From: Poseidonia sp.
Lineage (GTDB): Archaea; Thermoplasmatota; Poseidoniia; Poseidoniales; Poseidoniaceae
Assembly (NCBI GenBank): GCA_030829545.1
Contig: JAURAI010000001.1
Coordinates: 70,234 to 134,233, forward strand
DNA: 64,000 nucleotides
Direction of reading: 5' to 3'
In this document: positions 1 through 64,000 of the stretch, piece after piece
Layout: each line of letters opens with the position of its first letter
Position numbering within the stretch: the stretch's first letter is position 1
Translations under genes and position numbers: made by a program
The notes under the pieces: model-generated
Told to the model about the DNA's origin: nothing
Seen by the model: only the letters and a program-made list of their open reading frames with translations
Database searches by the model: none

Positions 1-897
1 CCCAGTTGGGTTGGGGGATGTTGACTTCACGCGTGGACTCGATTGAGACAATTTTCATCTGCCAGGGAATAAAGATGCACATGGCGTTGAGCGTGGTGGT
101 TTTTCCTGAAGCAGTACCGCCTACGAACAGCATTGGTACTTCGTTTTGGAAGGCAATCCAAAGATAGGCCGTCATCAGGGACGACATGGTTCGGAAGGCA
201 ACAATATCTGCAGGGGAGAACGGGTCGTCTTTGAACCGGCGAATACAGAACGACGAACCACGAGTCGAGATTTCATGGCCGAGTTTCATGACAATTCGAG
301 AACCGTCCATCAGCGTAGCGTCAAGCAAAGGTTCAGCAACGGAGATGTGCTTTCCACAACGTTGTGCTAGTTTGATGACATAGGATTCCAATTCATGGTC
401 GGTTTCCCAAACGCAGGTCGTTTCCACAGATTCGAATTTACGGTGGTATGCGAAAATGGGGACGTTGGTCCCATCCATCGAAATATCTTCAACGTTCACG
501 TCGTTCATGAGCACGTCCATTTTGCCGTAGCCAATGAGGTCGCGTCGGAGGTAATAGAAAATCTTCGACTTGGATTTTTTATTGATTTTCATGCTGTAGG
601 CCGTGATGACCTTGTCCATTGCTGTTCGAACGTAGGCGTCAGGATTAGAATCTATTTCCTCAATATTTGCTGTGAGCGAACGAATGAAAATATCCATGAT
701 TTCGTCCCGTTGCTCCTGCTCTTTCTTGGTGAGGGGCGGTTCAATAATCTGGTAAATGATGTTGAGCGTGGTCTTGTCACGAACAATACGAGCAAAGGCA
801 TGAGGTGGCATGACGGGGTACTTGTCCATCTCGTCGTACTGTGCTCGTTGCTTGGCTCGCTGACGTCGCTCTCCACCACCCTTTTTTCTTGCCATGG
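1..897 (-). CDS. Archaeal type IV filament/secretion ATPase (FlaI/ArlI, GspE/VirB11 family), N-terminal ~299 aa; the 3' end runs past the window start
   Basis: Reverse-strand translation from the ATG at ~897 gives MARKKGGGERRQRAKQ...LFVGGTASGKTTTLNAM (Walker A), typical of archaeal FlaI/TadA-like ATPases. The gene is absent from the ORF track because it is truncated by the window edge. The +strand ORF 395..946 is its antisense shadow. Confidence 0.75.
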
Positions 898-1016
898 TCA
901 TCAACACCGCCGAACGCATTTCGCTACAACATCTCCCCGACTATAACACTTGGGTGAAAATTGCCTCCAAAACGCCCCCCTGCCCACATTTTCAAGCGTG
1001 CCGGTGAGGGCGGAAT

Positions 1017-1598
1017 TTACGCTTCTTTCAGCCCGATGAGCCAAGATGAACAACGCTCTTGCAAATCGTTCAAATCCTCATCGTTGTGCAAAACGACGTT
1101 TGCCTGCTCAATCAATTGGTCAAGGCCCCAGCCACGTTCTCGTTCGTTTCTCGCCTCGAAGGCAGCGCGGTCTCCGTCTTCGGAACGCCCACGCTGCTGA
1201 ATTCTGCTGAAACGAAGTTCGGCGTCAGTGACGATCGCCACCGTTTGGTAGGCCTCGCCCCAGCGGTTGGAAAATACCTCGTCCTCTGCCGTTCCTCTCA
1301 AGCCCTCAATGAGTACGATGTCATGGTCATTCAGAAGCAAATCTACTTCATCGCAAAGACGTACTGCGAGTACATTTTCACCGAACTCTTGGCGCAAGGC
1401 CGCAGCCACTTCGCCGAAAATGTTGGGCGATTCAACGAGCCCCTGCCGTCGAACTTCAGCTCGAATCATGTCGCCCATGGAGACGACAGGAATTCCCGTT
1501 TGAGCCAAGACGGCTGCAAATTCTCCTTTGCCTGAACCGGGCATTCCGCAAACGGCAAAGACCCGAGCCATGAAGGATGGCCTGCGCCCTTCGCTCAT
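1017..1598 (-). CDS. P-loop nucleotide kinase (adenylate kinase / dephospho-CoA kinase-like; archaeal UPF0200 / CoaE-like family)
   Basis: N-terminus FAVCGMPGSGKGEF (Walker A) plus a lid-like region and small size. The true start is probably the internal M at ~1571 (MARVFAV...). Confidence 0.55.
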   Translation of the reverse strand: MSEGRRPSFMARVFAVCGMPGSGKGEFAAVLAQTGIPVVSMGDMIRAEVRRQGLVESPNIFGEVAAALRQEFGENVLAVRLCDEVDLLLNDHDIVLIEGLRGTAEDEVFSNRWGEAYQTVAIVTDAELRFSRIQQRGRSEDGDRAAFEARNERERGWGLDQLIEQANVVLHNDEDLNDLQERCSSWLIGLKEA

Positions 1599-1627
1599 GA
1601 AGATACCTCAATAAACACCGAGAAAGT

Positions 1628-3325
1628 TCAGTTTGAAAACTCTGAACGGCCCCACCGTCGGTCCATGAGTTTCCACAACACTGCTGATGCAAAAATAAGC
1701 ATGATCGAGATGGTGATCATGCCCATATAGCCTTGCTGAACCATGGTTTCGTCGTACATTTGAGAGGTGGCAGCAAGTCCGTCTTGTGAGGCCCGCTCCC
1801 ACCAGTTGCCGTAGAGAGAGACATCTCCTTGTGTAAAGGAGAGAAGGAATAAGCCGAGAAGGGGAAGAACCGTTCCAATCCAAAACCAGATCATGATCGA
1901 TGCGTCGAAGATCGCCTTGTTGGGACGCAGCCCCATCAAAAATGCAGTCAAGGCCACGATGTAAATCGAATTTGCAAACATCACAATAATGCTCGTTGGC
2001 AAGGATGCCCATTCGTCCAACCGCCAAGCCATCAAGACGATGAAAATCAAAGAGATCCACGATGTTGCAAGGAAGTAAACCACGACCTTTGCTCGGATTA
2101 AATCAGGAACTTTCAACGGAAGTCCGTTCATGAATTCTGGGGAATCAAGAATGGTGAGCCAGGAATAAAAATTGAATCCGAAAAAGCCCAAGAATGGCGC
2201 ATAGGAAAGGAGATTGATGGGGATGGGCGCCTCGGCGAAATCAACAAGCCATGCCATTCCAAGCAACACCAACAGAGGAATGGCGTACGAGACGGTCATC
2301 TTTTTGATGGCACCAGAACGAAAGAGGTCAACGAATTCTTTTGCCACGATCAAACGAACATGACCCCGTCCAAGGAACCTCAACCTGGCATAGGTTGGAG
2401 CTAACAAATCCCCTTGTTCAACGACACTGACATCAAAATCATCGAGAATCAAGAGAGCGGCCACAAAGCCGATGCCGATGGACAACATCAATCCGAGGAT
2501 GATGAATATCCCATTCTGACTTGATTGAGCAGCCAGGCCCCACAGCAAGAGGTTGGAAGGCAATGCCCCAATTCCAATGGCGATGCCCAAGGCGACAATA
2601 GCCACAGGACCGACGATTGTAAAGGGGCGACCTCTCAGCCAAAGCGAGGAAGCAAGGAAGGAAAGCGCCAGACCTTGTCCCAGCGTGGTCGCCATAGCAA
2701 GCCAGGTCCAGGGAAGCGATGACCAGAGAAGCGGTGTGCGAATCCCTGCAAAGCCGTCCATGAGAATACCCAAGGCCATGCCGCTGATGATGGGAGTCAA
2801 AATGAGAAGAACATAGAACAGTAAATCTTTCACGAAATAGGCAAAATGTGCCATTGAATTTGGCAAGGGTTGGAGGGCTGGCGCTGCAAGAAGGTGATTT
2901 TTTGTGCCTGAGCGACGAAGGATGGCGTCTCGACCCATGAAGGCAAAAGTACCCATTCCCAAGGAGAACATGAACAGAGGAAGATGCAGTGCAAAGCGGA
3001 GTTCCTGCCATGTGAATGTTTTAGCGTCCAGATCAGAGGATTGGGCGGTTGAATCACCGACCAGAAATTGCAGACCGATGGTCGAGATGGCGGTGACGAG
3101 CGTGAGCAAGAGCGGAAAAAGGACGATCTGACGCTTCTTGGCAAATTCAACACTCTTGCGAGACTCTTCGATGAACATAACACGGAAGGTGGCAGAGAAT
3201 GCTGCCCACCCACGCAGCGGTTCATTCAGGTTCACATCGTGAGCAGAGGTTCCCAGTCCTCCTTTTTGTTCAAGAACGTCATCGGTCCATGGCCGTGACT
3301 CAATGAACGTACCCGCCACCTTCAT
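1628..3325 (-). CDS. ABC-2 type transporter permease (polytopic membrane protein, 565 aa)
   Basis: More than 12 predicted hydrophobic helices. Its start overlaps by 4 nt (ATGA) the stop of the upstream ABC ATPase gene, so the two are translationally coupled. Confidence 0.55.
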   Translation of the reverse strand: MKVAGTFIESRPWTDDVLEQKGGLGTSAHDVNLNEPLRGWAAFSATFRVMFIEESRKSVEFAKKRQIVLFPLLLTLVTAISTIGLQFLVGDSTAQSSDLDAKTFTWQELRFALHLPLFMFSLGMGTFAFMGRDAILRRSGTKNHLLAAPALQPLPNSMAHFAYFVKDLLFYVLLILTPIISGMALGILMDGFAGIRTPLLWSSLPWTWLAMATTLGQGLALSFLASSLWLRGRPFTIVGPVAIVALGIAIGIGALPSNLLLWGLAAQSSQNGIFIILGLMLSIGIGFVAALLILDDFDVSVVEQGDLLAPTYARLRFLGRGHVRLIVAKEFVDLFRSGAIKKMTVSYAIPLLVLLGMAWLVDFAEAPIPINLLSYAPFLGFFGFNFYSWLTILDSPEFMNGLPLKVPDLIRAKVVVYFLATSWISLIFIVLMAWRLDEWASLPTSIIVMFANSIYIVALTAFLMGLRPNKAIFDASIMIWFWIGTVLPLLGLFLLSFTQGDVSLYGNWWERASQDGLAATSQMYDETMVQQGYMGMITISIMLIFASAVLWKLMDRRWGRSEFSN

Positions 3326-4110
3326 TCCTCCGAATCATCGTGTGTTACGCCCTCTTCTTCGTGCCGCTCCACGTCCTCAATCGAACGTCCAACCAGACGA
3401 ATGAAGACGTCCTCAAGAGTTTCATCGGAGGATTGTTTCAAGCCCTTGACCGTTCCAGCGGCAAGGACTCGACCGTCGTTGATAATAGCCATGCGGTTGC
3501 ACATCCGTTCGGCCATCTCAAGAACGTGCGAGCAGAGGAAAATTGTCCCGCCTTCTTCCACGTGATTGAGCAACCATTCTCGGCATTTTCGCTGATAAAT
3601 TGGGTCGAGATTCGCAAAAGGCTCGTCCAGGAACAACAATTTGGGTTTGTGAATGAAGGCACTGGCCAGCATCACCTTTTGGCGCTGACCTTTGGAAAGG
3701 TCCTTGCACATCGTGTCGCGTTTGTCTTGGAGGCCGAACCAGTCCAGCCAATGTTCAACCTTGGCAAGCATGTCGTCCACCCCACGGAGTCGTGCCACAA
3801 ATTCCAGGAATTCTGCGGGCGTGAGGAAGGAAGGTGGCGATTCTGATTCCGGTACGATACCGATGTTGGCTTTGACTTTCTGAGGGTCGTTAACAGCATC
3901 CACGCCAAGAACTTCAATCCGTCCTTTGCTGGGTCGCAGTTGACCTGTTAGGAGTTTGATAAAAGTCGATTTTCCTGCTCCATTAGGTCCGAATACACCG
4001 AAAAACTCACCCGAGTGAACTTCAATATTCAAGGGATGAAGGGCGATGAAATCACCATACTTCTTGGCCATGTCTTGTGCACTGACCAAAGGAGCGCTGG
4101 CCTTACTCAT
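3322..4110 (-). CDS. ABC transporter ATP-binding protein
   Basis: Walker A GPNGAGKST, ABC signature LSKGQRQKV and Walker B LLFLDEPFANLD. Confidence 0.85.
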   Translation of the reverse strand: MSKASAPLVSAQDMAKKYGDFIALHPLNIEVHSGEFFGVFGPNGAGKSTFIKLLTGQLRPSKGRIEVLGVDAVNDPQKVKANIGIVPESESPPSFLTPAEFLEFVARLRGVDDMLAKVEHWLDWFGLQDKRDTMCKDLSKGQRQKVMLASAFIHKPKLLFLDEPFANLDPIYQRKCREWLLNHVEEGGTIFLCSHVLEMAERMCNRMAIINDGRVLAAGTVKGLKQSSDETLEDVFIRLVGRSIEDVERHEEEGVTHDDSEE

Positions 4111-4204
4111 GGTCGGCTTAGAAGGGTGCCAAATATCATACCTTGGTTGGCCATCATTGGAGAAGGGGCGATGAGATATTGAAGAAGGACATCATGGCAG
4201 AATC

Positions 4205-5047
4205 ATGAACCCACCGGAAAGTGATGTGCTCAACATTGAACTCCACGCCATCAATGAGGAGCTTGAACTCGGATTTTTCGCATGCCTTAGCATCAATCGA
4301 CCCGACAAAATGAATGCGCTCAACGCCGAAGTCATGAACGATCTAAAAGCCATGTGTGCTTGGGTAGAGGCACGTGAAGATGTCCGCTGTTTGGTCGTTA
4401 CCGGAGCACCACCCAACGAGCCACCCGAGGGCAAGCGATCAAAACCTCATGCCTTCGTAGCCGGCGCAGACATTACCGAATTCGTTGGAGCCGGGAGTGA
4501 AACGATTCGGGTCAAATTCACCGACAATGCTGTAGAGGCACTGTGGAATCTAAGCAAACCAACCATTGCCATGGTCGACGGTTTCGCATTGGGTGGAGGC
4601 TGTGAAGTCGCCTGCTCGTGCGACATTCGTATCGCCAGTAACCGCTCTAAATTCGGCACGCCCGAAATCAACTTGGGGCTCATTCCAGGCTACGGCGCTA
4701 CTCAGCGTTTGGAACGCCTGGTAGGTTACGGCAAGGCCCATGAGATGATCATGACTGGAGAAATGGTCAACGCTGAGGAAGCACAACGCATCGGTTTGGT
4801 CAATCACGTTGTGGAACCAAATGAATTGGAAGCCACCGTGTTCAAGATGGCCCGAACCATTGGTAGCAAATCCTCCCATGCTCTTCGAGTTGGCAAAGAA
4901 ACACTGCGAACTGCCCTCGATGTCAGCCTCACCGAAGGCGTGGCTGTTGAGGCTGAGGCCTTTGCTGGGTTGTTTGACAGTGAAGACAAAGAAATCGGAG
5001 TTCAGGCTTTCATCAACCGAACGACCCCTGAATGGAAGCACAAGTGA
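4205..5047 (+). CDS. Enoyl-CoA hydratase/isomerase (crotonase family)
   Basis: INRPDKMNALN...FVAGADITEF...VDGFALGGGCEVACSCDIRIA...GLIPGYGATQRL crotonase-fold motifs. It carries a Pro-rich insertion (GAPPNEPPEGKRSKPH) before the oxyanion-hole region. Confidence 0.8.
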   Translation: MNPPESDVLNIELHAINEELELGFFACLSINRPDKMNALNAEVMNDLKAMCAWVEAREDVRCLVVTGAPPNEPPEGKRSKPHAFVAGADITEFVGAGSETIRVKFTDNAVEALWNLSKPTIAMVDGFALGGGCEVACSCDIRIASNRSKFGTPEINLGLIPGYGATQRLERLVGYGKAHEMIMTGEMVNAEEAQRIGLVNHVVEPNELEATVFKMARTIGSKSSHALRVGKETLRTALDVSLTEGVAVEAEAFAGLFDSEDKEIGVQAFINRTTPEWKHK

Positions 5048-5088
5048 AACGGCTTGCTGCTACAAAACGTCGAGCCTGACGGCCGTGT

Positions 5089-5114
5089 GAGAGGGGGCCA
5101 ATGCCCCCCCTCTG
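5089..5114. terminator. GC-rich hairpin (AGAGGGGG / loop CCAATG / CCCCCTCT) in the convergent intergenic region
   Basis: Perfect 8-bp inverted repeat seen directly in the sequence, 40 nt after the enoyl-CoA hydratase stop. It lies between the convergent genes 4205..5047(+) and 5155..5598(-). Confidence 0.4.
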
Positions 5115-5154
5115 CCCGAGAGACTGCTCGGGAACAGCGTTGGTAAGGACAACC

Positions 5155-5598
5155 TCAACCCTTGGTGTATCGAATCCCTCGAAGTTTGAGGTACTCGAAG
5201 AAATGCGCAAGATGCCGATTGTGCTTCTTGCGAAACCAATGTTCAATCACTACAACATCCGGAGAGGTTGATAGTGGACTGAAGGCCCATTTAGGCCGTT
5301 GCATCAATTCATTCAACATTCCTTCGTTCTTCACTGCCATTTCATCAGGTGAACCGCAGCAAGGACCCGTTGGGATTCTCTTAATTGGGATTCCCTTTCG
5401 GACCGCATCTTCCACTTTCATCTGCTTTGCTTCACGTTCACCGCTGTCTTGCTCTTGAGATTTAGCGCCTTGATGCTCAGCCGACCGTTGCTGTCGAACG
5501 TGGGGTTTCAACTCATGTCGCCTAGTTTCAGAATTGTACCGATAATCCCGGTTGTTTTTGTTGCCCTTCTTTTTTCTGCCTTTCTTGTTATCTTTCAT
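5155..5598 (-). CDS. Hypothetical protein with a Lys/Arg-rich N-terminus (probable nucleic-acid binding)
   Basis: N-terminus MKDNKKGRKKKGNKNNRDYRY is strongly basic. The C-terminal ~80 aa (..VVVIEHWFRKKHNRHLAHFFEYLKLRGI) looks globular. I recognise no family. Confidence 0.35.
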   Translation of the reverse strand: MKDNKKGRKKKGNKNNRDYRYNSETRRHELKPHVRQQRSAEHQGAKSQEQDSGEREAKQMKVEDAVRKGIPIKRIPTGPCCGSPDEMAVKNEGMLNELMQRPKWAFSPLSTSPDVVVIEHWFRKKHNRHLAHFFEYLKLRGIRYTKG

Positions 5599-5777
5599 GT
5601 TTTAATCTCCATACTTCCAATGCTTTGCCAATCGTACTGCGCAGAAACGCGCACAAACACCGCCACTTGGCGATGCGGCGCTTCCGCATGTCGTTCGCAT
5701 TAGCTCGTCTTGGCTGTGGAGATCAATTCATGATGGGGCCTCTCTTGCAGATCTGCACTTATAATTTGGACATCAGA

Positions 5778-5789
5778 GTATATAAAAGG
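5778..5789. promoter_or_regulatory. Strong TATA-box-like element (GTATATAAAAGG) in the intergenic region
   Basis: Seen in the sequence. On the minus strand it reads CCTTTTATATAC, about 180 nt upstream of the 5598 start, which would imply a long leader or a shorter or unannotated transcript. Confidence 0.3.
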
Positions 5790-5841
5790 TCCACATGGGA
5801 CTCTGTTAAAACTCTGGACGATGCTGAATAAGATGAACAAA

Positions 5842-6747
5842 TTATTCGTTCATTTCATCTCGTAGCGCTGCCAAAGCACCGCTTGCACTGGGAAGAGGAG
5901 GCAGCGTCAATGGCATACCATCAGGGCCAACCAAGGGAGGTAATTCCTTCCCATCAGAGCCCATGATTACGGGCATGGTTGGTTCGGGCTTTGCTTGCTC
6001 AACGGATTCAAACCCTACGTCGAGAGGCAAGCGTAATTTGAGGATGCGGCCCTCATCAATTCGGATAAAAGTTGCACCGTAGACATGCCCTGGTTCGGGG
6101 TGCTCGGGTTCAACCATGACAGAATGGCCGTGTCCGGGCGTTTGGAGCAAGGCAACGAGGTCTTCACCCGATGCATGGTCCTCCCACATGCGCGCGGTCG
6201 AGGCTCGGATTTCGGCCATTTGCCCCATACGGCGACGCTTGATGCGTTCTCTGATGGCTTCATGACGTTGACGGCGGTCGGTCACCGTCATTTCAATATC
6301 AGCGTCTTCAACTGATTCCGGACTCACGTCAACCACATATTCATCGGCAACGTGAACGTCTTCAATCTCGACTTCTATTTCTTCACCCTGCGATAGCATG
6401 GCTGCTTGAGCGGCCTCGGCAGCGGCTATTTTCGCCAACTTGCGTTCTCGAAGTGTTGCCCCGTCAAGAGAGTCAACGACTACTGGAGCGGGAAGATCAT
6501 CCTCTTCCTCATCTTCAGTTTCTACGACAACTTCGGGTTGAACTTGAGCCACAGGTTGAGGGCGTGGCCGTTGGCGTTGTTGAGCAGCGGATGGTGCACC
6601 GCCCAAGTTGACCCACAGAAAGGCAAGAACACCCATTGCTCCAACAAAACCCCACTTTGCTTCATCGGTCAATTGACCGACCGTGGAGAGATAAAATGCA
6701 AGCACGGAGACAAAGAGCAAACCTACGACGGTCCTCGTAAACCCCAT
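5842..6747 (-). CDS. Hypothetical membrane-anchored protein with a Pro/Glu-rich acidic linker
   Basis: Two N-terminal hydrophobic helices, then QQRQRPRPQPVAQVQPEVVVETEDEEEDD and a C-terminal globular domain. No recognisable family. Confidence 0.4.
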   Translation of the reverse strand: MGFTRTVVGLLFVSVLAFYLSTVGQLTDEAKWGFVGAMGVLAFLWVNLGGAPSAAQQRQRPRPQPVAQVQPEVVVETEDEEEDDLPAPVVVDSLDGATLRERKLAKIAAAEAAQAAMLSQGEEIEVEIEDVHVADEYVVDVSPESVEDADIEMTVTDRRQRHEAIRERIKRRRMGQMAEIRASTARMWEDHASGEDLVALLQTPGHGHSVMVEPEHPEPGHVYGATFIRIDEGRILKLRLPLDVGFESVEQAKPEPTMPVIMGSDGKELPPLVGPDGMPLTLPPLPSASGALAALRDEMNE

Positions 6748-6820
6748 GTCCCTCAGCCAGCCGACTCATTGATGCTTTATGACGGTGATGGAGGGACTCG
6801 TCGTAAGATGGATGAAGCCT

Positions 6821-7471
6821 TCAGGGCAATTGTTCCAACAACTGCTCAAGCGCACGCCTGCGGTGGCTGAAGCGGTGTTTCACATCGATTTCAACGCCTC
6901 CAAAAGCCATCCCGTGGGTGCTTGTCGGTCCAAGTTCGCCTGCTGGGAGTGGTTGGCCGAAGTCATCCAAATCGAGCGGCACGAAAACAGGGTCATAGCC
7001 AAAACCGTGACCTTCATGGATTTCGCTTGCAAGCGAACCCGGACATTCGCCAAGGCCGACGAGCATGGACTTCCCATCCCAAAGTGCGGCAACTGCATGA
7101 TAGGAAGCTGCTCTCAAGTTCTTGTGCTGAACGGGGTCCTCACTCTCCAAATGTGTCAAGAGGCGCAGGAGACCTTGGCATCCAATCGTTTCGTGAACAT
7201 AGGACGAGTAAACACCTGGAAAACCATCCAGGGCGTTGATAAACAACCCCGAGTCCTCAACCATGACCATGGCATCTGAACTTGGAAGGTGTGCTTTGGC
7301 TTGTTCAAGTTTTGAAATCGCAATGTCCTGCAGGGAGTCAGATTGTGGTTCAACAATTGCACCTTCTGGAACGACGAGTTGTTCAATGGTATAGCCCAGT
7401 GGACCAAAATGAAGTTGCGCTTCTTCCAATTTGCCAGGGTTGCTGGTGAGAAACCACACGGTTGCTTCCAT
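6821..7471 (-). CDS. rdgB: Non-canonical purine NTP pyrophosphatase (Ham1/RdgB, dITP/XTP pyrophosphatase)
   Basis: Motifs FLTSNPGKLEEA, DSGLFINALDGFPGVYS and FGYDPVF. The track ORF (to 7768) has a non-homologous N-terminal extension, so I placed the start at the internal ATG (MEATVWFLTSNPGK). Confidence 0.8.
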   Translation of the reverse strand: MEATVWFLTSNPGKLEEAQLHFGPLGYTIEQLVVPEGAIVEPQSDSLQDIAISKLEQAKAHLPSSDAMVMVEDSGLFINALDGFPGVYSSYVHETIGCQGLLRLLTHLESEDPVQHKNLRAASYHAVAALWDGKSMLVGLGECPGSLASEIHEGHGFGYDPVFVPLDLDDFGQPLPAGELGPTSTHGMAFGGVEIDVKHRFSHRRRALEQLLEQLP

Positions 7472-7581
7472 GCATATCCCAACCCCATGCAGCATATGAC
7501 CATGACTCTTGCATGTACAAAGGAAGATGATACATCGGTCAAAATGGACTACGTTCATAGCCTCAAGACTCAACCGCAAGG

Positions 7582-7963
7582 CATGGTCTCCGACTGGATG
7601 GTAGTAGCACTTGGTGGCGCTATTGGCGCCGTTCTTCGCTTTTATGTGAGCGAAACTGTCTCCTCTGAAGGCTTTCCTTGGGCAACGCTCACTGTCAATC
7701 TGATCGGGTCTCTCTTGTTGGGCGTGATGACTGCAGCAGTTGCTGCCAGCACCCTCAGCGAAACGCAAGCTCTGCTCCTTGGAACCGGCATCTTGGGGGC
7801 ATTTACAACACTCTCAACCTTCTCGGTGGAAACCGCTACGCTCTATGATGAAGAGAAATGGTCCTCACTGCTCGGCTATGTTGCTTCCTCTGCCCTCGGT
7901 GGACCCTTGCTTGCTCTCGTAGGATGGAGGGTGGGAAGCAGCGTTCTTTTCCCGCTCACTTGA
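7582..7963 (+). CDS. crcB: Fluoride ion channel CrcB/Fluc
   Basis: MVSDWMVVALGGAIGAVLRFYVS...TLTVNLIGSLLLGV...GILGAFTTLSTFSVET. The size (127 aa) and motifs are typical of CrcB. The track ORF starts earlier at 7343, but that region is not CrcB-like. Confidence 0.8.
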
Positions 7964-9056
7964 GGATAGCAAGCATGCGGTTTAATGCAAGAAGAGAGCC
8001 CTCTTGGACCTCTTCTGGAACACTGACTTGGTTGGGGATTTCACCGTTCACCAAGCGTTCGAGAACGTCCATGAGATAGGCTGGATGAATCATGTACATG
8101 GTTGAACAAGGACAAATTTCGTCGTCAAGGCATTCAATGTGCTTGTCTGGATGCTCCCGCGCCAGCCGTGCAACCATGTTGATTTCAGTTCCAATTGCCA
8201 CGTTTGAACCAGCAGGCAGGTCATTGACATAGTTGCGAATATACTGGGTTGAACCGTTGGTATCTGCGAGTTCAACGGTCTCTTTAGGACACTCGGGGTG
8301 TACCACCACAAGTCCGTCAGGATATTGCGAGCGGAAGTCGTGTATTTGTTGAGGCGTGAAACGCTTGTGAACGGAACAAAAGCCGTGCCAAAGAATGATG
8401 CGTGAGTCTTTGATTTCACCCATGGCCCCAATCCCTGGCGTCCAAGTAGGCATTTTTTCTTCGCTGATACCCATGGCCAAACCCGTATTTCTTCCAAGAT
8501 GTTGGTCGGGGAAAAACAACACCGCACCATTGGGACCTGCACGCTCAAAAGCCCAATTCAACACGCCTTGAGCGTTGGAAGACGTACAAACCACGCCACC
8601 ATGACGGCCGACAAAATCCTTCAAATCAGCGCTTGAATTCATGTAGGTCACCGGTACCAAATAAGCTTCGCCATCCTCTGCTGGATGTTCTGGGTGATCT
8701 CTGTCAATCGGGTCATTCAATCCCGATTCTGCGAGTATATCGGCCCAAGCAACCTCTACTTCGCTCAGGGTTGCCATGTCCGCCATCGAACAACCAGCTC
8801 TCATGTTGGGAAGAATCACTGACTGGTCTTTTGAGGTGAGAATATCAGCAGATTCGGCCATGAAGTGAACGCCACAAAAGACGATGTACTTGGCGGAGGA
8901 ATCTGCTGCTTTTTGACTGAGCATGAAGGAATCGCCGAGGAAATCTGCATGCATCACAATACTGTCTCGTTGATAATGATGGCCGAGAATCAACAAGTCC
9001 TCGCCAAGCTGCTTCTTCAAGTCTTGAATGTGGTCGGCAATGGCCTGTTCTTCCAT
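7956..9056 (-). CDS. nadA: Quinolinate synthase A
   Basis: LILGHHYQRDSIV...FCGVHFMAE...HPECP...quinolinate synthase motifs. The start is placed at the internal ATG (MEEQAIADHIQ...); the track ORF extends to 9212. Confidence 0.8.
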   Translation of the reverse strand: MEEQAIADHIQDLKKQLGEDLLILGHHYQRDSIVMHADFLGDSFMLSQKAADSSAKYIVFCGVHFMAESADILTSKDQSVILPNMRAGCSMADMATLSEVEVAWADILAESGLNDPIDRDHPEHPAEDGEAYLVPVTYMNSSADLKDFVGRHGGVVCTSSNAQGVLNWAFERAGPNGAVLFFPDQHLGRNTGLAMGISEEKMPTWTPGIGAMGEIKDSRIILWHGFCSVHKRFTPQQIHDFRSQYPDGLVVVHPECPKETVELADTNGSTQYIRNYVNDLPAGSNVAIGTEINMVARLAREHPDKHIECLDDEICPCSTMYMIHPAYLMDVLERLVNGEIPNQVSVPEEVQEGSLLALNRMLAILK

Positions 9057-9195
9057 GGACAGCGAGGTGTCCATGAAGTCAACAGAACACATCGGTAGGC
9101 TAATGCTCATGGCTCTCATGTAACCCAAGCCTTTACCCTTTTTGAATGAACGGATAGGGCGTGAAGTTTGAAAACACCCATCGGTTGCGCAGAAC

Positions 9196-9876
9196 ATGGC
9201 CTTCCATGCCACCCAACGACTGCACCTCGGTGCGGAAGCAGAAGTTTGGAAGGGGACATGGTTCGGAAACGAGGCCGTCAGGAAACAACGACGGCCGCGT
9301 GCGTGGCGTCACCCAAACCTCGACCACCGGTTGGGCGTACGGCGGATGGTCAGCGAAGCACGATTGCTCGTGAAAATACGACGATGTGGGCTCTCAGTAC
9401 CTGCAGTTTGGGATTTGGACTATGAGGGTGGCCAATTGATCATCGAGTATCTTCAAGGCCGCCCCTTAATCGAGGTACTCAACGATGAAACGACAACCGA
9501 AGAGATGGTTGAGTTCATTCTTCAGCGCGTGGGTGCGAGCGTGCGTCGCCTCCATCGAGAAGCCGTCACACATGGAGACCTTTCGACCAATAACATCCTC
9601 ATTGATGGGGACCGGGTCCACCTCATTGATTTCGGCCTTGCTTCCATCGAATACGATGTCGAGCGATTTGGCATTGACCTGCATGTACTGGATGAAATTT
9701 TAGGCGCTTCTCATCCACAGTGGGAAGGTGCAATTGACCATGTCATCGATGGCTACCTCAAGGCTGAAAGTGAGATGGGCGAGGCTCCGATCCTGCAAGG
9801 AGGAAAGGTTCCCTCTGCCAAAGAAGTTCACACGCGACTCGAGGATGTACGTACTCGCGTTCGCTATCACGGCTGA
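9196..9876 (+). CDS. bud32: KEOPS complex kinase Bud32 (RIO-type atypical Ser/Thr kinase)
   Basis: LGAEAEVWKG (Gly-loop-like), HGDLSTNNILI and DFGLA motifs at the ~220-aa Bud32 size. Confidence 0.75.
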   Translation: MAFHATQRLHLGAEAEVWKGTWFGNEAVRKQRRPRAWRHPNLDHRLGVRRMVSEARLLVKIRRCGLSVPAVWDLDYEGGQLIIEYLQGRPLIEVLNDETTTEEMVEFILQRVGASVRRLHREAVTHGDLSTNNILIDGDRVHLIDFGLASIEYDVERFGIDLHVLDEILGASHPQWEGAIDHVIDGYLKAESEMGEAPILQGGKVPSAKEVHTRLEDVRTRVRYHG

Positions 9877-11942
9877 CGCAGTGTGCGCCGTTCGCTCTGG
9901 CGCTGCCACATGTTCCAAGCCACCACTACAAAGGCAAGAAGGACGCCTGCCTGAAGAATGAAACTTGAATAGAGTCTTAATTCAGGTTCCCATGAATGAA
10001 TTTCCAAAGTTTGAATCTCCCCATCCAATTCAAAGTACACCAGATGATGCTCGAGAACCTGTGGGCCCCACTGCTCCTTTGTGTCCGAAGTCAAGATTTG
10101 CGTGGTATTTGCGTCAAGTTCGACAAAGTAAATTTCCCTATCGAGATACTTATCTTGAGGGGAAAGGGGATTGAGGTGGTCGCGAACGGACCACGCCATG
10201 ACACCGTGGCCGATGGATGGGTCTGATGCATGATATTTTGGATTGCTCGCAAGCCACTGCGTGGTGGATGAACGGTTGTAGAGAACCAAGCGGTCGGTTG
10301 CGCTTACGTTCACCGTTACGGCGAGATGCTCACGGGTAAAGGCGACGTCAACAATACTGGCGTTCTCCATGTCCACCGGCGTCAACCATGTCTCGAGGAT
10401 GGCGTCTTCTTCAGGAAGAGCAGAGGCATTGATTTCATAGGCCACTTGACCTGAAACACCCAATTGAACGATGTTCACGGTGGTCGGAGCAGCGTTGATG
10501 ACGAAGGCGATTTCTGAACCGGTGCAGGTGATGTAGCGAATATCATCGACGGGCGTTTGTGTTGGGTTGATAGAATCCCCGTTGAGGTTCATCGCCTGCA
10601 ATTCACCATTGGCCGTGTACACGATGACCGGGCTTTGAGCGAATTCACACATCAGCAGCATGTCATGTGCGGGCATCGCAATGATCGATTGGGGCGAAGC
10701 GAGATCGTTGAGATCATACGTGAAGAGATGGCTTTCATTTGTGACCACAAGGGCCTCTTGAAGAAGGGCGTAGGTCGAATTCATGTTGAGGCCAGGGACG
10801 GTGAGCCTCTCAGCCTCGTAGTCTTCCATTGAAAGGTCATGAAGCACCAGAACAACGCCTTCCGTTTGATTGTCAAGTGTGACCAACCACCCGTCGGCTG
10901 CGGCCGTTGTTTGAGGGGCTTCTACCCCGCCTGCGGGCAGTGAACGATGGGTCAAATCCCATGTGACAACTGCCATGACAACGATCAAAATTGCAACAGC
11001 CATTCTTCCCGTCTCCCTGCTGCTTGGCCTACGGTATTGCTTCCACATGATCTTGGTTCGATATTGAACAACGCCCCATGCCTTTTGGGGACGGGTGAGG
11101 ACCGTTACAATCCGAGCGTTCATCGTCCGCTCGTCAAAGAATTTCCACCATGTATTGGAGGTGCGGTCCGCCATGGAAACCGCAGCACCTGCCACGAGCA
11201 TGCCGCCGATGATGTCAACAAACCAGTGAATGCCGAGGTAAATGATGGTAAATGCGGTGAGGAGCGTGTAGGCAAGGACCGTATGTCGGTAGCGGTTCCA
11301 CCGACGGTCATCGTCAAATCGGGTCAAGCAGAGCCACACAGCGAAGGGAATCCCAATGTGAAGTGAGGGCATGCCGTTGGTAAAGGGGTCAACGCGACGA
11401 AACCAGTCGGCGATTTCGGGCGTCAAGGTGTAAGCCAGCGTTTCCATTTCGGGTATTGCATCCCCCGTAACTCGTACGTTGAAGAACAGGTAGAATGGCA
11501 CGGCAAAGATGTAAACCCAAGCAATCGAGAGGGTGACACGGTCAGCCAACCAGCGGTCATCAAAGTAGGCAAAATAGAACACCGAAACATAGCAGATGAA
11601 CATGAAACCAGCCACGTAAAAATGAGTGAGTGCTTCGGTCAACAGTGGATGTTCAAAGGTTTGCTGAACCCATAAAACCAGGTTGCCCTCAATGGCCCAA
11701 ATGTAAGGTGTCATGTCCAGCCCGGTACTCGCCATGAGGACGCGGTCGATTTGGTCAAGGCCGTCTTTCGCATTGTAAATAGCGAAGACGATGAGGATGT
11801 GAATCCAGTATCGTCGGAAAAAATCAACAAATGGAGGGAGGGATATCTTCGCCCAAGGGGGTTTGAACACTGGCAAAAGGATGACGCCGAGAGCGAGAGC
11901 GCTGATCATCCAGGTCAAGTAGACGCTCTGCATAGCACTCAC
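9867..11942 (-). CDS. PAP2-superfamily membrane phosphatase fused to a large glycosylated extracellular beta-rich domain, with a C-terminal TM anchor (691 aa)
   Basis: The N-terminal ~280 aa is polytopic and carries PAP2 motifs (GMPSLHIGIPF...HWFVDIIGG). It is followed by ~380 aa with many N-x-S/T sequons and a final hydrophobic helix (LQAGVLLAFVVVAW). Confidence 0.5.
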   Translation of the reverse strand: MSAMQSVYLTWMISALALGVILLPVFKPPWAKISLPPFVDFFRRYWIHILIVFAIYNAKDGLDQIDRVLMASTGLDMTPYIWAIEGNLVLWVQQTFEHPLLTEALTHFYVAGFMFICYVSVFYFAYFDDRWLADRVTLSIAWVYIFAVPFYLFFNVRVTGDAIPEMETLAYTLTPEIADWFRRVDPFTNGMPSLHIGIPFAVWLCLTRFDDDRRWNRYRHTVLAYTLLTAFTIIYLGIHWFVDIIGGMLVAGAAVSMADRTSNTWWKFFDERTMNARIVTVLTRPQKAWGVVQYRTKIMWKQYRRPSSRETGRMAVAILIVVMAVVTWDLTHRSLPAGGVEAPQTTAAADGWLVTLDNQTEGVVLVLHDLSMEDYEAERLTVPGLNMNSTYALLQEALVVTNESHLFTYDLNDLASPQSIIAMPAHDMLLMCEFAQSPVIVYTANGELQAMNLNGDSINPTQTPVDDIRYITCTGSEIAFVINAAPTTVNIVQLGVSGQVAYEINASALPEEDAILETWLTPVDMENASIVDVAFTREHLAVTVNVSATDRLVLYNRSSTTQWLASNPKYHASDPSIGHGVMAWSVRDHLNPLSPQDKYLDREIYFVELDANTTQILTSDTKEQWGPQVLEHHLVYFELDGEIQTLEIHSWEPELRLYSSFILQAGVLLAFVVVAWNMWQRQSERRTLRQP

Positions 11943-12011
11943 TCCGCTGGTCGGTCATGGCCTCTTCTTCATCAAGGCGTCGTCCCTATGGCCGAAATAA
12001 AGGCGTTCTCT

Positions 12012-12368
12012 CTACCATGCGCCGTGAACGTAGGGGCGGCCACGGTCGGGGTCGCGGCGAAGCGCGAGGTCGTGGATTCGCTCAAATCGGTAAATCCCGC
12101 TCGAGCAGCCCTGCTGCCATTCAAAACCAAGGGCGTATTTTCCAACCGTTCGAATGTGAGGTTTCTCAGCTGGCAAGGCTTCGATTTGACGACGAAGGGT
12201 ACGACTTGCGTCGTCGTCGTTGCGCATCGGTGAGCACTTGGCACAGGGGCAAGCATGGCGAAGGTCGTCGTACGTCACGGCGTAGGTTTTACCGTCGTCG
12301 TAGGTGAGTTCCATGTCCTGCTTTCGCCTCTCAAGTTTGGTGAGTGTAGGAAGCGTTTCACTCATCAT
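12012..12368 (-). CDS. DUF971 domain protein (gamma-butyrobetaine hydroxylase N-terminal-like)
   Basis: LTYDDGKTYAVTYDDLRHACPCAKC matches the DUF971 Cys-pair signature. It sits immediately downstream of the Mrp/ApbC ATPase, as in plant HCF101 fusions. Confidence 0.65.
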   Translation of the reverse strand: MMSETLPTLTKLERRKQDMELTYDDGKTYAVTYDDLRHACPCAKCSPMRNDDDASRTLRRQIEALPAEKPHIRTVGKYALGFEWQQGCSSGIYRFERIHDLALRRDPDRGRPYVHGAW

Positions 12369-12374
12369 TTCACC

Positions 12375-13385
12375 TCAAATGATTTCCAATCCGCCGTCCG
12401 AACCGTCCGAAAGTTGGTCTTGGATGGCTGCAACGACTTTGGCGAAGGCAGTAGCGGAAGGGCCGTCCGGTTCTGAAACAATCCGATGAACACCGTCATC
12501 CCCGCCCCGAACAAAGCCTGGGTCAAAGGGTAGGGCACCGAGGAAAGGTACGCCAAATTCTTCCGCAGTCGATTTGCCACCTCCTTCTTTGAAGATGTCG
12601 AGGGTGAAGGAGAAGTTACCTTCCCCGTCAGCTGATGTCGTGATGGTTTTTCCACCCGGTGCGGCGACGGAAAACTCGCTACCTGGCGAAGCGGTACCGC
12701 GCACGGTGAAGCCGCTCATGTTCTCAACCACACCAATCACTGGAACCTTCAAGGATTCTGAAAAGGTGATGGACTTGCGACTGTCCAAAAGAGCAACCTG
12801 CTGAGGTGTGGTCACAATGACCATGCCGTCAATATCGGGGAGCGATTGAGCAACGGTAAGAGGTTCATCGGATGTACCCGGTGGGAAATCGATGACGAGG
12901 TAATCCAATTCTCCCCACTCGACATCACCGATGAATTGCTGGATAGCACCCAATTTGATGGGGCCTCGCCATACGACGGGGGTGTCTTCGTCTTCGAGTA
13001 AAAAGGCCATGCTGATGACTTTCACGCCCAAGTGGCCTTGGGCGGGATGAATGCGCTTATTCTCAACGTGAAGCCGACGGCCATCAAGCCCCATCATCTT
13101 TGGAACATTGGGGCCTGTAATATCGATATCAAGAATGCCCACAGCATACCCTTGTTGGGCAAGAGAAAGGGCGAGCCCGGTAGAAACGGTTGATTTGCCA
13201 ACCCCACCTTTGCCCGAAAGAACCATAATTTTGTGTTTGATATTGCGGCCAATCTCTTCCATTGCCATCTTTCGCTTCATTTGTGCATAAGCCTGTTCCA
13301 TCTGTTTTTGCTCTTGAGGCGACGGTCCTGCTGGTGCAGCATCGTCGCTTCCTGGGTTCGTGATGGTTACGGGTGAATCCGCCAT
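12375..13385 (-). CDS. apbC: Fe-S cluster carrier ATPase Mrp/ApbC/NBP35
   Basis: GKGGVGKST Walker A, a CxxC near the C-terminal half and ParA/MinD-family architecture. Confidence 0.85.
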   Translation of the reverse strand: MADSPVTITNPGSDDAAPAGPSPQEQKQMEQAYAQMKRKMAMEEIGRNIKHKIMVLSGKGGVGKSTVSTGLALSLAQQGYAVGILDIDITGPNVPKMMGLDGRRLHVENKRIHPAQGHLGVKVISMAFLLEDEDTPVVWRGPIKLGAIQQFIGDVEWGELDYLVIDFPPGTSDEPLTVAQSLPDIDGMVIVTTPQQVALLDSRKSITFSESLKVPVIGVVENMSGFTVRGTASPGSEFSVAAPGGKTITTSADGEGNFSFTLDIFKEGGGKSTAEEFGVPFLGALPFDPGFVRGGDDGVHRIVSEPDGPSATAFAKVVAAIQDQLSDGSDGGLEII

Positions 13386-13405
13386 GCTCCAACCATCCTA
13401 CAGGG

Positions 13406-13780
13406 CTACTTCAACCCACCCACACTGGAGTGTGCATCATCGGCTAAGGTCATGTGCATCCAGCCCTGAACGCTCGCAGTGATTCCAACGAAGACAATGA
13501 CCGTGAAGATGTTCCACGACATCCCTCCGTAGGCCCATGCCAAACCAAGCGTCAACGGAAGAGCAGGGATGGTAGCCATTCCATTGGTGCGCCTGCGCTC
13601 AAGCCTCGAAGGAGCGTCTTGAATCCACACGGTCAGAGGTCCAAAGAAGAAAATTTGGAAGGTGATGGAAAGAGCAACAAGACGGAATAGGAGGTGCCAT
13701 TCAAGCGAGGCCGCTACAACATGCATTGCGAAAAGACCTGCAAACGTGCCCAGATTGACACCGAATGCTTTCCAAGGCAC
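13406..13780 (-). CDS. Small hypothetical membrane protein (4 TM)
   Basis: Hydrophobicity pattern only. Confidence 0.4.
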   Translation of the reverse strand: MPWKAFGVNLGTFAGLFAMHVVAASLEWHLLFRLVALSITFQIFFFGPLTVWIQDAPSRLERRRTNGMATIPALPLTLGLAWAYGGMSWNIFTVIVFVGITASVQGWMHMTLADDAHSSVGGLK

Positions 13781-13860
13781 ATGGCGATGTCGAGGGCCTT
13801 GTATGTGAAATCATGCTTCTAAAGAGAAAGCCTTGATAGGTACTCACAGTCTCCTTTCCT

Positions 13861-14241
13861 TTGATGAAAGTCCTCTTTGTATGTGTTGGAAACTCATGTC
13901 GCTCCCAAATGGCTGAAGGGCTCGCTTGCGAGATGGGATTTGACGCCAGTTCGGCAGGTACACACCCTGCGGATGAGGTTGCCATCAATGCCAAGCGCTT
14001 CCTTGAGGGACGCGGCATTGACACCAGCGAATTAACACCGAAGATCGTCGACCAATTCAAAGCAGAAGACTTCGACATAGTCATCTCAATGGGCTGTGGA
14101 GTTCACTGCCCCGTGATGCGCATCGATGAGGATTGGGAACTCGAAGACCCTGTCGGGCAAGCCTATGAGGTGTACGAAGCAACTGCAGCGGAAATTGAAC
14201 GCCGCCTCAAGCTGCTGCTCACTCACTCCTCTTCGGATTGA
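13861..14241 (+). CDS. Low-molecular-weight phosphotyrosine phosphatase family protein (ArsC-type arsenate reductase / LMW-PTP)
   Basis: VLFVCVGNSCRSQMAEG contains the CX5R(S) P-loop of the LMW-PTP/ArsC family. Confidence 0.75.
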   Translation: MMKVLFVCVGNSCRSQMAEGLACEMGFDASSAGTHPADEVAINAKRFLEGRGIDTSELTPKIVDQFKAEDFDIVISMGCGVHCPVMRIDEDWELEDPVGQAYEVYEATAAEIERRLKLLLTHSSSD

Positions 14242-14546
14242 GGAACGTCGCCCACGCCGTCAAGGTCGATGCGAAGAACGCTAACGGTTCGCATGGTGCC
14301 GCCTTCGGTCGGTACTTCTTCAGAACCGCATTCAATGTGCTGGATGTGAATTGTTGCAGGCAAACTTTGTGCAATGTGTCCGTTTCTTCGTCGGCAAATC
14401 TCAGCAACATCAACGGCGCGAGAGATGGTCGCCCCACGTGCGACGAGTTGAATAGCACGATCTCCGGCCTCCATCGCCATCACAACGGCGCGTACATAGG
14501 CGTGCAGGGGTTTTTTTCCAATGAAAATGGTTCGGCGGTCAGTCAT
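14223..14546 (-). CDS. albA: DNA/RNA-binding chromatin protein Alba
   Basis: IFIGKKPLHAYVRAVVMAMEAGDRAIQLVARGATISRAVDVAEI closely matches Alba/Sso10b. The start is placed at the internal ATG (MTDRR...); the track start at 14600 is TTG. Confidence 0.8.
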   Translation of the reverse strand: MTDRRTIFIGKKPLHAYVRAVVMAMEAGDRAIQLVARGATISRAVDVAEICRRRNGHIAQSLPATIHIQHIECGSEEVPTEGGTMRTVSVLRIDLDGVGDVPQSEEE

Positions 14547-14633
14547 GGGGCTCTCCATACGAACCTTGGGCAATTCACCCCATAAAATTTGACAATTCAA
14601 CGACCAAAAGAGGCTCGCCGTAGGTCAAAGAGT

Positions 14634-14705
14634 GCGAGCGCCGGGACTCGAACCCGGGTTCAGGCGTTGGCAACGCCCGGTGATAACCACTACACTACGC
14701 TCGCT
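14634..14705 (-). tRNA. tRNA-Gly (anticodon GCC)
   Basis: I hand-folded a 72-nt cloverleaf on the reverse strand: 7-bp acceptor stem GCGAGCG/CGCTCGC, anticodon stem GGGCG/CGCCT with loop TTGCCAA, T-arm CCGGG-TTCGAGT-CCCGG, discriminator A. No CCA is encoded. Confidence 0.8.
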
Positions 14706-14804
14706 CGCATGCTTGCGACTTGGAGGGAGTTTAAACCATTGTCGGCGTGAACCTTAGCGTGCCTTCGGCTCACAGTGCGTCAGTTACAGGGGAGACCATA
14801 GGTT

Positions 14805-17800
14805 CTATTGCATACCGAAACGGTCGTTGCCCCCGTCGTTGCCTTCGTTGCTTCGCATGAGAAGCGCAAGAACCAGGCCCGCGGCGAGAAGAATACCGAC
14901 CCCCACGAGCGCTAGAACCGCTAGGCTCAAACCTCCACTGCCATCCACTGGGGAATCGGATTGGGAAAGTTCGATGACGGCGTCACCAAGATTGACTTCT
15001 CCGTAGATATCAAAGGCGCGCAGTGAAATCTCATGAAACCCAAGAGGTGTCCCTGCGCGAACTGAAAGCAGAGCAGTATAATTTCCATCACCTGCTACTT
15101 CATCTCCGCCATTGAGCCCGTCATCGTACATCAAAACCCACGATGTGATGCCGACTGGGGAATACACTGCCATGTTGATTTGCACCCGTTCAATACCGTC
15201 TGGGTCGCTCACAGTGACGGAATATGGAATGTTTTCGAGGTCACCTTTGTTGATGGCAAAAGGCTGTGTTACAATCGTCGGGCGGTCGTTGAGAATGGTC
15301 ACCTCAATGGATGACTCACCTCTGCCGTTGACGTGATGGGGCCCAAAGAAGGGATGTCCAACCGCCTCAGAAGTTTGCATCCACGTGCGATAGGACCCAC
15401 TGGCGCCGAGCTGGTCGGTAAGAGAGACAAGCAGACTTTGGTCACCAGGCGTCATGCCAACTGGCATTGAAGCCATCGTTGCCCAGACATTGCCACTCTT
15501 GTTCAACGAGATCATCGGACCACCGTATTCCCGAAGATCCAGATTCACACTTTCTACACCGTGACCGTCGTATGCCTCGATGTTCAGAACGATGGATTGG
15601 CCCCGCTCGAGAGTCGAGGGGACCAATTCAACCGAGGTCATGCGGGGTGCTTGATTGACCACGAGAATGGAGCCTGAAGCGGAACTGCTTGCTCCAAAAG
15701 CATCGCTTGCTGTGACATTGAGAACCACGTCTCCAACCTCCAACCCTTGGACGACGATGGCAGTTGTAAAGACATCATCACCGACCGCCAAATCGCCTTC
15801 AAGCCCTCGGTCGTTGAGGGTTACGATGTCACCGCCAATTGGGCGCAAGTCAACTTCAACCGTTTCGAGGTTCCATTCTGAATCTTGAACGACAACTTCG
15901 AGATGGGCGATGCTACCCCCTTCTCCGAGAATGAGTCCTTCTTGCAAGCGAAGTTCACCGATCACAGGTGGAGAATTCTCGTCTTCACTCACAATGGAAG
16001 GCGACAGCACACGCTCGAGGTATTGCGATTCGACCACGGTCACCGTTTCATTTGATTCACCAAATGGAATTGACAAGGTGCGTTCCGTGCTGGAGAGGAG
16101 GCCCTGAAGTGGACCCACTGAAACGATGGTTCCAGAGGCCTGTCCTGATTCACCCGACCCACCATAGGAACCAGACCATTCGATCACCGAGAGGTTGTGC
16201 CCGTCTCGAGTGTCAATGCGAGGTATGCCTGCGCTGACCGTCAGCGTCAATCCATCCTGCTCGTCCAAACGCAGTCGGTCATGTTGAATCATGGGAATCG
16301 GCATGAGGCCGGTTTCACGGCCAACGGTCAAATCCCCCAAGCCATCTTCGGCTTGGGGAGCACTCGCATTTTGCTGAATTGGACTGCGTTCGGGTCGCTC
16401 ATCACCTTCCGATGCATCGGCTCCAGTTTCTCTCCAAACAAGGCGGACGGTACGGTTATCCCAATCGGAATTCACAACTTGGTAGTCCCAAGTTTCATTG
16501 TGCGTAGCGCCAAGCCCAGCACCGTCAAAGAAATTGCCGCCGTTAATACCGGTGATGTTGAACCAGGATTCTTGATAGATGACATTCACCATGAACACTT
16601 CTTCTGTTGCATTGGCTTGAAGCCCGGTCTCTTCAATTCCACGAAGGACGCCAAACGTACCCTGAACATCTCCTGAGAGCGTTCCGTCCACGTGGAGGTC
16701 ATCAATCAGTGTCGTACCGTTGACGATTTTGGTGTGGAGGTCCAGAATGCTTCCGTTGACCATGACCGACGCATTTTCATCTTGATCTTCAAAACCAAAA
16801 GTTCCACTGCCGTACAACTCTTCATGGTGTTGGATGCGAACACCCTCTTCCCAGTGCTCAAGCGTTGTGAATCCGTCCAATGAGACATCCAAACGGGTGC
16901 CATCGTCGATGAGAACGAAGTCTGCCATGGCTTCAAATTGTGTGCGCTGAAGAATGCGTTCACCGTCTACATCGTGATATTGGAAGTAGAATACCGAGAG
17001 TTCACCGTCGATATTGAGACTCGAGTTGTCGTCATCCTCTGAAACATTGAGGTCACCAGTTGCTTCGAGAAGGAGACTTTCTTCAATCACGCCTTCAAAC
17101 AAGGAACGATTCAGATGGGCTTGTGATACATCAGCATGAATCACCGTAACGGTTTCCCCGTCGAGAACGGTTGTATCCAATGAGCCGTACCCACGGGCAT
17201 CAAAGATTTGGGAGGTAAGAATACCTCCAACGATCGTTTCGTTTTTCCAGAGTTGAGTGAAGACGAGATCGAGGTCGGTTTGTCCATCATCGGTTGATTC
17301 CAATGTTTGGAAGCTCCCGTTCCCAAGTTCCCAAGAATTGAGGACTTCACCGGTACGCTGTTGCCATCCCTGTCCGTCAAAGACCAGAGAAAAACGTTGT
17401 TCACCCTCTTCAGTGGTGTAGTTTTGGTCCATGGACCACGATGTTGAAAGCAAGACTTCGTGGTCATCCATGGGTTGATTCCAAACACCTACCACCATGC
17501 TGCGTTCTTTTGAAACACTTATCGGCATCGTGTTGTGGCTGGTAATGTCCACGCCCAAATCGATGGTATCACCCCATTGGAGGCTCGTGTTGAAGGTCAA
17601 CAGGGCCGTTCGCATCCCGTCCTCATGGCCCCACTCGAGTTGATGGTCCGTATCGAGAGCGACTTGGTCGCGTTGATGAAGCATGTTGATGTCCAAGCCG
17701 TAGGTTCCATTGTCCGAAAAAGTCAGCAGATAGGCGTGTTCGTTGGCACCATTACCGCTGGGCAACCAGTGGGTGTTGATGTCCACAGACGGAGCAGTAG

Positions 17801-17882
17801 CCTCTTCTGCTTGAATCGGCATTGTTGAAAGGATGAACATGCAAAGAAGACCAATACAAAGGCCTCGCCGCATGCTGTTCAT
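14805..17882 (-). CDS. Large secreted cell-surface glycoprotein (1025 aa) with an N-terminal signal peptide, C-terminal TM anchor and numerous N-x-S/T sequons
   Basis: Signal peptide MNSMRRGLCIGLLCMFILSTMPIQA. C-terminal anchor LSLAVLALVGVGILLAAGLVLALLMRS followed by a short charged tail. The rest is beta-rich and low in Cys. Confidence 0.5.
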   Translation of the reverse strand: MNSMRRGLCIGLLCMFILSTMPIQAEEATAPSVDINTHWLPSGNGANEHAYLLTFSDNGTYGLDINMLHQRDQVALDTDHQLEWGHEDGMRTALLTFNTSLQWGDTIDLGVDITSHNTMPISVSKERSMVVGVWNQPMDDHEVLLSTSWSMDQNYTTEEGEQRFSLVFDGQGWQQRTGEVLNSWELGNGSFQTLESTDDGQTDLDLVFTQLWKNETIVGGILTSQIFDARGYGSLDTTVLDGETVTVIHADVSQAHLNRSLFEGVIEESLLLEATGDLNVSEDDDNSSLNIDGELSVFYFQYHDVDGERILQRTQFEAMADFVLIDDGTRLDVSLDGFTTLEHWEEGVRIQHHEELYGSGTFGFEDQDENASVMVNGSILDLHTKIVNGTTLIDDLHVDGTLSGDVQGTFGVLRGIEETGLQANATEEVFMVNVIYQESWFNITGINGGNFFDGAGLGATHNETWDYQVVNSDWDNRTVRLVWRETGADASEGDERPERSPIQQNASAPQAEDGLGDLTVGRETGLMPIPMIQHDRLRLDEQDGLTLTVSAGIPRIDTRDGHNLSVIEWSGSYGGSGESGQASGTIVSVGPLQGLLSSTERTLSIPFGESNETVTVVESQYLERVLSPSIVSEDENSPPVIGELRLQEGLILGEGGSIAHLEVVVQDSEWNLETVEVDLRPIGGDIVTLNDRGLEGDLAVGDDVFTTAIVVQGLEVGDVVLNVTASDAFGASSSASGSILVVNQAPRMTSVELVPSTLERGQSIVLNIEAYDGHGVESVNLDLREYGGPMISLNKSGNVWATMASMPVGMTPGDQSLLVSLTDQLGASGSYRTWMQTSEAVGHPFFGPHHVNGRGESSIEVTILNDRPTIVTQPFAINKGDLENIPYSVTVSDPDGIERVQINMAVYSPVGITSWVLMYDDGLNGGDEVAGDGNYTALLSVRAGTPLGFHEISLRAFDIYGEVNLGDAVIELSQSDSPVDGSGGLSLAVLALVGVGILLAAGLVLALLMRSNEGNDGGNDRFGMQ

Positions 17883-17932
17883 GTAGAGAAGGTGGTGATG
17901 CTCCCCTTCAAGACTTTGGGTGTCTTGATTCC

Positions 17933-19012
17933 TCAGAGGTCAAGAACATAGCCAAACAAGAGCGGCAGAACAATCGTTGCATCGCTGTTGATATTGTACT
18001 TCGGGGTGTCCACTGCAAGTTTGCCCCATGTTATTTTCTCATTGGGTGGAGCGCCCGAATAACCTCCATAGGACGCCGTAGCGTCGGTAATCTGGGCAAA
18101 CCAAGACCACAGAGGGACGATGTTCTCGAGGTCTTGGTGAAGCAAAGGAACGACACAGATGGGGAAGTCACCAGCGATTCCTCCTCCGGATTGAAGGAAG
18201 GCGAGCGGGCGTGTTTGGTTTTTGTAAAACTCGATGAGGTGGAGCATGTAATGCGTCCCCGAAGCGATGATTTCAGGCTTCACCACACCTTGAGAACAGC
18301 GCGCTGCGAAGATGTTACCGAGCGTAGAATCCTCCCAACCCGGAACGTACAGAGGGAGCTTCGCTCTGGCTGCTTCCAAAAGCCAGGAATGAGGTGCATC
18401 GTCAGAATTCACAGCGTCCAGACCATCAGAAAGCAGCAATTCGTAGAGGTATTCATGTGGCATTGCGGTGGTAGATTCTTGACTTGCTTTCGCCCACAAG
18501 GTCATGAGGTGGTCTTCGATATGCCGAATCGCCTCTTCTTCGGGAATACACGTGTCCGTGACACGATTGAGGCGTCGCTCCAAGAGCAGTGCCTCATCAT
18601 CAGGGCTGAGATCGGCATAATTTGGAAGGTGGACATAATGCTCACCCGCAACCAATTTGAACAAATCTTCTTCCATGTTAGCGCCCGTACACGAAATAGC
18701 AGCAACATGACCCTGGCGAATCATCTGGGCCAAACTGCGCCCAATTTCAGCCGTGCTCATCGCTCCAGCAAGCGTGAGGAAAAGTTTCCCTTCACCGTTG
18801 AGGAGGTCGGTCAGTGATGCACTTGCACGCTGCAGTTCTCCTGCATTGAAATGGCGAAAATGTTCGTTGACAAAGGCTCGTATATTCACGATTTCACGCT
18901 CCAGTGGAAAATCGCTCAACCCGTTCTCTCTTGACCAATACAAGTCCTGGCATCGCTTCCATAAGGGCGGCATGAAGGTCATCAGCCACCGCATCCGGAT
19001 CGGTTTGACCAC
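17933..19012 (-). CDS. dys: Deoxyhypusine synthase
   Basis: ISCTGANMEEDL, SGGGIAGDFPICVV and YGGYSGAPPNEKITWGKL are DHS motifs. The first ~115 nt of the track ORF overlap the AdoMetDC gene, so the true start is probably an internal or non-ATG codon near 18900-18990. Confidence 0.8.
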   Translation of the reverse strand: MVKPIRMRWLMTFMPPLWKRCQDLYWSRENGLSDFPLEREIVNIRAFVNEHFRHFNAGELQRASASLTDLLNGEGKLFLTLAGAMSTAEIGRSLAQMIRQGHVAAISCTGANMEEDLFKLVAGEHYVHLPNYADLSPDDEALLLERRLNRVTDTCIPEEEAIRHIEDHLMTLWAKASQESTTAMPHEYLYELLLSDGLDAVNSDDAPHSWLLEAARAKLPLYVPGWEDSTLGNIFAARCSQGVVKPEIIASGTHYMLHLIEFYKNQTRPLAFLQSGGGIAGDFPICVVPLLHQDLENIVPLWSWFAQITDATASYGGYSGAPPNEKITWGKLAVDTPKYNINSDATIVLPLLFGYVLDL

Positions 19013-19280
19013 AGGTAAAACAATCCACGGCTAACAAACCCCGGTCAGCGTAACAGTGAGCCGATAGGTGACTTTCGTCGATCAGAACGACTGCAGCAAA
19101 ACCCGGTGGTGAAGTGCTGCCGTCGAAAGGGACGGCTTTTGAATGGACCTCAGTGGCTGGGCTGCGTTCGACGGCCGCCCTCATAAGTTCGAGGACGTGA
19201 ACATGTGCGGTATCATCTGAAAAAAAGGCACCTGTGTAGTCCATGAATACATGCGCACCAGCATTTTGAGTTGATTTCAT
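18894..19280 (-). CDS. speH: S-adenosylmethionine decarboxylase proenzyme (class I, SpeH/SpeD-type)
   Basis: VVLIDESHLSAHCYADRGLLAVDCFTCG contains the self-cleavage Ser region of AdoMetDC. Confidence 0.8.
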   Translation of the reverse strand: MKSTQNAGAHVFMDYTGAFFSDDTAHVHVLELMRAAVERSPATEVHSKAVPFDGSTSPPGFAAVVLIDESHLSAHCYADRGLLAVDCFTCGQTDPDAVADDLHAALMEAMPGLVLVKRERVERFSTGA

Positions 19281-19289
19281 GCTATCACC

Positions 19290-20327
19290 TTACGAATGAA
19301 ATTCTTTTTTTGGCGAGGCGAAGGCCTCATCTTGCTCGAAGTCCTCAAAGGAAAATGAAGGTGGGTCAGCGCGCTCTCCAGTCCCGCTGGACTCCCAACG
19401 GCCTTCCCGCTTCGCCAGAAGATGGCATGCGACAATTTTGGTCACGAGGCAGGCTGCGGTGAACTGCGTCAAAGGGGTATCATGTTGAGGGGTGATTTCG
19501 TTGACATCCGCACTGATGACGGTGATGTTGGGGTTGCCAAAGAGCACCTCGATGGTCTCTACTGCCTGCCAGTAGGACAGCCCTCCGGGAACGGGTGTTC
19601 CCGTTGCAGGAACAAGTGCCCCGTCAAGGCCATCGATGTCAAGAGTGAAGTGGACTGGTCCGCTCAATTGACGCAGGTTGTCAAGCCATTTGGACCATGC
19701 TTTGCCACCGGTGTGCGGATGTTGCGTATCGCGGGCAAAGAAGGTCGTGATGCGTTCGTCCGCAAGAATTCGTTGCGCTTCTTGCGACGAGTAGGCGCGA
19801 ACACCTGCTTGAAGCAGCCGTCCGATACCGAGGTCTAAACTCCGTGAGGCTGCGCAGGCGTGAGAGAATATTTCGCCATTGAGATGAGAACGAAGATCGG
19901 CATGAGCATCCAATTGAACGACCGTCAACTTGGAAAGGTCACCACCGACCAAGGGGTGACTTGATGCAGCCTGTATGACGGGCGGCAAGATGCCGTGTTC
20001 ACCACCCAAAAAGAGTGGAAAACATTGTCCATCGAGCCACGGTGTTGCATGGCCGAGCATCTCATCGAGTTGCAAACGAAGTGTTGGGGCTTGAGCCTCA
20101 AAGTCCTCCAGTGTCATGATATTTGCACCGGCAGGCAAATCCTCACCCAAGGTAGGGTCAAATAATTCTACTTGAGCACTGGCTTGAATACACGCTCGCG
20201 GACCCTCGGCGGTACCCATCCCGTAGGATGTTGTCAATTCATACGCTAACGGTATGACAGCGACATCAACTGGACCGCCTTGCGAAGGCAAGCCGAGGAA
20301 TTGACGAGCATCAAAAAAGGCATCCAT
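19290..20327 (-). CDS. speB: Agmatinase (arginase/ureohydrolase family)
   Basis: GGEHGI, VQLDAHADL and DIDGLD are the Mn-binding ureohydrolase motifs. There is a C-terminal acidic extension. Confidence 0.8.
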   Translation of the reverse strand: MDAFFDARQFLGLPSQGGPVDVAVIPLAYELTTSYGMGTAEGPRACIQASAQVELFDPTLGEDLPAGANIMTLEDFEAQAPTLRLQLDEMLGHATPWLDGQCFPLFLGGEHGILPPVIQAASSHPLVGGDLSKLTVVQLDAHADLRSHLNGEIFSHACAASRSLDLGIGRLLQAGVRAYSSQEAQRILADERITTFFARDTQHPHTGGKAWSKWLDNLRQLSGPVHFTLDIDGLDGALVPATGTPVPGGLSYWQAVETIEVLFGNPNITVISADVNEITPQHDTPLTQFTAACLVTKIVACHLLAKREGRWESSGTGERADPPSFSFEDFEQDEAFASPKKEFHS

Positions 20328-20419
20328 TCCGCCCGGCCAGCGAGCCTCCCCTCAAAGACTTGCCGATACCCATTCGGTACCGTTGATGAGAGACAACATC
20401 GTGTTTTCATGAAGTTGGA

Positions 20420-20465
20420 GGGAACACTTAATATGGGTCGGAGGACAATATAATATAGCAACGGG
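20420..20465. promoter_or_regulatory. Divergent promoter region with two TATA-like boxes (CTTAATATGG, CAATATAATATAG)
   Basis: An AT-rich island in the 160-nt gap between divergent speB(-) and 20487(+). Confidence 0.3.
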
Positions 20466-20486
20466 GACCGAAAACACGCGGTTACG

Positions 20487-20930
20487 GTGTCCGAAAAAGG
20501 GGTTGTAAAGATGGGAATGACATTAGCAGAATTAACCAAAGCCATTCAACAGCACATTGACCTCGGCATGGATTCTGAGGTCGCTCAGGGCATGGCCGAA
20601 CACGCCTTGGGCTTCTTTGGATTCTACAATCGCATCATTGACAACGCCCTTGAGCCAACTGACCGCAACCTGTTTTACATGTTCCAAGATTATGACCTTC
20701 TGACGACCGAATCAGAAGAAACCACGCTTTGGGACGGCCGAGAATGGAGAATCCATTATTGGAAATTCAAGCCCGACCTCCGTGAGCGTGTCGAGGCTTA
20801 CATGCAGCGAAATCTGCAAGAAGATGACATCGATCCCTTCGCCGACATCTACAGCACCGATGGACCGAGTATTTGGACTCGTGAAGGCGAAAAGGTTGCC
20901 AATCCAAACGCTTTCACCTCCGATTGGTGA
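20487..20930 (+). CDS. Hypothetical cytoplasmic protein (147 aa)
   Basis: ORF with plausible composition and no recognisable family. Its C-terminus overlaps the upstream extension of the next track ORF, which I trimmed. Confidence 0.4.
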   Translation: MSEKGVVKMGMTLAELTKAIQQHIDLGMDSEVAQGMAEHALGFFGFYNRIIDNALEPTDRNLFYMFQDYDLLTTESEETTLWDGREWRIHYWKFKPDLRERVEAYMQRNLQEDDIDPFADIYSTDGPSIWTREGEKVANPNAFTSDW

Positions 20931-20978
20931 CATCCACCAGCATGCAAGCGTTTTTGATTCGCCGCAACGACGGCGAAG

Positions 20979-22341
20979 CATGCGAGTAGCAGTGGGACTT
21001 GTGGTCAGCATGCTGCTGGCAGGCATTCCAATCACGAGTGCTCAGTACGACCCCTTTCAACAAGAAGCATGGCCGGGTGAACCAATTGACAACCACATTC
21101 ACCTCACATGGGCTACCTTGACCATGGAGGTCGGCGAATGGGCCGATAGCCACCCCGACATCGTTGACGTGACCAGTGCAGGAGAATCTGAACTCGGCAA
21201 AACGCTCTGGGTTGTTCGCCTTTCTGATTGGTCGATGGAGACCAAAGAAGACGGGACGGCCAAGGAAATGGTCTACATCGATGGCGGTCATCATGGAAAT
21301 GAATACCTTGGTACTGCCCTGGCATGGTTGACGGCAAAATGGTACATCAACGGATGGGCAGAAGGAAATGAAGAGGCCATCAACGTCCTCCAAAACACAG
21401 AGCTTCACATTCTCATCATGCTCAATCCAGACGGCAACGATATTGACACACGTTGGAACATCAACCAGGTTGACTTGAACCGAAATTATGACCACTATTG
21501 GAATACCTGCCCTACAACACAACCGGGAAGCAGTGCCTTTAGTGAATCTGAAACTGCTTCAAATTCAGCCTACATGAATTCCTATATGACCGATGCAGAC
21601 CTCTACGTGACAATGCACACCGGTGTTTGGATCATGCTCTACCCTTGGGGGAAGTGGCCCGAGCAGCCACCGGATTGGGAACTCTTCCACTTCATTCGAG
21701 ATGATGTCCATGCGTCCGTGTCAGACATTCCGATTCAGAATGCGAACCAAGGCCTCTATCCAAATTGTGGGACAAGCCGAGATTACGGCTACGGCAAAAT
21801 GGGATTCCCGACCTTTACCTTTGAAACCGATGATGAGCAATTCGTCCCCGGCACCTTTGAGTCCCTGCATGACCGCTTGGAAGAGGAAATGGACGTGATG
21901 CGTTACCTCATCAATGAGGTCTGGTATTGGCGAGCACGCCTGGATGTCCAAGCGCTCACTATCAGCGATGATACGGTTGAAATGACAGTTGAAAATCTCG
22001 GCCGAGCAAGCACTCCTAACGCTTCACTGCAACACTTGGATGCTTCGGGTGAAGTGGTATGGAGTTCTCCAATGGTAACCGTCAATGCCTCCAATGTCAC
22101 CGAGGTCTCCTTTGACCTTGAAATGAAACCCCACAGCGATGGAACGTGGGAATTGATGTATCAAAAGCGGGTCATCAATGCATCTCAATGGGTCAATGAA
22201 TCAATCAATGCGAGTTCCATTCAATTCGTGGAGAAGGATGAGGGCAATTTTTTGACTGGATTTGGGCTGTTTAATCCGTTATCTGTCATCCTTTCACTGC
22301 TCGGTATCAGCGTGATAACGAAGCGAGAAGATGAAGTCTAA
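20979..22341 (+). CDS. Zinc carboxypeptidase, peptidase M14 family (secreted/membrane-anchored)
   Basis: HGNEYLG zinc motif (HxxE) with a downstream NRNY. N-terminal signal/anchor MRVAVGLVVSMLLAGIPITSA. The start is placed at this ATG rather than the track start 20782. Confidence 0.75.
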
Positions 22342-22350
22342 ATTCGCCAC

Positions 22351-23964
22351 TTGGTATCATCGCCCCATCAAATTGAGGCGGTAGAACAAGCCAGCCCGAG
22401 CCATTTCATAGCAGAGGGCAAGGGAAAAGGTTTGAAGTGGGGGGGTTCATTGGGCGAAGCAAGTGATATCATGCAAGTAACAGTCAGTTCAGGCAACAAC
22501 ATCAACGGCACGCTCGTCCTTCCACTTTTCGAAGGCGCAGAATCCGTCCCAGAGACCAACGAAGGAATCCCTACAGCACTGAAGAGCCAAATCAATCGAG
22601 TCCTCGGTGATGGAGACTTCAAGGCAAAAGCCAATGCAACCATGTCCCTCATGGGCACCGAAGGCGGCAAAGCAATTCTTATCGGCCTGGGCAAGGAAGA
22701 CAAGGCCGACCACCACACCTACCGAAAGGCAGGAGCAACCATCGTTGCGAGCCACAAGAAACACCACGGCAACGAAATGACCGTGTTCTTTGACACCTCT
22801 GATATCGAAGCCATGGCTTCCTTTGCTGAGGGCATGATGCTCCGTGATTACAGTTACGACCACTACAAAATGGCAGATGAGGATGACGAAAAAACTGAAC
22901 TTTCAGCACGTATGAACTGCAATGAAGGTGATGCAACGGCGCTTTCTGCCGCCATTGACCGAGCAGCTTCCATCACCAGTGGCGTCCACCTTTCAAGGGA
23001 CCTCGGCAACTGCCCTCCCAACGACATGTACCCCATGGCCTTCGCTGAGAAAGCGGAACTTTGGGCCAAGGAATATGACAATGTCAAGGTCCAAGTGATC
23101 GATTATGAAGCAGCAAAGCGCCACGGTATGGGCGGTTTGGTCGCAGTTGGAATGGGCTCCTCTCGAAAACCATGCATGGTCATCTTCACACTCAACGGTG
23201 ACCAGAAGGGTCAGCATCCGGTTCTGGTTGGCAAGGGTATTACTTTTGACACAGGAGGTATCTCGCTCAAGCCAGGTGCAAACATGGACGAAATGAAGTA
23301 CGACATGGGTGGATCTGCCACCGTCTTTGGAACAATGCAAGCCTTGGCTTCTTGTGGATACGACAAGAAAGTTGTGGGAATTACCTGCATGGCTGAAAAC
23401 ATGCCTGCTGCCAATGCTCAACGCCCAGGTGACGTCATCAAGACCCTCTCTGGCAAGACCATCGAGGTGCTCAACACCGATGCAGAAGGACGTCTTGTCC
23501 TCTCCGATGGGCTTTGGAAGGCTGGCACTGACTTCGATGCGGAGTACATCATTGACTTCGCAACCTTGACCGGTGCATGTGTCGTCGCTCTGGGACATGA
23601 AGCCACGGGATTGTGGTCCAATGACGAGGACTTCCGAACCCGCATTCACGAAGCCGGAAATGCTGTTGGTGAACTCGCTTGGCCTATGCCACTCCTTCCC
23701 GCATTTGAGAAGGAAATGACCGATTCAAAGATTGCCGATACACGCAATCTGGGTGCTGGACGGTATGGTGGAGCAAATACCGCTGCTGCCTTCCTGAAGC
23801 AATTTGTACCAGAACGTGGCGAAGGTGACGAAGCCAAGCAAATCACCTGGGCTCACATGGACATCGCTGGAACCTACTGGGGAGCGAAGACCAACAAGAT
23901 GGTGGGTAACGGTGCTACAGGCATCCACGTTCGAACACTGGTGAAATTGATCACTGGACAGTGA
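22351..23964 (+). CDS. pepA: Leucyl aminopeptidase (peptidase M17)
   Basis: NTDAEGRLVL signature and a VGKGITFDTGG-like motif. The start may be an internal ATG (~22471). Confidence 0.8.
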   Translation: MVSSPHQIEAVEQASPSHFIAEGKGKGLKWGGSLGEASDIMQVTVSSGNNINGTLVLPLFEGAESVPETNEGIPTALKSQINRVLGDGDFKAKANATMSLMGTEGGKAILIGLGKEDKADHHTYRKAGATIVASHKKHHGNEMTVFFDTSDIEAMASFAEGMMLRDYSYDHYKMADEDDEKTELSARMNCNEGDATALSAAIDRAASITSGVHLSRDLGNCPPNDMYPMAFAEKAELWAKEYDNVKVQVIDYEAAKRHGMGGLVAVGMGSSRKPCMVIFTLNGDQKGQHPVLVGKGITFDTGGISLKPGANMDEMKYDMGGSATVFGTMQALASCGYDKKVVGITCMAENMPAANAQRPGDVIKTLSGKTIEVLNTDAEGRLVLSDGLWKAGTDFDAEYIIDFATLTGACVVALGHEATGLWSNDEDFRTRIHEAGNAVGELAWPMPLLPAFEKEMTDSKIADTRNLGAGRYGGANTAAAFLKQFVPERGEGDEAKQITWAHMDIAGTYWGAKTNKMVGNGATGIHVRTLVKLITGQ

Positions 23965-23981
23965 GTTCAAACCAGCCCTTG

Positions 23982-24000
23982 CCCTCACTGTATGAGGGTC
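23982..24000. terminator. Hairpin (CCCTCA-ctgta-TGAGGG) just after the pepA stop
   Basis: 6-bp inverted repeat seen in the sequence, 20 nt after the stop, followed by the TATA-like GGTTTATATCC upstream of 24075. Confidence 0.3.
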
Positions 24001-24074
24001 TCAATGTTGCATGGTGTCTTGATTAGGTTTATATCCGGTGACAAGTAGGCCACTATACAACCGATGGTTTAGTA

Positions 24075-24776
24075 GTGGTGGATTTTATGGCTGACGACGA
24101 ATGGGAAGAGGAATTTCTCAAGCAACTGGAAGCCATGTTTACCAAGATGGGGCTTCCCTTCAACAAAGAACAACTGCGTGGCTTTTTGAAGCAATTCCGC
24201 GACCAATTTGAAGCCATGGGCATCAATCCTGAGAAGATTGCAAAGGGAGAAGTCAACTTCAATTTCGACATCTCTGAAATCAGCAAAATGCTTTCATCGG
24301 GGAACTCGCTTGAAGACCTTTTGAAGAATCTCGGGATGGATGTAAAAGTCGATGCTGCTCCCGTAGAGATCGACCCGAGTGCACTTGAAAGCGAAAACGA
24401 TGATACCATGAAGTTGCCAACAGAAGACGTGTATCTTGACGGCTGGAACATGTCAGTCACCCTTGATTTCACCCTCAAAGGAGACATTGAGAGCGAGCAA
24501 CTCGAAATCGAATTGATCAAAAATGGTTCTCAAATGGAAATCCTCCGTTCAACACAACCCCAACCCATTGCCTTGGTCGAACTGCCCCATCCCTGTGATG
24601 ATGTGGTGGAGTGGACACTCAACAATGGCATATTGGATATTACACTCAAACTCACCCCTCAAGGCAAGGCCTTGGAAACGGGTGATGATGACCTCCCTGC
24701 CACTGAGGAGGTAAGCATTGACGTCGGCGACCAAGATGACGACGACGAAGATGACGGTGGCATCCCCATCTTTTGA
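24075..24776 (+). CDS. Acidic protein with a C-terminal Hsp20/alpha-crystallin-like beta domain (candidate small chaperone or co-chaperone), translationally coupled to dnaK
   Basis: [16 protein letters not shown] resembles the conserved Hsp20 C-terminal strand (NGVLxIxLPK). Very acidic tail [13 protein letters not shown]. It is not GrpE-like. Confidence 0.35.
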
Positions 24777-24790
24777 AAGGAAGTGAAAAA

Positions 24791-26674
24791 ATGAGTAAAG
24801 TGATTGGAATAGACCTAGGAACGACAAATAGCTGTGTGGCAACCATTGAGAACGGAGAACCCGTTGTCATTCCCAACGCAGAAGGCGCACGAACAACACC
24901 TTCTGTCGTGGCTTTTGCTAAAGATGGCAGCGAGCGATTGATTGGTGTCACTGCCAAGCGGCAAGCTGTCACCAATGCAGAACGCACCATGATTTCCGTC
25001 AAGCGTCACATGGGAACCAAGTGGACGACGGAAGTTGATGAGACCGAATACACGCCTCAGGAAGTTTCCGCCTTCATCTTGCAGAAGCTCAAGGCCGACG
25101 CTGAAGCCTATCTGGGTCACGAAGTCAAGCAAGCGGTCATTACATGTCCGGCCTACTTCACTGACGCTCAGCGAAAAGCCACCAAAGACGCAGGTAGAAT
25201 CGCTGGCCTCGATGTCCTTCGAATCATCAACGAGCCTACCGCTGCTGCACTGGCATACGGTGTTGACAAGTCCCAAGACCAGACCATCTTAGTGTACGAT
25301 TTGGGAGGCGGTACCTTTGACGTCTCGGTTTTGGAAATTTACGAAGTCGACGGCCAGCCTCAAATTGAGGTCAAGGCTACGGCTGGAAATAACAAACTTG
25401 GTGGAGACGACTTTGATGAAAAAATCATCACCTGGTTGGCTGCAGAATTCAAGAAAGACACCGGCATCGACCTCTCGAAGGACAAGACGGCCATGTCTCG
25501 GCTGAAAGAAGCCGCTGAGAAGGCAAAGATTGAGCTCTCAGGTACCCAACAAACCCAAATCAATCTCCCCTTTATCTCAATGGTGGATGGCCAACCTGCT
25601 CACCTTGACATTTCCCTCACTCGTGCGAAGTTTGAGGATTTGATTGCAAAACTCGTTGAGAAAACAATGGTTCCTACCCGACAAGCCATGAAGGATGCAA
25701 GTCTGAAGAAAGGCGACGTTGACAAGGTCATTCTCGTCGGCGGTTCAACCCGTGTCCCAGCAGTTCAGGAAGCCGTTGAAAAAGAAGCTGGAAAGCCTCC
25801 ATACAAAGGAATCAACCCCGACGAAGCAGTCGCCCTTGGTGCTGCTCTTCAAGCCGGTATCATCGCAGGTGACGAAGGAGTTTCAGACATCTTGCTCCTT
25901 GACGTTACGCCACTCACCCTTGGCATCGAGACCTTGGGTGGCGTCACCACCACCATGATCGAGCGAAACACCACCATCCCCGCACGACGCTCGGAAGTCT
26001 ACTCCACGGCTACTGACAATCAACCAGCGGTTGAGATCCACGTGTTGCAAGGAGAGCGAGAGTTTGCAAAAGACAACGTGACACTCGGTCAATTCCAACT
26101 CGTAGGTATTCCTCCTGCCCCACGTGGTGTGCCACAAATCGAAGTCACCTTTGACATCGACGCCAACGGCATCGTCAACGTCAGTGCCAAGGACATGGGA
26201 ACGGGCAAAGAACAATCCATCAAGATTGAATCTGCAACCTCGTTGAGCGAAGACGAAATTCAAGGCAAGATCGCTGAAGCAGAGAAATTCGCTGAAGAAG
26301 ACCAACGTCGAAAGGCCAAAGTCGAAATGCGGAACATGGCCGACCAAATCCTCTACCAGACACGACGAACACTTGACGAGTCGGCAGACAAACTCGAAGA
26401 GAGTGATGTTGAACCCGTAAAGGCTCACCTTGACGAACTTGAGAAGATGGTCCACGATGAAGACGGAAAACCCGTTGATATCGATGCGATGGACGATGCT
26501 GCAATCCAAGCCAAGGTCAAGGAAATCGAAGAAGCCATGCACGGCGTCTCCACCAAACTCTACGAAGCCGCTGCCGCAGAAATGGCACAGCAAGAAAGCG
26601 GTGAAGATGGAGATATCTCGGTTGACGACGGTGTCGTTGACGCTGATTTTGAAGTCGTAGAAGACGAAGACTGA
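24791..26674 (+). CDS. dnaK: Molecular chaperone DnaK (Hsp70)
   Basis: [23 protein letters not shown] and VGGSTRVP are the canonical Hsp70 motifs. The start is placed at ATG 24791 ([10 protein letters not shown]); the track start 24773 is TTG. Confidence 0.95.
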
Positions 26675-26700
26675 GGCTACCACCCGTCAAGCTTGAGGGT

Positions 26701-28341
26701 TTGGCTTATGGAGGTGTGAACGGTGGGTTACTCATGAGCGAAGTCCCGATTCTCAAAGAGACGACGCGCTCTACCGGGCGTGAGGCGCTTCGAAACAACA
26801 TTACTGCAGCCTTGGCCTTGGCCGGTGCTGTTCGAACCACTCTGGGACCGCGTGGTCAAGACAAATTGTTGATCGACGACCAAGGGCGAACCATGGTGAC
26901 CAACGACGGAGTCACGGTTCTCGAGTCTGCAAAGGTTGAGCACCCTGTTGCCCGGATGCTCATCAACGCCTCAACCACCCAGGACCGTATTGCTCGTGAC
27001 GGTACGACAAGTGCTGTTCTGCTATCGGCTGAATTGTTGCAAAATGCCTGGGAACTCGTCCTCCAAGGCGTTCACCCATCGGCCATTGCTCGTGGCTATC
27101 GAATGGCTGAAGACGCTTGCCGTGAACATTTTTCCAGCCTCACCCTTGAGGCGACGGTGGAACGACAGCACCAAGCCGCTCAAACGTCACTTTCAGGAAA
27201 AATCCATGCCGCCATGCAGGACCTTCTTGCATCCTTGGCCGTTGAGGCTGGCAAGGCGGTACTTGAGAACCAAGATGGGCAACGAAAAGCCGACCCTACA
27301 CGCGTGAAAATCCTCACTCAAACAGGAGGCGCAATGACCGATTCGCGTTTGGTCACCGGCTTGGTTCTCGGAAAGCAACGCGTCAACGATGCCATGCCAA
27401 AGCACATCAAAGCAGGCAAAATAGCACTTGTTGACGGGGGACTTGAGCGAAAAGAATTGATGGGCAACGTCACATTGAAGGTCACCAGTACCGGCGTGCT
27501 TGAATCCTTTCGACAAGAAGAAAAGCGATTGTTAACTCAACAAGTTCAGCAGCTTATTGACCTTGGAGTCACGCTCTTTGCTTGCAAAGACGGTATCGAT
27601 GACGACATGCACGGGCTCCTCTCCAAGGCGGGTATTCAGGCCTACCGAAGAGTCGCACGCTCCGACCTTGATCTGCTCGCACGTGGCTGTGGCGCTACGC
27701 TTTCCTATGATGTTAAGAGCCTCCACGAATCGGATCTCGGCGCTTTCATCAGCAGCAAGAACGAGCGCTGGGATGGCACCATGCATTGGATTGTTCAAAC
27801 CGAAGAAGGTGGGGCTACCTTCATTGCAAAGGGTTCAACTGAGGAAGCCGTTGGAGAAGTGGAACGATGTTTTGCTGACGCCTTGGGAGTCGCCTGCCAG
27901 TTGCTGGAAGAACCTGCCTTGTTGCCGGGTGGCGGTGCTACCCAAATTGCCCTCGCACGCCACCTTCGCCGACAGGCAGAACGTATTCCGGGACGCGAAC
28001 AACTCGCCATTGAGGCCTACGCCGATGCCCTGGAAGTCATTCCTCGAGTCTTAGCCGAAAATGCCGGCCTCGACCCACTTGATACACTGCTTCAGGTGGT
28101 TGCCAAGCAAAGTACCCATGACGGTGATGATGCCCACCATATCGGCCTTGACGTTGTGGCTAAACAACCAAGCAACATGGTTGAAAGTGGCGTTCTTGAA
28201 CCGCTGCGAATCACCCGTCAAGTGCTTGCTGGAGCGACTGAGGCCGCTCTTTCTGTGCTTCGTATCGACGATGTTCTTTGGGCCAGGCAAGACCCAAGCA
28301 TCCCCGATGGCATCGGCATGGATGAAAACGAACTTCAGTAG
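26701..28341 (+). CDS. ths: Thermosome / group II chaperonin (CCT/TCP-1 family) subunit, divergent
   Basis: TLGPRGQDKLL, NDGVTVL, ARDGTTSAVLL and LPGGGATQ correspond to the chaperonin ATP-binding motifs. Confidence 0.75.
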   Translation: MAYGGVNGGLLMSEVPILKETTRSTGREALRNNITAALALAGAVRTTLGPRGQDKLLIDDQGRTMVTNDGVTVLESAKVEHPVARMLINASTTQDRIARDGTTSAVLLSAELLQNAWELVLQGVHPSAIARGYRMAEDACREHFSSLTLEATVERQHQAAQTSLSGKIHAAMQDLLASLAVEAGKAVLENQDGQRKADPTRVKILTQTGGAMTDSRLVTGLVLGKQRVNDAMPKHIKAGKIALVDGGLERKELMGNVTLKVTSTGVLESFRQEEKRLLTQQVQQLIDLGVTLFACKDGIDDDMHGLLSKAGIQAYRRVARSDLDLLARGCGATLSYDVKSLHESDLGAFISSKNERWDGTMHWIVQTEEGGATFIAKGSTEEAVGEVERCFADALGVACQLLEEPALLPGGGATQIALARHLRRQAERIPGREQLAIEAYADALEVIPRVLAENAGLDPLDTLLQVVAKQSTHDGDDAHHIGLDVVAKQPSNMVESGVLEPLRITRQVLAGATEAALSVLRIDDVLWARQDPSIPDGIGMDENELQ

Positions 28342-28389
28342 GATGCCCCAATCCTTGTCTTCAAATAGACCAAGACATCGCCGCACTCT

Positions 28390-29961
28390 ATGGTGAATGC
28401 CACCGAAAGGCCTGTGGGCATCGACGACATCGCCATTCATTTCCCACGTTTGTACATGGACATGCGAGACTTTGCAGATTTGCGAGGGGCAGATTACGGG
28501 AAATTGAGCAAAGGCCTCGGCTTAGAAGCCATGGCTATTCCCGACGTCCATGAAGACACTGCAACGATGGGAGCGATGGCCGTCATGCAATTGATTGACC
28601 GTAATGGCTTGGACCCCAACACCATCGGACGGATGTACCTCGGCACAGAATCCGCACTTGATGGTGCAAAGCCAACGGCGACCTACATCATTGACATGCT
28701 CACACAGCGCTACGGTGAACGCTTTGGGTCTGATTGCTTCCAAACCTGTGACGTCGTGGACATGACCTTTGCCTGCATCGGAGCTGTCGATGCTCTCCAC
28801 ACCACCCTTGATTGGGTAGCACGCTCTGATGAAATTGACGAACGTGTTGGAATTGTGGTATTTTCTGACAATGCCAAATATGCTCTTGAATCCTCAGGCG
28901 AGTATACGCAGGGCGCTGGAGGAGGCGCCCTTTTGATTCGGAGAAACCCACGTCTTCTTGAGGTCCCTGATTGCATTGGAGTTTCAACCACGCCCGTGCA
29001 CGATTTTTTCAAACCACGTCGTGAGGTAACGATTCGCTCCGTGATTTCAAATGTTATTCAACTGGCTCAAGAAGCAGGTCAAACCATGAAAAAAGGACTT
29101 GTTGAGCGTATGATTCGCCATCTCCCGAAATCAACGGTTCGCAAGTTGGGCATCTTTTCGCACGGCGAAGAGAAGGTGAGTGTTCACCGAGACGAGCCGA
29201 TCTTCGACGGCCAATATTCCAATCGATGCTACCAAACTGCAGTGCGTCAAGCCTTCCATGATTTCTCCAAGAAGGCTCAACGACGAGAGCGTATTGACCC
29301 CGTGAATGACGACCCATTCACCGAGCAATGGTCTCGAATCATCATGCACCTGCCCTATGCATACCAGGCAAAACGTATGTTTCCAGATGTCTTCCGACAT
29401 GACCGACAAGACACGCCAATGTGGCAGGGCATCGAAGAGCAGCTTGGTGCTCCTCCAGAAAGCCCAGATTCTGATGACCCAGAGGCCCTTCTTCAGTGGG
29501 AGAGCGACATGGACGGATACCGTCGAGCCATCTCTAAGACTCGTGAATACATTGCTTTCCACGCCAGCAGAATCGAAAAAGGGCAGCGAGCAAGCAGCCT
29601 CATCGGCAATCAATACACGGGCTCAATTTTCCTCGCACTGATGTCAACCTTCGAATCCGATCTTGAAGAAAATGCCAACCTTGACGGGGCTATGTTGGGT
29701 ATGTGCGGCTATGGATCCGGTGCGAAGGCCAAGGTCTTCGAGGGCCGCGTCAGCCCTCGCTGGAGAGAAGTCGTTGCAGGATGGCACCTCTTTGAACGAC
29801 TCGCAGGACGCATTGCCATTGACCAGACAACCTACGAAAACCTCCACAAGGGCGTTCAAGAAGGAAGCGTTGTTGAACCCAATGCTGAATTTGCACTCGT
29901 CGAAATTGGTGATGAAGGCGTTGATGAAGGCGCCCGCCGTTACCGGTGGATTGGCGCTTAA
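28390..29961 (+). CDS. Hydroxymethylglutaryl-CoA synthase (long eukaryote/bacterial MvaS-like form, 523 aa)
   Basis: GIVVFSDNAKYALESSGEYTQGAGGGALLI and HDFFKP align with the HMGCS catalytic regions. There is a ~150-aa C-terminal extension. Confidence 0.6.
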   Translation: MVNATERPVGIDDIAIHFPRLYMDMRDFADLRGADYGKLSKGLGLEAMAIPDVHEDTATMGAMAVMQLIDRNGLDPNTIGRMYLGTESALDGAKPTATYIIDMLTQRYGERFGSDCFQTCDVVDMTFACIGAVDALHTTLDWVARSDEIDERVGIVVFSDNAKYALESSGEYTQGAGGGALLIRRNPRLLEVPDCIGVSTTPVHDFFKPRREVTIRSVISNVIQLAQEAGQTMKKGLVERMIRHLPKSTVRKLGIFSHGEEKVSVHRDEPIFDGQYSNRCYQTAVRQAFHDFSKKAQRRERIDPVNDDPFTEQWSRIIMHLPYAYQAKRMFPDVFRHDRQDTPMWQGIEEQLGAPPESPDSDDPEALLQWESDMDGYRRAISKTREYIAFHASRIEKGQRASSLIGNQYTGSIFLALMSTFESDLEENANLDGAMLGMCGYGSGAKAKVFEGRVSPRWREVVAGWHLFERLAGRIAIDQTTYENLHKGVQEGSVVEPNAEFALVEIGDEGVDEGARRYRWIGA

Positions 29962-31016
29962 GCGTCAAAGTCCAGAACGACTTTGCCACAATTTCCAGAC
30001 AAAGCGAGTTCAATCGCCTGTTCGAATTGAGCAATTGGCATGCGGTGAGTCAGAACCTTGTCAACATCAATGAGACCCTGCTCAAGCAGGTCATGCATCT
30101 TGTCCCAAGTGGACCACATCTTCCTTCCGTTGATGCCCTTGATGTGCAAGTATCGGAACACGACTTCGTTCATAGGCACTGCTGGCATGGCTTGCCCGTA
30201 GACAGAGAGGACATTGACATAACCACCCATCCTTGTGGAATGGATGGTATTTGACAGGGCGGTTGGGGAGCCTGAGAATTCACAACTGTTGTCCACACCT
30301 CGCCCTTCTGTGGCTTCAAGGATGGCAGCAACAATGTCATCGTCTTTACCCAAAACAATGTCTGCACCGAGTTCTTTTGCCAACTCCATTCGGTAGGTAT
30401 TGTCCCAATCCACTGCGATAATGTGAGTCGCACCCATGGCTTTGGCTGCGTTGACCGCAAAGAGACCGATGGGGCCCAAGCCGTGGATAGCGACCGTTGA
30501 ACCTTGGACAGGCCCGCCAGTCAAGGTGTGGATTGCATTGCCCAGCGGGTCTTGAATTGAGGCATGGCCTGGGTCTAAGCCTTCTGGGACATGACGTGCA
30601 TTGGTGGCGGGGATGGCAAAGTAAGGGGCGAAGGCTCCATGGCCGTGTACGCCGAAAATAGAACCGTTTTCACAAATGTGAGCATTGCCTTCTTCGCAAC
30701 GCGGACACTCCCAACAAGCAAGGTGGCACTCGATGGCCACGTGGTCACCAACCGAATGCGTCGTAACACCCTCACCAAGCGCTACCACGCGGCCGCTGGT
30801 TTCGTGACCGGTAATGGTCCCGAGAGGCACGTTTTCGCGACTCCACTCATCCCATTTCCAAATGTGTAGATCCGTTCCACACACTGAGGTAGAGAGCGTT
30901 TGAATCAAGACTTCTCCCGCTGCGGGTGATGGTACTGAATGCTCGGCGAGGGAAAACCCACCTTGCTCATCACGGGTTTTTGTCCAAGCGGTCATGGTGG
31001 GTGGTAGTGACTCCAT
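29958..31016 (-). CDS. tdh: Zinc-dependent alcohol dehydrogenase family protein, probably L-threonine 3-dehydrogenase
   Basis: Catalytic zinc site CGTDLH...GHE and structural Zn cysteines CWECPRCEEGNAHIC. Rossmann motif GLGPIGL. Confidence 0.65.
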   Translation of the reverse strand: MESLPPTMTAWTKTRDEQGGFSLAEHSVPSPAAGEVLIQTLSTSVCGTDLHIWKWDEWSRENVPLGTITGHETSGRVVALGEGVTTHSVGDHVAIECHLACWECPRCEEGNAHICENGSIFGVHGHGAFAPYFAIPATNARHVPEGLDPGHASIQDPLGNAIHTLTGGPVQGSTVAIHGLGPIGLFAVNAAKAMGATHIIAVDWDNTYRMELAKELGADIVLGKDDDIVAAILEATEGRGVDNSCEFSGSPTALSNTIHSTRMGGYVNVLSVYGQAMPAVPMNEVVFRYLHIKGINGRKMWSTWDKMHDLLEQGLIDVDKVLTHRMPIAQFEQAIELALSGNCGKVVLDFDA

Positions 31017-31162
31017 GACTCGCCCTCAACCCCCTTATCTTCGGACACCTTTTCATCCTTCGCTCATTCAGTCTTGGCTAAAAATCACAAGATTACAGAA
31101 TACGGCTTTGTTCGGTATGTTGATTAGGGGGGCGCGACGGCCTCAAAGCCCGTTGATGGTAC

Positions 31163-32785
31163 ATGAAGTACGTCGTTGTGAGCGGAGGAGTTCTTTCTGG
31201 ATTAGGGAAGGGCGTTACTGCAAGCAGCATCGGAGTTCTTCTCAAAAGCGCTGGCCTGCGAGTCACATCAATCAAGATTGACCCCTACTTGAACAGCGAT
31301 GCTGGGACAATGTCGCCCTTTGAACACGGGGAAGTTTTCGTCCTCGATGACGGTGGCGAAGTAGACCTCGACCTCGGCAACTATGAGCGGTTCCTCGACA
31401 TCAATCTCTCAAAAGATAACAATCTCACGACGGGAAAAATCTACGCCAACGTGATTGAAGCTGAGCGCAGAGGAGATTACCTTGGCAAAACAGTTCAGGT
31501 GATTCCCCACGTTACCGACGCCATCCAAGATTGGATCGAGGATGTCGCTGCTCGCCCTGCTGACGGCAGTGACGGAACTCCCGATGCCTGCATCATCGAA
31601 CTTGGTGGAACGGTTGGCGACATTGAATCAGCACCCTATGTAGAGGCGCTCAGGCAATTCCAATTCCGCGTCGGTCGTGAAAATGTAACCTTCGTTCATG
31701 TTTCTCTCGTCCCCGTGATGGGGCCGGTTGGTGAGCAGAAAACCAAACCTACCCAGCATACCGTCAAGGAATTGCGCGGCCTCGGTATCACCCCAGATAT
31801 CCTTGTTTGCCGGTCCTCTGCCCCGCTCAATGACGAAACCCGCAACAAATTAGCAGCCTTTTGCCATGTCCAACCCAAAGCAGTCATGTCGACACACGAC
31901 GTCCCCAATATCTACCATGTTCCACTGATGCTTCAAGAGCAGGGCTTGTGCGACATTTTGGAAGTGGATTGTGCTGCCACCAGCCTTCTCGAAGAATGGA
32001 AAACGATGGCACATCACCTTGATACCTTAACGGAGGAAGTCCACATTGCTATGGTCGGAAAGTACACCGATCTTTCCGACGCCTACCTCTCAGTCATCAA
32101 AAGCCTGCAACATGCCGCCATGGCAGTTGACCGTAAACTCGTGATTGATTGGATTGAAGCCAGTCACCTCGAACCTCAATGGGACAAGGACGAGAGTGAC
32201 GCAGCATGGGCGGCACTGAAGAAGACGGACGGCATCTTGGTACCCGGTGGCTTTGGCGACCGAGGTATCGAAGGAAAAATCGCTGCTGCACATCACGCAC
32301 GAACCAACAACATCCCCTATCTCGGCATTTGCCTCGGCCTTCAGGTGGCGACCATAGAATTCTGTCGCAACGTCCTGGGTTTGGAGGGTGCAAATTCAAC
32401 AGAATTCGAAGACAACCCTGCTCACGCTGCCGTCGTATTCATGCCTGAAATTTCGAAGACCCATCTCGGTGGCACCATGCGCCTGGGTACCCGCCCAACG
32501 CTTTGGCAAGTTGATTCCTGTCAAATCCGAACGCTGTACGGGCCAGGTGACGCTGTGGATGAACGGCACCGTCATCGCTACGAGGTCAATCCGGACTTGA
32601 TTGAGCGCATCGAAGCTGCAGGACTCGTCTATGTCGGTAAGGATGATTCGGGGCAACGTTGTGAAATCTTTGAACTCGAGGGACATCCCTACTATGTCGG
32701 TGTGCAATTCCATCCTGAATTCAAGTCTCGACCCAACCGTCCAAGTCCGCCTTTCCTCGGACTGCTTCAGGCTGCAACCCGTTGA
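31163..32785 (+). CDS. pyrG: CTP synthase
   Basis: [18 protein letters not shown]-terminus and a GATase domain GICLGLQ. Confidence 0.95.
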
Positions 32786-32896
32786 CTTCCGAGTCAGACG
32801 GTACCGTTTGTTTGGAAGGCTGAGCCGTCGACACTCTCGAATCAAGGTCTGTCAAATCATTGCACCAATAACGGTAAAAAAGGAACATACCAACTT

Positions 32897-35056
32897 GTGT
32901 TTATGTGGACGGATGAACAACTGGCAGCGCAAGGGTGGACGAATGAGCAGATAGCAACCTATCGGGCTGAAGAGGCATCACAAGTGGTCAATGCCGTCAC
33001 TGATGGTGTGATTCCTGAAGCCATCAATGGTGAGGTGGCACTTCCCGAGACTGCATCGCCTGTGCTCCAAGAAACCTTTGAGGCTCGCATAAAGGGAGAT
33101 ATCCCGAACATCAATTCTACCTCAATTTCTGCAATCTTGTTAGTAGCCATGCTTGTGCTGGTACCATTTTCACTCTACTCGATTTCCAACGCAGAGGGTA
33201 CTCAAGGCCCACCGGGCGAAATTGGGACCGCTGGTACCAATGGGAGTGATGGTTCAAGTTTCCATCTTGTGCCATCTTTGGACGGCCTACCAGCTTGCGA
33301 TACATCTCTCAACAATCAAATCTTCTTCATAGCAGCCGACGCAGGGTTCCAAGTTTGCCAAAACAATGTTTGGACAGAGATCGACTTGACCGGGCAATCT
33401 GGACTCAATGGCACAGATGGCGCCAGTGGTCAAAATGGAACTGATGGACAAGATGGGGCCAACGGTCAAAATGGAGCTGATGGACAAGACGGGGCCGATG
33501 GCCAAAATGGGGCTGATGGACAGGACGGGGCCAACGGTCAAACATCACTCATGTCCACAAGCTTCGAAGCCCCCGGGGCGAATTGCCCCACGGGCGGTAC
33601 GAGAGTGGTGACTGGAATCGATGATAACGGCAACAATGCTTTATCCACTGATGAGATTGACGATACAATCTTCATTTGCAACGGTGAGAATGGCAACGAT
33701 GGAGCCAATGGTGCTGATGGTTTGGATGGTGCTGATGGCGTGGATGGTACGAACGGTAGTTCTACTACCACAATGATGGTTGCACGTCTTTCTGTTGCAC
33801 CAGCATACTTAGGATGCGGCGGTGTTGGGCAATTACTTCAACAAGGACTCGATGATGGTTCAGGTAATGGAATCGCACAGAATGGTATTCTTGAGTCAGG
33901 TGAAATAATTTCAAGTTCACTTATCTGCACCACATTCGTCGTCAATCAAGTTGAAGACCTCAACCCTGGTGCTACCGGCAGTAACCCCGCAGATTTCGTC
34001 ACCATCAACTCGACATTGTATTTCACGGCAAACAATGGCACTGCAAACGGTATTTGGTCAATGAACGCGAGCGGTAATATCTCGTTGGAGTACAGTGGTT
34101 CTGCACTGGGCCTGCGCGCTATTGGTTCCCAATTGATGTTTTCAGGACAAGGCCTTTCTCTTGACGTAGAACCATATGTTTACGATATATCGAACGGTAC
34201 TGCATGGCAAATCGCAGATATCTTCCCGGGGGCCTCTGGGAGTTTTGCGGGTGAATTCACGCTGATCGGCACAACCGTGTTTTTCTCTGCACGGGACAGT
34301 GCAGGCGTGTATGACCTTTGGGCGTATGATACCGTCAACTTCACGGTATGGAAACAGGTTGCAAACATTCAACCAACGGGATTGATTGCGGTTAATTCTG
34401 ATCTGTATTTCTCAGCGGGTCCAAACAATGGGAATGTCGAATTATGGAAGCATGAAACAGCCACAAACGCCACATTCATGGTGAAGGACATCAATCCTGG
34501 ATTGCTCTCTTCTTCGCCACAGCACCTCGCGCTGATGGGAACGACAATCTACATGTCTGCAAATGCGGGCACGACCTACGGAACTGAATTGTATGCATAC
34601 GAGACAACGAACAACTCGACATGGCTCGCAGCAGACATTCGACCCGGATTTGCAGGTAGTTCGCCATCAGAATTGGTCATCCTTGGAACGCGAATTTACC
34701 TCCAAGCAACATCGGGTTCATTTTTCGAAATGTGGGCTTATGAAACTACGAACAATTCATTCTGGGAGGTCACCAATATACAATCAACGTCCGGATTAGG
34801 TGGGCCAACCGAGTTAACCGTTCGCGGTTACACAGTATTCTTCGCAGCAGATGATGGAACAACTGGAGAAGAATTGTGGGCTCATCATTCAATCAATGAA
34901 ACGACTTGGCAAGTTATTGATTTGAATCCTGGGTCTGGTGGCCTCATTTACAAAGTCCATGCTCACGAAGGCAATGTTTACTTTTCAGGCGATGATGGGG
35001 TGGAGGGCATTGAATTATGGCGTCTAATTTTCTCACGAACCGTGAGTTTTGTTTGA
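32897..35056 (+). CDS. Membrane-anchored surface protein with collagen-like G-X-Y triple-helix repeats and C-terminal ELWxxDGT-type beta-propeller repeats
   Basis: An N-terminal TM helix, then (GxN/DG)n tracts GQNGTDGQDGANGQNGADGQDGADG and NGENGNDGANGADGLDGADGVDGTNG. These are followed by at least 7 repeats of the form ...LYFSA.DG..G.ELW..E..N.T.. seen directly in the translation. Confidence 0.55.
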   Translation: MFMWTDEQLAAQGWTNEQIATYRAEEASQVVNAVTDGVIPEAINGEVALPETASPVLQETFEARIKGDIPNINSTSISAILLVAMLVLVPFSLYSISNAEGTQGPPGEIGTAGTNGSDGSSFHLVPSLDGLPACDTSLNNQIFFIAADAGFQVCQNNVWTEIDLTGQSGLNGTDGASGQNGTDGQDGANGQNGADGQDGADGQNGADGQDGANGQTSLMSTSFEAPGANCPTGGTRVVTGIDDNGNNALSTDEIDDTIFICNGENGNDGANGADGLDGADGVDGTNGSSTTTMMVARLSVAPAYLGCGGVGQLLQQGLDDGSGNGIAQNGILESGEIISSSLICTTFVVNQVEDLNPGATGSNPADFVTINSTLYFTANNGTANGIWSMNASGNISLEYSGSALGLRAIGSQLMFSGQGLSLDVEPYVYDISNGTAWQIADIFPGASGSFAGEFTLIGTTVFFSARDSAGVYDLWAYDTVNFTVWKQVANIQPTGLIAVNSDLYFSAGPNNGNVELWKHETATNATFMVKDINPGLLSSSPQHLALMGTTIYMSANAGTTYGTELYAYETTNNSTWLAADIRPGFAGSSPSELVILGTRIYLQATSGSFFEMWAYETTNNSFWEVTNIQSTSGLGGPTELTVRGYTVFFAADDGTTGEELWAHHSINETTWQVIDLNPGSGGLIYKVHAHEGNVYFSGDDGVEGIELWRLIFSRTVSFV
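33395..33545 (+). repeat. Tandem 18-bp direct repeats (ggacaagatggggccaac / ggtcaaaatggagctgat units) encoding the collagen-like tract
   Basis: Seen in the sequence: about 8 near-identical 9/18-nt units in frame. Confidence 0.6.
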
Positions 35057-35112
35057 ATCCCATCATGCAGCATATGCATCCCGGATACGTTATTATTCAC
35101 TGCGCATAATGC

Positions 35113-35814
35113 TCAGGAAAGTTGTTCGAGGATTCCCGGAAGGATTTCACCGGCTTTCCCCAAGTGGATTTCTGTAAAGGCGTCAGCATTGCTGGGCGCT
35201 TCGAGATTCACCAAGACGGTCTTGGCCCCTGCTGCGTTGGCGACATTTACCAAATTGGCAGCGGGGTAAACATGGCCGGAACTTCCGACGACCAGAAAGG
35301 TATCACACCCTTCAACCGCCTCATAAATGTCCTCGATGTGCATCGGCATCTCTCCAAACCAAACGATATCGGGGCGAAGCCGTTGAGCAACTGCGCAACA
35401 CGTGCAGGTGAGGAATTCATCCCTGAGGTCATGCTCTTCCATCCTCTCTTCCCGTTGCCCGCTAACTTCGCAACGGAGCGTTTTGAGGCTTCCATGCATG
35501 TGAATCGTTGACATATTGCCAGCACGCTCGTGCAAATCGTCCACATTTTGTGTGATGAGGGTGAAGTTGGCATGACGATCTGCCAAATCAGCCAGTGCAT
35601 GGTGGGCTGGATTTGGTTCAACTTCCTTCATTTGCCGTCGTCGGGACTGATAAAAGCGCCATACAAACATTGGATCTGCTTGCCAAGCTTGTGGAGTCGC
35701 TACGTCTTCAATGCGATGTTCTTCCCAAAGTCCGTCACCGTCACGGAAGGTCCGAATCCCAGATTCTGCCGAAATACCTGCCCCAGTCAACACAACAATT
35801 CGTTTTTCACTCAT
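35113..35814 (-). CDS. cobB: NAD-dependent protein deacylase, sirtuin (Sir2/CobB)
   Basis: GAGISAESGIRTFRDGDGLW, a zinc ribbon CEVSG...CTCC and a Rossmann-like fold. Confidence 0.85.
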   Translation of the reverse strand: MSEKRIVVLTGAGISAESGIRTFRDGDGLWEEHRIEDVATPQAWQADPMFVWRFYQSRRRQMKEVEPNPAHHALADLADRHANFTLITQNVDDLHERAGNMSTIHMHGSLKTLRCEVSGQREERMEEHDLRDEFLTCTCCAVAQRLRPDIVWFGEMPMHIEDIYEAVEGCDTFLVVGSSGHVYPAANLVNVANAAGAKTVLVNLEAPSNADAFTEIHLGKAGEILPGILEQLS

Positions 35815-35914
35815 GAAGACGCTCCCCCTTCGACCTTATATCAACATCTAGTGTGATCCATTTCAGTCTCCGCAGCTTCACAATTGCGCCCTTCACAAAC
35901 TCAACGAATGCACA

Positions 35915-37165
35915 TTAGACCTCAGCCACGCGAATCAAACGAGTGGTTCGAAAGCCCTGCAATATTTTGATGAAGCGTTTGGCTTGAAACTCATCATCAA
36001 GGGATTCATCGCCCGTGTCAATGCGAACGGCCTCCAATCCAATGAGTTTGGAAGGAGTGGCAACACCCAACAAATTGGTCTGGCCAACGAGACGCAATAC
36101 GCTCGGCGAGAGTTGGAGGTTGCCTCGACCGATGAGAAACCCTTGGCCTCCCATCGGTGAGAGCAGCAAAAGAAGTGGGCGCTGCTGTCCGTCGTTGTCA
36201 ACATGACCCCCAATAATTCGGATTAATTCTGTCTCGTTGAGGTCCGTGTGAAGTGATTCACCGTGTTGAATATCAATTCCCAGCAGGGTCAAGGATTGGT
36301 TCAAATGTTCACCCATTCGCCTCAAGGTGCCTCCGCTGCCCCAAACCACCATCAAGTCGTCCTCGTCTTGAAGCAATGAACCAATGTGGTTTGCAAGCCC
36401 TTCGATGCTATCGTCTTCACTCACCCGCTCAACTTGCTCTTTGGCGCCCTGCATAAATCGAGGCGAGGAGGGAGTCCATGCTTCTCCGTACATGCGGACC
36501 TTCCAAACACCTTCCTGATAGACAACTTCATCCAAATCCATGACCTCGGTGATGGCCGTTCGTAGATCCCCTAAAGCAAAGGAGAGCACCACTTCCGCAG
36601 CAGCTTTTGGTGTGGTAGCAAAACAACCAGAATGCATTTTGACACCACCGGGCACACCGATGAGAGGGGTTGCTTGTGCGGCTTCTCCACGATGTTCGAG
36701 AGCCTTGACGATGTCCCTAGTGGTGCCGTCACCGCCAGCATAGAGAAGAGCGTCAACCTTGGCGTCCAAAAGAGCGTTGACAAGGTTGGATGTGTCCTCT
36801 GCGCTGGTTGAATCAGGGGTATGGCCCACCCATTCGGTGCCGACTGTTTGAGCACTCTGAATTTCGGGAACCCACGTAGAGCCCATCCGACCCTGCCATG
36901 CCACGAAGGTCAGGGAAGTTTGATTGCGATTGAGAGAGGAGGCTGTGAGGGTTTGGAGATGGGTTAAGCATTGCAGCATTCGAGGTCCTGCTCTGTCTTC
37001 CGCTCCTGCAGCACGGGCTTCGGCCGCTCGGCCATCACTGCCCTTGAAGCCTAATTTTCCACCTAAGCCAGCATCGGGGTTCACTACGATTCCGATGCGC
37101 ATAACCCACGCAGAAAGCCTTCCCTCAAATATCCCTGCTTCGCTTAAGAAGCACTTTTGGACCAC
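35915..37165 (-). CDS. ATP-NAD kinase / diacylglycerol-kinase-like superfamily protein (possible NAD kinase)
   Basis: The GGDGT motif (LLYAGGDGTTRDIV) is preceded by IGIVVNPDAG. The protein is longer than a canonical NadK, so assignment to the superfamily only. Confidence 0.4.
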   Translation of the reverse strand: MVQKCFLSEAGIFEGRLSAWVMRIGIVVNPDAGLGGKLGFKGSDGRAAEARAAGAEDRAGPRMLQCLTHLQTLTASSLNRNQTSLTFVAWQGRMGSTWVPEIQSAQTVGTEWVGHTPDSTSAEDTSNLVNALLDAKVDALLYAGGDGTTRDIVKALEHRGEAAQATPLIGVPGGVKMHSGCFATTPKAAAEVVLSFALGDLRTAITEVMDLDEVVYQEGVWKVRMYGEAWTPSSPRFMQGAKEQVERVSEDDSIEGLANHIGSLLQDEDDLMVVWGSGGTLRRMGEHLNQSLTLLGIDIQHGESLHTDLNETELIRIIGGHVDNDGQQRPLLLLLSPMGGQGFLIGRGNLQLSPSVLRLVGQTNLLGVATPSKLIGLEAVRIDTGDESLDDEFQAKRFIKILQGFRTTRLIRVAEV

Positions 37166-37179
37166 ATTTCACCCGAGGT

Positions 37180-37542
37180 TTGAAGATGTGCTTCTGTCAA
37201 GGCAGAATCATGAAACGTGCACCAACCGACGAGCCAAACCTCGATGATATCCTCGCTCGAGATTTTGCTGAGTTGAAAGTGGGAGAGGAGCAAATCGCAG
37301 CTGAAACGCCCGAAGAGGAAGGTCCAGAATTGACGCAGGGGGACACCGAGGCAGAGGTCAAACCCATCGTATACAATCAAAAAATCAATGCACACGAAGA
37401 CCGTGATTCCTTTTCAGTCGCTGCACCATCGAGTATCTCCTCTGCAAAAAACCAAGAAGATGATGCAACATCGACCCCTCCCCCACCCGTTCTCAAGGCG
37501 CCCACATCACAATTGGGTGACGACTTCGACGTCGAATGGTGA
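37180..37542 (+). CDS. Hypothetical highly acidic, low-complexity protein (probably intrinsically disordered)
   Basis: Composition E/D/P/T-rich, ending DDFDVEW. No recognisable family. Confidence 0.35.
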   Translation: MKMCFCQGRIMKRAPTDEPNLDDILARDFAELKVGEEQIAAETPEEEGPELTQGDTEAEVKPIVYNQKINAHEDRDSFSVAAPSSISSAKNQEDDATSTPPPPVLKAPTSQLGDDFDVEW

Positions 37543-37616
37543 GAACCAGCAGGAAGCCTTGCCACAAGGCGCGGGATTCATAGCGAGGTGGCAACCCCGT
37601 AGGGGTTGTCGGAGGC

Positions 37617-39647
37617 ATGAAGCACATGACCATGATTCAGGTTACACTACCGGACGGTACGGTCAACGAATACGCTTCAGGAATCACCTGTGCAGAAGTC
37701 ATTACTGATGCACTTGGAAAGAAACACGGATGCCTCGCTGCGAAAGTGGATGGTATGGAATACGACATGTCGCATGAATTGGACATGAATTGCTCGGTTG
37801 AGGGCATCAAATCTGATTCTGAAGATGGCATCCACATCCTTCGCCATTCCGCTGCCCACCTCCTCGCTCAAGCGGTCATGGAATTGTATCCTGGAGCCCT
37901 GCCGACCATTGGCCCTGCTATCGACCGTGGGTTCTACTATGATTTTGCAATGGAGCCCATCACAGAGGGAGACCTCAAGAAAATCGAAAAGAAAATGCAG
38001 GAATTGGCCCGCAGAAACTTCACGGTTGAACGAGTTGAACTGGATCAAGATTCGTTGAGGGAGCACTTTGAACACAACCCCTACAAACTTGAAATCATTG
38101 ATGATAAGTTGGAAGCAGGCGACGGTTCAACCATTTACAAGCAAGGCGAATGGTACGACCTCTGCCTTGGACCACACGTTCCCAATACCTCTCGGTTGAT
38201 GTTTGTCAAACTCACTTCCGTTTCCTCTGCTTACTGGCGAGGCGACCAAGACCGAGAGCAACTCGTTCGCATCTACGGTTTGGTCGAACCAAGCAAAGAT
38301 GCACTCAAGCAAACGCTGCACAGGATGGAGGAGGCAAAGAAACGCGACCACCGCAAACTCGGCAAGGACCTCCAACTCTTCCACATTGACGAGGAGGTTG
38401 GCCAAGGCCTCATCATGTGGACGCCAAGAGGGGCGATTATCCGTCAAGAATTGCAGGATTTCATTTCACACCACCTCCGTCGCCAAGGCTACCAGCAGGT
38501 GTTTACCCCGCACATTGGGAAATTGGATTTGTACCGCACCTCCGGTCATTTCCCCTACTACCAGGACTCGCAATACCCCCCTCTCGTTGAACGCGACTTG
38601 ATGAAGAAACTCGCTGATGAAGGTTGCACCTGCGGTGAATTGTCGAATCTGATGAAGACAGGCGACATCGACGGCTACATGCTCAAACCGATGAACTGCC
38701 CTCATCACGTCAAAATCTACGCCAGTCAAGCTCGTTCCTACCGCAATCTGCCACTGCGTTTGGCTGAATTCGGCACCGTCTACCGATGGGAACAATCGGG
38801 TGAGATCTCTGGCATGACCCGAGTTCGTGGCTTTACTCAGGACGATGCCCACCTTTTCGTAACTGAAGACCAAATCTCTCAGGAAGTGCTTGGCTGCATT
38901 GAGTTGGTTCAAATCATCTTTGACAAACTCGGAATGACAGATTACCGTGTTCGTGTGGGCCTGCGTGACCCAGATTCAACCAAGTATGTGGGCGACCCTT
39001 CTGCTTGGGAAAAAGCCGAAGATGCGTGCCGGAATGCAGCGGCTTCTCTGGGAGTTGACTGGTCTGAAGAAGAGGGTGAAGCAGCCTTCTATGGTCCGAA
39101 AATCGACTTTGTTGTCAAGGACGTCATTGGCAGAGAATGGCAACTCGGGACGGTGCAGGTAGACTACAATCTGCCCGAACGTTTCGATTTGACATACAAG
39201 GGAAGCGATGGAGAACTTCACCGTCCAGTCATGATTCATCGCGCCCCATTTGGCTCCATGGAACGGTTCTGTGGCGTTCTTATCGAGCATTTTGCCGGCC
39301 GATTCCCCACTTGGCTCACGCCCACGCAATGTCATATCATCACCATTTCCGAGAAGCACAAGGCCTACGCTGCGGAAGTTGAAGAAGCCCTCAAAGAACG
39401 TGGAATCCGTGTTGAAATGGATGATGGAGACGACACGGTGGGGAAGAAAATCCGCACCCATCGCAAACTTCAGCCGGCCTACATGGTGATTCTTGGCGAT
39501 GGTGAGATGGAAGGAAGAACCGTCAGCCTACGAGCCCGTAATGGTGACCAAGTTGCAGATCTCGGCCTTGAACAATTCATCGAAGACCTTCAATCGGAAA
39601 TCAATGAAAAGGTGAGTCAGCCATCGCTTGTACCGCCTTCATCGTGA
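37617..39647 (+). CDS. thrS: Threonyl-tRNA synthetase
   Basis: N-terminal TGS domain (MIQVTLPDGT), class II motifs and anticodon-binding domain. 676 aa. Confidence 0.95.
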   Translation: MKHMTMIQVTLPDGTVNEYASGITCAEVITDALGKKHGCLAAKVDGMEYDMSHELDMNCSVEGIKSDSEDGIHILRHSAAHLLAQAVMELYPGALPTIGPAIDRGFYYDFAMEPITEGDLKKIEKKMQELARRNFTVERVELDQDSLREHFEHNPYKLEIIDDKLEAGDGSTIYKQGEWYDLCLGPHVPNTSRLMFVKLTSVSSAYWRGDQDREQLVRIYGLVEPSKDALKQTLHRMEEAKKRDHRKLGKDLQLFHIDEEVGQGLIMWTPRGAIIRQELQDFISHHLRRQGYQQVFTPHIGKLDLYRTSGHFPYYQDSQYPPLVERDLMKKLADEGCTCGELSNLMKTGDIDGYMLKPMNCPHHVKIYASQARSYRNLPLRLAEFGTVYRWEQSGEISGMTRVRGFTQDDAHLFVTEDQISQEVLGCIELVQIIFDKLGMTDYRVRVGLRDPDSTKYVGDPSAWEKAEDACRNAAASLGVDWSEEEGEAAFYGPKIDFVVKDVIGREWQLGTVQVDYNLPERFDLTYKGSDGELHRPVMIHRAPFGSMERFCGVLIEHFAGRFPTWLTPTQCHIITISEKHKAYAAEVEEALKERGIRVEMDDGDDTVGKKIRTHRKLQPAYMVILGDGEMEGRTVSLRARNGDQVADLGLEQFIEDLQSEINEKVSQPSLVPPSS

Positions 39648-42183
39648 GTGTATTATCATGGCACCAGGTATCATTCAAGGCTTTTCTTTTGCCATGATTG
39701 GGCCCCTTTTCTTTGCCATCCTGACGGCTTGGTTTTTTTGGGACAAGGTCGTCCCCCGGCAACTGAAAGGACTCCAAGTGGCCTTTCAAACTGGAAACCG
39801 AACCTACGAAGTTCATCGAGTCACATCAACGGTTGAGGACGTCAAGGACCTGCTCGCTCGCCGAGGAACTCGCTTTGGAGTCGTCTCATACCTCATGGCT
39901 CTCACTGGAAGCCTCATTTTATTGTTTGAATTTACAACGTTCAGAGTCGAACTTTCCGAAGGCTATCATGCGCCTTCGGTGGCTCTTGCGCTGATTCTCA
40001 TCATGCTTCCTGCGGTCGTATCGAGTGGAACATCCTTGGGCGCTCAAGTGATTCGTCCTCTGGGAACCAACCGCGCAACGCTGCAGAACAATACACGTGC
40101 ACGAAACATCGCTTATGTTGCCCTGACCCTTTCGTGGCTTTTCTTGGCCGGAATGGTTGGATTGGTCGTGGATGCACAAGGTGGGTCACAAACACAAAGT
40201 GTCAGCATCGCAGCTTTCATCGCCTTCAGTCCAGCAGTTCTTGCCTATGGACGAATTCTTGGTTCATCGTGGAATGCCCTGAAGCAATCCTCGCAACAGA
40301 TTGGAAAAGGGAAGCCATCACCCTTCCACAATCACATTCCAAACGCACGTCAGCAATTCATCGCTCAAGTCGTTCATCTCAACTTGGTAGCCATGCCATT
40401 TGTTGCTCTTAATACACTCATCTCACTGCTCTTCTTGCTGTATAACCCGGACATGTTCATCCATTCCGACCGCGTTCTTGAACTTCCAGAATACCGACTC
40501 CAAAGCACCTACATGGAAGAAGGCGGGTTGCTTGGTTTCTGGCTCATTGAACTCTTTTCAAACATACCACAGGCGGGTATTCGAGTACCTATTGTGACCT
40601 CCCTGCTCTTGTTTTTGTTGCTCAACGTGGCGGCCATCGGATTCCTCTTTGTGTATGAAGTGGCCCGAATTCTTTTCCTTGACATCCAAGATGTTTCAGG
40701 AAAAGGAGGCATCCGCCTGGCAGACAGTCGTCTCTTGCGAGCCGAGCCTGTGCAGCAAGCGAACGTGTTGAATTTCTGTTTCACCGGATTTGCCGGTCAA
40801 TCCATGCTCCTGCTCGCCCTTGCGATGATCACGTTTTGGGATTCCAGTTTCCTCCCCCAAGGCAGCGCATGTGGTTCTTGGGAAGGCAGCGTATGTTCGG
40901 TTATGGAAAAGGACATGCTCGAACAATTGACGTGGATGCTCGCCTCGGGAGGTCAAATCGCATTTTTTGCAGTGTGGGCGCTCTCTTGGCGACGTTCAAA
41001 TCGACTTGATGATTTTACGTTCGATTCAACCATGGATGAAGACCGGACCAGACTTCGAGGCATCAGTGACATGATTTATCTCAAGCAGCGCCCAATCAAT
41101 GAACTCGTTGCAGGTGATGACTGGCAGACCGCACTCGACCGCTTTGAATCACATTCAATGCGCAATGAAGAACGCTTGGTCGGGTTGGACATGATACGGC
41201 AAACACAGGCGACCATGATGCTCAAGGTAGCCATCAACCGTTGGGACGATGCAGAAGAGGTCGCAGTTGACCTTCTAGCACTTCAAGGCGGACGAGATGC
41301 TCACCTCTCAAGGCTGACACTTTGTGCCGCTAGTCTGGCCCAACGCGACCTCAAAGAGGCCCGACCACGCCTCGCCCTTCTCAAGGACGATGATATCGAA
41401 GCAGTTCGCCTCAAATGGGTGGCTGCGGTATTGAATCCATCAACAAAACTCAGCCCAGAAGTCCGTTCCATGCTGAGTATTGACCCCATTACTCGGAAAA
41501 ATATCGCCATGCTACGTGAACTCAAGGAAGCACGGGTCGTAGCAGACCGACAGCGACTCAAACAGCCCACTGACCGGAGAATCTTCCTCAGTCAACTCGC
41601 ACGCATGCGGCTTGCTGGGCAGAGCGAACGCGCCCTTACGCTGCTTGAATTAGCCATGAAAGAGATGCAAGAAGAATGGGTGCACGGCACCATCGTTCAG
41701 AGTTTATTGAATTACGATGCGGGCAGAATGATGACAGCGGTTGACCTTGCTGAAAAATTACAAAAGTGCCATTCACGCAATCCGCATTTGCGAAGTGTTT
41801 TGCACCACTACGCTGATATGGGGCACACCACCTCACCCCCCTCTGAACAGTCGAAAATTGAATGGGCATTTGAGCAAGACTTGGATTGGCGTGAAAAATG
41901 GTCGGGCCATAACGTCAGCGTGCCTCCTCACATGAAGACGACAGACCTCAAAAAGCATGCATGGAGGGCCAATGCTTGGGTTGGTTTGACAAGTGAGAAA
42001 GGTTTAGCAGCTTTGCTCAAGGGCAAGCGTCAACATCAAAACCTCCCTGAAGACCTTCCTTTGTGCATCTATACGCATCTCGCTGGCCTGATGGTAACAA
42101 TCGGTGGAATGCCAGTGGATTTGGGTGTCCCCGGTACAATTCAACTCGATGATATTGAAGCAGCAAACCTGCTTGATTTGTAA
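39628..42183 (+). CDS. Large polytopic membrane protein (N-terminal ~430 aa, about 10 TM) with a ~420-aa cytoplasmic alpha-helical repeat (TPR-like) domain
   Basis: Hydropathy and helical-repeat composition only. No recognisable catalytic motif. The start is possibly ATG ~39658. Confidence 0.4.
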   Translation: MYRLHRECIIMAPGIIQGFSFAMIGPLFFAILTAWFFWDKVVPRQLKGLQVAFQTGNRTYEVHRVTSTVEDVKDLLARRGTRFGVVSYLMALTGSLILLFEFTTFRVELSEGYHAPSVALALILIMLPAVVSSGTSLGAQVIRPLGTNRATLQNNTRARNIAYVALTLSWLFLAGMVGLVVDAQGGSQTQSVSIAAFIAFSPAVLAYGRILGSSWNALKQSSQQIGKGKPSPFHNHIPNARQQFIAQVVHLNLVAMPFVALNTLISLLFLLYNPDMFIHSDRVLELPEYRLQSTYMEEGGLLGFWLIELFSNIPQAGIRVPIVTSLLLFLLLNVAAIGFLFVYEVARILFLDIQDVSGKGGIRLADSRLLRAEPVQQANVLNFCFTGFAGQSMLLLALAMITFWDSSFLPQGSACGSWEGSVCSVMEKDMLEQLTWMLASGGQIAFFAVWALSWRRSNRLDDFTFDSTMDEDRTRLRGISDMIYLKQRPINELVAGDDWQTALDRFESHSMRNEERLVGLDMIRQTQATMMLKVAINRWDDAEEVAVDLLALQGGRDAHLSRLTLCAASLAQRDLKEARPRLALLKDDDIEAVRLKWVAAVLNPSTKLSPEVRSMLSIDPITRKNIAMLRELKEARVVADRQRLKQPTDRRIFLSQLARMRLAGQSERALTLLELAMKEMQEEWVHGTIVQSLLNYDAGRMMTAVDLAEKLQKCHSRNPHLRSVLHHYADMGHTTSPPSEQSKIEWAFEQDLDWREKWSGHNVSVPPHMKTTDLKKHAWRANAWVGLTSEKGLAALLKGKRQHQNLPEDLPLCIYTHLAGLMVTIGGMPVDLGVPGTIQLDDIEAANLLDL

Positions 42184-43944
42184 TTAGATTCGTCGTCGTA
42201 GCCGTTCCATAGCAGCGTCGGCTTGAGAAAGGTGTTGAAGACATTCTTCGATTCGGCTGACGCCTAACATCTCCTCGGACAGTGCAATGGCTTCCTCACA
42301 GGCCCGTCGATCTTCATCGGTGATGGTAATACCGGCAGCTTCGCATTGATTTCGAAGGACCTTCCACTCATCCATCACGTAATCGTAGAGTTCGAGGGCT
42401 TCACCACTTGCTCGTCCTTCTTTGTCCAAGTCCGTCGTCATGCGTTCCAAGAGCATGCCCGCATGAGACCAGGACCGGTCGTCAGCCGCTTGTTCTATTT
42501 CAGCGAGCGCCTTTGCCCACGTATCCTCGTCATCTCGGCCTTCATACCGCTTGACCAGTTGTTTTCGCTGCTTGAGGGCACGAAGGACATCGTCCATCGC
42601 CGCACGCTCGCGTTGCAAGGTTCGTACCACACCATCAGCGAGACCAATCGCTTGACTGGCATTGCCTTCTTCAAGAGCGTTTTCTGCTTGCTTGAGGCGT
42701 TGTTTTCCTTCGTTCAAATCCAATCCGTCGGCTTGGTCTATCTGGCGACGGGCTTCTTTGATGGACTCAAGAGCACGGTCTTGTGCTTCACCTTCTGCTT
42801 CAAGTTGTCCAGGTATGACGACGGCAAATTCAAAGGCCTCACGGGGTTGTTCCTTCACCAATTTTTCTTTGGCATCCTTGAGAAGGTCTCGCAAGGTTGT
42901 GATGCCGTCTCCTTTCTTTCCGTCCAGTGCTCGAACGGCCTCAGTGATGGCAACCTCTGCTTGGCTCCACCATTCGATAACTTCGCCAGCTCGTTTCTTG
43001 GCTTGTCGGAACAATTGTTCACCTTCACGCAGTGAACCCAACCCAACTTCTCGCACTCCCATGTCGTAAGCCTTTCTCGGGCGTTTGACAACTGGGGCGA
43101 TTGATTCAGCTCGTTCAATGGCCTCGAGAGCGTCATGACGAATGATTTCAACATCGCCTGCGAAGGAAAGCGCTCGTTCCATGTCTTCTTCACTATCGTC
43201 AAGAAGGCGCATGCCATAGGTGGGGTCAAGGTGACCTTCTTCTTTGGCAGTGGTCAACAAACTTGCCGCCTGAGCGACCGCTGCTCCTTGTGCCTTCAAC
43301 TCAAGAAGGCGTCCTTCCAAACGGTCCAATCTCCTCTGGAATGCTTTTCGTTCTACCTTTTGATCGTCACCAACCGACCACGAATACACCGTATCGCCGC
43401 AGGCTAACACCGCAAAAGTAGCGGCCAGCCCACCTGCCAATGTGGTGAAAGATTCAACCTGAATGAGGACCAGTGCGACGGCTGATGCGCTGCCAATGCC
43501 CGTGAGAATGGAACGAAAGCGCAAGACTCCAAAGTGTCCACGAAGGGTAGTAACAGCCATCTTTCGAGCCACAAAGGCGGCGAAGAGGACGAGAACACTT
43601 CCTGCCGATGCCTGATTCGAGCCAGTATCAAGGCCCAAGGCTCCAATCACCAGAAGCACGGGCCACGCCAAAGCAGTGGATGAGCCCAAACGTGTACGGG
43701 CGGAGGGGTCGTCCAACACCAAATCTTGAAGGAAAATACCCCACAATATCAGAGCGAAGGGTGGGCCGAAATTAGTCAATACAACGCCTTCTCCTTGCGC
43801 CATACTCTTGAGCGTTGGCCAAGCCAACCAGACTGCACAGCCTAGAATGATAAAAGCAGTATACATGGCCATGGATTCAACGCGCTTCGTGCGTTGCAAG
43901 CGCTCGGCTTGAATCGCTGAATCAGCATCAGCCCATGTGACCAT
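42184..43944 (-). CDS. Membrane protein (about 8 TM N-terminal) with a long C-terminal coiled-coil domain
   Basis: Hydrophobic N-terminus followed by ~350 aa of heptad-like E/A/L/R/K-rich sequence. It is convergent with and directly abuts the preceding gene. Confidence 0.4.
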   Translation of the reverse strand: MVTWADADSAIQAERLQRTKRVESMAMYTAFIILGCAVWLAWPTLKSMAQGEGVVLTNFGPPFALILWGIFLQDLVLDDPSARTRLGSSTALAWPVLLVIGALGLDTGSNQASAGSVLVLFAAFVARKMAVTTLRGHFGVLRFRSILTGIGSASAVALVLIQVESFTTLAGGLAATFAVLACGDTVYSWSVGDDQKVERKAFQRRLDRLEGRLLELKAQGAAVAQAASLLTTAKEEGHLDPTYGMRLLDDSEEDMERALSFAGDVEIIRHDALEAIERAESIAPVVKRPRKAYDMGVREVGLGSLREGEQLFRQAKKRAGEVIEWWSQAEVAITEAVRALDGKKGDGITTLRDLLKDAKEKLVKEQPREAFEFAVVIPGQLEAEGEAQDRALESIKEARRQIDQADGLDLNEGKQRLKQAENALEEGNASQAIGLADGVVRTLQRERAAMDDVLRALKQRKQLVKRYEGRDDEDTWAKALAEIEQAADDRSWSHAGMLLERMTTDLDKEGRASGEALELYDYVMDEWKVLRNQCEAAGITITDEDRRACEEAIALSEEMLGVSRIEECLQHLSQADAAMERLRRRI

Positions 43945-44072
43945 ACAACAACCACACCTTCACCCCTCCATAATCACTCCGACGGGCTTCCCATCACCTC
44001 TGCACTCACATGAAATCCAGCGGCAATGTTCAAGGGTGTCTTTGAGGTGTAGCAGAAAAGAGAGGGAATTGT

Positions 44073-45020
44073 ATGCCGGGTCTCATCACAATGGACGATT
44101 TATCCAATGAGGAAATTATGAGCATCCTTGACGATGCTGAACGCTTGCTGCCTGTCGCTGAGGGGCGCACCTATTTGCCCCTGCTTCAGGGGAAAATATT
44201 GGGCAATCTCTTCTTTGAGCCAAGCACGCGAACACGGATGTCCTTTGAAACCGCCATGAAGCGATTGGGCGGCGATGTTGTGAATCTTGGTGATGTGAAA
44301 ACCTCCTCTGTTGTCAAAGGTGAAACCCTTTACGACACCATTCAGATGGTTGACGGCTATACCGACATTATTGCCATGCGCCATCCACGACAAGGTGCTG
44401 CGCAATATGCCCAAGATGCCGCCAGTGTGCCTATTTTGAACGGTGGTGACGGAGCAGGGCATCATCCCACTCAAACCATGCTCGACCTCTTCACCATTCG
44501 CCAGGCCCACGGCACCCTCGAAGGTCTGAAGGTGATTTTAGCAGGAGATTTGCGCTATGGCCGAACCGTTCACTCTCTCAGTCACGCACTCACTCGATTT
44601 GGTTGTGAATTGATTTTTGCAAGCCCTGAATTGCTCAAAATGCCGACTGAAATTGTCAACGACCTAACGAAGCACGGAGCGAATGTAACGGAAACTGAGG
44701 AATTGCTTGGCTCCATTGCTGACGCCGATGTGGTTTACATGACACGTATTCAGAAGGAACGCTTCGCTGATGAAGACGAATATACGAAGGTCGCTGGCGC
44801 TTACAAACTCAACGCCTCGAATCTTGAAGGAGCAAAAGAGAACATGATCATCATGCACCCGCTCCCCCGTGTTGACGAAATTCATCCTTCAGTTGATGGA
44901 ACGCGGCACGCCCGCTACTTCCAACAGGCATTCAACGGCGTGGTTGCTCGAATGGCGCTTCTTTGCCGTCTTTTAGGAATCAAGGTTCCTGAAACGATTG
45001 CGGACGGAGGTGAGGCTTGA
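44073..45020 (+). CDS. pyrB: Aspartate carbamoyltransferase catalytic subunit
   Basis: STRTR motif, HPTQ and the characteristic length. Coupled to pyrI by an ATGA overlap. Confidence 0.95.
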   Translation: MPGLITMDDLSNEEIMSILDDAERLLPVAEGRTYLPLLQGKILGNLFFEPSTRTRMSFETAMKRLGGDVVNLGDVKTSSVVKGETLYDTIQMVDGYTDIIAMRHPRQGAAQYAQDAASVPILNGGDGAGHHPTQTMLDLFTIRQAHGTLEGLKVILAGDLRYGRTVHSLSHALTRFGCELIFASPELLKMPTEIVNDLTKHGANVTETEELLGSIADADVVYMTRIQKERFADEDEYTKVAGAYKLNASNLEGAKENMIIMHPLPRVDEIHPSVDGTRHARYFQQAFNGVVARMALLCRLLGIKVPETIADGGEA

Positions 45021-45496
45021 TGGCACAAGAACACAACATGCGTCGTGTCACAGCGATTCGTAATGGAACGGTCATCGATCACATTCCTTCTGGCCACGCC
45101 ATGCGAGTGTTGGAGATGTTGGCTGTCGACAAATCCACCTCTGTCCCCGTATCCATGGTCATGAATGTCCCTTCGAAGAAGATGGGTACCAAGGACATCA
45201 TCAAGGTTGAAGATCGGGAACTGAATCAAGACGAATTGAACCGATTGGCTCTGGTCGCTCCTGATGCACGGGTCGCCATCATCCGCGCCTACAGTGTGGC
45301 TGAAAAGATGACAATTGAGCTTGGAGATGAGGTCACCAACGTCGTGAGGTGCACCTTCTCAAACTGTATCACAACCAACCCTCGTGAACCTTTGGCACAC
45401 CGCCTCAAGGTCATGTCTCGCGAACCATTGGAATTGCGCTGTCATTATTGTGGACGACCGCAGGACCTTGAAGAATTGATTCACAACCTGCTGTGA
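45017..45496 (+). CDS. pyrI: Aspartate carbamoyltransferase regulatory subunit
   Basis: C-terminal zinc domain CTFSNCITTN...CHYCGR and PyrI size. Confidence 0.9.
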   Translation: MMAQEHNMRRVTAIRNGTVIDHIPSGHAMRVLEMLAVDKSTSVPVSMVMNVPSKKMGTKDIIKVEDRELNQDELNRLALVAPDARVAIIRAYSVAEKMTIELGDEVTNVVRCTFSNCITTNPREPLAHRLKVMSREPLELRCHYCGRPQDLEELIHNLL

Positions 45497-45498
45497 AT

Positions 45499-46509
45499 TC
45501 ACTCTTCGATTTCAAGAAGGTCTCGCATATCACATGCTTTGCATTGTTCCTGTGAGGTCATACTACCGCACCTTGGACAGGCTTTGGGGGCATCAGGTCG
45601 GCTTTTTTGACCGCCCAATTCAACGACTTGGTCACGCAATAATTTGACTTGATCAGCCATTTTGACCAGCCCGTGGCGTGTCCCAGGAACATCGGCTTCC
45701 ATTTTCGCCACCATTTCGCGATGTCGCCAACGCAGTGCGCCCCGTGCATTCGGGCACTCCTCATGGTGAAGAGGGAGATCGCGATGAAGGGCATAGAGAT
45801 GTATTTCCTGTTCCGGAACCCAACGCAGAGGTACGATACGAGGTGCGAGACCATCTACTGGTGTTGAGGTATGTGGGGCGAGGCGAAGGGTTCGTTCGAG
45901 GTCACCGTTGGTGACGTTCATCAAGACCGTTTGAGCCATATCGTCGAGATTGTGCCCGAGCGCAATCACATCAGCACCGACCCGTTGAGCAAGGTGGTTG
46001 ATACCTTGACGACGGAAAACGCCGCAGTAAGCGCAGGCCATTCGTGGTGCATCGTTGTCCTTCTCAATGACCATCGGTAGGCGCTTGACAACTTCATCAA
46101 TCTCAGCGAATGAGAGTTCGGGATAGGAGACTACCTCATGAGCGATACCGAGTCGGTCGCACAGTGCTTTCGCACAATCGATGGATGGTGGACGATAGCC
46201 TTCAATTCCCTCGTCAACGGTTCCAGCCACGATAGTCACGTCACGACGTTTTCCAAGGAGATCAACGAGGCTGTCCAGTAATACGGCCGAATCCTTACCG
46301 CCAGAAACTGCCACGAGAATGGTGGTGTGCTCGCCTTTTTTGAGATGGAGTTGTTGTCGTAATTCCTTGCTGATTTTTTTACGAACGGATTTTGCAAGAT
46401 GCTTGCCACACAGGATTCTGCCAGAATAAGCCTGCTCAACAAGGGCTGGCTTGTCACAAGAGTCACATTGCGGAATCTGAAAAGCTGCGCTGGTTCCACC
46501 GCCTTCCAT
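45499..46509 (-). CDS. PP-loop ATPase tRNA 2-thiolation protein (TtuA/NcsA/Ncs6 family)
   Basis: SGGKDS PP-loop, N- and C-terminal CxxC zinc fingers, and central Cys (CAYCGV...HEECP) for an Fe-S cluster. Confidence 0.7.
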   Translation of the reverse strand: MEGGGTSAAFQIPQCDSCDKPALVEQAYSGRILCGKHLAKSVRKKISKELRQQLHLKKGEHTTILVAVSGGKDSAVLLDSLVDLLGKRRDVTIVAGTVDEGIEGYRPPSIDCAKALCDRLGIAHEVVSYPELSFAEIDEVVKRLPMVIEKDNDAPRMACAYCGVFRRQGINHLAQRVGADVIALGHNLDDMAQTVLMNVTNGDLERTLRLAPHTSTPVDGLAPRIVPLRWVPEQEIHLYALHRDLPLHHEECPNARGALRWRHREMVAKMEADVPGTRHGLVKMADQVKLLRDQVVELGGQKSRPDAPKACPRCGSMTSQEQCKACDMRDLLEIEE

Positions 46510-46839
46510 GGTTGGTGGGCATCGCTACATGGTTTCAATACAACGGAAAACCGGGGCGGCTCACAGGGCATCTCCCTGCGAATATTTTCAATTGTAAAAT
46601 CAATTATTCAATTAGAAAATTAAATTACGATTTACGCACGACGGTTCGTATCTTTTTGAGGCGATTTGGATGATTCATTTTTCAAAAGCGGAAAAAGCAG
46701 GGCCTGCAATCAAGTTTCTTGGTCTTTCAAAGCGCATTTCCAGTTGGAAAATCTCAAAGGGTCTTCAAATCAACAATAATGGCCGTTCAAGCGCAAAACT
46801 TCTTGAAGGCTACAGCGCTGTCACGGGAATTGAGCGAGC

Positions 46840-47181
46840 ATGTTGCAACGTCTTCTTACCGGATTCCTTCAACAGGAAGGCGTAGAGCAAGCCGTGATGT
46901 TTGACGAACGTGGCCGCCTCATGGCGAGTGTCGGTCGGCAAGGCCAACTACCAGCCCTCGAAGACGCCATAGCACTCACATCAGCGGCCTTGAGTGCTTG
47001 TGTTGAACACGAGCTGGGAGACCTCTACGAAATCTGGTCTGAAGGCGAACAACGAACGATGATCGACGTCATTACCCCCTATCGTATTTTGATGCTCAAG
47101 GGCCAAGGTGGCCGTCTTGCACGCTGGCGGCACAGCGTTGACCATCGCCGACGTCAATTGGCCACTACCCCCGAATTTTAG
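46840..47181 (+). CDS. Roadblock/LC7 (MglB-like) domain protein, standalone (113 aa)
   Basis: Size and pattern AVMFDERGRLMASVGRQ...LPALEDAIALTSAALS are consistent with the alpha-beta-alpha Roadblock fold. It directly abuts the next gene (stop/start adjacent). Confidence 0.5.
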   Translation: MLQRLLTGFLQQEGVEQAVMFDERGRLMASVGRQGQLPALEDAIALTSAALSACVEHELGDLYEIWSEGEQRTMIDVITPYRILMLKGQGGRLARWRHSVDHRRRQLATTPEF

Positions 47182-50100
47182 GTGAATACTATGTTTGAAC
47201 TACCCAAAGGAACGCCTGTTACCAAAGAGATTTCACTCGCTGAGGGTCATCTACAGCCCTTCGCCCACGGCGCTATTACAAGTTACATCGGTCGACGAAA
47301 AACACCGAGTGCCCATCGTTTGGTGCGTGGTGGACGCATCGTTGGTTGGATTGCGGAAGATAAGGACAAGGGCGTGATGCTTGGAGGTAGCGAAGCCCGT
47401 ATTCAATTGGAAGCCATCGAAGCCGAAGGAAAACTTCGCCTGGTTGGAAACAGGTACACTTTGAGTGGCCTTGGAGGGATTGCTGAGATCATTCCAGAGG
47501 CCTTTGAACACCAAGCAGACCGGCAGGGGTTGAGAGCCAGCACCAATTACGTTGCACGTTTACTGGCAAGGGACCTCTCGATGGTTGTAAAGACGCTTAT
47601 TCTTGATCCAACCGTGCGAGGCGCTATTGCTATTGACGGAGGCATGCTCATCGACGCTGCAGGTGACCTGCCTGGCTTTGGAGAGGAAGAAGCACTCGCA
47701 TCTCACGTGTATGACCTTCTTTCAAACATGCGAATGGAGGACCGCCCTCATCTCGCTGTCAAAGGACAAGGTCACTGGATTTTGCATACCGAAGAGGGAG
47801 CGCTCTTGCTCGCACAAAGCGGAGATATTGCACTTGCAGCTTGGACTGAACGTGATGCGAACCATGCTCGATTACTTTCTGCCACATCAACCGCTTTATC
47901 CGGCGATGTAGCATCTGCGGGTGAAGATGGAACAAAACTCCCTGAAGGGTTTACCCTGCGAGAAGGCCGTGGTGGTCCAGACGCCATTGTTTCCATGTTG
48001 AAGGCAGGCCTCCAAGAAGAAGTAACCGGCCATATTCAGTCGGGAAGTTCAAGCAAAGCTGTTTCATTGGTGCTGTCACAAGGTGTACCCGTTGCACTCT
48101 GGGCGCCTTCCGTCGACGACGAGACAGAAGCACTCCGATTGCTTACCGAGCCAAAGCGAAAGGTCCGTCTTGTTCGGCTACCTGCGGGCACCATCGTTAC
48201 CGCTCGTTCTGGGACAATCGCCTCGTTTTCTCTTACTGGTTTCATTGACCAGTTAGCCACCATCCGCACGCGTTCAGAAGCACGCCAGGAATCGTTGAGA
48301 GCCGCCCTTACCGACATGCTAGGATTCGAAGCAGGTATTGAGCAATTGCGGACTGAACGTGCAAAGTTAGCGTTCAAAACCGACGGCATGGAATCAGCCG
48401 TTCCCCTTCAGGTCATGCAAGAACAAGCCGTCTCGGCTGTGGATGAAGGATTGCGTCGCCGCCTGGAGAAATCGGAACAAACCGTGTCGGCATTGAACGC
48501 CTCCATCGCTGTACTCGAGGGTAAAATCAAGCAGTTAGAAACCAAGAAAGATGCAGCACAAATTGTTGCAAGAGAGGCCAGTGAAACACGACAAGAGCAC
48601 ACTGTCGCAATGGAAAACGCTCATGCACAACTCAACACGATGCAGGTTGACCTTGCACAATCAAGAGCCACTTCAGAAGAAGCAACGGCAAGGGCTGAAC
48701 GGTTGGTTCGAAGAGTGAATGAACTCGAGCATCAAGTCAGCGAGCGTGCGGCAGAATTAGCAAAAGCCATCGGTGAAGCAAGTTCGAGCGCAGAATTACA
48801 AAGCATGATCGAAGAACTCTCCCTCAAGGAAGCAGAGTTGCAAGCCAATTTGGGCGAAGGAAGTCAACGATTGACGACCATACGCCAGCAAAGCGATGAT
48901 GAAGAACGCCGATTGCGAGTTTTGACCGAACAAGTCAGCACCACTCGCGAGCGACATGCTCGGGCTCAATCCGACCTTCTCAGCCTGCAGGAACAGGTCC
49001 ACGTCCAACAACTTGAACTTGAAGCGGCTCGATTGGAGGAAAAGAAATCCCGAGGCCACGCTGACGAGGACCGCCGACGTCGTGCTGAAGAAGAAGCGCG
49101 ACGCTCCAACACCGAGGCTGAACTACGTGAATTGATGAATGAACGACGGCAAGTCCTCCGAGAATTGGGTGACTTGGGTGCCCGAAGAGGGCATGCTGAA
49201 GCAGAATTAGCCTCGCTTGTCGAGAAGGCCACCGACTTAGCCACCGCTCACGAGGAAGCCCTTGCCGATATACAAGAAGCAGAGCGCCTGCGTGCCCGGC
49301 TTGCCGAAGAACCACTTGCTCAGGCACTCCTCGACGATAACAACACCTTCCAGGGCCTTGGCCCCGTGTTGGAGCGACTTGAACACGCTCGAGAACTCGG
49401 ATATTCTGTGACGATGCTCGACAGGGCTGTTGAGCGAGCCTTGCAGGTGATTCAATCAACGGTTGATCAAGTTGCCGCAACACCTCGTCACCTGCTTTCT
49501 TCGGAAGTGATGACGCTCTTGGAACGACAGGTCCCTCAAACTGCAGGAGCCGTGCGAGGACTCGCACGCTGGTCAGTTCAGCAGCGTCTTGAACTCCAAC
49601 TTGGAGAAACAGTCAATCACCTTGTGCTTGACCTCGAACACCTTCTCGAGGATTACGACCGCTCGATTACAATGTTACGCCGAATCCGAAACGTGCTTGA
49701 ACAAATCGAGCGATTGGGGGCACCTGAGCATGAAGTCCACGCCCTCATGGCCAATTGTCAACGCCCAGAGGCGCTACCGAGTCTCGCCCTTGGAACGCGT
49801 AAGTTGATTCAAGTTGCTCTTGATGACATCTACCTTGAGGCAGACCAGCGCGATGCGGGAGAAGCGATTGGACTGGAAGAAACCGCCCGGGTCCTCGAAG
49901 AACTCATCACGCAACTGGATGCTTCAGGACTGACTGACGGCCGTCCACGCGGCATGCTTTGGGAATTCCAGCGGGATGGGTTGCTGCCCTTCGAGCGAGA
50001 TGCCATTCCTGCTGAACAACGTCTTCCAGTCGACGAAGGAATGCTGCACGCTTTGGAACCACACCTCCTTGCATCAGAGGCCTTAGAGGCCGTAGAGGCA

Positions 50101-50364
50101 CCTGCCGCAGAAGCCGTCGACAGTGACGGGTGGTCTGAACTTCCTGCGCCGAGCGACGATGCTGTCCATGCGGCGGTTGAATCTTCATCCCCTGCCACGA
50201 CCTCCCATGATGACCTGGACGACGAGAGAGCGAGACTCGAAGCAGAATTGGCCCGCATTGATGCAGAATGGAGTCATCGTGACGTACCCGCAGGCAACAC
50301 GCCTGTTCCTGCTGATGCTGCCCTCACAGACCTTGAGGCCCGGCTTTCAAACATTGACTTTTGA
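47182..50364 (+). CDS. Giant (1060 aa) protein: 2-3 N-terminal Roadblock/LC7-like modules + ~500-aa coiled coil (SMC/myosin-tail-like) + acidic C-terminal domain
   Basis: Modules at ~aa 1-110, 115-215 (RGAIAIDGGMLIDAAGDLPGFGEEEALASHVYDLLSNM) and 225-330. Residues ~380-900 are almost pure heptad E/A/R/L/Q sequence. The C-terminus is D/E-rich. Confidence 0.5.
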   Translation: MNTMFELPKGTPVTKEISLAEGHLQPFAHGAITSYIGRRKTPSAHRLVRGGRIVGWIAEDKDKGVMLGGSEARIQLEAIEAEGKLRLVGNRYTLSGLGGIAEIIPEAFEHQADRQGLRASTNYVARLLARDLSMVVKTLILDPTVRGAIAIDGGMLIDAAGDLPGFGEEEALASHVYDLLSNMRMEDRPHLAVKGQGHWILHTEEGALLLAQSGDIALAAWTERDANHARLLSATSTALSGDVASAGEDGTKLPEGFTLREGRGGPDAIVSMLKAGLQEEVTGHIQSGSSSKAVSLVLSQGVPVALWAPSVDDETEALRLLTEPKRKVRLVRLPAGTIVTARSGTIASFSLTGFIDQLATIRTRSEARQESLRAALTDMLGFEAGIEQLRTERAKLAFKTDGMESAVPLQVMQEQAVSAVDEGLRRRLEKSEQTVSALNASIAVLEGKIKQLETKKDAAQIVAREASETRQEHTVAMENAHAQLNTMQVDLAQSRATSEEATARAERLVRRVNELEHQVSERAAELAKAIGEASSSAELQSMIEELSLKEAELQANLGEGSQRLTTIRQQSDDEERRLRVLTEQVSTTRERHARAQSDLLSLQEQVHVQQLELEAARLEEKKSRGHADEDRRRRAEEEARRSNTEAELRELMNERRQVLRELGDLGARRGHAEAELASLVEKATDLATAHEEALADIQEAERLRARLAEEPLAQALLDDNNTFQGLGPVLERLEHARELGYSVTMLDRAVERALQVIQSTVDQVAATPRHLLSSEVMTLLERQVPQTAGAVRGLARWSVQQRLELQLGETVNHLVLDLEHLLEDYDRSITMLRRIRNVLEQIERLGAPEHEVHALMANCQRPEALPSLALGTRKLIQVALDDIYLEADQRDAGEAIGLEETARVLEELITQLDASGLTDGRPRGMLWEFQRDGLLPFERDAIPAEQRLPVDEGMLHALEPHLLASEALEAVEAPAAEAVDSDGWSELPAPSDDAVHAAVESSSPATTSHDDLDDERARLEAELARIDAEWSHRDVPAGNTPVPADAALTDLEARLSNIDF

Positions 50365-50618
50365 GGTGGCCCATAATGACCGAGGCAACCACGCTCATGG
50401 GACGAACTGAAGAGCGAGAGAAAGCATACCCGTTGTGGATTGAGCGGGTTCTTCTCCTTGTTGCAGGAGTCGTTGTTATTCTCTATTCTCCAAAGATAAA
50501 CGCATCTATTGACCATGCGTGGATGGGGCCATTCGTGGCCTACATCGCTGTTCCTTTGGCATTGCTCGCTGCTGTTGAATTGATGGGCCGTTTTGTCCAA
50601 GGACGGCAAGGCTCATAA
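50361..50618 (+). CDS. Small 2-TM membrane protein, overlapping the stop of the giant coiled-coil gene (operon partner)
   Basis: 4-nt overlap. Two hydrophobic helices (LLLVAGVVVILY, VAYIAVPLALLAAV). Confidence 0.4.
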   Translation: MRWPIMTEATTLMGRTEEREKAYPLWIERVLLLVAGVVVILYSPKINASIDHAWMGPFVAYIAVPLALLAAVELMGRFVQGRQGS

Positions 50619-51830
50619 TTGACTGAAATCCTTTGACGCAGGCTCTGGTTCAACCAGATTGCTACGTGATTGTATCAATCCAATGACACGCTGCCAAGGG
50701 ATAAAGAAACGGAGAACAGCCATCAAGCTCAAGAATAACAAAGCTGAGATGACCAAGCCATAGGTCAATGTCAATTCAATCGATTCAGAGACTTGACCCG
50801 CCCATTGACTTCCCGTGGTATCCGATACAATAGTCAACAAGACCTTGTGGAAGCCAAGAGCCACCATCGTGGCAATACCGGTTAATCCGAGGAACAGGAA
50901 AGTGTGTCTCAAGTGCGTGTTGAGGACGTTGTCCATTTGGCGGACATATTCCGGGTCACGCTTGCATGATTCAGGGAGTCGGAAAGCGTATTCGAGGTTG
51001 CGAATAACGCCGTAACTTGCTTCCTGGAAAACCATGATCAAAACGGCGATGAGGATGAGATTGAATTGCTCTTGCGTCACCAATTTAAGCCCGAAGAGAC
51101 CGATGGTTGGATCTGAAGTTTGGCTCTCAAGGACGGCAAGTGTTCCTCCGTAGGACCCCAATTGCGATTTGATGAGCGGGAAGGTCAGGATGGCATGTAT
51201 TCCCAAGAACAGGAGGGTGAATCCAATCGCCCAGGCGATGGAGCGGCGGGACAGACCCCATATTCCTCGAGTGCCCATGATAACGGGGAGGAGATAAATG
51301 AACATGATGAGCAGTGACATGATCATCAATAAGGGCCACTGAAGTGTTTGCAATTCTGAATCAGTGGGCAAGCGTAAATCAAAGGAAAAGAGCATGCCGG
51401 CCAACCACGAGAGAGTCAGACGACCGATCAGCAAAACGATGAGGCCGATAATGAAACCCAATTTGATACGTTGCTGGACCTTTGGTATTTGGAATGCGAG
51501 GAAGGCCATTGCACCACCGAGGCTCAGTCCGAGGACCATGGGGACAAAGAAACGGGCAAGGCCTGAGCGACCTTCTCCAGTGAGCCAATCACCCAAGGGT
51601 AATTGGTCGGAGATGAGCAATTCAATGGTATCGAAAAGAATCGTGTGGTCGATGGAGCCAACAACATAGGTAGAGACCACTTCGAGGTACATTCCAATCA
51701 AGGCTACCGTTGCAACCACTTGCAGTGTAATGATTTGCCATTGGCGACGGAGGTTCTTGAGATGAAGCGTACGTGGACGCGCCGTTCCTTCAAGGAGGAC
51801 ATCTGACTGAAGACCAACTTCACCTGCCAT
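50613..51830 (-). CDS. Polytopic membrane protein (about 10 TM), terminal gene of the DUF4350-DUF58 cluster
   Basis: Hydropathy. Its start sits 2 nt after the upstream DUF58 gene. Confidence 0.45.
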   Translation of the reverse strand: MAGEVGLQSDVLLEGTARPRTLHLKNLRRQWQIITLQVVATVALIGMYLEVVSTYVVGSIDHTILFDTIELLISDQLPLGDWLTGEGRSGLARFFVPMVLGLSLGGAMAFLAFQIPKVQQRIKLGFIIGLIVLLIGRLTLSWLAGMLFSFDLRLPTDSELQTLQWPLLMIMSLLIMFIYLLPVIMGTRGIWGLSRRSIAWAIGFTLLFLGIHAILTFPLIKSQLGSYGGTLAVLESQTSDPTIGLFGLKLVTQEQFNLILIAVLIMVFQEASYGVIRNLEYAFRLPESCKRDPEYVRQMDNVLNTHLRHTFLFLGLTGIATMVALGFHKVLLTIVSDTTGSQWAGQVSESIELTLTYGLVISALLFLSLMAVLRFFIPWQRVIGLIQSRSNLVEPEPASKDFSQL

Positions 51831-51831
51831 C

Positions 51832-53085
51832 TTAGTACCCCCTTACCTGCATCAATGCCTGTGATAAATCCATGTCAGGCATCCAATCGATGACCTGTGC
51901 GCCTGAACCTGCCAAGGTGGTCAAACGATTCTGACGTTCCAGTTTGAGCACTTCGTAGGACATACGAGGAATACGGCTGACCAAGCGTTCAAAGTCAACG
52001 CTTGAAGGTGACAGGACCGTGACTTCGTGGCCTCGTCCTACCAAATCACGTACGGCGGCAGGAACGGTTCCATCGCCTTCACACGATGAGATGATGAAGA
52101 CAGGACTTCCCCTGCTAAATCGCCCACTCAGAGAGTTTGTGACCGCTTGAAGGGGCATTTCCCCTTTCGGTGTAACGCCTGCAAGGGCGCTGAGGATTTT
52201 GAAATACTGCTTGTCACCCGTATCGGGAGGAAGGTAGGATAGTTTCTCGTCGTATATCGCCAAAGCAACCGAATCTCGACGTTGCAGGAAGAAGGCTGCG
52301 AGACTGGCTGCAGATACAGTACCCATTTCGAGAGGATTCTTGAGAACCGTCCCAATACGCGCCAAATCACGACTGTCCAAAATCAAGAACAGGTCTGTTA
52401 CGGCGTCACGGCACTTTTCGTTGACCATCAGTTCGCCGGTACGAGCGTATGCTTTCCAATTGATATTCTTGAACGGGTCTCCGGGAACGTATTCCCTTAG
52501 TGAGTAGAATTCAGAGCCTTGTCCTGGTGTTCTTAGCGTGGTAGCACCGGTGTACATCTTAGGGGTACGACTTCGCAAAAATGCTTCTTCAATGTCCTTG
52601 ATTTGCGGGAAGATGACGATATCGCTGTGGTGGTCAACATACATCTCTTCAACGCCGAGGTTGAAGGTATTGCGAGCCCGGAGGGACACTGGGCCAATGG
52701 AATAGTGGCCGCGCAGTGGGCAGCGTAGAACGTAACGAATGCGTGCGCTCTCGCCTGGTTTGAGGTTCAATTGCATCTGATTGAGTCCACTTCGTAGTTT
52801 CATTTCATGAGGAATGTTATCGTAAATATCCAGCATCTGAGTTTTCCGATTGCTGCGGTTTGTTACGAGCAGTTCAACGTAGAGGTCGTCGCCCTTGTAC
52901 AAATTGTCGGCAGAAAGAGTGCGCTGTACTTCGACATCACCGTGGCCTGAAATCCATGAATTCACGACGATAAAAGCAACGAGGCTCAATCCGAGGATCA
53001 TCATTTGTTGATTGGAAATCATCATCCCAATCAGGACCAGAGCAATCCCTCCAGTGAAGGTAAATGCTGCTTTACGAGTCCACAT
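51832..53085 (-). CDS. DUF58 family protein (vWA-like, MoxR-operon associated)
   Basis: GSEFYSLREYVPGDPFKNINWKAYARTGELMV matches the DUF58 signature (REY..GD..R.I.WKA.AR). It has an N-terminal TM pair. Confidence 0.7.
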   Translation of the reverse strand: MWTRKAAFTFTGGIALVLIGMMISNQQMMILGLSLVAFIVVNSWISGHGDVEVQRTLSADNLYKGDDLYVELLVTNRSNRKTQMLDIYDNIPHEMKLRSGLNQMQLNLKPGESARIRYVLRCPLRGHYSIGPVSLRARNTFNLGVEEMYVDHHSDIVIFPQIKDIEEAFLRSRTPKMYTGATTLRTPGQGSEFYSLREYVPGDPFKNINWKAYARTGELMVNEKCRDAVTDLFLILDSRDLARIGTVLKNPLEMGTVSAASLAAFFLQRRDSVALAIYDEKLSYLPPDTGDKQYFKILSALAGVTPKGEMPLQAVTNSLSGRFSRGSPVFIISSCEGDGTVPAAVRDLVGRGHEVTVLSPSSVDFERLVSRIPRMSYEVLKLERQNRLTTLAGSGAQVIDWMPDMDLSQALMQVRGY

Positions 53086-53094
53086 GATACCACC

Positions 53095-54810
53095 TCACTG
53101 ACGTCCCCACGCCTTGATTCGTTTGACCAGAGCAACCGTTTGTTCAAGCGTGTATCTGTTGCTTGCTTCAACGGCGAATTTAGCCAACACCGGGTCGTTG
53201 ATCATCGAAACCAACTCGTTTGCCTTCATCGCTTGGAACTCTTCTCGATTCAACCCGTTCTGGTTACGAACCTTGGAAAGGAAGACTTGGCGAATTTTCT
53301 CCACTTTGGAGTAGTATGCATACCGGTTGGCATCACCAAATCCATAGTAGATGATGCTGAAAACGTGGCGCCAAGGTTCAGGGTCACGTTTCTTGATGAG
53401 GACCGCTTCAAAGGTGATAAAGAGAATCAGGAAGAGAAGAAGCATAGCAAGTCCTTCTCCTGTGAAGTAGACCAAGAGGAAGTAAACGGTGTTGTAAGAA
53501 TCAGCAGCCAGTGCGCTTTGGGGGTGGCGTGATTCGTCAAAGATGACCATGGCGTTTTCTGCGGGTTGTCCTTCCTCACCGATCAGTTCGCTCATCAGGG
53601 CTTCTGCAATGAAGTCAAGTGCCCATTTACGATTGTCATTCTGAGGCATCAAGGTGGCTGTTTCACCGTACTCACCATCGTTGAACCCTTCATAATCGTA
53701 CATGGCATTGATCAGCGCAGAACCATCGGCGATGAACAAAACACGCCCTCCGTCACTTGGTGAACAACTTGCCCTCGCACACGCTTCGATGCTGAGGTTG
53801 AATTGACCCCAGCGGTCGGGAGTCTCAGGTGTGATTTCATTGCCAACCCAGATTTCTCCATCACCGTTGACGTCAACGGTAGCCTCGTTGCTGGTAAGAG
53901 CCCGTATGGCAACTTCGGTCAATGGACCTCTCACTCCTGGAATGACTTCCAATCCAGTAATGTTGTTGAGCAACATTTGGTAGGTTGCGTTGTATTCAAC
54001 GATGCCGCCTACGAGATGGTGAGCGCACAAGCCCGCTTGGGATTCAGACAAACTTTGACCGTCAAGTTTTGCACACGGGTGCTCACCAGGCCCGTCTGGC
54101 ACACCCCATCGACTGTGAGTGGAGAGGGTTGTTGGGTCAACTTCGGTGCCGTTCATTCCGCAAGGATTGGACTGGACGCACATCCAGATGTAATTGTAAT
54201 CAAGTTCAGCGACGTATGTTGTGTCAAAGACCTGTTCACCAGTATAGCGAATTCCAAAGGCCTCAGCGATGGTGTTGGCATATCCGTAATCCTCGAGAAT
54301 GAGGGCTGTGCCGCCCGCTTCAACAAATTCAACAATCGCATTGATCTCTGAAGGAGAAAACCCATTGCCAGATGCGATCGTGATGAAACCATCTTCGTCA
54401 AATTGAGGCAAGGTGAGGGTGTCACGTTCAACACCTGCGAGGACGTAGGTCGTGTTACGTGGGTCCTCGATATCGGCGAGCAAAAGTGGACTGCTCACCA
54501 AAGAACGGGTGTCGATATTCATGGCGCGGATGTCTTCACGGAAGGCTGACATATCGTTCCAATCATCGTCATAGGCTGATAGTTGGTTGGTGGCACTGAT
54601 GTTGATGAAATTCGACATAATCGTGAGAAGAAGAATCAACATTACTCCCCAAAACGAAGCTTGGAGGGCGAGCCTCCGAGCGTTGAAATTGGCGGGGAGT
54701 CCTAGCATGCACATCACAAGGGATAAGGTTCCCAAATCAGCACGGGCTCCTATGACTTTAGAAGGTTGTCCACCTTCGTGGAGAAAATGCTCATCTCCAT
54801 TCGAGCGCAA
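53095..54810 (-). CDS. DUF4350/GldG-like extracytoplasmic protein with N- and C-terminal TM anchors
   Basis: AIVEFVEAGGTALILEDYGYAN resembles the DUF4350 core. Signal-anchor at the N-terminus and TM helix LLVYFTGEGLAMLLLFLILFITF near the C-terminus. Confidence 0.45.
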   Translation of the reverse strand: MRSNGDEHFLHEGGQPSKVIGARADLGTLSLVMCMLGLPANFNARRLALQASFWGVMLILLLTIMSNFINISATNQLSAYDDDWNDMSAFREDIRAMNIDTRSLVSSPLLLADIEDPRNTTYVLAGVERDTLTLPQFDEDGFITIASGNGFSPSEINAIVEFVEAGGTALILEDYGYANTIAEAFGIRYTGEQVFDTTYVAELDYNYIWMCVQSNPCGMNGTEVDPTTLSTHSRWGVPDGPGEHPCAKLDGQSLSESQAGLCAHHLVGGIVEYNATYQMLLNNITGLEVIPGVRGPLTEVAIRALTSNEATVDVNGDGEIWVGNEITPETPDRWGQFNLSIEACARASCSPSDGGRVLFIADGSALINAMYDYEGFNDGEYGETATLMPQNDNRKWALDFIAEALMSELIGEEGQPAENAMVIFDESRHPQSALAADSYNTVYFLLVYFTGEGLAMLLLFLILFITFEAVLIKKRDPEPWRHVFSIIYYGFGDANRYAYYSKVEKIRQVFLSKVRNQNGLNREEFQAMKANELVSMINDPVLAKFAVEASNRYTLEQTVALVKRIKAWGRQ

Positions 54811-54811
54811 T

Positions 54812-55060
54812 TCATTGATTGAGGTGAATTTTAGCAGCGATTCTTGAGATTGAGGAAGATGGGATCTTCACCGTGCTTTGATCGTGCTCAAAAGGAAGGG
54901 CTGAGGGGTCAACCGTTGCTTCAACACTCACGACGAGATCACTGAGCATACCGGTGTTGAGGTCAAAATGAATGTCTTTGAGGTGTCCAAGGAGCGCACC
55001 CGTGCGGTCCACGACCTCTCTTCCAATCACTTCCCGCCCGAAGATTGCCATGATTGTCAC
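54812..55060 (-). CDS. PRC-barrel domain protein
   Basis: 82 aa, VIGREVVDRTGALLGHLKDIHFDLNTGMLSDLVV matches the PRC-barrel pattern. Only 1 nt separates it from the downstream DUF4350 gene. Confidence 0.5.
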   Translation of the reverse strand: MTIMAIFGREVIGREVVDRTGALLGHLKDIHFDLNTGMLSDLVVSVEATVDPSALPFEHDQSTVKIPSSSISRIAAKIHLNQ

Positions 55061-55118
55061 CCCGCTGTTAAAGTTCCAGCGAAGGAATCCCTTGAATGCG
55101 TCGGTTGGTGAAGCGACA

Positions 55119-57347
55119 TCACATCGTTTCCATGCCGCGGCTGAAGTCTCGGTTTCGCTTGATGTTCGTCAAACCAGAGGTGAGGCGTGTTTCCATCTTT
55201 TGGTAGTATTCCAGCATGTCAGGGGTAACGGTTGGACGAACTCGAGAAATTGCTTCCTCAAAGTGGGCCTTTGTGACCTTCTTCTTGTTGGCACGCATGC
55301 AGATGAGAGCCGCTTCTCGGCAAACTGCTTCGATGTCGGCTCCAGTGAAGCCGTCCATACCTGTCAGGATGTCCTTAAAGGAGAACTTGCTCAGAGGCAT
55401 GCCTTCAGAGTGAATGCCAAAGATGACCTCACGAGCTCCAGCATCGGGCGGGGGCACGTGCAGCACACGTTCAAAGCGGCCGCTACGCAAGAGGGCAGGG
55501 TCAATCATTTCGGGACGATTGGTCGCAGCAACGATGATCACGCCATCAAGCGATTCAACACCATCCATACTGGCCAATAACTGGTTCACAACACGGTTGC
55601 CCACGTCGCTTCCCTCAGAGGCGCTTCCACCACTTCGCATGCTCGCAATGGATTCAAACTCATCAAGGAAAATGATGGAAGGCGAGGATTGCTTTGCTTT
55701 CTTGAAAATTTCTCGGATAGCTCGTTCAGATTCACCCACCCACTTCGAAATCAATTCTGGGCCTTTGATGCTGATGAAGTTCGCTTGTGCTTCGTTAGCA
55801 ATGGCCTTGGCCAAGAGAGTTTTACCCGTACCTGGTGCTCCAAACAGAACAATTCCTCGCGGTGGTTTGATTCCAAAGTGTTCGAACAAGTCTGGCTTGG
55901 TAAGCGGCCATTCAACCGATTCCTTGAGGCGGTCTTTGACCTCGAGCAGGCCACCGACTTCTTCCCAAGAAACCTCGGGAACTTCAACGTAAATCTCACG
56001 GAGCGCTGAAGGTTCAACATCACGAATGGCTTCTTTGAAATCGTCCATGCAGACTTCCATCTTTTCAAGGACCTCTGGAGGCAGTGTTTCCTCTTCAAGG
56101 TCGATTTCGGGGAGGTATCGGCGCAAAGCACGCATGGCCGATTCGCGGACCAAGGCAGCGAGGTCGGCCCCAACAAAGCCGTAGGTATTGTCGAGAACCC
56201 AAGAGATGTTAAAGTCATCTGAAATCGGCATTTGGCGGGTGTGGACATCCATGATTTCACTTCGTCCTTCACGATCGGGCACGCCGATTTCGATTTCTCG
56301 GTCAAAGCGACCGGGTCGTCGCAGGGCTGGGTCGAGTGCGTCTCTTCGGTTGGTGGCACCGATGACAACGACGTTGTCTCGACCTTGCATACCGTCCATG
56401 AGCGTGAGCATTTGCGCGACAACACGTCGTTCAACTTCGCCCGATACGTCTTCACGCTTGGGGCAGATGGAGTCGATTTCGTCGATGAAGATAATCGCTG
56501 GAGAATTTGCCGATGCTTCGTCAAATATTTCTCGGAGCTGCTTTTCTGATTCACCGTAATACTTTGAGATGATTTCAGGTCCGTTGATACTCTTGAAATG
56601 AGCGTTTACCTCGGTTGCAACAGCCTTGGCAATCATCGTTTTACCTGTCCCTGGTGGGCCGTGAAGGAGAACTCCTTTCGGTGGGTCAATGCCCAATCGG
56701 CGGAACAATTCAGGATGCTTGAGCGGCAGTTCAATCATTTCACGGACCTTGAGGAGTTGTTGGCCAATGCCTCCAACATCTTCGTAGGTGATGCCTTCAG
56801 ATTGACCGACATCTTCCTCGGCAACCGCTTCATCTTTGATGATAATCTCGGTGTCAGTCGTGACTTTGACAATGCCTTTTGGAACGGTTTGAACGACGGC
56901 AAAGGGAAGCGCTTCAGCAAACAGTGTCATCCCTGGAATGAAGATGCGATCGCCTGCGACCACAGGCCGTTTGGCGAGGCCACGCTTGGCAAAGCCTTCA
57001 ATGCCCGGCCCAAATTTGACTTTCTGCTTGTTCGCCATCACAGGAGAGATGGTCAATTTGGTGCACTCCTTGGCTTCGACTTTTCGAACTGTCACACGGT
57101 CACCGAGGCTGACACCAGCGTTTTTGCGGATGATACCGTCAACTCTGATGATGTCCATTTTTGCATCCTCGGGCCGGCTACGCCAGTAAATGGCAGCAGT
57201 GGAGCGCTCGTCCCCACTGATTTCTACAATGTCACCTGGCTTGAGGTCAAGACCCATCTCAGAGGATATGCGGGCTCGGCCGTGACCCACGTCAGATGGT
57301 ATGGCCTTTGATACACGTACTTCAATGGATTTGTCTTTGTCCGCCAT
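55119..57347 (-). CDS. cdc48: CDC48/VCP/p97 AAA+ ATPase (double AAA domain plus N-domain)
   Basis: Two Walker A GPPGTGKT and GAPGTGKT, two Walker B DE, second-region-of-homology arginines, and an N-terminal double-psi barrel region. Confidence 0.95.
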   Translation of the reverse strand: MADKDKSIEVRVSKAIPSDVGHGRARISSEMGLDLKPGDIVEISGDERSTAAIYWRSRPEDAKMDIIRVDGIIRKNAGVSLGDRVTVRKVEAKECTKLTISPVMANKQKVKFGPGIEGFAKRGLAKRPVVAGDRIFIPGMTLFAEALPFAVVQTVPKGIVKVTTDTEIIIKDEAVAEEDVGQSEGITYEDVGGIGQQLLKVREMIELPLKHPELFRRLGIDPPKGVLLHGPPGTGKTMIAKAVATEVNAHFKSINGPEIISKYYGESEKQLREIFDEASANSPAIIFIDEIDSICPKREDVSGEVERRVVAQMLTLMDGMQGRDNVVVIGATNRRDALDPALRRPGRFDREIEIGVPDREGRSEIMDVHTRQMPISDDFNISWVLDNTYGFVGADLAALVRESAMRALRRYLPEIDLEEETLPPEVLEKMEVCMDDFKEAIRDVEPSALREIYVEVPEVSWEEVGGLLEVKDRLKESVEWPLTKPDLFEHFGIKPPRGIVLFGAPGTGKTLLAKAIANEAQANFISIKGPELISKWVGESERAIREIFKKAKQSSPSIIFLDEFESIASMRSGGSASEGSDVGNRVVNQLLASMDGVESLDGVIIVAATNRPEMIDPALLRSGRFERVLHVPPPDAGAREVIFGIHSEGMPLSKFSFKDILTGMDGFTGADIEAVCREAALICMRANKKKVTKAHFEEAISRVRPTVTPDMLEYYQKMETRLTSGLTNIKRNRDFSRGMETM

Positions 57348-57438
57348 ACTGTTCTCTCCTGTCTATTTTTGTTGATACTTTGACGGTATATTAACGCACG
57401 CCATCAAGGATTTCGCCCCGCATCGGAAGGAATAACCT

Positions 57439-59172
57439 GTGCAGGGGACTATAAACCCGAGGACGAATTTGTTTTGGGACTCTTCTCACTCTTCATTCAA
57501 GCCAGCCATCACATTCAAGAGACGCATATGGGTCGCTCACAACATGGTTCATGTTCTTGAAACTGGTCTGGAATTCATCCAAGCAAATAACCCAAACGGC
57601 AAACCCTCAGTACGAGGCTTCAACATTATCAACGGCCAGTTAGCAAATGCCAGTGACGGAAAAAGTTTCCAATCCACCAACCCCGCTCTTCTTGCAGATT
57701 GCCTTGGTGAATTCCCGCTTTCGACCCGAGAGGACGTCCACGCTGCCCTCAACGCAGCCCATGCAGCATTCCCTGCTTGGTCGGCAACCCCCGCACCAAC
57801 CCGTGGCCAAATCATCGGAAACATGGGACGTTTGCTCATGGAACACAAAGACGACCTTGTGGCTCTTGAAACACGTGAAATTGGTAAAACACTCAAAGAA
57901 TCTGGAGGCGAAATCCAAGAAGCAATCGATACGTGTTTATTCTTCCAATCCGAAGGGCGGCGCCTCTACGGTCAAACCGTCAATTCGGAATTGCCCGACA
58001 AGGAATTGTTCACCTACCGCCGCGCCTTGGGTGTCTGCGGCATCATCAATGCGTGTAACTTCCCGTCCGCAGTCCCCTTCTGGAAGATGATTCCAGCCAT
58101 CATGTGCGGCAACACCTGTGTTTGGAAGAGCCCCCAAGATGCTCCGCTCCTTTCCTTCGCTCTTGCTCGCATCATGCACCAAGCAGGCCTGCCAGACGGC
58201 GTCATCAACCTCGTTCACGGCAAGGGAAGCGGTGCTGGCCAGTACCTCGTTGATGCTGTTGACGAAGGCTTGGTCAACAAGATCTCCTTCACGGGTTCAA
58301 CTGAAGTTGGCAAGATGATCGGTGAAGTATGTGGGCGAAACTTGGTTTCATGCTCGCTCGAACTTGGCGGAAAAAACCCGCTCGTCGTTATGCCATCCGC
58401 CAACCTCGACAACGCAGTTGAGGGTGCCTATTGGGGCGCCTTTGGGACCGCTGGCCAACGCTGCACAAGCCTCGGCAACCTCATTGTCCACGAAAGCATC
58501 TACGACGCTTTCATGGAGAAGTTCATGGCCAAGGTCAAAACAACCCGTATCGGTGATTCATCCGTTCACAAGGACGTCCTTTACGGACCGATGTTGTCGC
58601 CAAAGTATGCGAAAGATTTCCTCACCGGCCTCGACATGGCGAAAGCCTCTGGAGCAACTCAACTATGGGGTCAGGGAGAAATCACGGCCGACAATCAACC
58701 AGAGAATTTCATGGGAGATGCAACTGAGGGGGTCTTCATGTGGCCTCACGTCTTTGCCGATGTCACCGAAGACATGGATTGCTTCCAAGAAGAAATTTTT
58801 GGACCTGTCGTCACCGTGGTAAAGGCCAAAGATTTCGACCACGCCCTCCACTTGGCCAACGCAAGCCCCTACGGCCTGTCTTCCGCCATCTACACCAACG
58901 ACCGACTTGAGGCATACCGCTACAAGACCGGCATCAAAGCAGGCATGACCGGCATCAACAACTCAACCACGGGCGCTGAAGCTCACCTGCCCTTTGGTGG
59001 CGTGAAAGGATCTGGAAACGGAACACGAGAATCCGGTATTTGGGTTCTCGAAGCATACTCGTACTGGCACGCTGTCAACGATGAACTATCTGGTAAATTG
59101 CAACTCGCCCAGATGGATGTAGACGAAATCGAAATGGTGGAAGCAGAAGTAAATTGGAGCGATTTAGCCTGA
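57439..59172 (+). CDS. Aldehyde dehydrogenase (NAD(P)+) family protein
   Basis: Catalytic Cys context GQRCTSLG, FTGSTEVG and ELGGKNP motifs. The likely start is ATG ~57544. Confidence 0.85.
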   Translation: MQGTINPRTNLFWDSSHSSFKPAITFKRRIWVAHNMVHVLETGLEFIQANNPNGKPSVRGFNIINGQLANASDGKSFQSTNPALLADCLGEFPLSTREDVHAALNAAHAAFPAWSATPAPTRGQIIGNMGRLLMEHKDDLVALETREIGKTLKESGGEIQEAIDTCLFFQSEGRRLYGQTVNSELPDKELFTYRRALGVCGIINACNFPSAVPFWKMIPAIMCGNTCVWKSPQDAPLLSFALARIMHQAGLPDGVINLVHGKGSGAGQYLVDAVDEGLVNKISFTGSTEVGKMIGEVCGRNLVSCSLELGGKNPLVVMPSANLDNAVEGAYWGAFGTAGQRCTSLGNLIVHESIYDAFMEKFMAKVKTTRIGDSSVHKDVLYGPMLSPKYAKDFLTGLDMAKASGATQLWGQGEITADNQPENFMGDATEGVFMWPHVFADVTEDMDCFQEEIFGPVVTVVKAKDFDHALHLANASPYGLSSAIYTNDRLEAYRYKTGIKAGMTGINNSTTGAEAHLPFGGVKGSGNGTRESGIWVLEAYSYWHAVNDELSGKLQLAQMDVDEIEMVEAEVNWSDLA

Positions 59173-59266
59173 TTTTCTAACACTTTTACCCTGCGGGTCA
59201 ATGGTGAACCTCAAAGACCCTGCGCTCGTCCCCCCACATATCCCCTTTGGGATATGAGGCGTAATT

Positions 59267-60079
59267 GTGGGTGACGGCATCAAACTTCCAATGCTCAATG
59301 GGTTGGGTCGAACCAACCGAATCGACAACTGGTGGAGTCAACCACTGACCATGGGCATCGCCCTCACAGCGGCCCTCATCTACACCTTTTGGCGTCTGTT
59401 CATCAACGATGCAGATATTTCCTACACACTTCAAGGCAGCACGGTAATGTCGCCCATTTTCTCACCCAACGTACTCGAGTGGGACTTGTTCGGACTTTCT
59501 TCGTGGAATCATCCAGAGTGGGTCAACGCCGCCATCCTGGTTCTGTGGATACCCTTTGGCTTCCGTGGCACCTGCTACTACATGCGTCGCGTCTATTACA
59601 GGACCTTCTTTGCAAGCCCAACAGCGTGCTGGGTGGACGAACCCGACATCAACAAGGCAATCGGTTACAAGGGAGAGAAGCGCCTGTTTATTTTCAACAA
59701 CCTTCACCGCTATTTCCTCTATGCTGCCATGGTCATTCTCGTCATCAAATGGTGGGATGTCACCCACACAATGCACTTCAAAGACACCCACGAATACGGT
59801 GTCTCAATCGGTACCTTCGTGATGGCCATTGAAGCCTTCTTGTTGACCATGTATGTCACATCATGCCACGCACTTCGGCACCTCGCTGGAGGCATGCTCG
59901 ATCGCTGGACCACGGGCATCAGCCGCATCCGTGGACGCTTGTTTGGACGAATAAGCGTCCTCAATCGTTCACACGGCTTTTGGTTTTGGACCTCACTCGT
60001 TTTCGTATTCCTAGGAGACCTTTGGGTACTAGCAGTTGCCGATGGACGCTTCAATGACGTCGTATTGTTCAGTTTTTGA
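59267..60079 (+). CDS. Polytopic membrane protein immediately upstream of sdhA; candidate membrane anchor of the succinate dehydrogenase complex
   Basis: 5-6 TM helices with conserved His (WWDVTHTMHF, SCHALRHLAGG). Assignment rests on synteny alone. Confidence 0.3.
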   Translation: MGDGIKLPMLNGLGRTNRIDNWWSQPLTMGIALTAALIYTFWRLFINDADISYTLQGSTVMSPIFSPNVLEWDLFGLSSWNHPEWVNAAILVLWIPFGFRGTCYYMRRVYYRTFFASPTACWVDEPDINKAIGYKGEKRLFIFNNLHRYFLYAAMVILVIKWWDVTHTMHFKDTHEYGVSIGTFVMAIEAFLLTMYVTSCHALRHLAGGMLDRWTTGISRIRGRLFGRISVLNRSHGFWFWTSLVFVFLGDLWVLAVADGRFNDVVLFSF

Positions 60080-60085
60080 GGTGAG

Positions 60086-61942
60086 ATGATGAGTGAAGAA
60101 ATAAGCAACCATGAGTACGATGTCATCATCATCGGTGCGGGTGGCGCTGGCCTACGTGCTGCCATTGAGTCTGCACGCTCAGGAGCGCGGACTGCTATCA
60201 TCACCAAATCGCTCCTCGGTAAGGCTCACACCGTGATGGCTGAAGGTGGCTGTGCAGCAGCCTTGCAAAACGCCGACCCGCGTGACGGCTGGAAGGTCCA
60301 CTTCCACGATACCATGAAAGGAAGCAAATGGCTTGCCAACTGGCGTATGGCTGAATTCCACGCGAAGGAAGCGCCGGACCGTGTCAGAGAACTCGAACAG
60401 TGGGGTGCCGTGTTTGACCGAACCCCAAAGAATCTCATCAATCAGCGAAATTTTGGCGGGCATACCTTCCCTCGTTTGGCTCACGTCGGCGATGCCACCG
60501 GTCTAGAAATCATCCGGACCCTGCAGGAGCGTGGCATTCACGAAGGCATTGATATCTTCATGGAATACACTGTCAGAACACTTCTCAAGGAAGGAGACCG
60601 TGTCACCGGCTGCGTAGCATACAACCGAGTTGACGGCGCTATTCACGCTTTTTCCGCTAAGTCTGTTGTTCTCGCTACGGGCGGCATTACTCGATGCTGG
60701 TCGGTTTGTTCTGGTTCCTGGGAATACACGGGTGACGGTCATGCCCTCGCTCTTTGGGCAGGTGCTGAACTTCGTGACATGGAATTCGTTCAATTTCACC
60801 CAACCGGCATGGTATGGCCACCGTCAGTTCGTGGCATCCTTGTGACAGAAGGTGTACGCGGTGAAGGTGGACGCCTCACCAATAACAAAGGGGAGCGCTT
60901 CATGTTCGATTACGTCCCTGAAATGTTTGCAGGTGACCACGCTGACACCATTGAAGAGTCCGACCAGTGGGTTGAGGAAGTCGTAAGCGGCAAACTCGCA
61001 ACCGTTCGCCGACCTCCCGAATTGCTGACACGTGACGTCGTCGCCAAAGCGATCAACGAAGAGGTCAAGGCAGGACGAGGTTCCCCTCACGGAGGAGCAT
61101 TCTTGGACATCTCACACCGTGGCGAAGAAGCGATTTTGAAGAAATTGCCGTCAATGCACCACCAATTCAAGGAGTTGGCTGGCGTTGACATCAGCAAGGA
61201 GCCAATGGAAGTTGGCCCCACTGCCCACTACGTCATGGGTGGTGTTTGCGTTGATGCTGAATCCCAAGAAACGACGGTTCCCGGGCTCTTTGCTTGTGGC
61301 GAAGTAGCATCCGGTCTCCACGGTGCGAACCGATTGGGAGGGAATTCACTCTCAGACCTCATCGTATTCGGCAAGCGTGCCGGTGAATTTGCTGCTAAGC
61401 GTGCATCAGACCTCGCTCAGCCCGCTATCGACAGTGCCCAAGTCAAGGCTGCCATCTCCGACATGCTCGCACCCTTGGAACGCGAGGGCGGTGAAAACCC
61501 TGGTCGAATTTACGATGAGATGCGTGATATGATGCAGGCGAAGGTCGGTATCATTCGAACCAAATCAGAACTTGAAGAGGCTCTCAAGGATATTGACCAA
61601 TTCAAAGAACGAGCCATGGCCTGTTCATCGGGCACCTCTCGCAAATACAATTCCGGTTGGCACCAAGCCCTCGACCTCCTCAACATGGCTGATGTATCTC
61701 ATGCTGCAACGCTGGCTGCCATCACCCGAGAAGAAAGCCGTGGTGGTCATACGCGCGACGACTTCCCCACCCCAGAAGACGACTACTGGGGCAAGACACT
61801 CAACATCATCTGGATGGAAGGTGGAGAGATGAAGATTCGGCAAGAGCCCGTCGAAGAAATGCGTGACGACCTCCAAGAAGCACTCAAGGAAGTCAAAGCC
61901 ATGATCGCTGAACGAGCCGCCGAAGCTGGAGGTGAAAACTAA
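60086..61942 (+). CDS. sdhA: Succinate dehydrogenase / fumarate reductase flavoprotein subunit
   Basis: IIGAGGAGLRAA FAD motif, covalent-FAD His region and RLGGNSL. Confidence 0.95.
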   Translation: MMSEEISNHEYDVIIIGAGGAGLRAAIESARSGARTAIITKSLLGKAHTVMAEGGCAAALQNADPRDGWKVHFHDTMKGSKWLANWRMAEFHAKEAPDRVRELEQWGAVFDRTPKNLINQRNFGGHTFPRLAHVGDATGLEIIRTLQERGIHEGIDIFMEYTVRTLLKEGDRVTGCVAYNRVDGAIHAFSAKSVVLATGGITRCWSVCSGSWEYTGDGHALALWAGAELRDMEFVQFHPTGMVWPPSVRGILVTEGVRGEGGRLTNNKGERFMFDYVPEMFAGDHADTIEESDQWVEEVVSGKLATVRRPPELLTRDVVAKAINEEVKAGRGSPHGGAFLDISHRGEEAILKKLPSMHHQFKELAGVDISKEPMEVGPTAHYVMGGVCVDAESQETTVPGLFACGEVASGLHGANRLGGNSLSDLIVFGKRAGEFAAKRASDLAQPAIDSAQVKAAISDMLAPLEREGGENPGRIYDEMRDMMQAKVGIIRTKSELEEALKDIDQFKERAMACSSGTSRKYNSGWHQALDLLNMADVSHAATLAAITREESRGGHTRDDFPTPEDDYWGKTLNIIWMEGGEMKIRQEPVEEMRDDLQEALKEVKAMIAERAAEAGGEN

Positions 61943-62709
61943 TGTCACTCAAAGGAACCAAACAATCGTTCAACGTTCTACGTGGAGAGGGCGAAGATGC
62001 CTCGCTTGAAGGCTATGAAATTGAACTGGATGAAGGCATGGTCGTATTGGATTGCCTTCACCGCATTCAACACGAACAAGAACCCGATATGGCCGTTCGT
62101 TGGAACTGCAAAGCAGGAAAATGCGGTTCATGTTCTGCAGAGATCAACGGCCGACCACGCCTGATGTGCATGACTCGGATGAGCGACGTGGTCGCTGAAA
62201 CACCAGCAGGTCAGCCCATTGAAATCCGTCCGATGAAAGCCTTCCCTCATGTCAAAGACCTTGTCACCGACGTCAGTTGGAATTACGAAGTCGCCCAACG
62301 TATCAAGCCCATCAACGGGCCCAAGGAGATGAATTGGGAATTCAATCAGATGGAAGCAGATCGTGTTCAAGAATTCCGTGAGTGTATCGAATGCTTCCTG
62401 TGCGTCAATACGTGCCACGTTCTACGCGACCACGCTTTATTCGATGATTTCGCTGGACCTCGTAACCTTGTCCGCCTCGCACAATATGAGATGCACCCGT
62501 TGGATACCGAAGACCGTGTTCCAGAAATCAAGAAAGAATTCGGCGTTGAATACTGCAACATCACACGGTGCTGCACTGAAGTTTGCCCTGCAGGCATCCA
62601 AATCACCGACGATGCGATTATTCAATTGAAGGAGCGTGTTGTTGACCGTTATTACGACCCGCTTCAGCGCATCTGGCGAACTCTGACTCGACAGAAGGTT
62701 CGTTATTGA
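61942..62709 (+). CDS. sdhB: Succinate dehydrogenase / fumarate reductase iron-sulfur subunit
   Basis: 2Fe-2S CKAGKCGSC...C; 4Fe-4S CIECFLCVNTC; 3Fe-4S CTEVCPAGI. ATGA overlap with sdhA. Confidence 0.9.
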   Translation: MSLKGTKQSFNVLRGEGEDASLEGYEIELDEGMVVLDCLHRIQHEQEPDMAVRWNCKAGKCGSCSAEINGRPRLMCMTRMSDVVAETPAGQPIEIRPMKAFPHVKDLVTDVSWNYEVAQRIKPINGPKEMNWEFNQMEADRVQEFRECIECFLCVNTCHVLRDHALFDDFAGPRNLVRLAQYEMHPLDTEDRVPEIKKEFGVEYCNITRCCTEVCPAGIQITDDAIIQLKERVVDRYYDPLQRIWRTLTRQKVRY

Positions 62710-62747
62710 TGTACAAACCGACATCCACTTGACTGCCATGGTCCATG

Positions 62748-63794
62748 TCATCCTCGTGCGCTCAGCCAATCGCGAATCCATCCTTCACCGATGCCGTCAT
62801 GATTAACGTTAGGAGGCTGAAGCGGTCGGACGATGATCAACATATCCAATTCTCCACCCCAAGAGGCTTTGGCGACCACAACAACCTCGCCTACCTTGGT
62901 GCCTGCGGGGTCTGAGCCAAAGGTTGTGGAATTGATGTTATAACTTCGAAAGGCCACCGTTTCGATATGTTCGGATTCCCAACTTCCAAGTTGGATGTCC
63001 AGTGTGGATGGAGAAGGAACGGGTTGTAAGATGATTTCTTCGGGATTGAGGCGTACAAATGGCACTTCTTCGTCAATCAACTCAATCGCTTGATGCATGC
63101 GTCCGGTCTCCATATTCATGAGCGACGCCAATGTCATGGCAACACTTTCAGCACCAACCACCCCCGCTTGGTGCGGCAATCGTAACGTGAGGGATTGCAA
63201 CACCACCACATCGCTGGTCACCCAGGTGTATTGCTCGCTGGCGGGGTACATGGAAGCATGCGGATTTTCTGTGAACAGGGGGCGACCCCAGTCTTCAGGT
63301 GCAACGGGGTCGTCGACGGGAAGAAAACCTGTGGCTGTTAAACAAAGCATCGCCACACTCAAGGCCAGTAAGCGAGGTGTTCGGTGGGTCTTCCAATCTT
63401 CTCGGGCAGCGGGGCTAAGCAAGGAGACCACTACGAGCAACGGGAGGGCAAGGAGCGCTCCAGCGGGCAATATCCAGAGAAAAATAACGAAGGCAAGAGC
63501 CATCTGAATGCCTTGAGGGCCGATTGGCGTGTGCCATGTTTCATCTTCCAGTGCTTGTTTTCGACGGTGAATGAAAACCAAGGTCAAGGCACCTCCAACA
63601 AGAGGTAGCAGCGATTGAAGGAGACCTTGCCATACCATGAACGACGGTGGCAACCCTGCATCCAGCCGCCATAGATGTTCGGGTTGTCCCAAGGTTGATG
63701 CGAGGGTTTCGTGTAAGATTGACCATGGCGGAGGCGGTTCTTTCCTTTCGGGACGTCCAACACCGTCACAAGATACCCGCTCCTCGCTGGTCAA
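62748..63794 (-). CDS. Hypothetical membrane protein with an extracytoplasmic C-terminal domain
   Basis: The track start is TTG and overlaps the divergent ABC ATPase. A more likely start is the internal ATG ~63638 (MVWQGLLQSLLPLVGG...). 3-4 TM. Confidence 0.4.
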   Translation of the reverse strand: MTSEERVSCDGVGRPERKEPPPPWSILHETLASTLGQPEHLWRLDAGLPPSFMVWQGLLQSLLPLVGGALTLVFIHRRKQALEDETWHTPIGPQGIQMALAFVIFLWILPAGALLALPLLVVVSLLSPAAREDWKTHRTPRLLALSVAMLCLTATGFLPVDDPVAPEDWGRPLFTENPHASMYPASEQYTWVTSDVVVLQSLTLRLPHQAGVVGAESVAMTLASLMNMETGRMHQAIELIDEEVPFVRLNPEEIILQPVPSPSTLDIQLGSWESEHIETVAFRSYNINSTTFGSDPAGTKVGEVVVVAKASWGGELDMLIIVRPLQPPNVNHDGIGEGWIRDWLSARG

Positions 63795-64000
63795 AACCTT
63801 GGGCTCAACGCTTGGGACCGGGGATTGTAGACCTCAACCTCAAGTTGTATCGAGGATCCATTCTCGGACTTGTAGGGCCAAACGGAGCAGGAAAAACCAC
63901 CCTGCTGCGCATGATGGCTGGCATCCTTCCGCTTCAAACGGGTTCGGTGATGGAACGAATTGACAGTGACGAATGGACGCACGTCGATGATTTGCGAACC
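63725..64000 (+). CDS. ABC transporter ATP-binding protein, N-terminal fragment; continues past the window end
   Basis: Forward frame reads MAEAVLSFRDV...GSILGLVGPNGAGKTTLLRMMAGILPLQTGSV (Walker A). Absent from the track because it is truncated. Confidence 0.6.
   Translation, partial: MAEAVLSFRDVQHRHKIPAPRWSKPWAQRLGPGIVDLNLKLYRGSILGLVGPNGAGKTTLLRMMAGILPLQTGSVMERIDSDEWTHVDDLRT

Follow-up and report, generated by a model that had tools for sequence, protein, structure and literature searches.

Among prokaryotes, Scl1/Scl2 of Streptococcus, BclA of Bacillus anthracis and Lcl of Legionella are surface proteins that display a globular head on a (Gly-X-Y)n stalk free of hydroxyproline; their GXY regions consist of tandemly repeated DNA, with copy numbers that vary between strains. 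The vertebrate type II transmembrane collagens XIII, XVII, XXIII and XXV and the related layouts of gliomedin and MARCO/SR-A share a short cytoplasmic N-terminus, a single signal-anchor transmembrane (TM) helix, an interrupted collagenous ectodomain and a C-terminal globular head; the head of gliomedin is an olfactomedin beta-propeller. SlaB of the Sulfolobales and tetrabrachion of Staphylothermus are membrane-anchored, oligomeric rod stalks of defined length, built as coiled coils, that keep an outer protein layer at a constant distance. In Marine Group II (MGII), which are uncultured and among the most abundant archaea of the surface ocean, adhesion domains have been described in general terms (PMC4511931, PMC6461757), and a cluster of 'collagen-like cell surface proteins' ranks among the most highly expressed MGII mRNAs (PMC5069720). 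Collagen-like surface proteins of MGII are already noted in print and auto-annotated relatives exist; the protein family described here represents a concrete, widespread predicted component of the MGII surface.

The protein studied here is encoded in a 64-kb window (the whole stretch of DNA that was analysed) and possesses, in order, a cytoplasmic N-terminal motif, one TM helix, three Gly-X-Y tracts split by Cys-pair domains, and an eight-bladed propeller (Table 1). Like Scl1/Scl2, BclA and Lcl, it combines a stalk without hydroxyproline with a globular head, and its GXY tracts are likewise encoded by tandem repeats whose copy number varies between strains. Unlike Scl-type proteins, it has an N-terminal TM anchor preceded by a cytoplasmic motif and bears an ELW propeller as its head, its stalk is split by Cys-pair/DUF7151 nodes and consists of nearly Pro-free Gly-X-Asp/Asn without charge pairs, its total length is conserved by compensation and not polymorphic, and its host is archaeal. 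Membership in the Scl1/Scl2 families (NF038329 and NF038330) was rejected, with scores of 36.3 vs 325 and 27.8 vs 400 bits and a C-terminus (...ELWRLIFSRTVSFV) without LPXTG, as was membership in HxsA4 (score far below the cut-off). The layout, as judged from hydropathy, the model helix, the tracts and the head, is the same as in the type II transmembrane collagens and colmedins. However, the olfactomedin head has five blades, whereas the protein studied here has eight ELW-type blades, and it has no juxtamembrane coiled coil. No homology of the non-collagenous domains was detected with Pfam, and PDB sequence matches were confined to the GXY repeats; the resemblance is at most convergence. The defined length of the S-layer stalks is matched by the conserved stalk length observed here, but those stalks are coiled coils, not collagen-like, and share no homology with the protein.

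The gene belongs to a Poseidoniaceae (MGIIa) archaeon: the adjacent pyrG is 95% identical to that of a Ca. Poseidoniales MAG and the protein homologs are named Poseidoniaceae, bearing out the archaeal origin proposed in the original prediction. The ORF (32897..35056, + strand) comprises 719 aa when counted from a GTG, but the true start is probably the ATG at 32903 (717 aa), since MWTDEQ opens every homolog and strain L085 has no GTG at this position. The TATA-like box upstream of this ATG reads GGTATAAAAGG in three strain variants (L083, L084 and L085); their similarity to the window ends upstream of ~32795, with the element still retained. As a putative promoter, it suggests an independent, probably leaderless transcript. 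The stem-loop at the other end of the gene did not exceed shuffle expectation. No conserved neighbour gene that could act as an operon partner was found across 10 loci, and the flanking ORFs common to loci had no Pfam matches. The location of the gene differs between Poseidoniales loci. The pyrG-NADK slot lacked the gene in the closest genome and in most other Poseidoniales loci examined, although a copy may lie elsewhere in those genomes. The gene lies at the edge of a strain-variable islet.

Table 1. Features of the collagen-stalk/ELW-propeller gene and its product, with positions counted from the first letter of the window.
Feature	Position	Strand	Basis or remark
TATA-like box GGTAAAAAAGG	32873..32883	+	~25 nt upstream of ATG 32903; putative promoter, sequence-based
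CDS of the 717-aa collagen-stalk/ELW-propeller protein	32903..35056	+	MWTDEQ start in homologs; GTG -> GTC in L085
N-terminal motif MWTDEQLxxQGWTxEQIxxYR, predicted cytoplasmic	32903..32965	+	invariant W, D, L, G, W, Q, I
Single TM helix, predicted type II signal anchor (N-in, C-out)	33125..33187	+	hydropathy and model helix
Gly-X-Y tract 1, 7 triplets, with the sole GPP triplet	33197..33259	+	uninterrupted run
Cys-pair node domain 1 (SSFHLV..LPxCD..QIFF..F.VCQ..W..DLTG)	33260..33391	+	invariant Cys134, Cys154
Gly-X-Y tract 2, 17 triplets (13-22 in orthologs)	33392..33544	+	uninterrupted run
Imperfect 36-nt tandem DNA repeat, 3.2 copies, within tract 2	33428..33542	+	units 86-89% identical
DUF7151 domain with EF-hand-like loop DDNGNNALSTDE	33545..33682	+	Pfam; invariant Cys230, Cys261
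Gly-X-Y tract 3, 9 triplets (4-12 in orthologs)	33683..33763	+	uninterrupted run
Third Cys-pair domain (Cys307, Cys344), divergent DUF7151-like, leading into the propeller	33764..33934	+	sub-threshold match
Eight-bladed beta-propeller, ELWxxDGT-type	33935..35053	+	TIGR04534; AF2, 8 x 4 strands
Short stem-loop followed by a T-rich run, candidate terminator	35032..35056	+	overlaps the stop codon; consensus match only

The 21-residue cytoplasmic motif was the most conserved feature of the N-terminus. It contains the W-T-x-E-Q-[LI] half-repeat twice, was modelled as a pair of helices (pLDDT 85-88) and matched no Pfam family. Sharing of the motif with other architectures was rejected, the only matches to its profile being fragments from this orthogroup. 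The TM segment (residues 77-97, after a 76-residue N-terminus) gave the top hydropathy window of the protein (2.3) and coincided with a helix at residues 73-92 of the AF2 model. Nearby positive charges (R, K) were found only on its N-terminal side, and all Cys pairs and sequons lie C-terminal to it, a distribution consistent with a type II orientation.

The Gly-X-Y tracts passed the gathering threshold of Pfam Collagen (PF01391; 52 bits vs a cut-off of 27.2) in three stretches, and no other Gly-X-Y run of at least five triplets was present in any frame of the 64-kb window. Tract 1, which adjoins the membrane and is not encoded by a DNA repeat, had the same length in 67/67 orthologs. Perfect GXY was found in 58/67 orthologs for tract 2 and in 66/67 for tract 3 with diverging X and Y residues, the Gly columns being invariant or nearly so across homologs, and tract lengths were divisible by three residues in 66/67 and 67/67 orthologs. 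Glycine at every third residue was retained over 13-22 triplets, while X/Y residues and codons of the orthologs had diverged to 55-70% identity. The composition of these positions was atypical: Pro occupied 4.9% of X and 1.5% of Y positions, Thr 17% of X positions, and K+R ~0.3% of Y positions, with 42% Asp and 27% Asn at Y. It was not of the stabilising kind (Pro/Hyp-rich, Thr-rich or with Lys-Asp/Glu pairs), and host-guest peptide studies have found Asp and Asn at Y to be unfavourable for a triple helix. Lys-Asp/Glu salt bridges, proposed as a general triple-helix stabiliser (PMC11923368), cannot form in the tracts given this composition. The AF2 model was uninformative on the tracts because of its low confidence there (pLDDT <50 to ~70), which is expected for a monomer run.

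Three small Cys-pair domains, whose paired cysteines would form disulfides, punctuate the stalk. Node domain 1 (pLDDT 78-90 in a stalk-only model), also found in lipobox-type paralogs, had no Pfam match, and its sequence profile had none in the PDB. The second passed the cut-off for DUF7151 (Pfam PF23657; cut-off 27.2), scoring 67 bits with the whole protein as query and 64 bits over residues 217-264. The third remained below threshold for the same family (16 bits, E = 0.009), with pLDDT 76-89 and invariant C, G, D, N and E positions. The loop of the DUF7151 domain fits D-x-[DN]-x-[DN]-x-x-[ILV]-x-x-x-E by eye, and EF-hand Pfam models gave no match to the protein at E <= 1. Given this pattern and the EF-hand Pfam matches of the DUF7151-rich relative P0087, the loop may bind Ca2+. 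Among the PDB fold matches of the stalk-node model, multiplexin (collagen XV/XVIII) trimerisation domains (3hsh, 3n3f, 9bnb, 9bnc) accounted for 9 of the top 11, at E-values that were not significant (E = 0.3-0.9; probability 0.69-0.99, target-normalised TM 0.45-0.67 over 50-60 columns, 10-16% identity). The multiplexin domain is small, beta-rich and adjoins a collagen helix, whereas the node lies between tracts and has a conserved Cys pair; no sequence-profile relationship to multiplexin was detected when node domain 1 was compared with the PDB.

The C-terminal region passed the NCBIfam model TIGR04534 (ELWxxDGT_rpt; 141.1 bits vs a cut-off of 65, in six stretches) and was modelled by AF2 as a propeller with eight four-stranded blades (pLDDT ~85-96). 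The blades have 38-49 residues each, with tandem repeats of ~47 residues. The original prediction of an archaeal surface protein joining collagen-like tracts to an ELWxxDGT-type propeller was therefore supported by both profiles (52 vs 27.2 and 141 vs 65 bits), with the tract in frame and conserved across hundreds of homologs, and its count of at least seven repeats agreed with the eight blades modelled. The literal ELWxxDGT signature was absent: the blades follow the variant ELW-x-x-[E/D]-x-x-N-x-[S/T] and read DLWAYDTVNFT, ELWKHETATNAT, ELYAYETTNNST, EMWAYETTNNSF and ELWAHHSINETT. Relative to other TIGR04534 proteins, the protein passes the model but differs in the replacement of ELWxxDGT and in presenting a single propeller on a TM-anchored collagen stalk. 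Comparison of the propeller model with the PDB and BFVD returned generic propeller matches only. The protein contains 16 sequons, 15 of them in the ectodomain compared to 8.6 ± 2.6 in composition-matched shuffles (p ~0.015). The enrichment proposed beforehand was thus present, but overstated, as about half of the sequons (seven) occupy the blade position of the canonical D-G-T. The conserved N-x-S/T sites of the blades may represent a modified form of the structural D-G-T turn, and glycosylation of the sequons is a prediction from their sequence pattern.

Tract 2 had been described beforehand as encoded by near-perfect 18-nt tandem repeats. A tandem DNA repeat was present, but with a period of 36 nt (unit GQNGADGQDGAN) and imperfect: successive 18-mers were 50-78% identical, compared to 86-89% at the 36-nt period, the longest exact run at offset 36 was 13 nt, and exact runs overall were <=16 nt. 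Among four variants sharing ~97% DNA identity, the only indels were one 36-nt unit (33460-33495, missing in strains L083 and L084) and one 9-nt unit (33713-33721, missing in L084 and L085), both inside tracts. Length variation is therefore real, as near-identical strains differ by in-frame 36-nt and 9-nt indels. Same-strain alleles were also searched for, with no matches to an exact 28-mer anchor in JGI metagenome contigs and only orthologs of ~60% identity in a protein-based scan.

Across 67 orthologs, the lengths of tracts 2 and 3 were strongly and negatively correlated (r = -0.86), and the variance of their sum (var(t2+t3) = 9.4) was lower than that of either tract (var(t2) = 35.6, var(t3) = 27.1). 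The same trend was found in 33 independent sister pairs, where all pairs differing in both tracts changed in opposite directions (15/15; two-sided sign test, p ~6e-5) and the contrasts gave r = -0.85. Alignment-free run counts gave the same tract totals; the sample consists of metagenome-derived sequences, in which short-read assemblies could miscount repeats. As the two tracts compensate each other, the total stalk length looks conserved, and a triple helix over the tracts would put it at ~27-28 nm. The sum of tracts 2 and 3 appears to be kept nearly constant by selection, which suggests that the stalk acts as a defined-length spacer. Of the length-variable stalk originally proposed, the variation of individual tracts by one 36-nt and one 9-nt unit was thus retained, but at the family level the proposal is contradicted by the nearly constant total.

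Given the domain composition, the propeller fold, the predicted membrane anchor, the Gly periodicity, the in-frame strain indels and the length compensation, the protein is probably, on balance, a membrane-anchored type II surface protein in which a collagen-like trimeric stalk of near-constant total length presents ELW propellers. The short conserved cytoplasmic motif and the TM helix would anchor it with the N-terminus inside, and the three extracellular tracts would most likely bring three chains together in a triple helix of the collagen type, as their Gly periodicity suggests. Three small disulfide-type nodes, including an unambiguous DUF7151 whose loop resembles an EF-hand, would interrupt the tracts, and the resulting segmented rod of ~27-28 nm would hold three eight-bladed ELW-type propellers off the membrane. 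The Pro-containing tract of fixed length beside the membrane would be compatible with the N-to-C zipper folding that has been proposed for the vertebrate type II transmembrane collagens. The propellers would be the likely ligand-binding heads, adhesive or receptor, outside the cell. Neither a ligand nor a partner gene nor a conserved operon came to light, and the role in adhesion or particle binding proposed at the outset, which is plausible, therefore rests on analogy. Imperfect 9-, 18- and 36-nt repeats would gain or lose whole units in frame and let tract lengths drift between strains, while selection would keep tracts 2 and 3 together at a near-constant length, making the stalk a spacer of defined length, neither variable nor switchable.

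It is unlikely that the tracts are instead flexible acidic linkers of a monomeric protein, possibly binding Ca2+/Mg2+, with a Gly periodicity that is a by-product of the 9-nt DNA unit. The tracts are indeed Pro-poor, without Lys/Arg and dominated by Asp/Asn at Y, their Pfam Collagen match is moderate (52 bits) and composition-driven, and published MGII relatives are predicted to be intrinsically disordered (PMC5069720). However, repeat homogenisation alone is insufficient to keep the periodicity at 55-70% X/Y and codon identity, tract 1 conserves seven GXY triplets at fixed length without a DNA repeat, a floppy linker offers no obvious reason for such tight compensation of total length, and the top-ranked fold matches of the stalk-node model, which are collagen trimerisation domains, weakly favour a collagen-like stalk. 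Far less credible is a contingency locus, in which repeat slippage would switch expression or generate hypervariable stalks that evade viruses or grazers. Tracts encoded by tandem repeats do differ between ~97% identical strains, the gene borders a strain-variable islet, and a few frameshifted copies exist in databases. Yet units of 9, 18 and 36 nt slip in frame, and all indels observed were in frame and multiples of 9 nt; units of 86-89% identity with exact runs <=16 nt are poor slippage substrates; and total stalk length is constrained, not diversified. The frameshifted fragments are singletons with breaks scattered over the N-terminus, the TM helix and tracts 1 and 2, a pattern that fits sequencing error. 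Phase variation, which had been part of the original prediction, is thus largely refuted.

A structural role in the envelope instead of adhesion, in which an abundant MGII spacer or anchor with a collagen rod of fixed length would keep an outer canopy, formed by the propellers or attached to them, at a set distance from the membrane, would resemble the function of the trimeric stalk proteins in archaeal S-layers. It would agree with the constant total stalk length despite rapid tract turnover (the behaviour of a molecular ruler), the conserved cytoplasmic motif of the membrane anchor, the very wide distribution of orthologs in Poseidoniaceae metagenomes, and, if they belong to this orthogroup, the high expression of the MGII collagen-like surface proteins (PMC5069720). 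It is nevertheless rather doubtful: a pyrG-NADK slot that is empty in the closest genome and most loci, together with a variable position, would be unusual for an essential envelope protein (a slot-level observation), and a more classical S-layer-type candidate is present in the same window (14805..17882, - strand). The stronger proposal, by which the protein would be a principal MGII envelope block, namely a trimeric, Ca2+-stabilised, Pro-free Gly-X-Asp/Asn triple helix that would serve as a ruler of ~28 nm under a canopy of glycosylated propellers, with repeats in two tracts expanding and contracting in compensation to keep its length constant, is improbable; if true, it would make this the first archaeal envelope built on collagen and add a new chemical class to the known triple helices. 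A TM receptor or sensor, in which the TM helix would pass the signal of a ligand bound by the propeller to a cytoplasmic partner that recognises the N-terminal motif, is also quite unlikely. The motif is highly conserved, forms two confident model helices and is specific to the orthogroup, paralogs having a simple lipobox signal. But neither a recognisable signalling domain nor a conserved neighbouring gene encoding a partner was found, transmission along a segmented 28-nm rod is hard to envisage, and the motif could instead serve membrane insertion, trimer nucleation or anchoring.

The stalk chemistry (Gly-X-Asp/Asn without proline or Lys/Arg) falls beyond what is known to stabilise triple helices. 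A real triple helix would widen collagen-like sequence space and provide a natural case in which a spacer encoded by repeats maintains its length. Otherwise, the protein would be an unremarkable representative of the very large group of surface proteins headed by propellers. The TIGR04534-type superfamily is a very large environmental one, with 26,066 cluster representatives retrieved at E <= 1e-3, including many giant proteins with several propellers. No experimentally defined function or solved structure was found for TIGR04534 members, and literature searches for ELWxxDGT and DUF7151 retrieved no papers. A viral origin was rejected, with no relatives in IMG/VR and BFVD fold matches that were generic propellers. 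A PDB profile match to 8zxl ('spindlefibril/axialfibril'; E = 8e-40) was discarded as a generic, uninformative match to GAPGSQ low complexity, and nothing relevant to it was found in the literature.

Orthologs and paralogs number in the hundreds and are already auto-annotated. The rarity in archaea attributed to collagen-like tracts in the original prediction needs qualifying, as the Poseidoniales possess a large family of collagen/DUF7151-stalked proteins. The paralogs have the same node-plus-collagen stalk with a lipobox-type signal, and several have canonical ELWxxDGT propellers (e.g. P0108, P0112); shared stalks with varied anchors and heads fit a modular family of surface stalks. In addition, the DUF7151-rich relative P0095 bears the Lcl C-terminal domain. 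Elsewhere in the window, the S-layer-type candidate encoded on the opposite strand possesses a signal peptide, 21 sequons and a C-terminal TM segment, and is very acidic.

The ORF 32897..35056 (+), 719 aa counted from its GTG, exceeded the thresholds of both Pfam Collagen (52 bits, cut-off 27.2) and NCBIfam TIGR04534 ELWxxDGT_rpt (141 bits, cut-off 65), bearing out the original prediction of a surface protein that combines collagen-like and ELWxxDGT repeats. It also matched Pfam DUF7151 (67 bits). The Gly-X-Y sequence is divided into three tracts by Cys-pair domains ("nodes"), whose six Cys residues were all invariant among 85 aligned homologs, and no Gly-X-Y run of five or more triplets was found elsewhere in the window in any frame. 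In the N-terminal motif, W-T-x-E-Q-[LI] occurs twice as a half-repeat, and the model shows two helices (pLDDT 85-88); the motif has no Pfam family, and a profile search found none outside the window orthogroup, lipobox-type paralogs included.

Domain anatomy of the collagen-stalk/ELW-propeller protein (residues in the 719-residue, GTG-start numbering)
Feature	Position	Strand	Description
N-terminal motif MWTDEQLxxQGWTxEQIxxYR	32903..32965	(+)	21 residues, strongly conserved; predicted cytoplasmic
Linker	between N-terminal motif and TM helix		variable, acidic
TM helix	~residues 77-97		single; sole nearby positive charges on N-terminal side
Tract 1	33197-33259		7 Gly-X-Y triplets, uninterrupted; GTQGPPGEIGTAGTNGSDGSS
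Cys-pair domain 1	between tracts 1 and 2		C134, C154
Tract 2	33392-33544		17 Gly-X-Y triplets, uninterrupted
DUF7151	between tracts 2 and 3		C230, C261; loop DDNGNNALSTDE matches EF-hand-type pattern
Tract 3	33683-33763		9 Gly-X-Y triplets, uninterrupted
Third Cys-pair domain	after tract 3		C307, C344; DUF7151-like, sub-threshold (16 bits)
Propeller	C-terminal to third Cys-pair domain		extends to end of protein

As all homologs open with MWTDEQ and the GTG reads GTC in the environmental strain variant L085, the real start is almost certainly ATG 32903, giving 717 aa. A TATA-like GGTA[A/T]AAAAGG lies ~25 nt 5' of this ATG and is kept in three strain variants, which points to a transcript of its own, probably leaderless. 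The Gly-X-Y repeat also gives rise to spurious ORFs in other frames (33408..33611 (+) and 33287..33541 (-), e.g. MAQMAPVVKMELMDK...); the frameshifted database fragment P0141 ends in the same out-of-frame peptide.

The homolog search returned 1,170 matches at E < 1e-5, including ~85 full-length orthologs (51-100% identity, 692-747 aa) with the same architecture, several already labelled 'ELWxxDGT repeat protein' by JGI; the family is widespread and already auto-annotated. Distant Poseidoniales paralogs share Cys-pair domain 1, the collagen tracts and DUF7151 with the window protein; their N-terminus is instead a short signal peptide with a lipobox-like LAGC at its end, and their heads are canonical ELW propellers or of another type. 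The stated rarity of collagen-like tracts in archaea is too strong a claim for the Poseidoniales clade. The bacterial relatives P0087, P0095 and P0104 (e.g. Myxococcota) resemble 'beads on a collagen string', with 12-13 tandem DUF7151 domains alternating with Gly-X-Y runs of 4-8 triplets; a Legionella Lcl C-terminal domain is present in one of them, and in another a DUF7151 copy contains EF-hand profile matches. Searched by itself, the propeller matched 26,066 cluster representatives (E <= 1e-3), of which many are giant proteins with several propellers. IMG/VR yielded no viral relatives.

At the DNA level, tract 2 has a period of 36 nt (GQNGADGQDGAN; 3.2 copies, units 86-89% identical) and not the near-perfect 18-nt period originally described, neighbouring 18-mers being only 50-78% identical. 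Tract length does differ between strains, as had been anticipated: the window sequence and three environmental variants, ~97% identical in nt over 2.1 kb, differ in length by just two indels, each in frame: a 36-nt unit of tract 2 (33460-33495) and a 9-nt unit of tract 3 (33713-33721). Across 67 orthologs, tract 1 was always 21 residues long, while tract 2 ranged from 39 to 66 residues and tract 3 from 12 to 36, with lengths that were multiples of three in 66/67 and 67/67 orthologs, respectively. The lengths of tracts 2 and 3 were strongly anticorrelated (r = -0.86), and their variances of 35.6 and 27.1 compare with only 9.4 for their sum (74.7 ± 3.1 residues). Shared ancestry was controlled for by greedy pairing on identity in the non-collagen region, yielding 33 independent pairs; in 15 of these both tracts differed, and in all 15 a longer tract 2 went with a shorter tract 3 (two-sided sign test, p ~6e-5); the pair contrasts gave r = -0.85. 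Alignment-free run counts gave the same totals (e.g. 17+9, 20+6, 22+4, 13+12 and 16+10 triplets). The rise of a collagen helix is 0.286 nm per residue, at which the collagenous part would be ~27-28 nm long (s.d. ~1 nm). Because tract lengths vary but compensate, the parts of the stalk are mutable while their sum is constrained, contrary to what a diversifying or switchable stalk would show.

Five database fragments (P0121, P0133, P0139, P0140 and P0141) are frameshifted or truncated copies of the gene family on contigs of 9-720 kb. Each is a singleton, and the break points are scattered over the N-terminus, the TM helix and tracts 1 and 2, so they probably reflect errors of sequencing or assembly rather than pseudogenisation or phase variation. 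The proposed phase- or length-variable stalk was therefore rejected, given in-frame strain indels, compensating tracts with a constrained summed length, and singleton frameshifts that fit sequencing error.

The tracts would most likely form a collagen-like triple helix. Gly periodicity is strict despite diverged X and Y residues and codons, the summed stalk length is constrained, and tract 1, which adjoins the membrane, is fixed in length and contains Pro. Their composition nevertheless sets them apart from characterised triple helices: Pro is almost absent, Lys and Arg are absent, and 69% of Y positions are Asp or Asn; the salt bridges proposed as a mechanism for collagen-like proteins in all domains of life (PMC11923368) are inapplicable to such Gly-X-Asp/Asn tracts. 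Speculatively, seawater Ca2+/Mg2+ acting as shielding counter-ions, glycosylation or a low temperature of the habitat might offset this composition. Monomer AF2 was uninformative on the tracts. For the stalk-node model taken as a whole (residues 120-350; window 33254..33946), 9 of the 11 best-ranked Foldseek matches in the PDB were trimerisation domains of the multiplexins, collagens XV and XVIII; at E = 0.3-0.9 this match, coherent but not significant, is a lead and not a result, and the profile of node domain 1 gave it no support against the PDB.

Concerning the head, AlphaFold2 (85-sequence alignment) predicted eight four-stranded blades over residues ~290-717 (pLDDT ~85-96). As Foldseek matches in both PDB (7-bladed EUBREC_1955, TolB, prolyl-oligopeptidase propellers, BamB, Kelch; identity <=16%) and BFVD were generic propellers only, the predicted fold indicates a propeller and is silent on its ligand. 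In the window orthogroup the canonical ELWxxDGT is replaced by ELW-x-x-[E/D]-x-x-N-x-[S/T], which places N-x-S/T at the D-G-T position in blades 1-7; in blades 2-7 this sequon was kept in 51-67 of the 67 orthologs. These sites may be glycosylated or may merely be a structural-turn variant. Sequons described as dense were enriched, but moderately (15 in the ectodomain versus 8.6 ± 2.6 in shuffles), so their density was overstated.

The protein would be anchored in the membrane in type II orientation and carry three propeller heads on a segmented rod. By analogy, ligand binding away from the membrane (adhesion or capture) would be the most economical reading: the layout resembles that of bacterial collagen-like surface proteins. 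Vertebrate transmembrane collagens and gliomedin have a similar layout by convergence. The conserved stalk length would also suit a structural spacer of the cell envelope, although a glycoprotein candidate of more classical S-layer type is encoded in the same window (14805..17882 (-)). The protein is a variant within the prokaryotic collagen-like surface proteins, notable for the acidic, Pro-free chemistry of its Gly-X-Asp/Asn tracts and for a stalk length conserved by compensation. Published studies have treated Marine Group II (MGII) adhesion domains in general terms (PMC4511931, PMC6461757), and in a metatranscriptome study (PMC5069720) MGII 'collagen-like cell surface proteins', which may include members of this orthogroup, reportedly formed a cluster among the top-expressed MGII mRNAs.

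The ELW gene is surrounded by housekeeping genes (thermosome, HMG-CoA synthase, ADH, pyrG, Sir2, NAD kinase, ThrRS, DnaK and Cdc48). The adjoining CTP synthase (pyrG) shared 95% identity with its counterpart in a Ca. Poseidoniales MAG and 66-85% with other Poseidoniales sequences, and the ELW protein's own homologs bear Poseidoniaceae names. Window 32786..32902 was compared with the locus of the closest genome (L015:3215-6340) and with two environmental variants (L083:1-860 and L085:1-990). In most Poseidoniales loci examined, the NAD kinase gene directly follows pyrG; in L015, a GST-like gene and a gene for a 613-aa multipass membrane protein occupy the interval from pyrG to Sir2/NAD kinase. 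A 70% identical ortholog of the ELW protein adjoins mutY at another locus. In the three ~97% nt-identical variants, homology to the window starts ~10-17 nt past the pyrG stop (~32793-32802), and the upstream genes are strain-specific (a small lipobox protein in L083, an unrelated 219-aa protein in L085). From this shifting position and these upstream genes, the ELW gene lies at the edge of a strain-variable islet in the pyrG to Sir2/NAD-kinase slot. No conserved operon partner was found next to it in the 10 loci compared.

Elsewhere in the window, the ORF 14805..17882 (-) encodes 1025 aa with no Pfam match, a signal-peptide-like N-terminus, a C-terminal TM anchor, 21 N-x-S/T sequons and a very acidic composition (D+E 158 versus K+R 45), and looks like a candidate classical archaeal S-layer or surface glycoprotein. 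Other large ORFs without a Pfam family encode a 1060-aa acidic soluble protein (47182..50364 (+)), an 851-aa protein with ~5 TM segments (39628..42183 (+)), a 586-aa protein (42184..43944 (-)), and multipass membrane proteins of 565 aa (1628..3325 (-)) and 405 aa (50613..51830 (-)).

Follow-up and report, generated by a model that had tools for sequence, protein, structure and literature searches.

A compact unit of three co-oriented genes is found at a single fixed chromosomal position in 216 species representatives. It encodes a free Roadblock/LC7 protein of 113 aa, a coiled-coil giant carrying a Roadblock domain of its own, and a small protein with two predicted transmembrane helices. Our leading, still tentative, reading is that this cassette is specific to the Poseidoniales, is conserved across the order and encodes a membrane-associated Roadblock scaffold. 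In the window, by which we mean the whole 64-kb stretch of DNA analysed, the ORF listing places the three ORFs on the + strand at 46840-47181, 47182-50364 and 50361-50618, reproducing the layout first described in an earlier note on this DNA; the genes are spaced by about 10 nt. Taken as a whole, the observation behind that note was partly confirmed and its interpretation partly supported. The features of the locus are collected in Table 1.

Table 1. Features of the cassette and its surroundings (window coordinates)
Feature	Position	Strand	Basis
A/T-rich palindrome, TTCAATTGAAAA-like, two copies ~20 nt apart	46575..46625	.	13 aligned species
Conserved non-coding blocks 5′ of the Roadblock gene	46736..46822	+	near-invariant DNA
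Block ATTTCCAGTTGGAAAATC	46736-46753	+	18-nt motif
Block AGCGCAAAACTTCTTGAAGGCTACAGCGCTGTC	about 46790-46822	+	near-invariant DNA
Standalone Roadblock/LC7 (MglB-like) protein, 113 aa	46840..47181	+	Pfam, AF2, Foldseek
Giant module 1 (aa 1-112), small beta-rich alpha/beta domain	47191..47526	+	AF2
Giant module 2 (aa 118-240), internal Roadblock/LC7 domain	47542..47910	+	AF2, fold search
Giant module 3 (aa 244-346), small alpha/beta domain, b-a-bbb-a-b	47920..48228	+	AF2
Giant coiled-coil rod, aa ~348-707	48232..49311	+	heptad register analysis
Giant highly conserved C-terminal helical region, aa 640-940	49108..50010	+	alignment conservation
Giant acidic variable linker (aa 941-1010), conserved C-terminal peptide and stop	50011..50364	+	charge, alignment
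2-TM membrane protein, 80 aa from ATG 50376 (85 aa from TTG 50361)	50376..50618	+	hydrophobicity, homologues
Convergent operon (context)	50613..54810	-	Pfam, synteny
405-aa polytopic membrane protein	50613-51830	-	ORF listing
DUF58 protein	51832-53085	-	Pfam DUF58, E 2.2e-19
DUF4350 protein	53095-54810	-	Pfam DUF4350, E 9.6e-9

The three-gene arrangement, whose conservation the earlier note had left to be checked in relatives, is conserved throughout the Poseidoniales, in MGIIa and MGIIb loci. Gene order and the short gaps are kept in 80 MGIIa species and also in MGIIb, at 33–45% identity. The most distant lineage has an FG-GAP gene separating the giant from the TM gene, an arrangement that we count against the scaffold model. 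Also counted against it is the order-wide synteny of pyrBI, ttuA, CDC48 and the rest of the region: because the entire region, housekeeping genes included, is syntenic, conserved adjacency is weak evidence for a functional link. Members of the family are labelled just “hypothetical protein” or carry generic COG names, in line with the claim that the system is undescribed. In the window the 113-aa ORF and the giant lie in frame with one TAG between them. A read-through or split gene was nevertheless rejected, because the relative frame of the two genes varies in most species (7649 vs 8001, and similar) and the homologues are annotated as separate proteins of 113 and 1057 aa.

The product of the first gene is, on its predicted structure, a canonical single-domain Roadblock protein, and the Roadblock/LC7 fold first proposed for it is backed by Pfam matches across the family, an AF2 model and Foldseek. 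Pfam Robl_LC7 (PF03259) is matched at E < 0.1 by 29 of 30 family members (best E 1.7e-5), and precomputed matches to it exist for three orthologues; the window's own protein scores 14.2 bits (E 0.037), against a curated cut-off of 23 bits. A PDB sequence search returned two matches, both to Roadblock proteins (E 0.23 and 0.4). The AF2 model (pLDDT 88.5) has the topology a-bb-a-bbb-a (H2-11, E15-21, E27-32, H40-56, E64-67, E71-79, E82-89, H93-109) and contains the alpha-beta-beta-alpha-beta-beta-beta core of the Roadblock fold. When this protein is compared with the PDB by Foldseek, Asgard Roadblock3, MglB and LAMTOR lead (probability 1.0, TM ~0.8), and the best 50 matches are all Roadblock, MglB, MglC or LAMTOR proteins (TM 0.6-0.8).

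The most probable start of the giant is ATG 47191, not GTG 47182, because its homologues are 1057 aa long and begin with MFELP and because AGGTGA sits 6 nt upstream of this ATG; the 1060 aa originally given, counted from the GTG, should be replaced by 1057. One architecture is shared by the whole family, all full-length representatives of which are 1020-1089 aa long: module 1, the Roadblock domain, module 3, the coiled coil, the C-terminal domain, an acidic linker and a C-terminal peptide. Two to three tandem Roadblock modules had been proposed for the N-terminus. Structure prediction upholds the fold for module 2 (aa ~118-240), whose AF2 model and fold searches recover the Roadblock core, and does not extend it to modules 1 and 3; matches to the N-terminal model span just ~110 residues, the length of one domain. 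In the flanking regions (aa ~20-105 and ~254-345) the order of strands and helices is unlike that of Roadblock: bbbb-a-b-a in module 1 (strands 26-33, 41-46, 49-56 and 63-65, helix 66-79, strand 82-88, helix 91-100; pLDDT 80-88) and b-a-bbb-a-b in module 3 (pLDDT 82-93). Pfam, PDB and hhalign searches gave no match for module 1 and no significant match for module 3, and when both were compared by hhalign with the Roadblock family and with module 2, E values were 0.2-0.7. Further Roadblock domains, or longin domains, were rejected for these modules, as Pfam, PDB profiles and hhalign all failed to support them. A PATAN/DUF4388-like sequence pattern was considered for both modules; this assignment was also rejected, with no DUF4388 match at E ≤ 1 among 26 N-terminal sequences and no match at E ≤ 0.1 among 9 distant full-length homologues.

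Downstream of the modules, a continuous heptad coiled coil of ~500 aa had been described. The long coiled coil is real, and its length is closer to 350 aa. The heptad register is constant across aa 337-525 and again across 533-707, with a shift near aa 525-535, and the mean register score is 0.554, as compared to 0.381 +/- 0.024 in shuffles. The stretch from aa 426 to 675 is free of proline, and aa ~600-650 are rich in E, R and K.

Conservation within the giant peaks in the C-terminal helical region, which the earlier description had missed. Mean identity to the window giant is 85% here and 54-63% in other regions, and 28% of the columns are invariant over 87 sequences, MGIIb included. The coiled coil runs into this region, which shares its first ~70 aa with it, and the domain is ~230-300 aa long. 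Judged by these alignments, this is the part of the giant under the strongest purifying selection. Searches of the domain against the PDB and Pfam gave no significant match and only chance-level ones, for example FliS at E 0.04; by this measure the domain family is new, and neither database contains a recognisable relative. Because the most conserved domain is one without recognisable relatives, the key activity may differ from GTPase regulation. The very acidic tail reported earlier is confirmed, with a net charge of -22 over aa 941-1057; identity in the giant alignment is 35% in the linker and 60% in the tail. The tail motif DERAxLEAELARxD ... L..LE..LS-N/D-I/L-D/E-hydrophobic-COOH is retained in distant homologues. 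The MGIIa C-terminal peptide DLEARLSNI may resemble the MIM1 motif of ESCRT-III; its arginine is not retained in MGIIb.

It is possible, if unlikely, that the giant is a purely structural cytoskeletal element, comparable to the coiled-coil-rich or intermediate-filament-like proteins of bacteria, in which the Roadblock domains would only dimerise or form a lattice and no NTPase would take part. The long heptad rod, the absence of an NTPase nearby and the occupancy of one chromosomal position in so many species, as for a housekeeping structural protein, are all consistent with such an element, and the extreme conservation of the C-terminal domain would fit a self-assembling surface. However, three globular N-terminal modules and a free Roadblock protein exceed what a filament needs, the conserved peptide tethered behind a disordered acidic linker suggests the recruitment of partners, and polymerisation is an assumption of this reading.

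The third gene encodes the small protein, in which the two hydrophobic helices of the original description are found at aa ~18-40 and ~49-72. Its more likely start, judged from the sequence, is ATG 50376 and not TTG 50361: GAGGTG precedes the ATG, the resulting ORF begins 11 nt past the giant's stop, and similarity among homologues starts downstream of the TTG. The 4-nt overlap with the giant's stop that had been reported exists only if the TTG is used. A small homologous ORF lies 3′ of the giant in most loci, MGIIb loci among them, and T6, L7, R10, E12, Y18, P19, E23, P60, L64, E68 and R72 are invariant. The conserved N-terminal motif of this 2-TM protein, TLxGRxE...YPxWxER, is predicted to be cytoplasmic.

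The DNA upstream of the cassette is also conserved. The palindrome pair is located in the divergent ttuA/Roadblock intergenic region and probably represents promoter or regulator sites. Closer to the Roadblock gene, the non-coding blocks are near-invariant in DNA, whereas the protein encoded downstream is merely 43-96% identical. A single copy of the 18-nt motif is present in each of 57 of the 87 loci, at a near-constant position in the MGIIa loci, its distance to the start codon being taken from 13-16 aligned species. No Rfam match, consensus RNA fold or covariation was found in these blocks, and a structured RNA was rejected on these grounds; a putative operon-specific promoter or regulator site acting at the DNA level is more likely.

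The window yielded no partner NTPase, GTPase or otherwise. A P-loop combined with NKxD is absent from all ORFs of at least 80 aa in the 64 kb, a motif scan of the giant revealed no Walker A, and the called genes that were read in the flanks (≤ 8 kb) of five distant loci contain no GTPase Pfam families. A Ras-like GTPase within a few genes, the hallmark of MglA/MglB-type systems, is likewise missing, the neighbours being housekeeping genes. The earlier note's statement that neither a GTPase nor an ATPase is present in the cassette or next to it is thereby borne out, and we count this against the scaffold model. As a sign of something unusual it was overstated, since 328 of 749 MglB homologues in one survey are not coupled to MglA within four genes (PMC4316618).

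Directly downstream, the 3′ end of a convergent operon overlaps that of the TM gene by 6 nt. This DUF4350/DUF58/405-aa operon is syntenic in every locus with enough flank. DUF4350/DUF58-type gene sets are usually linked to MoxR/vWA-type systems. The cassette could be a cytoplasmic accessory of this operon, with the giant scaffolding or regulating the membrane complex, and we consider this improbable. The two units are arranged tail to tail and are adjacent in MGIIb as well, conservation across loci is unusually high for the DUF58 and 405-aa proteins (93-100% and 75-99% identity, respectively), and module 3 has a faint similarity to Pfam VMAP-C (vWA-MoxR associated; E 0.055 in 4 of 26 members). 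That similarity is far below threshold, however, and the window's genes include no MoxR ATPase. The units lie on opposite strands and are therefore not co-transcribed, and the whole neighbourhood is syntenic, so that adjacency says little.

An SMC/Rad50/MukB-like chromosome-organising or repair protein has virtually no claim left and is already effectively refuted, for although NCBIfam SMC_prok_B (E 1.3e-9), Rad50 models and PADLOC JetC (E 7e-4, 15.5 bits) match the giant, all of these matches are confined to the coiled coil (aa ~390-850) and score 10-36 bits against cut-offs of 567-1500 (8-36 bits against 567-1087 for the NCBIfam SMC and Rad50 models), and the giant contains no Walker A, hinge or zinc hook and ends in Roadblock and unassigned domains rather than ATPase heads. 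What it shares with SMC, Rad50 and JetC is the composition of a coiled coil hundreds of residues long; the earlier note had likewise seen no SMC hinge or ATPase motif. A defence system was rejected, as the JetC match is the only one given by PADLOC and in 87 loci the cassette keeps the same position in the core genome. A viral origin was rejected as well, with no relatives in viral contigs. The haloarchaeal ArvA/ArvB/ArvC vesiculation operon does not correspond to the cassette, ArvB and ArvC being DUF2073 and DUF2072 proteins and not Roadblock (PMC10927574).

MglB is the Roadblock/LC7 GAP of the Ras-like GTPase MglA in Myxococcus and Thermus, and MglC is its paralogue. The cassette differs from these in having no MglA-type GTPase nearby and in carrying one of its two Roadblock domains inside a 1057-aa coiled-coil protein, and sequence similarity is marginal (13-23% identity). 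It falls in the broad, unexplored class of orphan MglB homologues, none of which had been characterised by the time of Wuichet and Sogaard-Andersen 2014 (PMC4316618); their survey concerns single-domain proteins and describes neither a coiled-coil fusion nor a conserved 2-TM partner. Like Ragulator, the cassette would combine Roadblock pairs with a separate small membrane-anchoring component, and LAMTOR2-5 are among the best structural matches of its Roadblock domains. Ragulator, however, is eukaryotic, with four single-domain Roadblock subunits, a lipidated p18 and no coiled-coil rod, and no Rag-like GTPase was found in the cassette's window or flanks; the resemblance is one of functional analogy, not membership. 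For both Roadblock domains the best structural matches are Asgard Roadblock and Roadblock-longin proteins (PDB 9jue, 7yh1, 7f8m, 8yqg; PMC10933270), an archaeal set that includes multi-domain Roadblock fusions. The Asgard proteins are short or longin-fused and occur alongside many small GTPases, whereas in Poseidoniales the giant's fusion partners are the unassigned modules, the coiled coil and the novel conserved domain.

How might a membrane-associated scaffold work? Roadblock domains act as dimers, and Roadblock and longin dimers are platforms for small GTPases, as in MglB and Ragulator. The internal Roadblock domain of the giant may have the free Roadblock protein as its partner, or two copies of the giant may pair. 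The result would be the usual two-lobed platform at the end of a parallel coiled-coil dimer of ~50 nm. Docking of the rod onto partners could fall to the invariant C-terminal domain together with the tethered peptide at the C-terminus, and the presumably co-transcribed 2-TM protein would be the most likely membrane anchor. Both pairings, of the 113-aa protein with module 2 and of the giant with its small membrane neighbour, are purely inferential. If it behaves like MglB, Ragulator and the longin/Roadblock proteins, the platform could bind a client, NTPase or otherwise, whose gene lies elsewhere, and regulate or position it; the membrane might thereby gain a spatial cue for polarity, division or the placement of surface structures. 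A cytoskeletal, membrane-remodelling or polarity role, as first suggested, would be plausible. A bolder version, which we regard as distinctly doubtful, is a previously unknown archaeal membrane-tethered cytoskeletal or polarity apparatus, with a Roadblock heterodimer on the ~50 nm rod, the C-terminal domain anchored to the 2-TM protein, and either no dedicated small GTPase or a client that is not a GTPase.

Few archaea of the surface ocean are as abundant as the Poseidoniales (Marine Group II). To our knowledge none has been cultured, and their cell biology is almost blank. The cassette probably does something central, since it is present in 216 species representatives at a fixed position and under strong purifying selection. 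It extends the Roadblock platform, best known from bacterial MglB and from eukaryotic Ragulator, dynein and longin proteins, to a new fused architecture in the Euryarchaeota. If the cassette does encode a membrane-anchored scaffold, it would provide a first handle on spatial organisation in Poseidoniales cells and would bear on the age and the GTPase independence of Roadblock platforms. Should the bolder version prove true, it would place a GTPase-independent use of Roadblock platforms outside eukaryotes and Asgard archaea, in the most abundant planktonic Euryarchaeota.

The three ORFs that the earlier note had placed together were recovered, co-oriented on the forward strand, by an ORF listing (table), which gives the longest possible frames. 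GTG 47182 is merely the earliest possible start past the upstream stop codon. Since giant homologues are 1057 aa long with an N-terminal MFELP, and an AGGTGA motif lies 6 nt 5′ of ATG 47191, the giant gene is here taken as 47191-50364, with that ATG as its putative start. Similarly, GAGGTG precedes ATG 50376 and the small protein resembles its homologues only downstream of the TTG, so the 4-nt overlap between these genes reported in the earlier note is probably an ORF-calling artefact, the actual gap being about 11 nt. The Roadblock and giant ORFs share a frame and are separated by a single TAG (47179-47193) in the window and in the loci closest to it, L001 and L002. A read-through product is ruled out because the relative frame differs among species, and in most others is unlike that of the window; the two genes are separate and the shared frame is a coincidence.

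Features of the window and modules of the giant protein
Feature	Position	Strand	Description
565-aa ORF	1628-3325	-	no Pfam family at E <= 1e-5
1025-aa ORF	14805-17882	-	no Pfam family at E <= 1e-5
719-aa protein	32897-35056	+	collagen triple-helix repeats (E 5.8e-14), then DUF7151 (E 1.2e-18)
851-aa ORF	39628-42183	+	no Pfam family at E <= 1e-3
586-aa protein	42184-43944	-	N-terminal hydrophobic segments; long helical charged C-terminal part
Two TTCAATTGAAAA-like palindromes	46575-46625		ttuA-Roadblock intergenic
Conserved block ATTTCCAGTTGGAAAATC	within 46736-46822		ttuA-Roadblock intergenic
Conserved block AGCGCAAAACTTCTTGAAGGCTACAGCGCTGTC	~20-50 nt 5′ of Roadblock ATG		
Roadblock ORF	46840-47181	+	113 aa
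Giant ORF, longest	47182-50364	+	1060 aa from GTG
Giant module 1	aa ~20-105		bbbb-a-b-a; confidently folded (AF2)
Giant module 3	aa ~254-345		b-a-bbb-a-b; confidently folded (AF2)
Small ORF, longest	50361-50618	+	85 aa from TTG
405-aa polytopic membrane protein	50613-51830	-	no Pfam family; 75-99% identity
DUF58 protein	51832-53085	-	operon with 405-aa and DUF4350 genes
DUF4350 protein	53095-54810	-	operon partner of DUF58

As had been proposed from the sequence, the 113-aa ORF encodes a Roadblock protein. The window copy scores 14.2 bits against Pfam Robl_LC7, below threshold; 29 of 30 orthologues match this family (best E 1.7e-5), and two Roadblock proteins were the sole matches in a PDB sequence search with the family profile. 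The AF2 model (pLDDT 88.5; one of five models confident) has the topology a-bb-a-bbb-a, and its Foldseek PDB matches are all Roadblock, MglB, MglC or LAMTOR proteins (probability 1.0, TM ~0.8). Roadblock domains act as dimers and as platforms for small GTPases, as in MglB, Ragulator and the longin/Roadblock GEFs. No small GTPase turned up in the 64 kb when all ORFs of at least 80 aa were scanned for Walker A together with G3/G4 motifs, nor do the called genes of the distant loci include a GTPase family, in agreement with the claim that neither GTPase nor ATPase lies in or beside the operon. The missing GTPase is less odd than that claim implied, since 328 of 749 MglB homologues in a survey of prokaryotic MglA/MglB were orphans, none of which had then been characterised (PMC4316618).

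Residues 1-380 of the giant, modeled with AF2 from a 37-sequence alignment (identities as low as 47%), form three separate modules (mean pLDDT 78.7) with low inter-domain confidence (pTM 0.44). The element order of modules 1 and 3 differs from the Roadblock order, and neither gained a match in Pfam, PDB sequence-profile or hhalign searches; the evidence therefore supports a single Roadblock module in the giant (module 2, aa 118-240) and not two to three in tandem. The heptad register is constant within each of two stretches, aa 337-525 and 533-707 (mean score 0.554 versus 0.381 ± 0.024 in shuffles), and aa 426-675 contain no proline. By this simple home-made periodicity script, as opposed to a trained predictor, the coiled coil is predicted to span about 350 aa; its presence had been correctly noted, its length overestimated at ~500 aa. 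Such a rod could also mean that the cassette is a purely structural coiled-coil element, which we consider unlikely. The most conserved part of the giant is aa ~640-940, with 85% mean identity to the window, as against 54-63% for the N-terminal modules and rod; 28% of its columns are invariant among 87 sequences, and it has no significant relative in Pfam or PDB. The tail, rightly described as very acidic (net charge -22 over aa 941-1057), consists of a variable acidic linker and, after it, a conserved C-terminal peptide whose last two residues are an acidic and then a hydrophobic one.

The small protein has the expected two hydrophobic helices. Residues invariant in its family lie in a cytoplasmic N-terminal motif, TL.GR.E...YP..[LI]ER, and where TM2 ends (E..GR). 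Its gene and that of the 405-aa membrane protein converge, their 3′ ends overlapping by 6 nt (50613-50618). Zero or negative gaps also occur in MGIIb (L085, 9501/9502; L087, 3519-3522), leaving no space for terminators.

The best matches come from MAGs and bear the names Poseidonia, Poseidoniaceae or Poseidoniales, and 216 species have a relative in a pattern scan that took one genome from each GTDB species. When 1.84 billion representatives were searched exhaustively with HMMER, an N-terminal profile of the giant returned only 73 clusters, of which all full-length members are 1020-1089 aa and align across the entire N-terminal region; the family is narrow, with one architecture. Distant clusters (33-45% identity) are labelled, where they have a name, Thalassarchaeaceae (MGIIb) or Poseidoniales. 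When the three-gene arrangement was checked in relatives, the order was kept wherever the flank exists among the 80 best loci (57-94% identity) and also in the distant clusters, where the upstream gene, of 100-114 aa, can be aligned to the Roadblock protein and the downstream one is a TM gene of 83-93 aa. In the most distant lineage (L081-L083, giant 33% identical), a gene for a 448-461-aa FG-GAP repeat protein (9182-10567) overlaps the giant 3′ end by ~50-90 nt and is followed by the TM gene (10578-10859). One locus with full Poseidonia synteny and 73% identity (L010, NZEQ01000033.1) is in a "Verrucomicrobiales bacterium" MAG, a contig that is probably mis-binned.

The neighbours include ThrRS, NAD kinase, pyrB/pyrI, TtuA, CDC48, aldehyde dehydrogenase, succinate dehydrogenase, DnaK, thermosome and CTP synthase; the region is core chromosomal, not an island. 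Because these housekeeping neighbours are syntenic as well, adjacency alone is weak evidence, and the case for an operon is made by ~10-nt gaps and common orientation. The convergent membrane operon is likewise kept in the 80 best loci wherever the flank exists, and the cassette might be accessory to it, a reading we hold to be improbable. DUF58 genes are usually accompanied by a MoxR ATPase; none adjoins this operon. The DUF58 protein stands out for its extraordinary conservation: its amino-acid identity is 93-100% in species where that of pyrB is 79-98% and that of the giant 57-94%. The 586-aa protein is syntenic in MGIIa (53-92% identity) and drew no match from Pfam, NCBIfam or PADLOC; with it, a second coiled-coil-like membrane protein of uncharacterised type lies close to the cassette. 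The collagen repeats and DUF7151 of the 719-aa protein are an unusual combination for an archaeon.

The ttuA-Roadblock intergenic region is 330 nt, a length kept across species, and its blocks at 46575-46625 and 46736-46822 are conserved above coding sequence. Of the 87 loci, 57 carry an 18-nt core, each of them a single time; it was not found in the MGIIb loci and has no second exact copy within the window. The blocks have no Rfam match and no consensus RNA fold, and so probably serve as a regulator or promoter site specific to this operon. One MGIIa clade (L041, L043, L053, L055, L056, L060, L077) carries a perfect hairpin, CCCCCTTTAGGGGG, ~75 nt before the start of the Roadblock gene, where the clade of the window has unstructured sequence.

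That the giant is an SMC-like protein is effectively refuted, since its weak SMC, Rad50 and JetC matches are accounted for by the coiled coil and the motif scan found no P-loop in it. A defence system was also rejected, PADLOC giving only the weak JetC coiled-coil match, as was a viral origin after comparison with viral contigs. Our tentative preference is for a Roadblock platform on a coiled-coil rod with C-terminal docking and a membrane anchor. In this model, the simplest one, a parallel coiled-coil dimer would carry the platform at one of its ends, formed by the free Roadblock protein and module 2. Docking of the rod to partners may fall to the conserved C-terminal domain together with the tethered peptide of the tail, and the co-encoded 2-TM protein would serve as the anchor. 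Taken singly, the Roadblock fold, the coiled coil and the small TM protein are all of known kinds. Their combination, which the earlier note had called undescribed, is absent from the literature searched and from the source annotations. It comprises a 1057-aa protein with an embedded Roadblock domain, two unassigned modules, a long rod and a new, nearly invariant domain, along with a free Roadblock protein as its dedicated partner and a 2-TM protein.

Follow-up and report, generated by a model that had tools for sequence, protein, structure and literature searches.

The Bat (aerotolerance) operon of Bacteroides and Leptospira combines MoxR and DUF58 with BatA-E, and neither DUF4350 nor the polytopic membrane protein that we call Y is known to be a Bat component. 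DUF58, which the locus described here shares, is also the hallmark partner in operons of the MRP subfamily of MoxR ATPases, such as mycobacterial moxR1-DUF58-vWA and the Bifidobacterium PFNA arrangement of AAA-ATPase, DUF58 and transglutaminase; its role is stated as unknown (PMC12067865). The described MRP-subfamily cases differ from our locus in that they are bacterial, always include MoxR and usually include a separate vWA or transglutaminase protein, and the DUF4350-Y pair is absent from them. A separate and frequent archaeal gene neighborhood places Cdc48 beside a PRC-barrel gene (Zhao et al., bioRxiv 10.1101/2023.03.28.534520); neither that study nor the other literature we searched reports a link between CDC48-PRC and DUF58 or DUF4350.

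We analyzed a 64-kb stretch of DNA (hereafter, the window) from the marine archaeon Poseidonia sp., a member of Marine Group II, in which a preliminary description had read the string CDC48, PRC-barrel, DUF4350, DUF58 and polytopic membrane protein. Profile searches confirmed its gene content and order (Table 1). CDC48 scored 980 bits against TIGR01243 (cut-off 802.65), placing it in the CDC48/VAT family, and the PRC-barrel protein scored 37.4 bits against PF05239 (cut-off 21.2, E 2.5e-9). The DUF58 and DUF4350 assignments were borne out as well, with 70 bits against PF01882 (cut-off 23.4) and about 36.2-36.4 bits against PF14258 (cut-off 30.4). The terminal membrane protein, Y, has no Pfam or NCBIfam match, and a Pfam scan of 18 Y-family members at E values up to 1 brought up no family that recurred among them; hydropathy predicts about eight transmembrane segments for it instead of the ten first proposed. 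The locus resembles the Bat operon in having a MoxR-associated DUF58 among membrane-protein genes, but the label BatA-type does not suit it: Pfam scans of all five proteins found no BatA/BatB-type vWA or TPR proteins, and the locus differs from Bat in being without BatA/BatB vWA-TM, the TPR proteins BatC/BatE, and BatD.

Table 1. Features of the CDC48-PRC and DUF4350-DUF58-Y genes (positions within the window).
Feature	Position	Strand	Length	Remarks
CDC48/VAT-type double-ring AAA+ ATPase	55119-57347	minus	742 aa	TIGR01243; CDC48_N, CDC48_2, two AAA plus AAA_lid_3 domains
TATA-like box TTAATATA	57387-57394	minus		~40 nt upstream of CDC48 start
AGGAG Shine-Dalgarno of CDC48	57356-57360	minus		
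Stand-alone PRC-barrel protein	54812-55051	minus	79 aa	PF05239
PRC/DUF4350 spacer	54709-54811	minus	~103 nt	Two conserved non-coding blocks
Conserved non-coding block ATGAGCATTTT	54784-54794			Within PRC/DUF4350 spacer
Conserved non-coding block GGACAACCTTCTAAAG	54756-54771			Within PRC/DUF4350 spacer
DUF4350 membrane protein	53095-54708	minus	537 aa	PF14258
DUF58 protein	51832-53085	minus	417 aa	PF01882
Polytopic membrane protein, Y homologue	50613-51830	minus	405 aa	~8 TM

The string is two units, CDC48-PRC and DUF4350-DUF58-Y (hereafter, module B), not one. The genes had been described as 1-2 nt apart, which holds for the junction between DUF58 and Y (1 nt) but not for DUF4350 to DUF58 (9 nt) or PRC to DUF4350. 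A 1-nt gap at the latter junction is an artefact of choosing TTG 54810 as the start of DUF4350; the relatives share a start at ATG 54708, with a GTGAT/GGTG Shine-Dalgarno sequence ahead of it. The three module-B genes lie 0-17 nt apart across loci, and the spacer ahead of them measures roughly 70-135 nt across four lineages. Its two blocks are kept by MGIIa species that have reached saturation at synonymous sites, whereas the rest of the MGIIa spacer varies in sequence and length, and TCTTAAG is retained in the MGIIb spacer. The blocks are thus candidates for an internal promoter or terminator region, and read-through from CDC48-PRC into the trio may occur. A sigma-70 and intrinsic-terminator scan, which is not applicable to archaea, returned shuffle-level hits only. 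Upstream of CDC48, TTTAAAT, TTTAATA and TTTAACT boxes occupy the site equivalent to the TATA-like box in three other Poseidoniales lineages, suggesting that the box is a promoter element.

The first unit looks like the archaeal Cdc48-PRC neighborhood, in that a stand-alone PRC-barrel gene lies directly downstream of a Cdc48-family ATPase; what differs is that here the pair happens to abut a MoxR-less module. In the window, PRC starts at ATG 55051, preceded by GGGGTGA and 67 nt past the CDC48 stop, and in MGIIb it follows CDC48 by 8-9 nt with a GAGGT Shine-Dalgarno sequence, such that the two are translationally coupled. CDC48 is a housekeeping AAA+ unfoldase, with the small PRC-barrel protein as its putative partner. 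Against the PDB, the latter gave weak matches to PRC-barrel structures (1pm3, E 0.011; 8qzo, E 0.086). A comparison with the CdpB-type cell-division PRC-barrel proteins (Haloferax CdpB1-3) was limited to a profile match to the generic PRC domain. PRC evolves fast, with a dN/dS of 0.19-0.30 against more distant species, 10-100x the DUF58 rate, and is 60-68% identical in amino acids where the DUF58 proteins of the compared loci reach 98% identity. Hypervariability was considered and rejected, as the compared loci are about 80% identical in DNA and are thus different species; PRC is simply under weak constraint.

The second unit is kin to MoxR operons, as the preliminary description had proposed. 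The canonical Thermoplasmatota order is DUF4129/X, DUF4350, MoxR, DUF58, Y, and in every relative examined, namely four Thermoplasmata lineages (L090, L092, L093 and L095) and a second Poseidoniales locus that we call module A (L096-L123), MoxR lies between DUF4350 and DUF58. The nearest relatives, with DUF58 identities of 37-43%, carry MoxR immediately upstream of DUF58 and, where the flank suffices, DUF4350 ahead of MoxR and a membrane protein of about 300 aa after DUF58. Outgroup gene context was obtained by a representative-protein search followed by exact-protein look-ups. Homology with the corresponding proteins of module A and of the outgroups holds for each of the three module-B proteins. 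Compared with the canonical operon (L090, L093, L095 and module A), module B has the same order and strand of DUF4350, DUF58 and Y, the same transmembrane hairpin plus vWA-like DUF58, the same two-TM DUF4350 and the same pattern of conservation, with DUF58 slow and DUF4350 and Y fast. It differs in having no MoxR between DUF4350 and DUF58 and no upstream DUF4129/X surface protein, in a Y about 100 aa longer at the N-terminus, and in its position directly behind CDC48-PRC. A PRC barrel takes the place of X, whose outgroup counterparts bear Ig-like repeats and DUF4129; blastp found no X homologue in module-B loci. Module B forms its own clade and is not nested in module A. Homology and gene order make it an ancient paralogue of this Thermoplasmatota operon.

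As first described, MoxR is locally absent: the only AAA+ P-loops in the window are the two of CDC48, and three MoxR (AAA_3) proteins used as tblastn queries matched neither the window nor any of 89 orthologous loci. Such an absence beside DUF58 is unusual. MoxR is directly upstream of DUF58 in 56 of 58 unrelated DUF58 loci and the other two are orphans, in a baseline made up of the ordinary DUF58 loci returned by a metagenome scan for fusion proteins. DUF4350-DUF58 fusion proteins exist elsewhere; that scan found none with a single protein query, and an alignment query gave ordinary DUF58 loci only.

Looking beyond the window, as the preliminary description had suggested, we found that the lineage is not MoxR-less: module A is a canonical X-DUF4350-MoxR-DUF58-Y operon. 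Some of its proteins are listed by NCBI under ‘Candidatus Poseidonia alphae’ and ‘Poseidonia sp.’, and the GC content of Poseidonia MoxR loci in module-A context (50.6%) is close to that of the window (51.8%). Both DUF58 paralogues occur in one MAG (locus-tag prefix CMB13). Module A was seen in the genus Poseidonia and sister MAGs, not on the window's own genome. A scan of genome contigs with a DUF58 alignment returned relatives of at least 93% identity only (genus Poseidonia). The MoxR of the lineage is 90-95% conserved. We found no mention of MoxR in the Marine Group II literature searched, nor of any of these genes in a Poseidoniales transcriptomics paper. As to anti-phage MoxR-vWA conflict systems, the PADLOC defense profiles gave no match for PRC, DUF4350, DUF58, Y or module-A MoxR and only generic AAA matches for CDC48.

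One could suppose that module B has been degenerating since a MoxR deletion, as it has lost the MoxR and DUF4129/X genes and its DUF4350 has weak Pfam scores. However, module B is intact, with complete open reading frames, in all 88 loci with enough flank, spanning two families. Its genes have dN/dS values of 0.003 (DUF58), 0.015 (DUF4350) and 0.018 (Y) at a dS of 0.6-0.8, and the orphan DUF58 is more constrained than CDC48 (0.013). Between MGIIa and MGIIb, module-B DUF58 is 77% identical, equal to the 75% of CDC48. This selection analysis refutes decay, which we consider scarcely credible: module B is functional and under strong purifying selection.

The proteins themselves point to a membrane complex, with topologies that are predicted. 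By hydropathy, DUF4350 has two transmembrane segments, the first of them N-terminal, that flank a Cys-rich ectodomain (~370 aa), and a cytoplasmic tail (~95 aa) follows the second. The protein aligns over nearly its full length with counterparts in canonical MoxR operons (22-27% identity; blastp E 1e-16 to 1e-29). Module-B Y aligns with the module-A Y family over about 160 C-terminal columns (hhalign probability 92%, E 6e-7), and the motif ES(V/I)EL..(T/V)YG is common to module-B, module-A and outgroup Y proteins; a single-sequence structure model of Y was unusable (pLDDT 49). DUF58 has a transmembrane hairpin, an Ig-like beta-sandwich, a conserved signature loop and a vWA-like domain predicted to be cytoplasmic. 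Its AF2 model (pLDDT 85, pTM 0.76) matched, by Foldseek, the vWA domains of Rpn10, CMG2 and CLCA1 and the TRAP-beta and complement MG sandwiches; we found no solved structures related to DUF58 by sequence. Module B keeps 43 of 50 family-conserved DUF58 columns and the whole signature PGxGxEFxxLRxYxPGDxxxxINWKAxARxGxLxVNE. At two charged positions conserved in subfamily relatives it is altered (E64K and R257V/I), changes that could mark an altered partner interface.

The preliminary description also raised the idea that CDC48 stands in for MoxR. In full, this would be a non-orthologous displacement in which CDC48, with PRC as its adaptor, replaced MoxR for the module-B DUF58, with all five genes acting as a single functional unit. 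The adjacency, whose absence in relatives would have spoken for coincidental synteny, is indeed kept across the order, with CDC48-PRC-DUF4350-DUF58-Y in invariant order in 88/88 loci of both families and all five genes on one strand. Only the MoxR-less paralogue shows this association (0/34 canonical loci), the DUF58 vWA domain resembles that of Rpn10, and the two charged-position changes are specific to module B. Yet about 12 unrelated flanking genes, including SDH, aldehyde dehydrogenase, a coiled-coil protein and TtuA, are equally syntenic, and the adjacency is therefore not specific to the five genes. It is uninformative because of this syntenic block, because CDC48-PRC is a known independent pair, frequent in other archaea without DUF58, because CDC48 and PRC are missing from the 34 canonical loci, and because a conserved spacer with regulatory-looking motifs splits PRC from DUF4350. 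Also against displacement, the lineage keeps its highly conserved MoxR, the MoxR-family signature of DUF58 is wholly retained, and PRC evolves far faster than DUF58, unlike a tight adaptor. We regard displacement as improbable; that the CDC48-PRC pair took over from MoxR in driving a paralogous membrane complex of DUF58 in Poseidoniales seems very doubtful indeed. As a complete, MoxR-bearing sister copy exists elsewhere in related genomes, CDC48 is most likely a mere neighbor.

A further alternative is that DUF4350-DUF58-Y has taken on a new function without AAA+ remodeling, for example as a static membrane scaffold or sensor. Such a change would fit the loss of two of five canonical components (MoxR and DUF4129/X), the low-frequency occurrence of orphan DUF58 without MoxR elsewhere, the separate clade of module B and its lineage-specific substitutions. 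On the other hand, module B keeps the signature loop and almost every residue that is invariant in the family, and DUF58 is as constrained as in the MoxR-linked paralogue (77% identity between MGIIa and MGIIb, vs 76% in module A), which speaks for a molecular activity that has not changed. The same lineage, moreover, has a MoxR available. We consider loss of ATPase dependence unlikely, if still a serious candidate.

We favor, as reasonably probable, a model in which module B encodes a MoxR-less paralogous complex, separate from CDC48-PRC and relying in trans on the MoxR of module A. Module B's own MoxR gene, placed between DUF4350 and DUF58, would have been deleted before the MGIIa/MGIIb split, while Poseidoniales retained the full operon as module A. 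Module B would form a three-part complex in the cytoplasmic membrane, with DUF4350 contributing a large domain that faces outward and a tail in the cytoplasm, DUF58 a hairpin anchor with its Ig-like and MIDAS-less vWA-like domains in the cytoplasm, and Y a polytopic partner. The two altered charged residues of DUF58 and the missing DUF4129/X component weigh against this model. Most likely, a single, extremely conserved module-A MoxR hexamer would serve the two DUF58 complexes by way of the signature loop and vWA domain that module B retains, sparing module B the need for a dedicated ATPase gene.

The finding adds no new kind of system, and it cautions that conserved adjacency should not be equated with an operon where synteny is strong throughout the genome. 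A CDC48-PRC takeover, if true, would amount to one AAA+ clade displacing another non-orthologously, with the change fixed in one of the ocean's most abundant archaeal lineages, and would provide the first defined membrane substrate of archaeal CDC48-PRC. Few prokaryotic gene pairs without a known mechanism are as widespread as DUF58 and MoxR. Poseidoniales offer a natural experiment, with two paralogous DUF4350-DUF58-Y complexes in one small genome, one with MoxR and one without, and thereby a testable question: whether one MoxR serves several DUF58 complexes in trans or DUF58 can act independently of MoxR.

The genes named in the preliminary description, namely CDC48, a PRC-barrel protein, DUF4350, DUF58 and a membrane protein, are present in the order given there, and profile matches uphold its DUF58 and DUF4350 assignments. 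Searches of the last protein against Pfam and NCBIfam profiles gave no match, and its hydropathy indicates about eight transmembrane (TM) segments rather than the ten first counted.

Features of the locus and its surroundings in window coordinates
Feature	Position	Strand	Profile match or remark
CDC48	55119-57347	-	TIGR01243, 980 bits; CDC48_N, CDC48_2, two AAA modules
PRC-barrel protein, 79 aa	54812-55051	-	PF05239, 37.4 bits
DUF4350 protein, 537 aa	start ATG 54708	-	PF14258, 36.2 bits (cut-off 30.4)
DUF58 protein	51832-53085	-	PF01882, 70 bits
Hydrophobic membrane protein, 405 aa	50613-51830	-	open reading frame
Convergent trio, 85-aa two-TM ORF	50361-50618	+	without Pfam family
Convergent trio, 1060-aa coiled-coil protein	47182-50364	+	weak SMC/Rad50-like matches; without Pfam family
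Convergent trio, 113-aa ORF	46840-47181	+	without Pfam family
Large ORF, 586 aa	42184-43944	-	without Pfam match
Large ORF, 851 aa	39628-42183	+	without Pfam match

The spacing, by contrast, differs from that first described. Gene starts and spacers were compared over the window and three other deep lineages, L055 (CM001443.1), L087 of MGIIb, and L089 (MGIIa and MGIIb are two families of Poseidoniales, the Marine Group II archaea). PRC starts at ATG 55051, with a GGGGTGA Shine-Dalgarno in front, and in MGIIb only 8-9 nt separate it from CDC48. A TTG one base past the PRC stop was rejected as the DUF4350 start in favor of the conserved ATG 54708, which is preceded by a GTGAT/GGTG Shine-Dalgarno. 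The spacer between PRC and DUF4350 is about 103 nt in the window and about 70-135 nt across the four lineages, whereas the gaps that follow are 0-9 nt (DUF4350 to DUF58) and 1-17 nt (DUF58 to the membrane protein). Thus, the tight operon comprises three genes, not four or five. Within the spacer, MGIIa species whose synonymous sites are saturated (dS > 1.5) keep two blocks, ATGAGCATTTT (54784-54794) and GGACAACCTTCTAAAG (54756-54771), while the remainder varies in sequence and length; TCTTAAG is kept at the same position in MGIIb. We infer that these blocks form a putative internal regulatory (promoter) region. On the other strand, the convergent trio (46840-50618, +) is kept in both MGIIa and MGIIb, and its 85-aa ORF shares 6 nt with the end of the membrane-protein gene.

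No MoxR was found in the window. The only Walker A motifs of AAA+ type there belong to CDC48, consistent with the earlier claim that this is the only AAA+ ATPase nearby, and tblastn with three MoxR proteins as queries gave no match, either here or across 89 orthologous loci. The baseline was a set of 80 unrelated DUF58 loci in metagenomes (soil, gut and others), of which 58 have at least 1.5 kb upstream. MoxR lies directly upstream on the same strand in 56 of these 58, and thus its absence here is real and, although not without parallel, uncommon. The other two loci hold orphan DUF58 genes from non-marine metagenomes (L161:5866-7227 and L172:2959-4230); MoxR-less DUF58 genes turn up sporadically in other places. 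One of the two orphans adjoins an outer-membrane beta-barrel protein gene.

An exhaustive cluster-representative search yielded 16,893 DUF58 relatives. Poseidoniales orthologues share at least 67% identity, and the next clusters only about 40%. The closest of these (43%) is also from Poseidoniales and is part of a full operon, module A, which consists of X (about 310 aa), DUF4350, MoxR, DUF58 and Y, the membrane protein 3' of DUF58. Module A is flanked by xanthine-dehydrogenase-like genes on one side and aspartokinase/shikimate genes on the other; in L096-L123 it is always directly 3' of xanthine-dehydrogenase/CO-dehydrogenase-like genes (Fer2, MoCoBD, FAD_binding_5), with the aspartokinase and shikimate-pathway genes always downstream. 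In each of four outgroup clusters looked up (Thermoplasmata/Thermoplasmatales by name), MoxR is immediately 5' of DUF58, and DUF4350 is upstream of MoxR in the three contigs long enough (L090, L093, L095). An ORF lies just 3' of DUF58 in all four: a membrane protein of about 320 aa in L090 and L093, a shorter one (273 aa) in L092, and one cut by the contig end in L095. In L090 and L093 the product of the gene 5' of DUF4350 is large, has Ig-like repeats and carries DUF4129 at its C-terminus; the protein at that position in L095 is of CARDB/Ig-like type and without DUF4129, and the domain instead belongs to a transglutaminase-like protein encoded by the next gene upstream. The canonical Thermoplasmatota operon and module A therefore place MoxR between DUF4350 and DUF58, whereas the window trio, module B, has none there.

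Each of the three module-B proteins is a homologue of the corresponding protein in module A and in the outgroups. Identity is 38-41% for DUF58 and 22-27% for DUF4350 (E 1e-16 to 1e-29), and the membrane protein matches the Y family by hhalign (probability 92%, E 6e-7), with which, outgroup Y included, it shares the motif ES(V/I)EL..(T/V)YG. In a neighbor-joining tree whose deep branches are poorly resolved, both modules fall within one Thermoplasmatota subfamily, module B as a separate clade not nested in module A. Taken together, the tree and the homology mark module B as an ancient paralogue that lost its MoxR by deletion. It is a new, MoxR-less version of an operon type already known. Single-chain DUF4350-DUF58 fusions occur in other organisms, which by Rosetta-stone reasoning points to a joint function of the two; P0200, P0201, P0221, P0227, P0234, P0245, P0246 and P0256 (about 730-760 aa) carry DUF4350 at the N-terminus and DUF58 at the C-terminus.

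The notion that module B is a decaying operon is refuted by its conservation. All five genes are intact and in order in 88 of 88 orthologous loci with enough flank, and in comparison with a relative whose dS is below saturation (0.6-0.8), dN/dS is 0.003 for DUF58, 0.015 for DUF4350 and 0.018 for the Y-like protein (CDC48, 0.013; PRC, 0.035). Between MGIIa and MGIIb, DUF58 identity is almost equal in the two modules (77% for B, 76% for A), and in both the other components diverge much faster. In 28 other subfamily members, 50 DUF58 columns reach at least 85% conservation, and module B retains 43 of them; E64K and R257V/I are among the changes. Those 28 cover every lineage whose neighborhood was checked, and each such lineage has MoxR. 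The signature PGxGxEFxxLRxYxPGDxxxxINWKAxARxGxLxVNE is intact. A CDC48 that one metagenomic contig carries as two ORFs (L005:5738-7967) and a truncated membrane-protein frame in CM001443.1 (L055:11254-12481) are probably assembly or sequencing errors, not biology.

Could CDC48 functionally replace MoxR? The juxtaposition does involve precisely the MoxR-less paralogue, the single point for such a link, and the adjacency is kept in MGIIa, MGIIb and one 67%-identity lineage. However, the flanks are equally syntenic, with succinate dehydrogenase, a 270-aa ORF and aldehyde dehydrogenase on one side and the 85-aa ORF, the 1060-aa coiled-coil protein, the 113-aa ORF and TtuA on the other, so the adjacency does not single out CDC48. 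Many archaeal PRC-barrel genes adjoin Cdc48 genes (Zhao et al., bioRxiv 10.1101/2023.03.28.534520), which makes CDC48-PRC a known pair in its own right. Across 407 kb of canonical and module-A sequence (34 loci), CDC48 and PRC are both absent, and the evolutionary rate of PRC is 10-100 times that of DUF58. These observations and the conserved spacer favor two juxtaposed units, and we consider replacement by CDC48 very improbable. Against more distant species, the PRC gene has a dN/dS of 0.19-0.30, versus 0.01-0.05 in its neighbors, and only 35% amino acid identity between MGIIa and MGIIb, versus 75% for the adjoining CDC48. The original observation of this gene string is largely sound apart from its spacing, and its interpretation survives in part.

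MoxR is, however missing locally, present in the lineage. Poseidoniales MoxR proteins share 87-100% identity across both families, and their NCBI names include 'MoxR family ATPase [Candidatus Poseidonia alphae]' (P0494) and '[Poseidonia sp.]' (P0502, P0507). Six contigs (GC 50.6%) carry P0494 in module-A context; GC is 50.1% at the module-B locus of Ca. P. alphae UBA255 (L022) and 51.8% in the window. Both DUF58 paralogues occur in one MAG (locus-tag prefix CMB13). The MoxR core is 90-95% identical over the whole order, and the Poseidoniales proteins (e.g. L118:6001-7128) begin with about 50 aa of low-complexity, Pro/Ala-rich sequence, an N-terminal extension absent from Thermoplasmata relatives.

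The AlphaFold2 model of module-B DUF58 (pLDDT 85, pTM 0.76) shows an N-terminal TM hairpin, a beta-sandwich like TRAP-beta and complement MG domains, a low-confidence segment that is the most conserved signature, and an alpha/beta domain matching the vWA of Rpn10, CMG2 and CLCA1. Residues 176-228, which hold the signature, are the sole low-confidence region (pLDDT 42-60) and may fold only upon a partner. At the MIDAS position, DxSxS is replaced by D-S-R (D..R throughout the family). From their positive-inside distribution, the sequences suggest a cytoplasmic location for the soluble domains of DUF58 and for the tail of DUF4350, with the Cys-rich domain of the latter on the outer side of the membrane.

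A role for vWA partners of MoxR is established in other MoxR subfamilies (PMC12067865). We propose a model in which module B would form a membrane complex of the canonical DUF4350-DUF58-Y type, with its vWA-like DUF58 as client or adaptor of a MoxR hexamer. We are confident of the evolutionary and structural parts of this explanation and, on balance, favor it as a whole; that module B instead works independently of an ATPase seems unlikely. More tentatively, with roughly even prospects at best, the MoxR of module A would be the most likely ATPase, acting in trans on both complexes of Poseidoniales.
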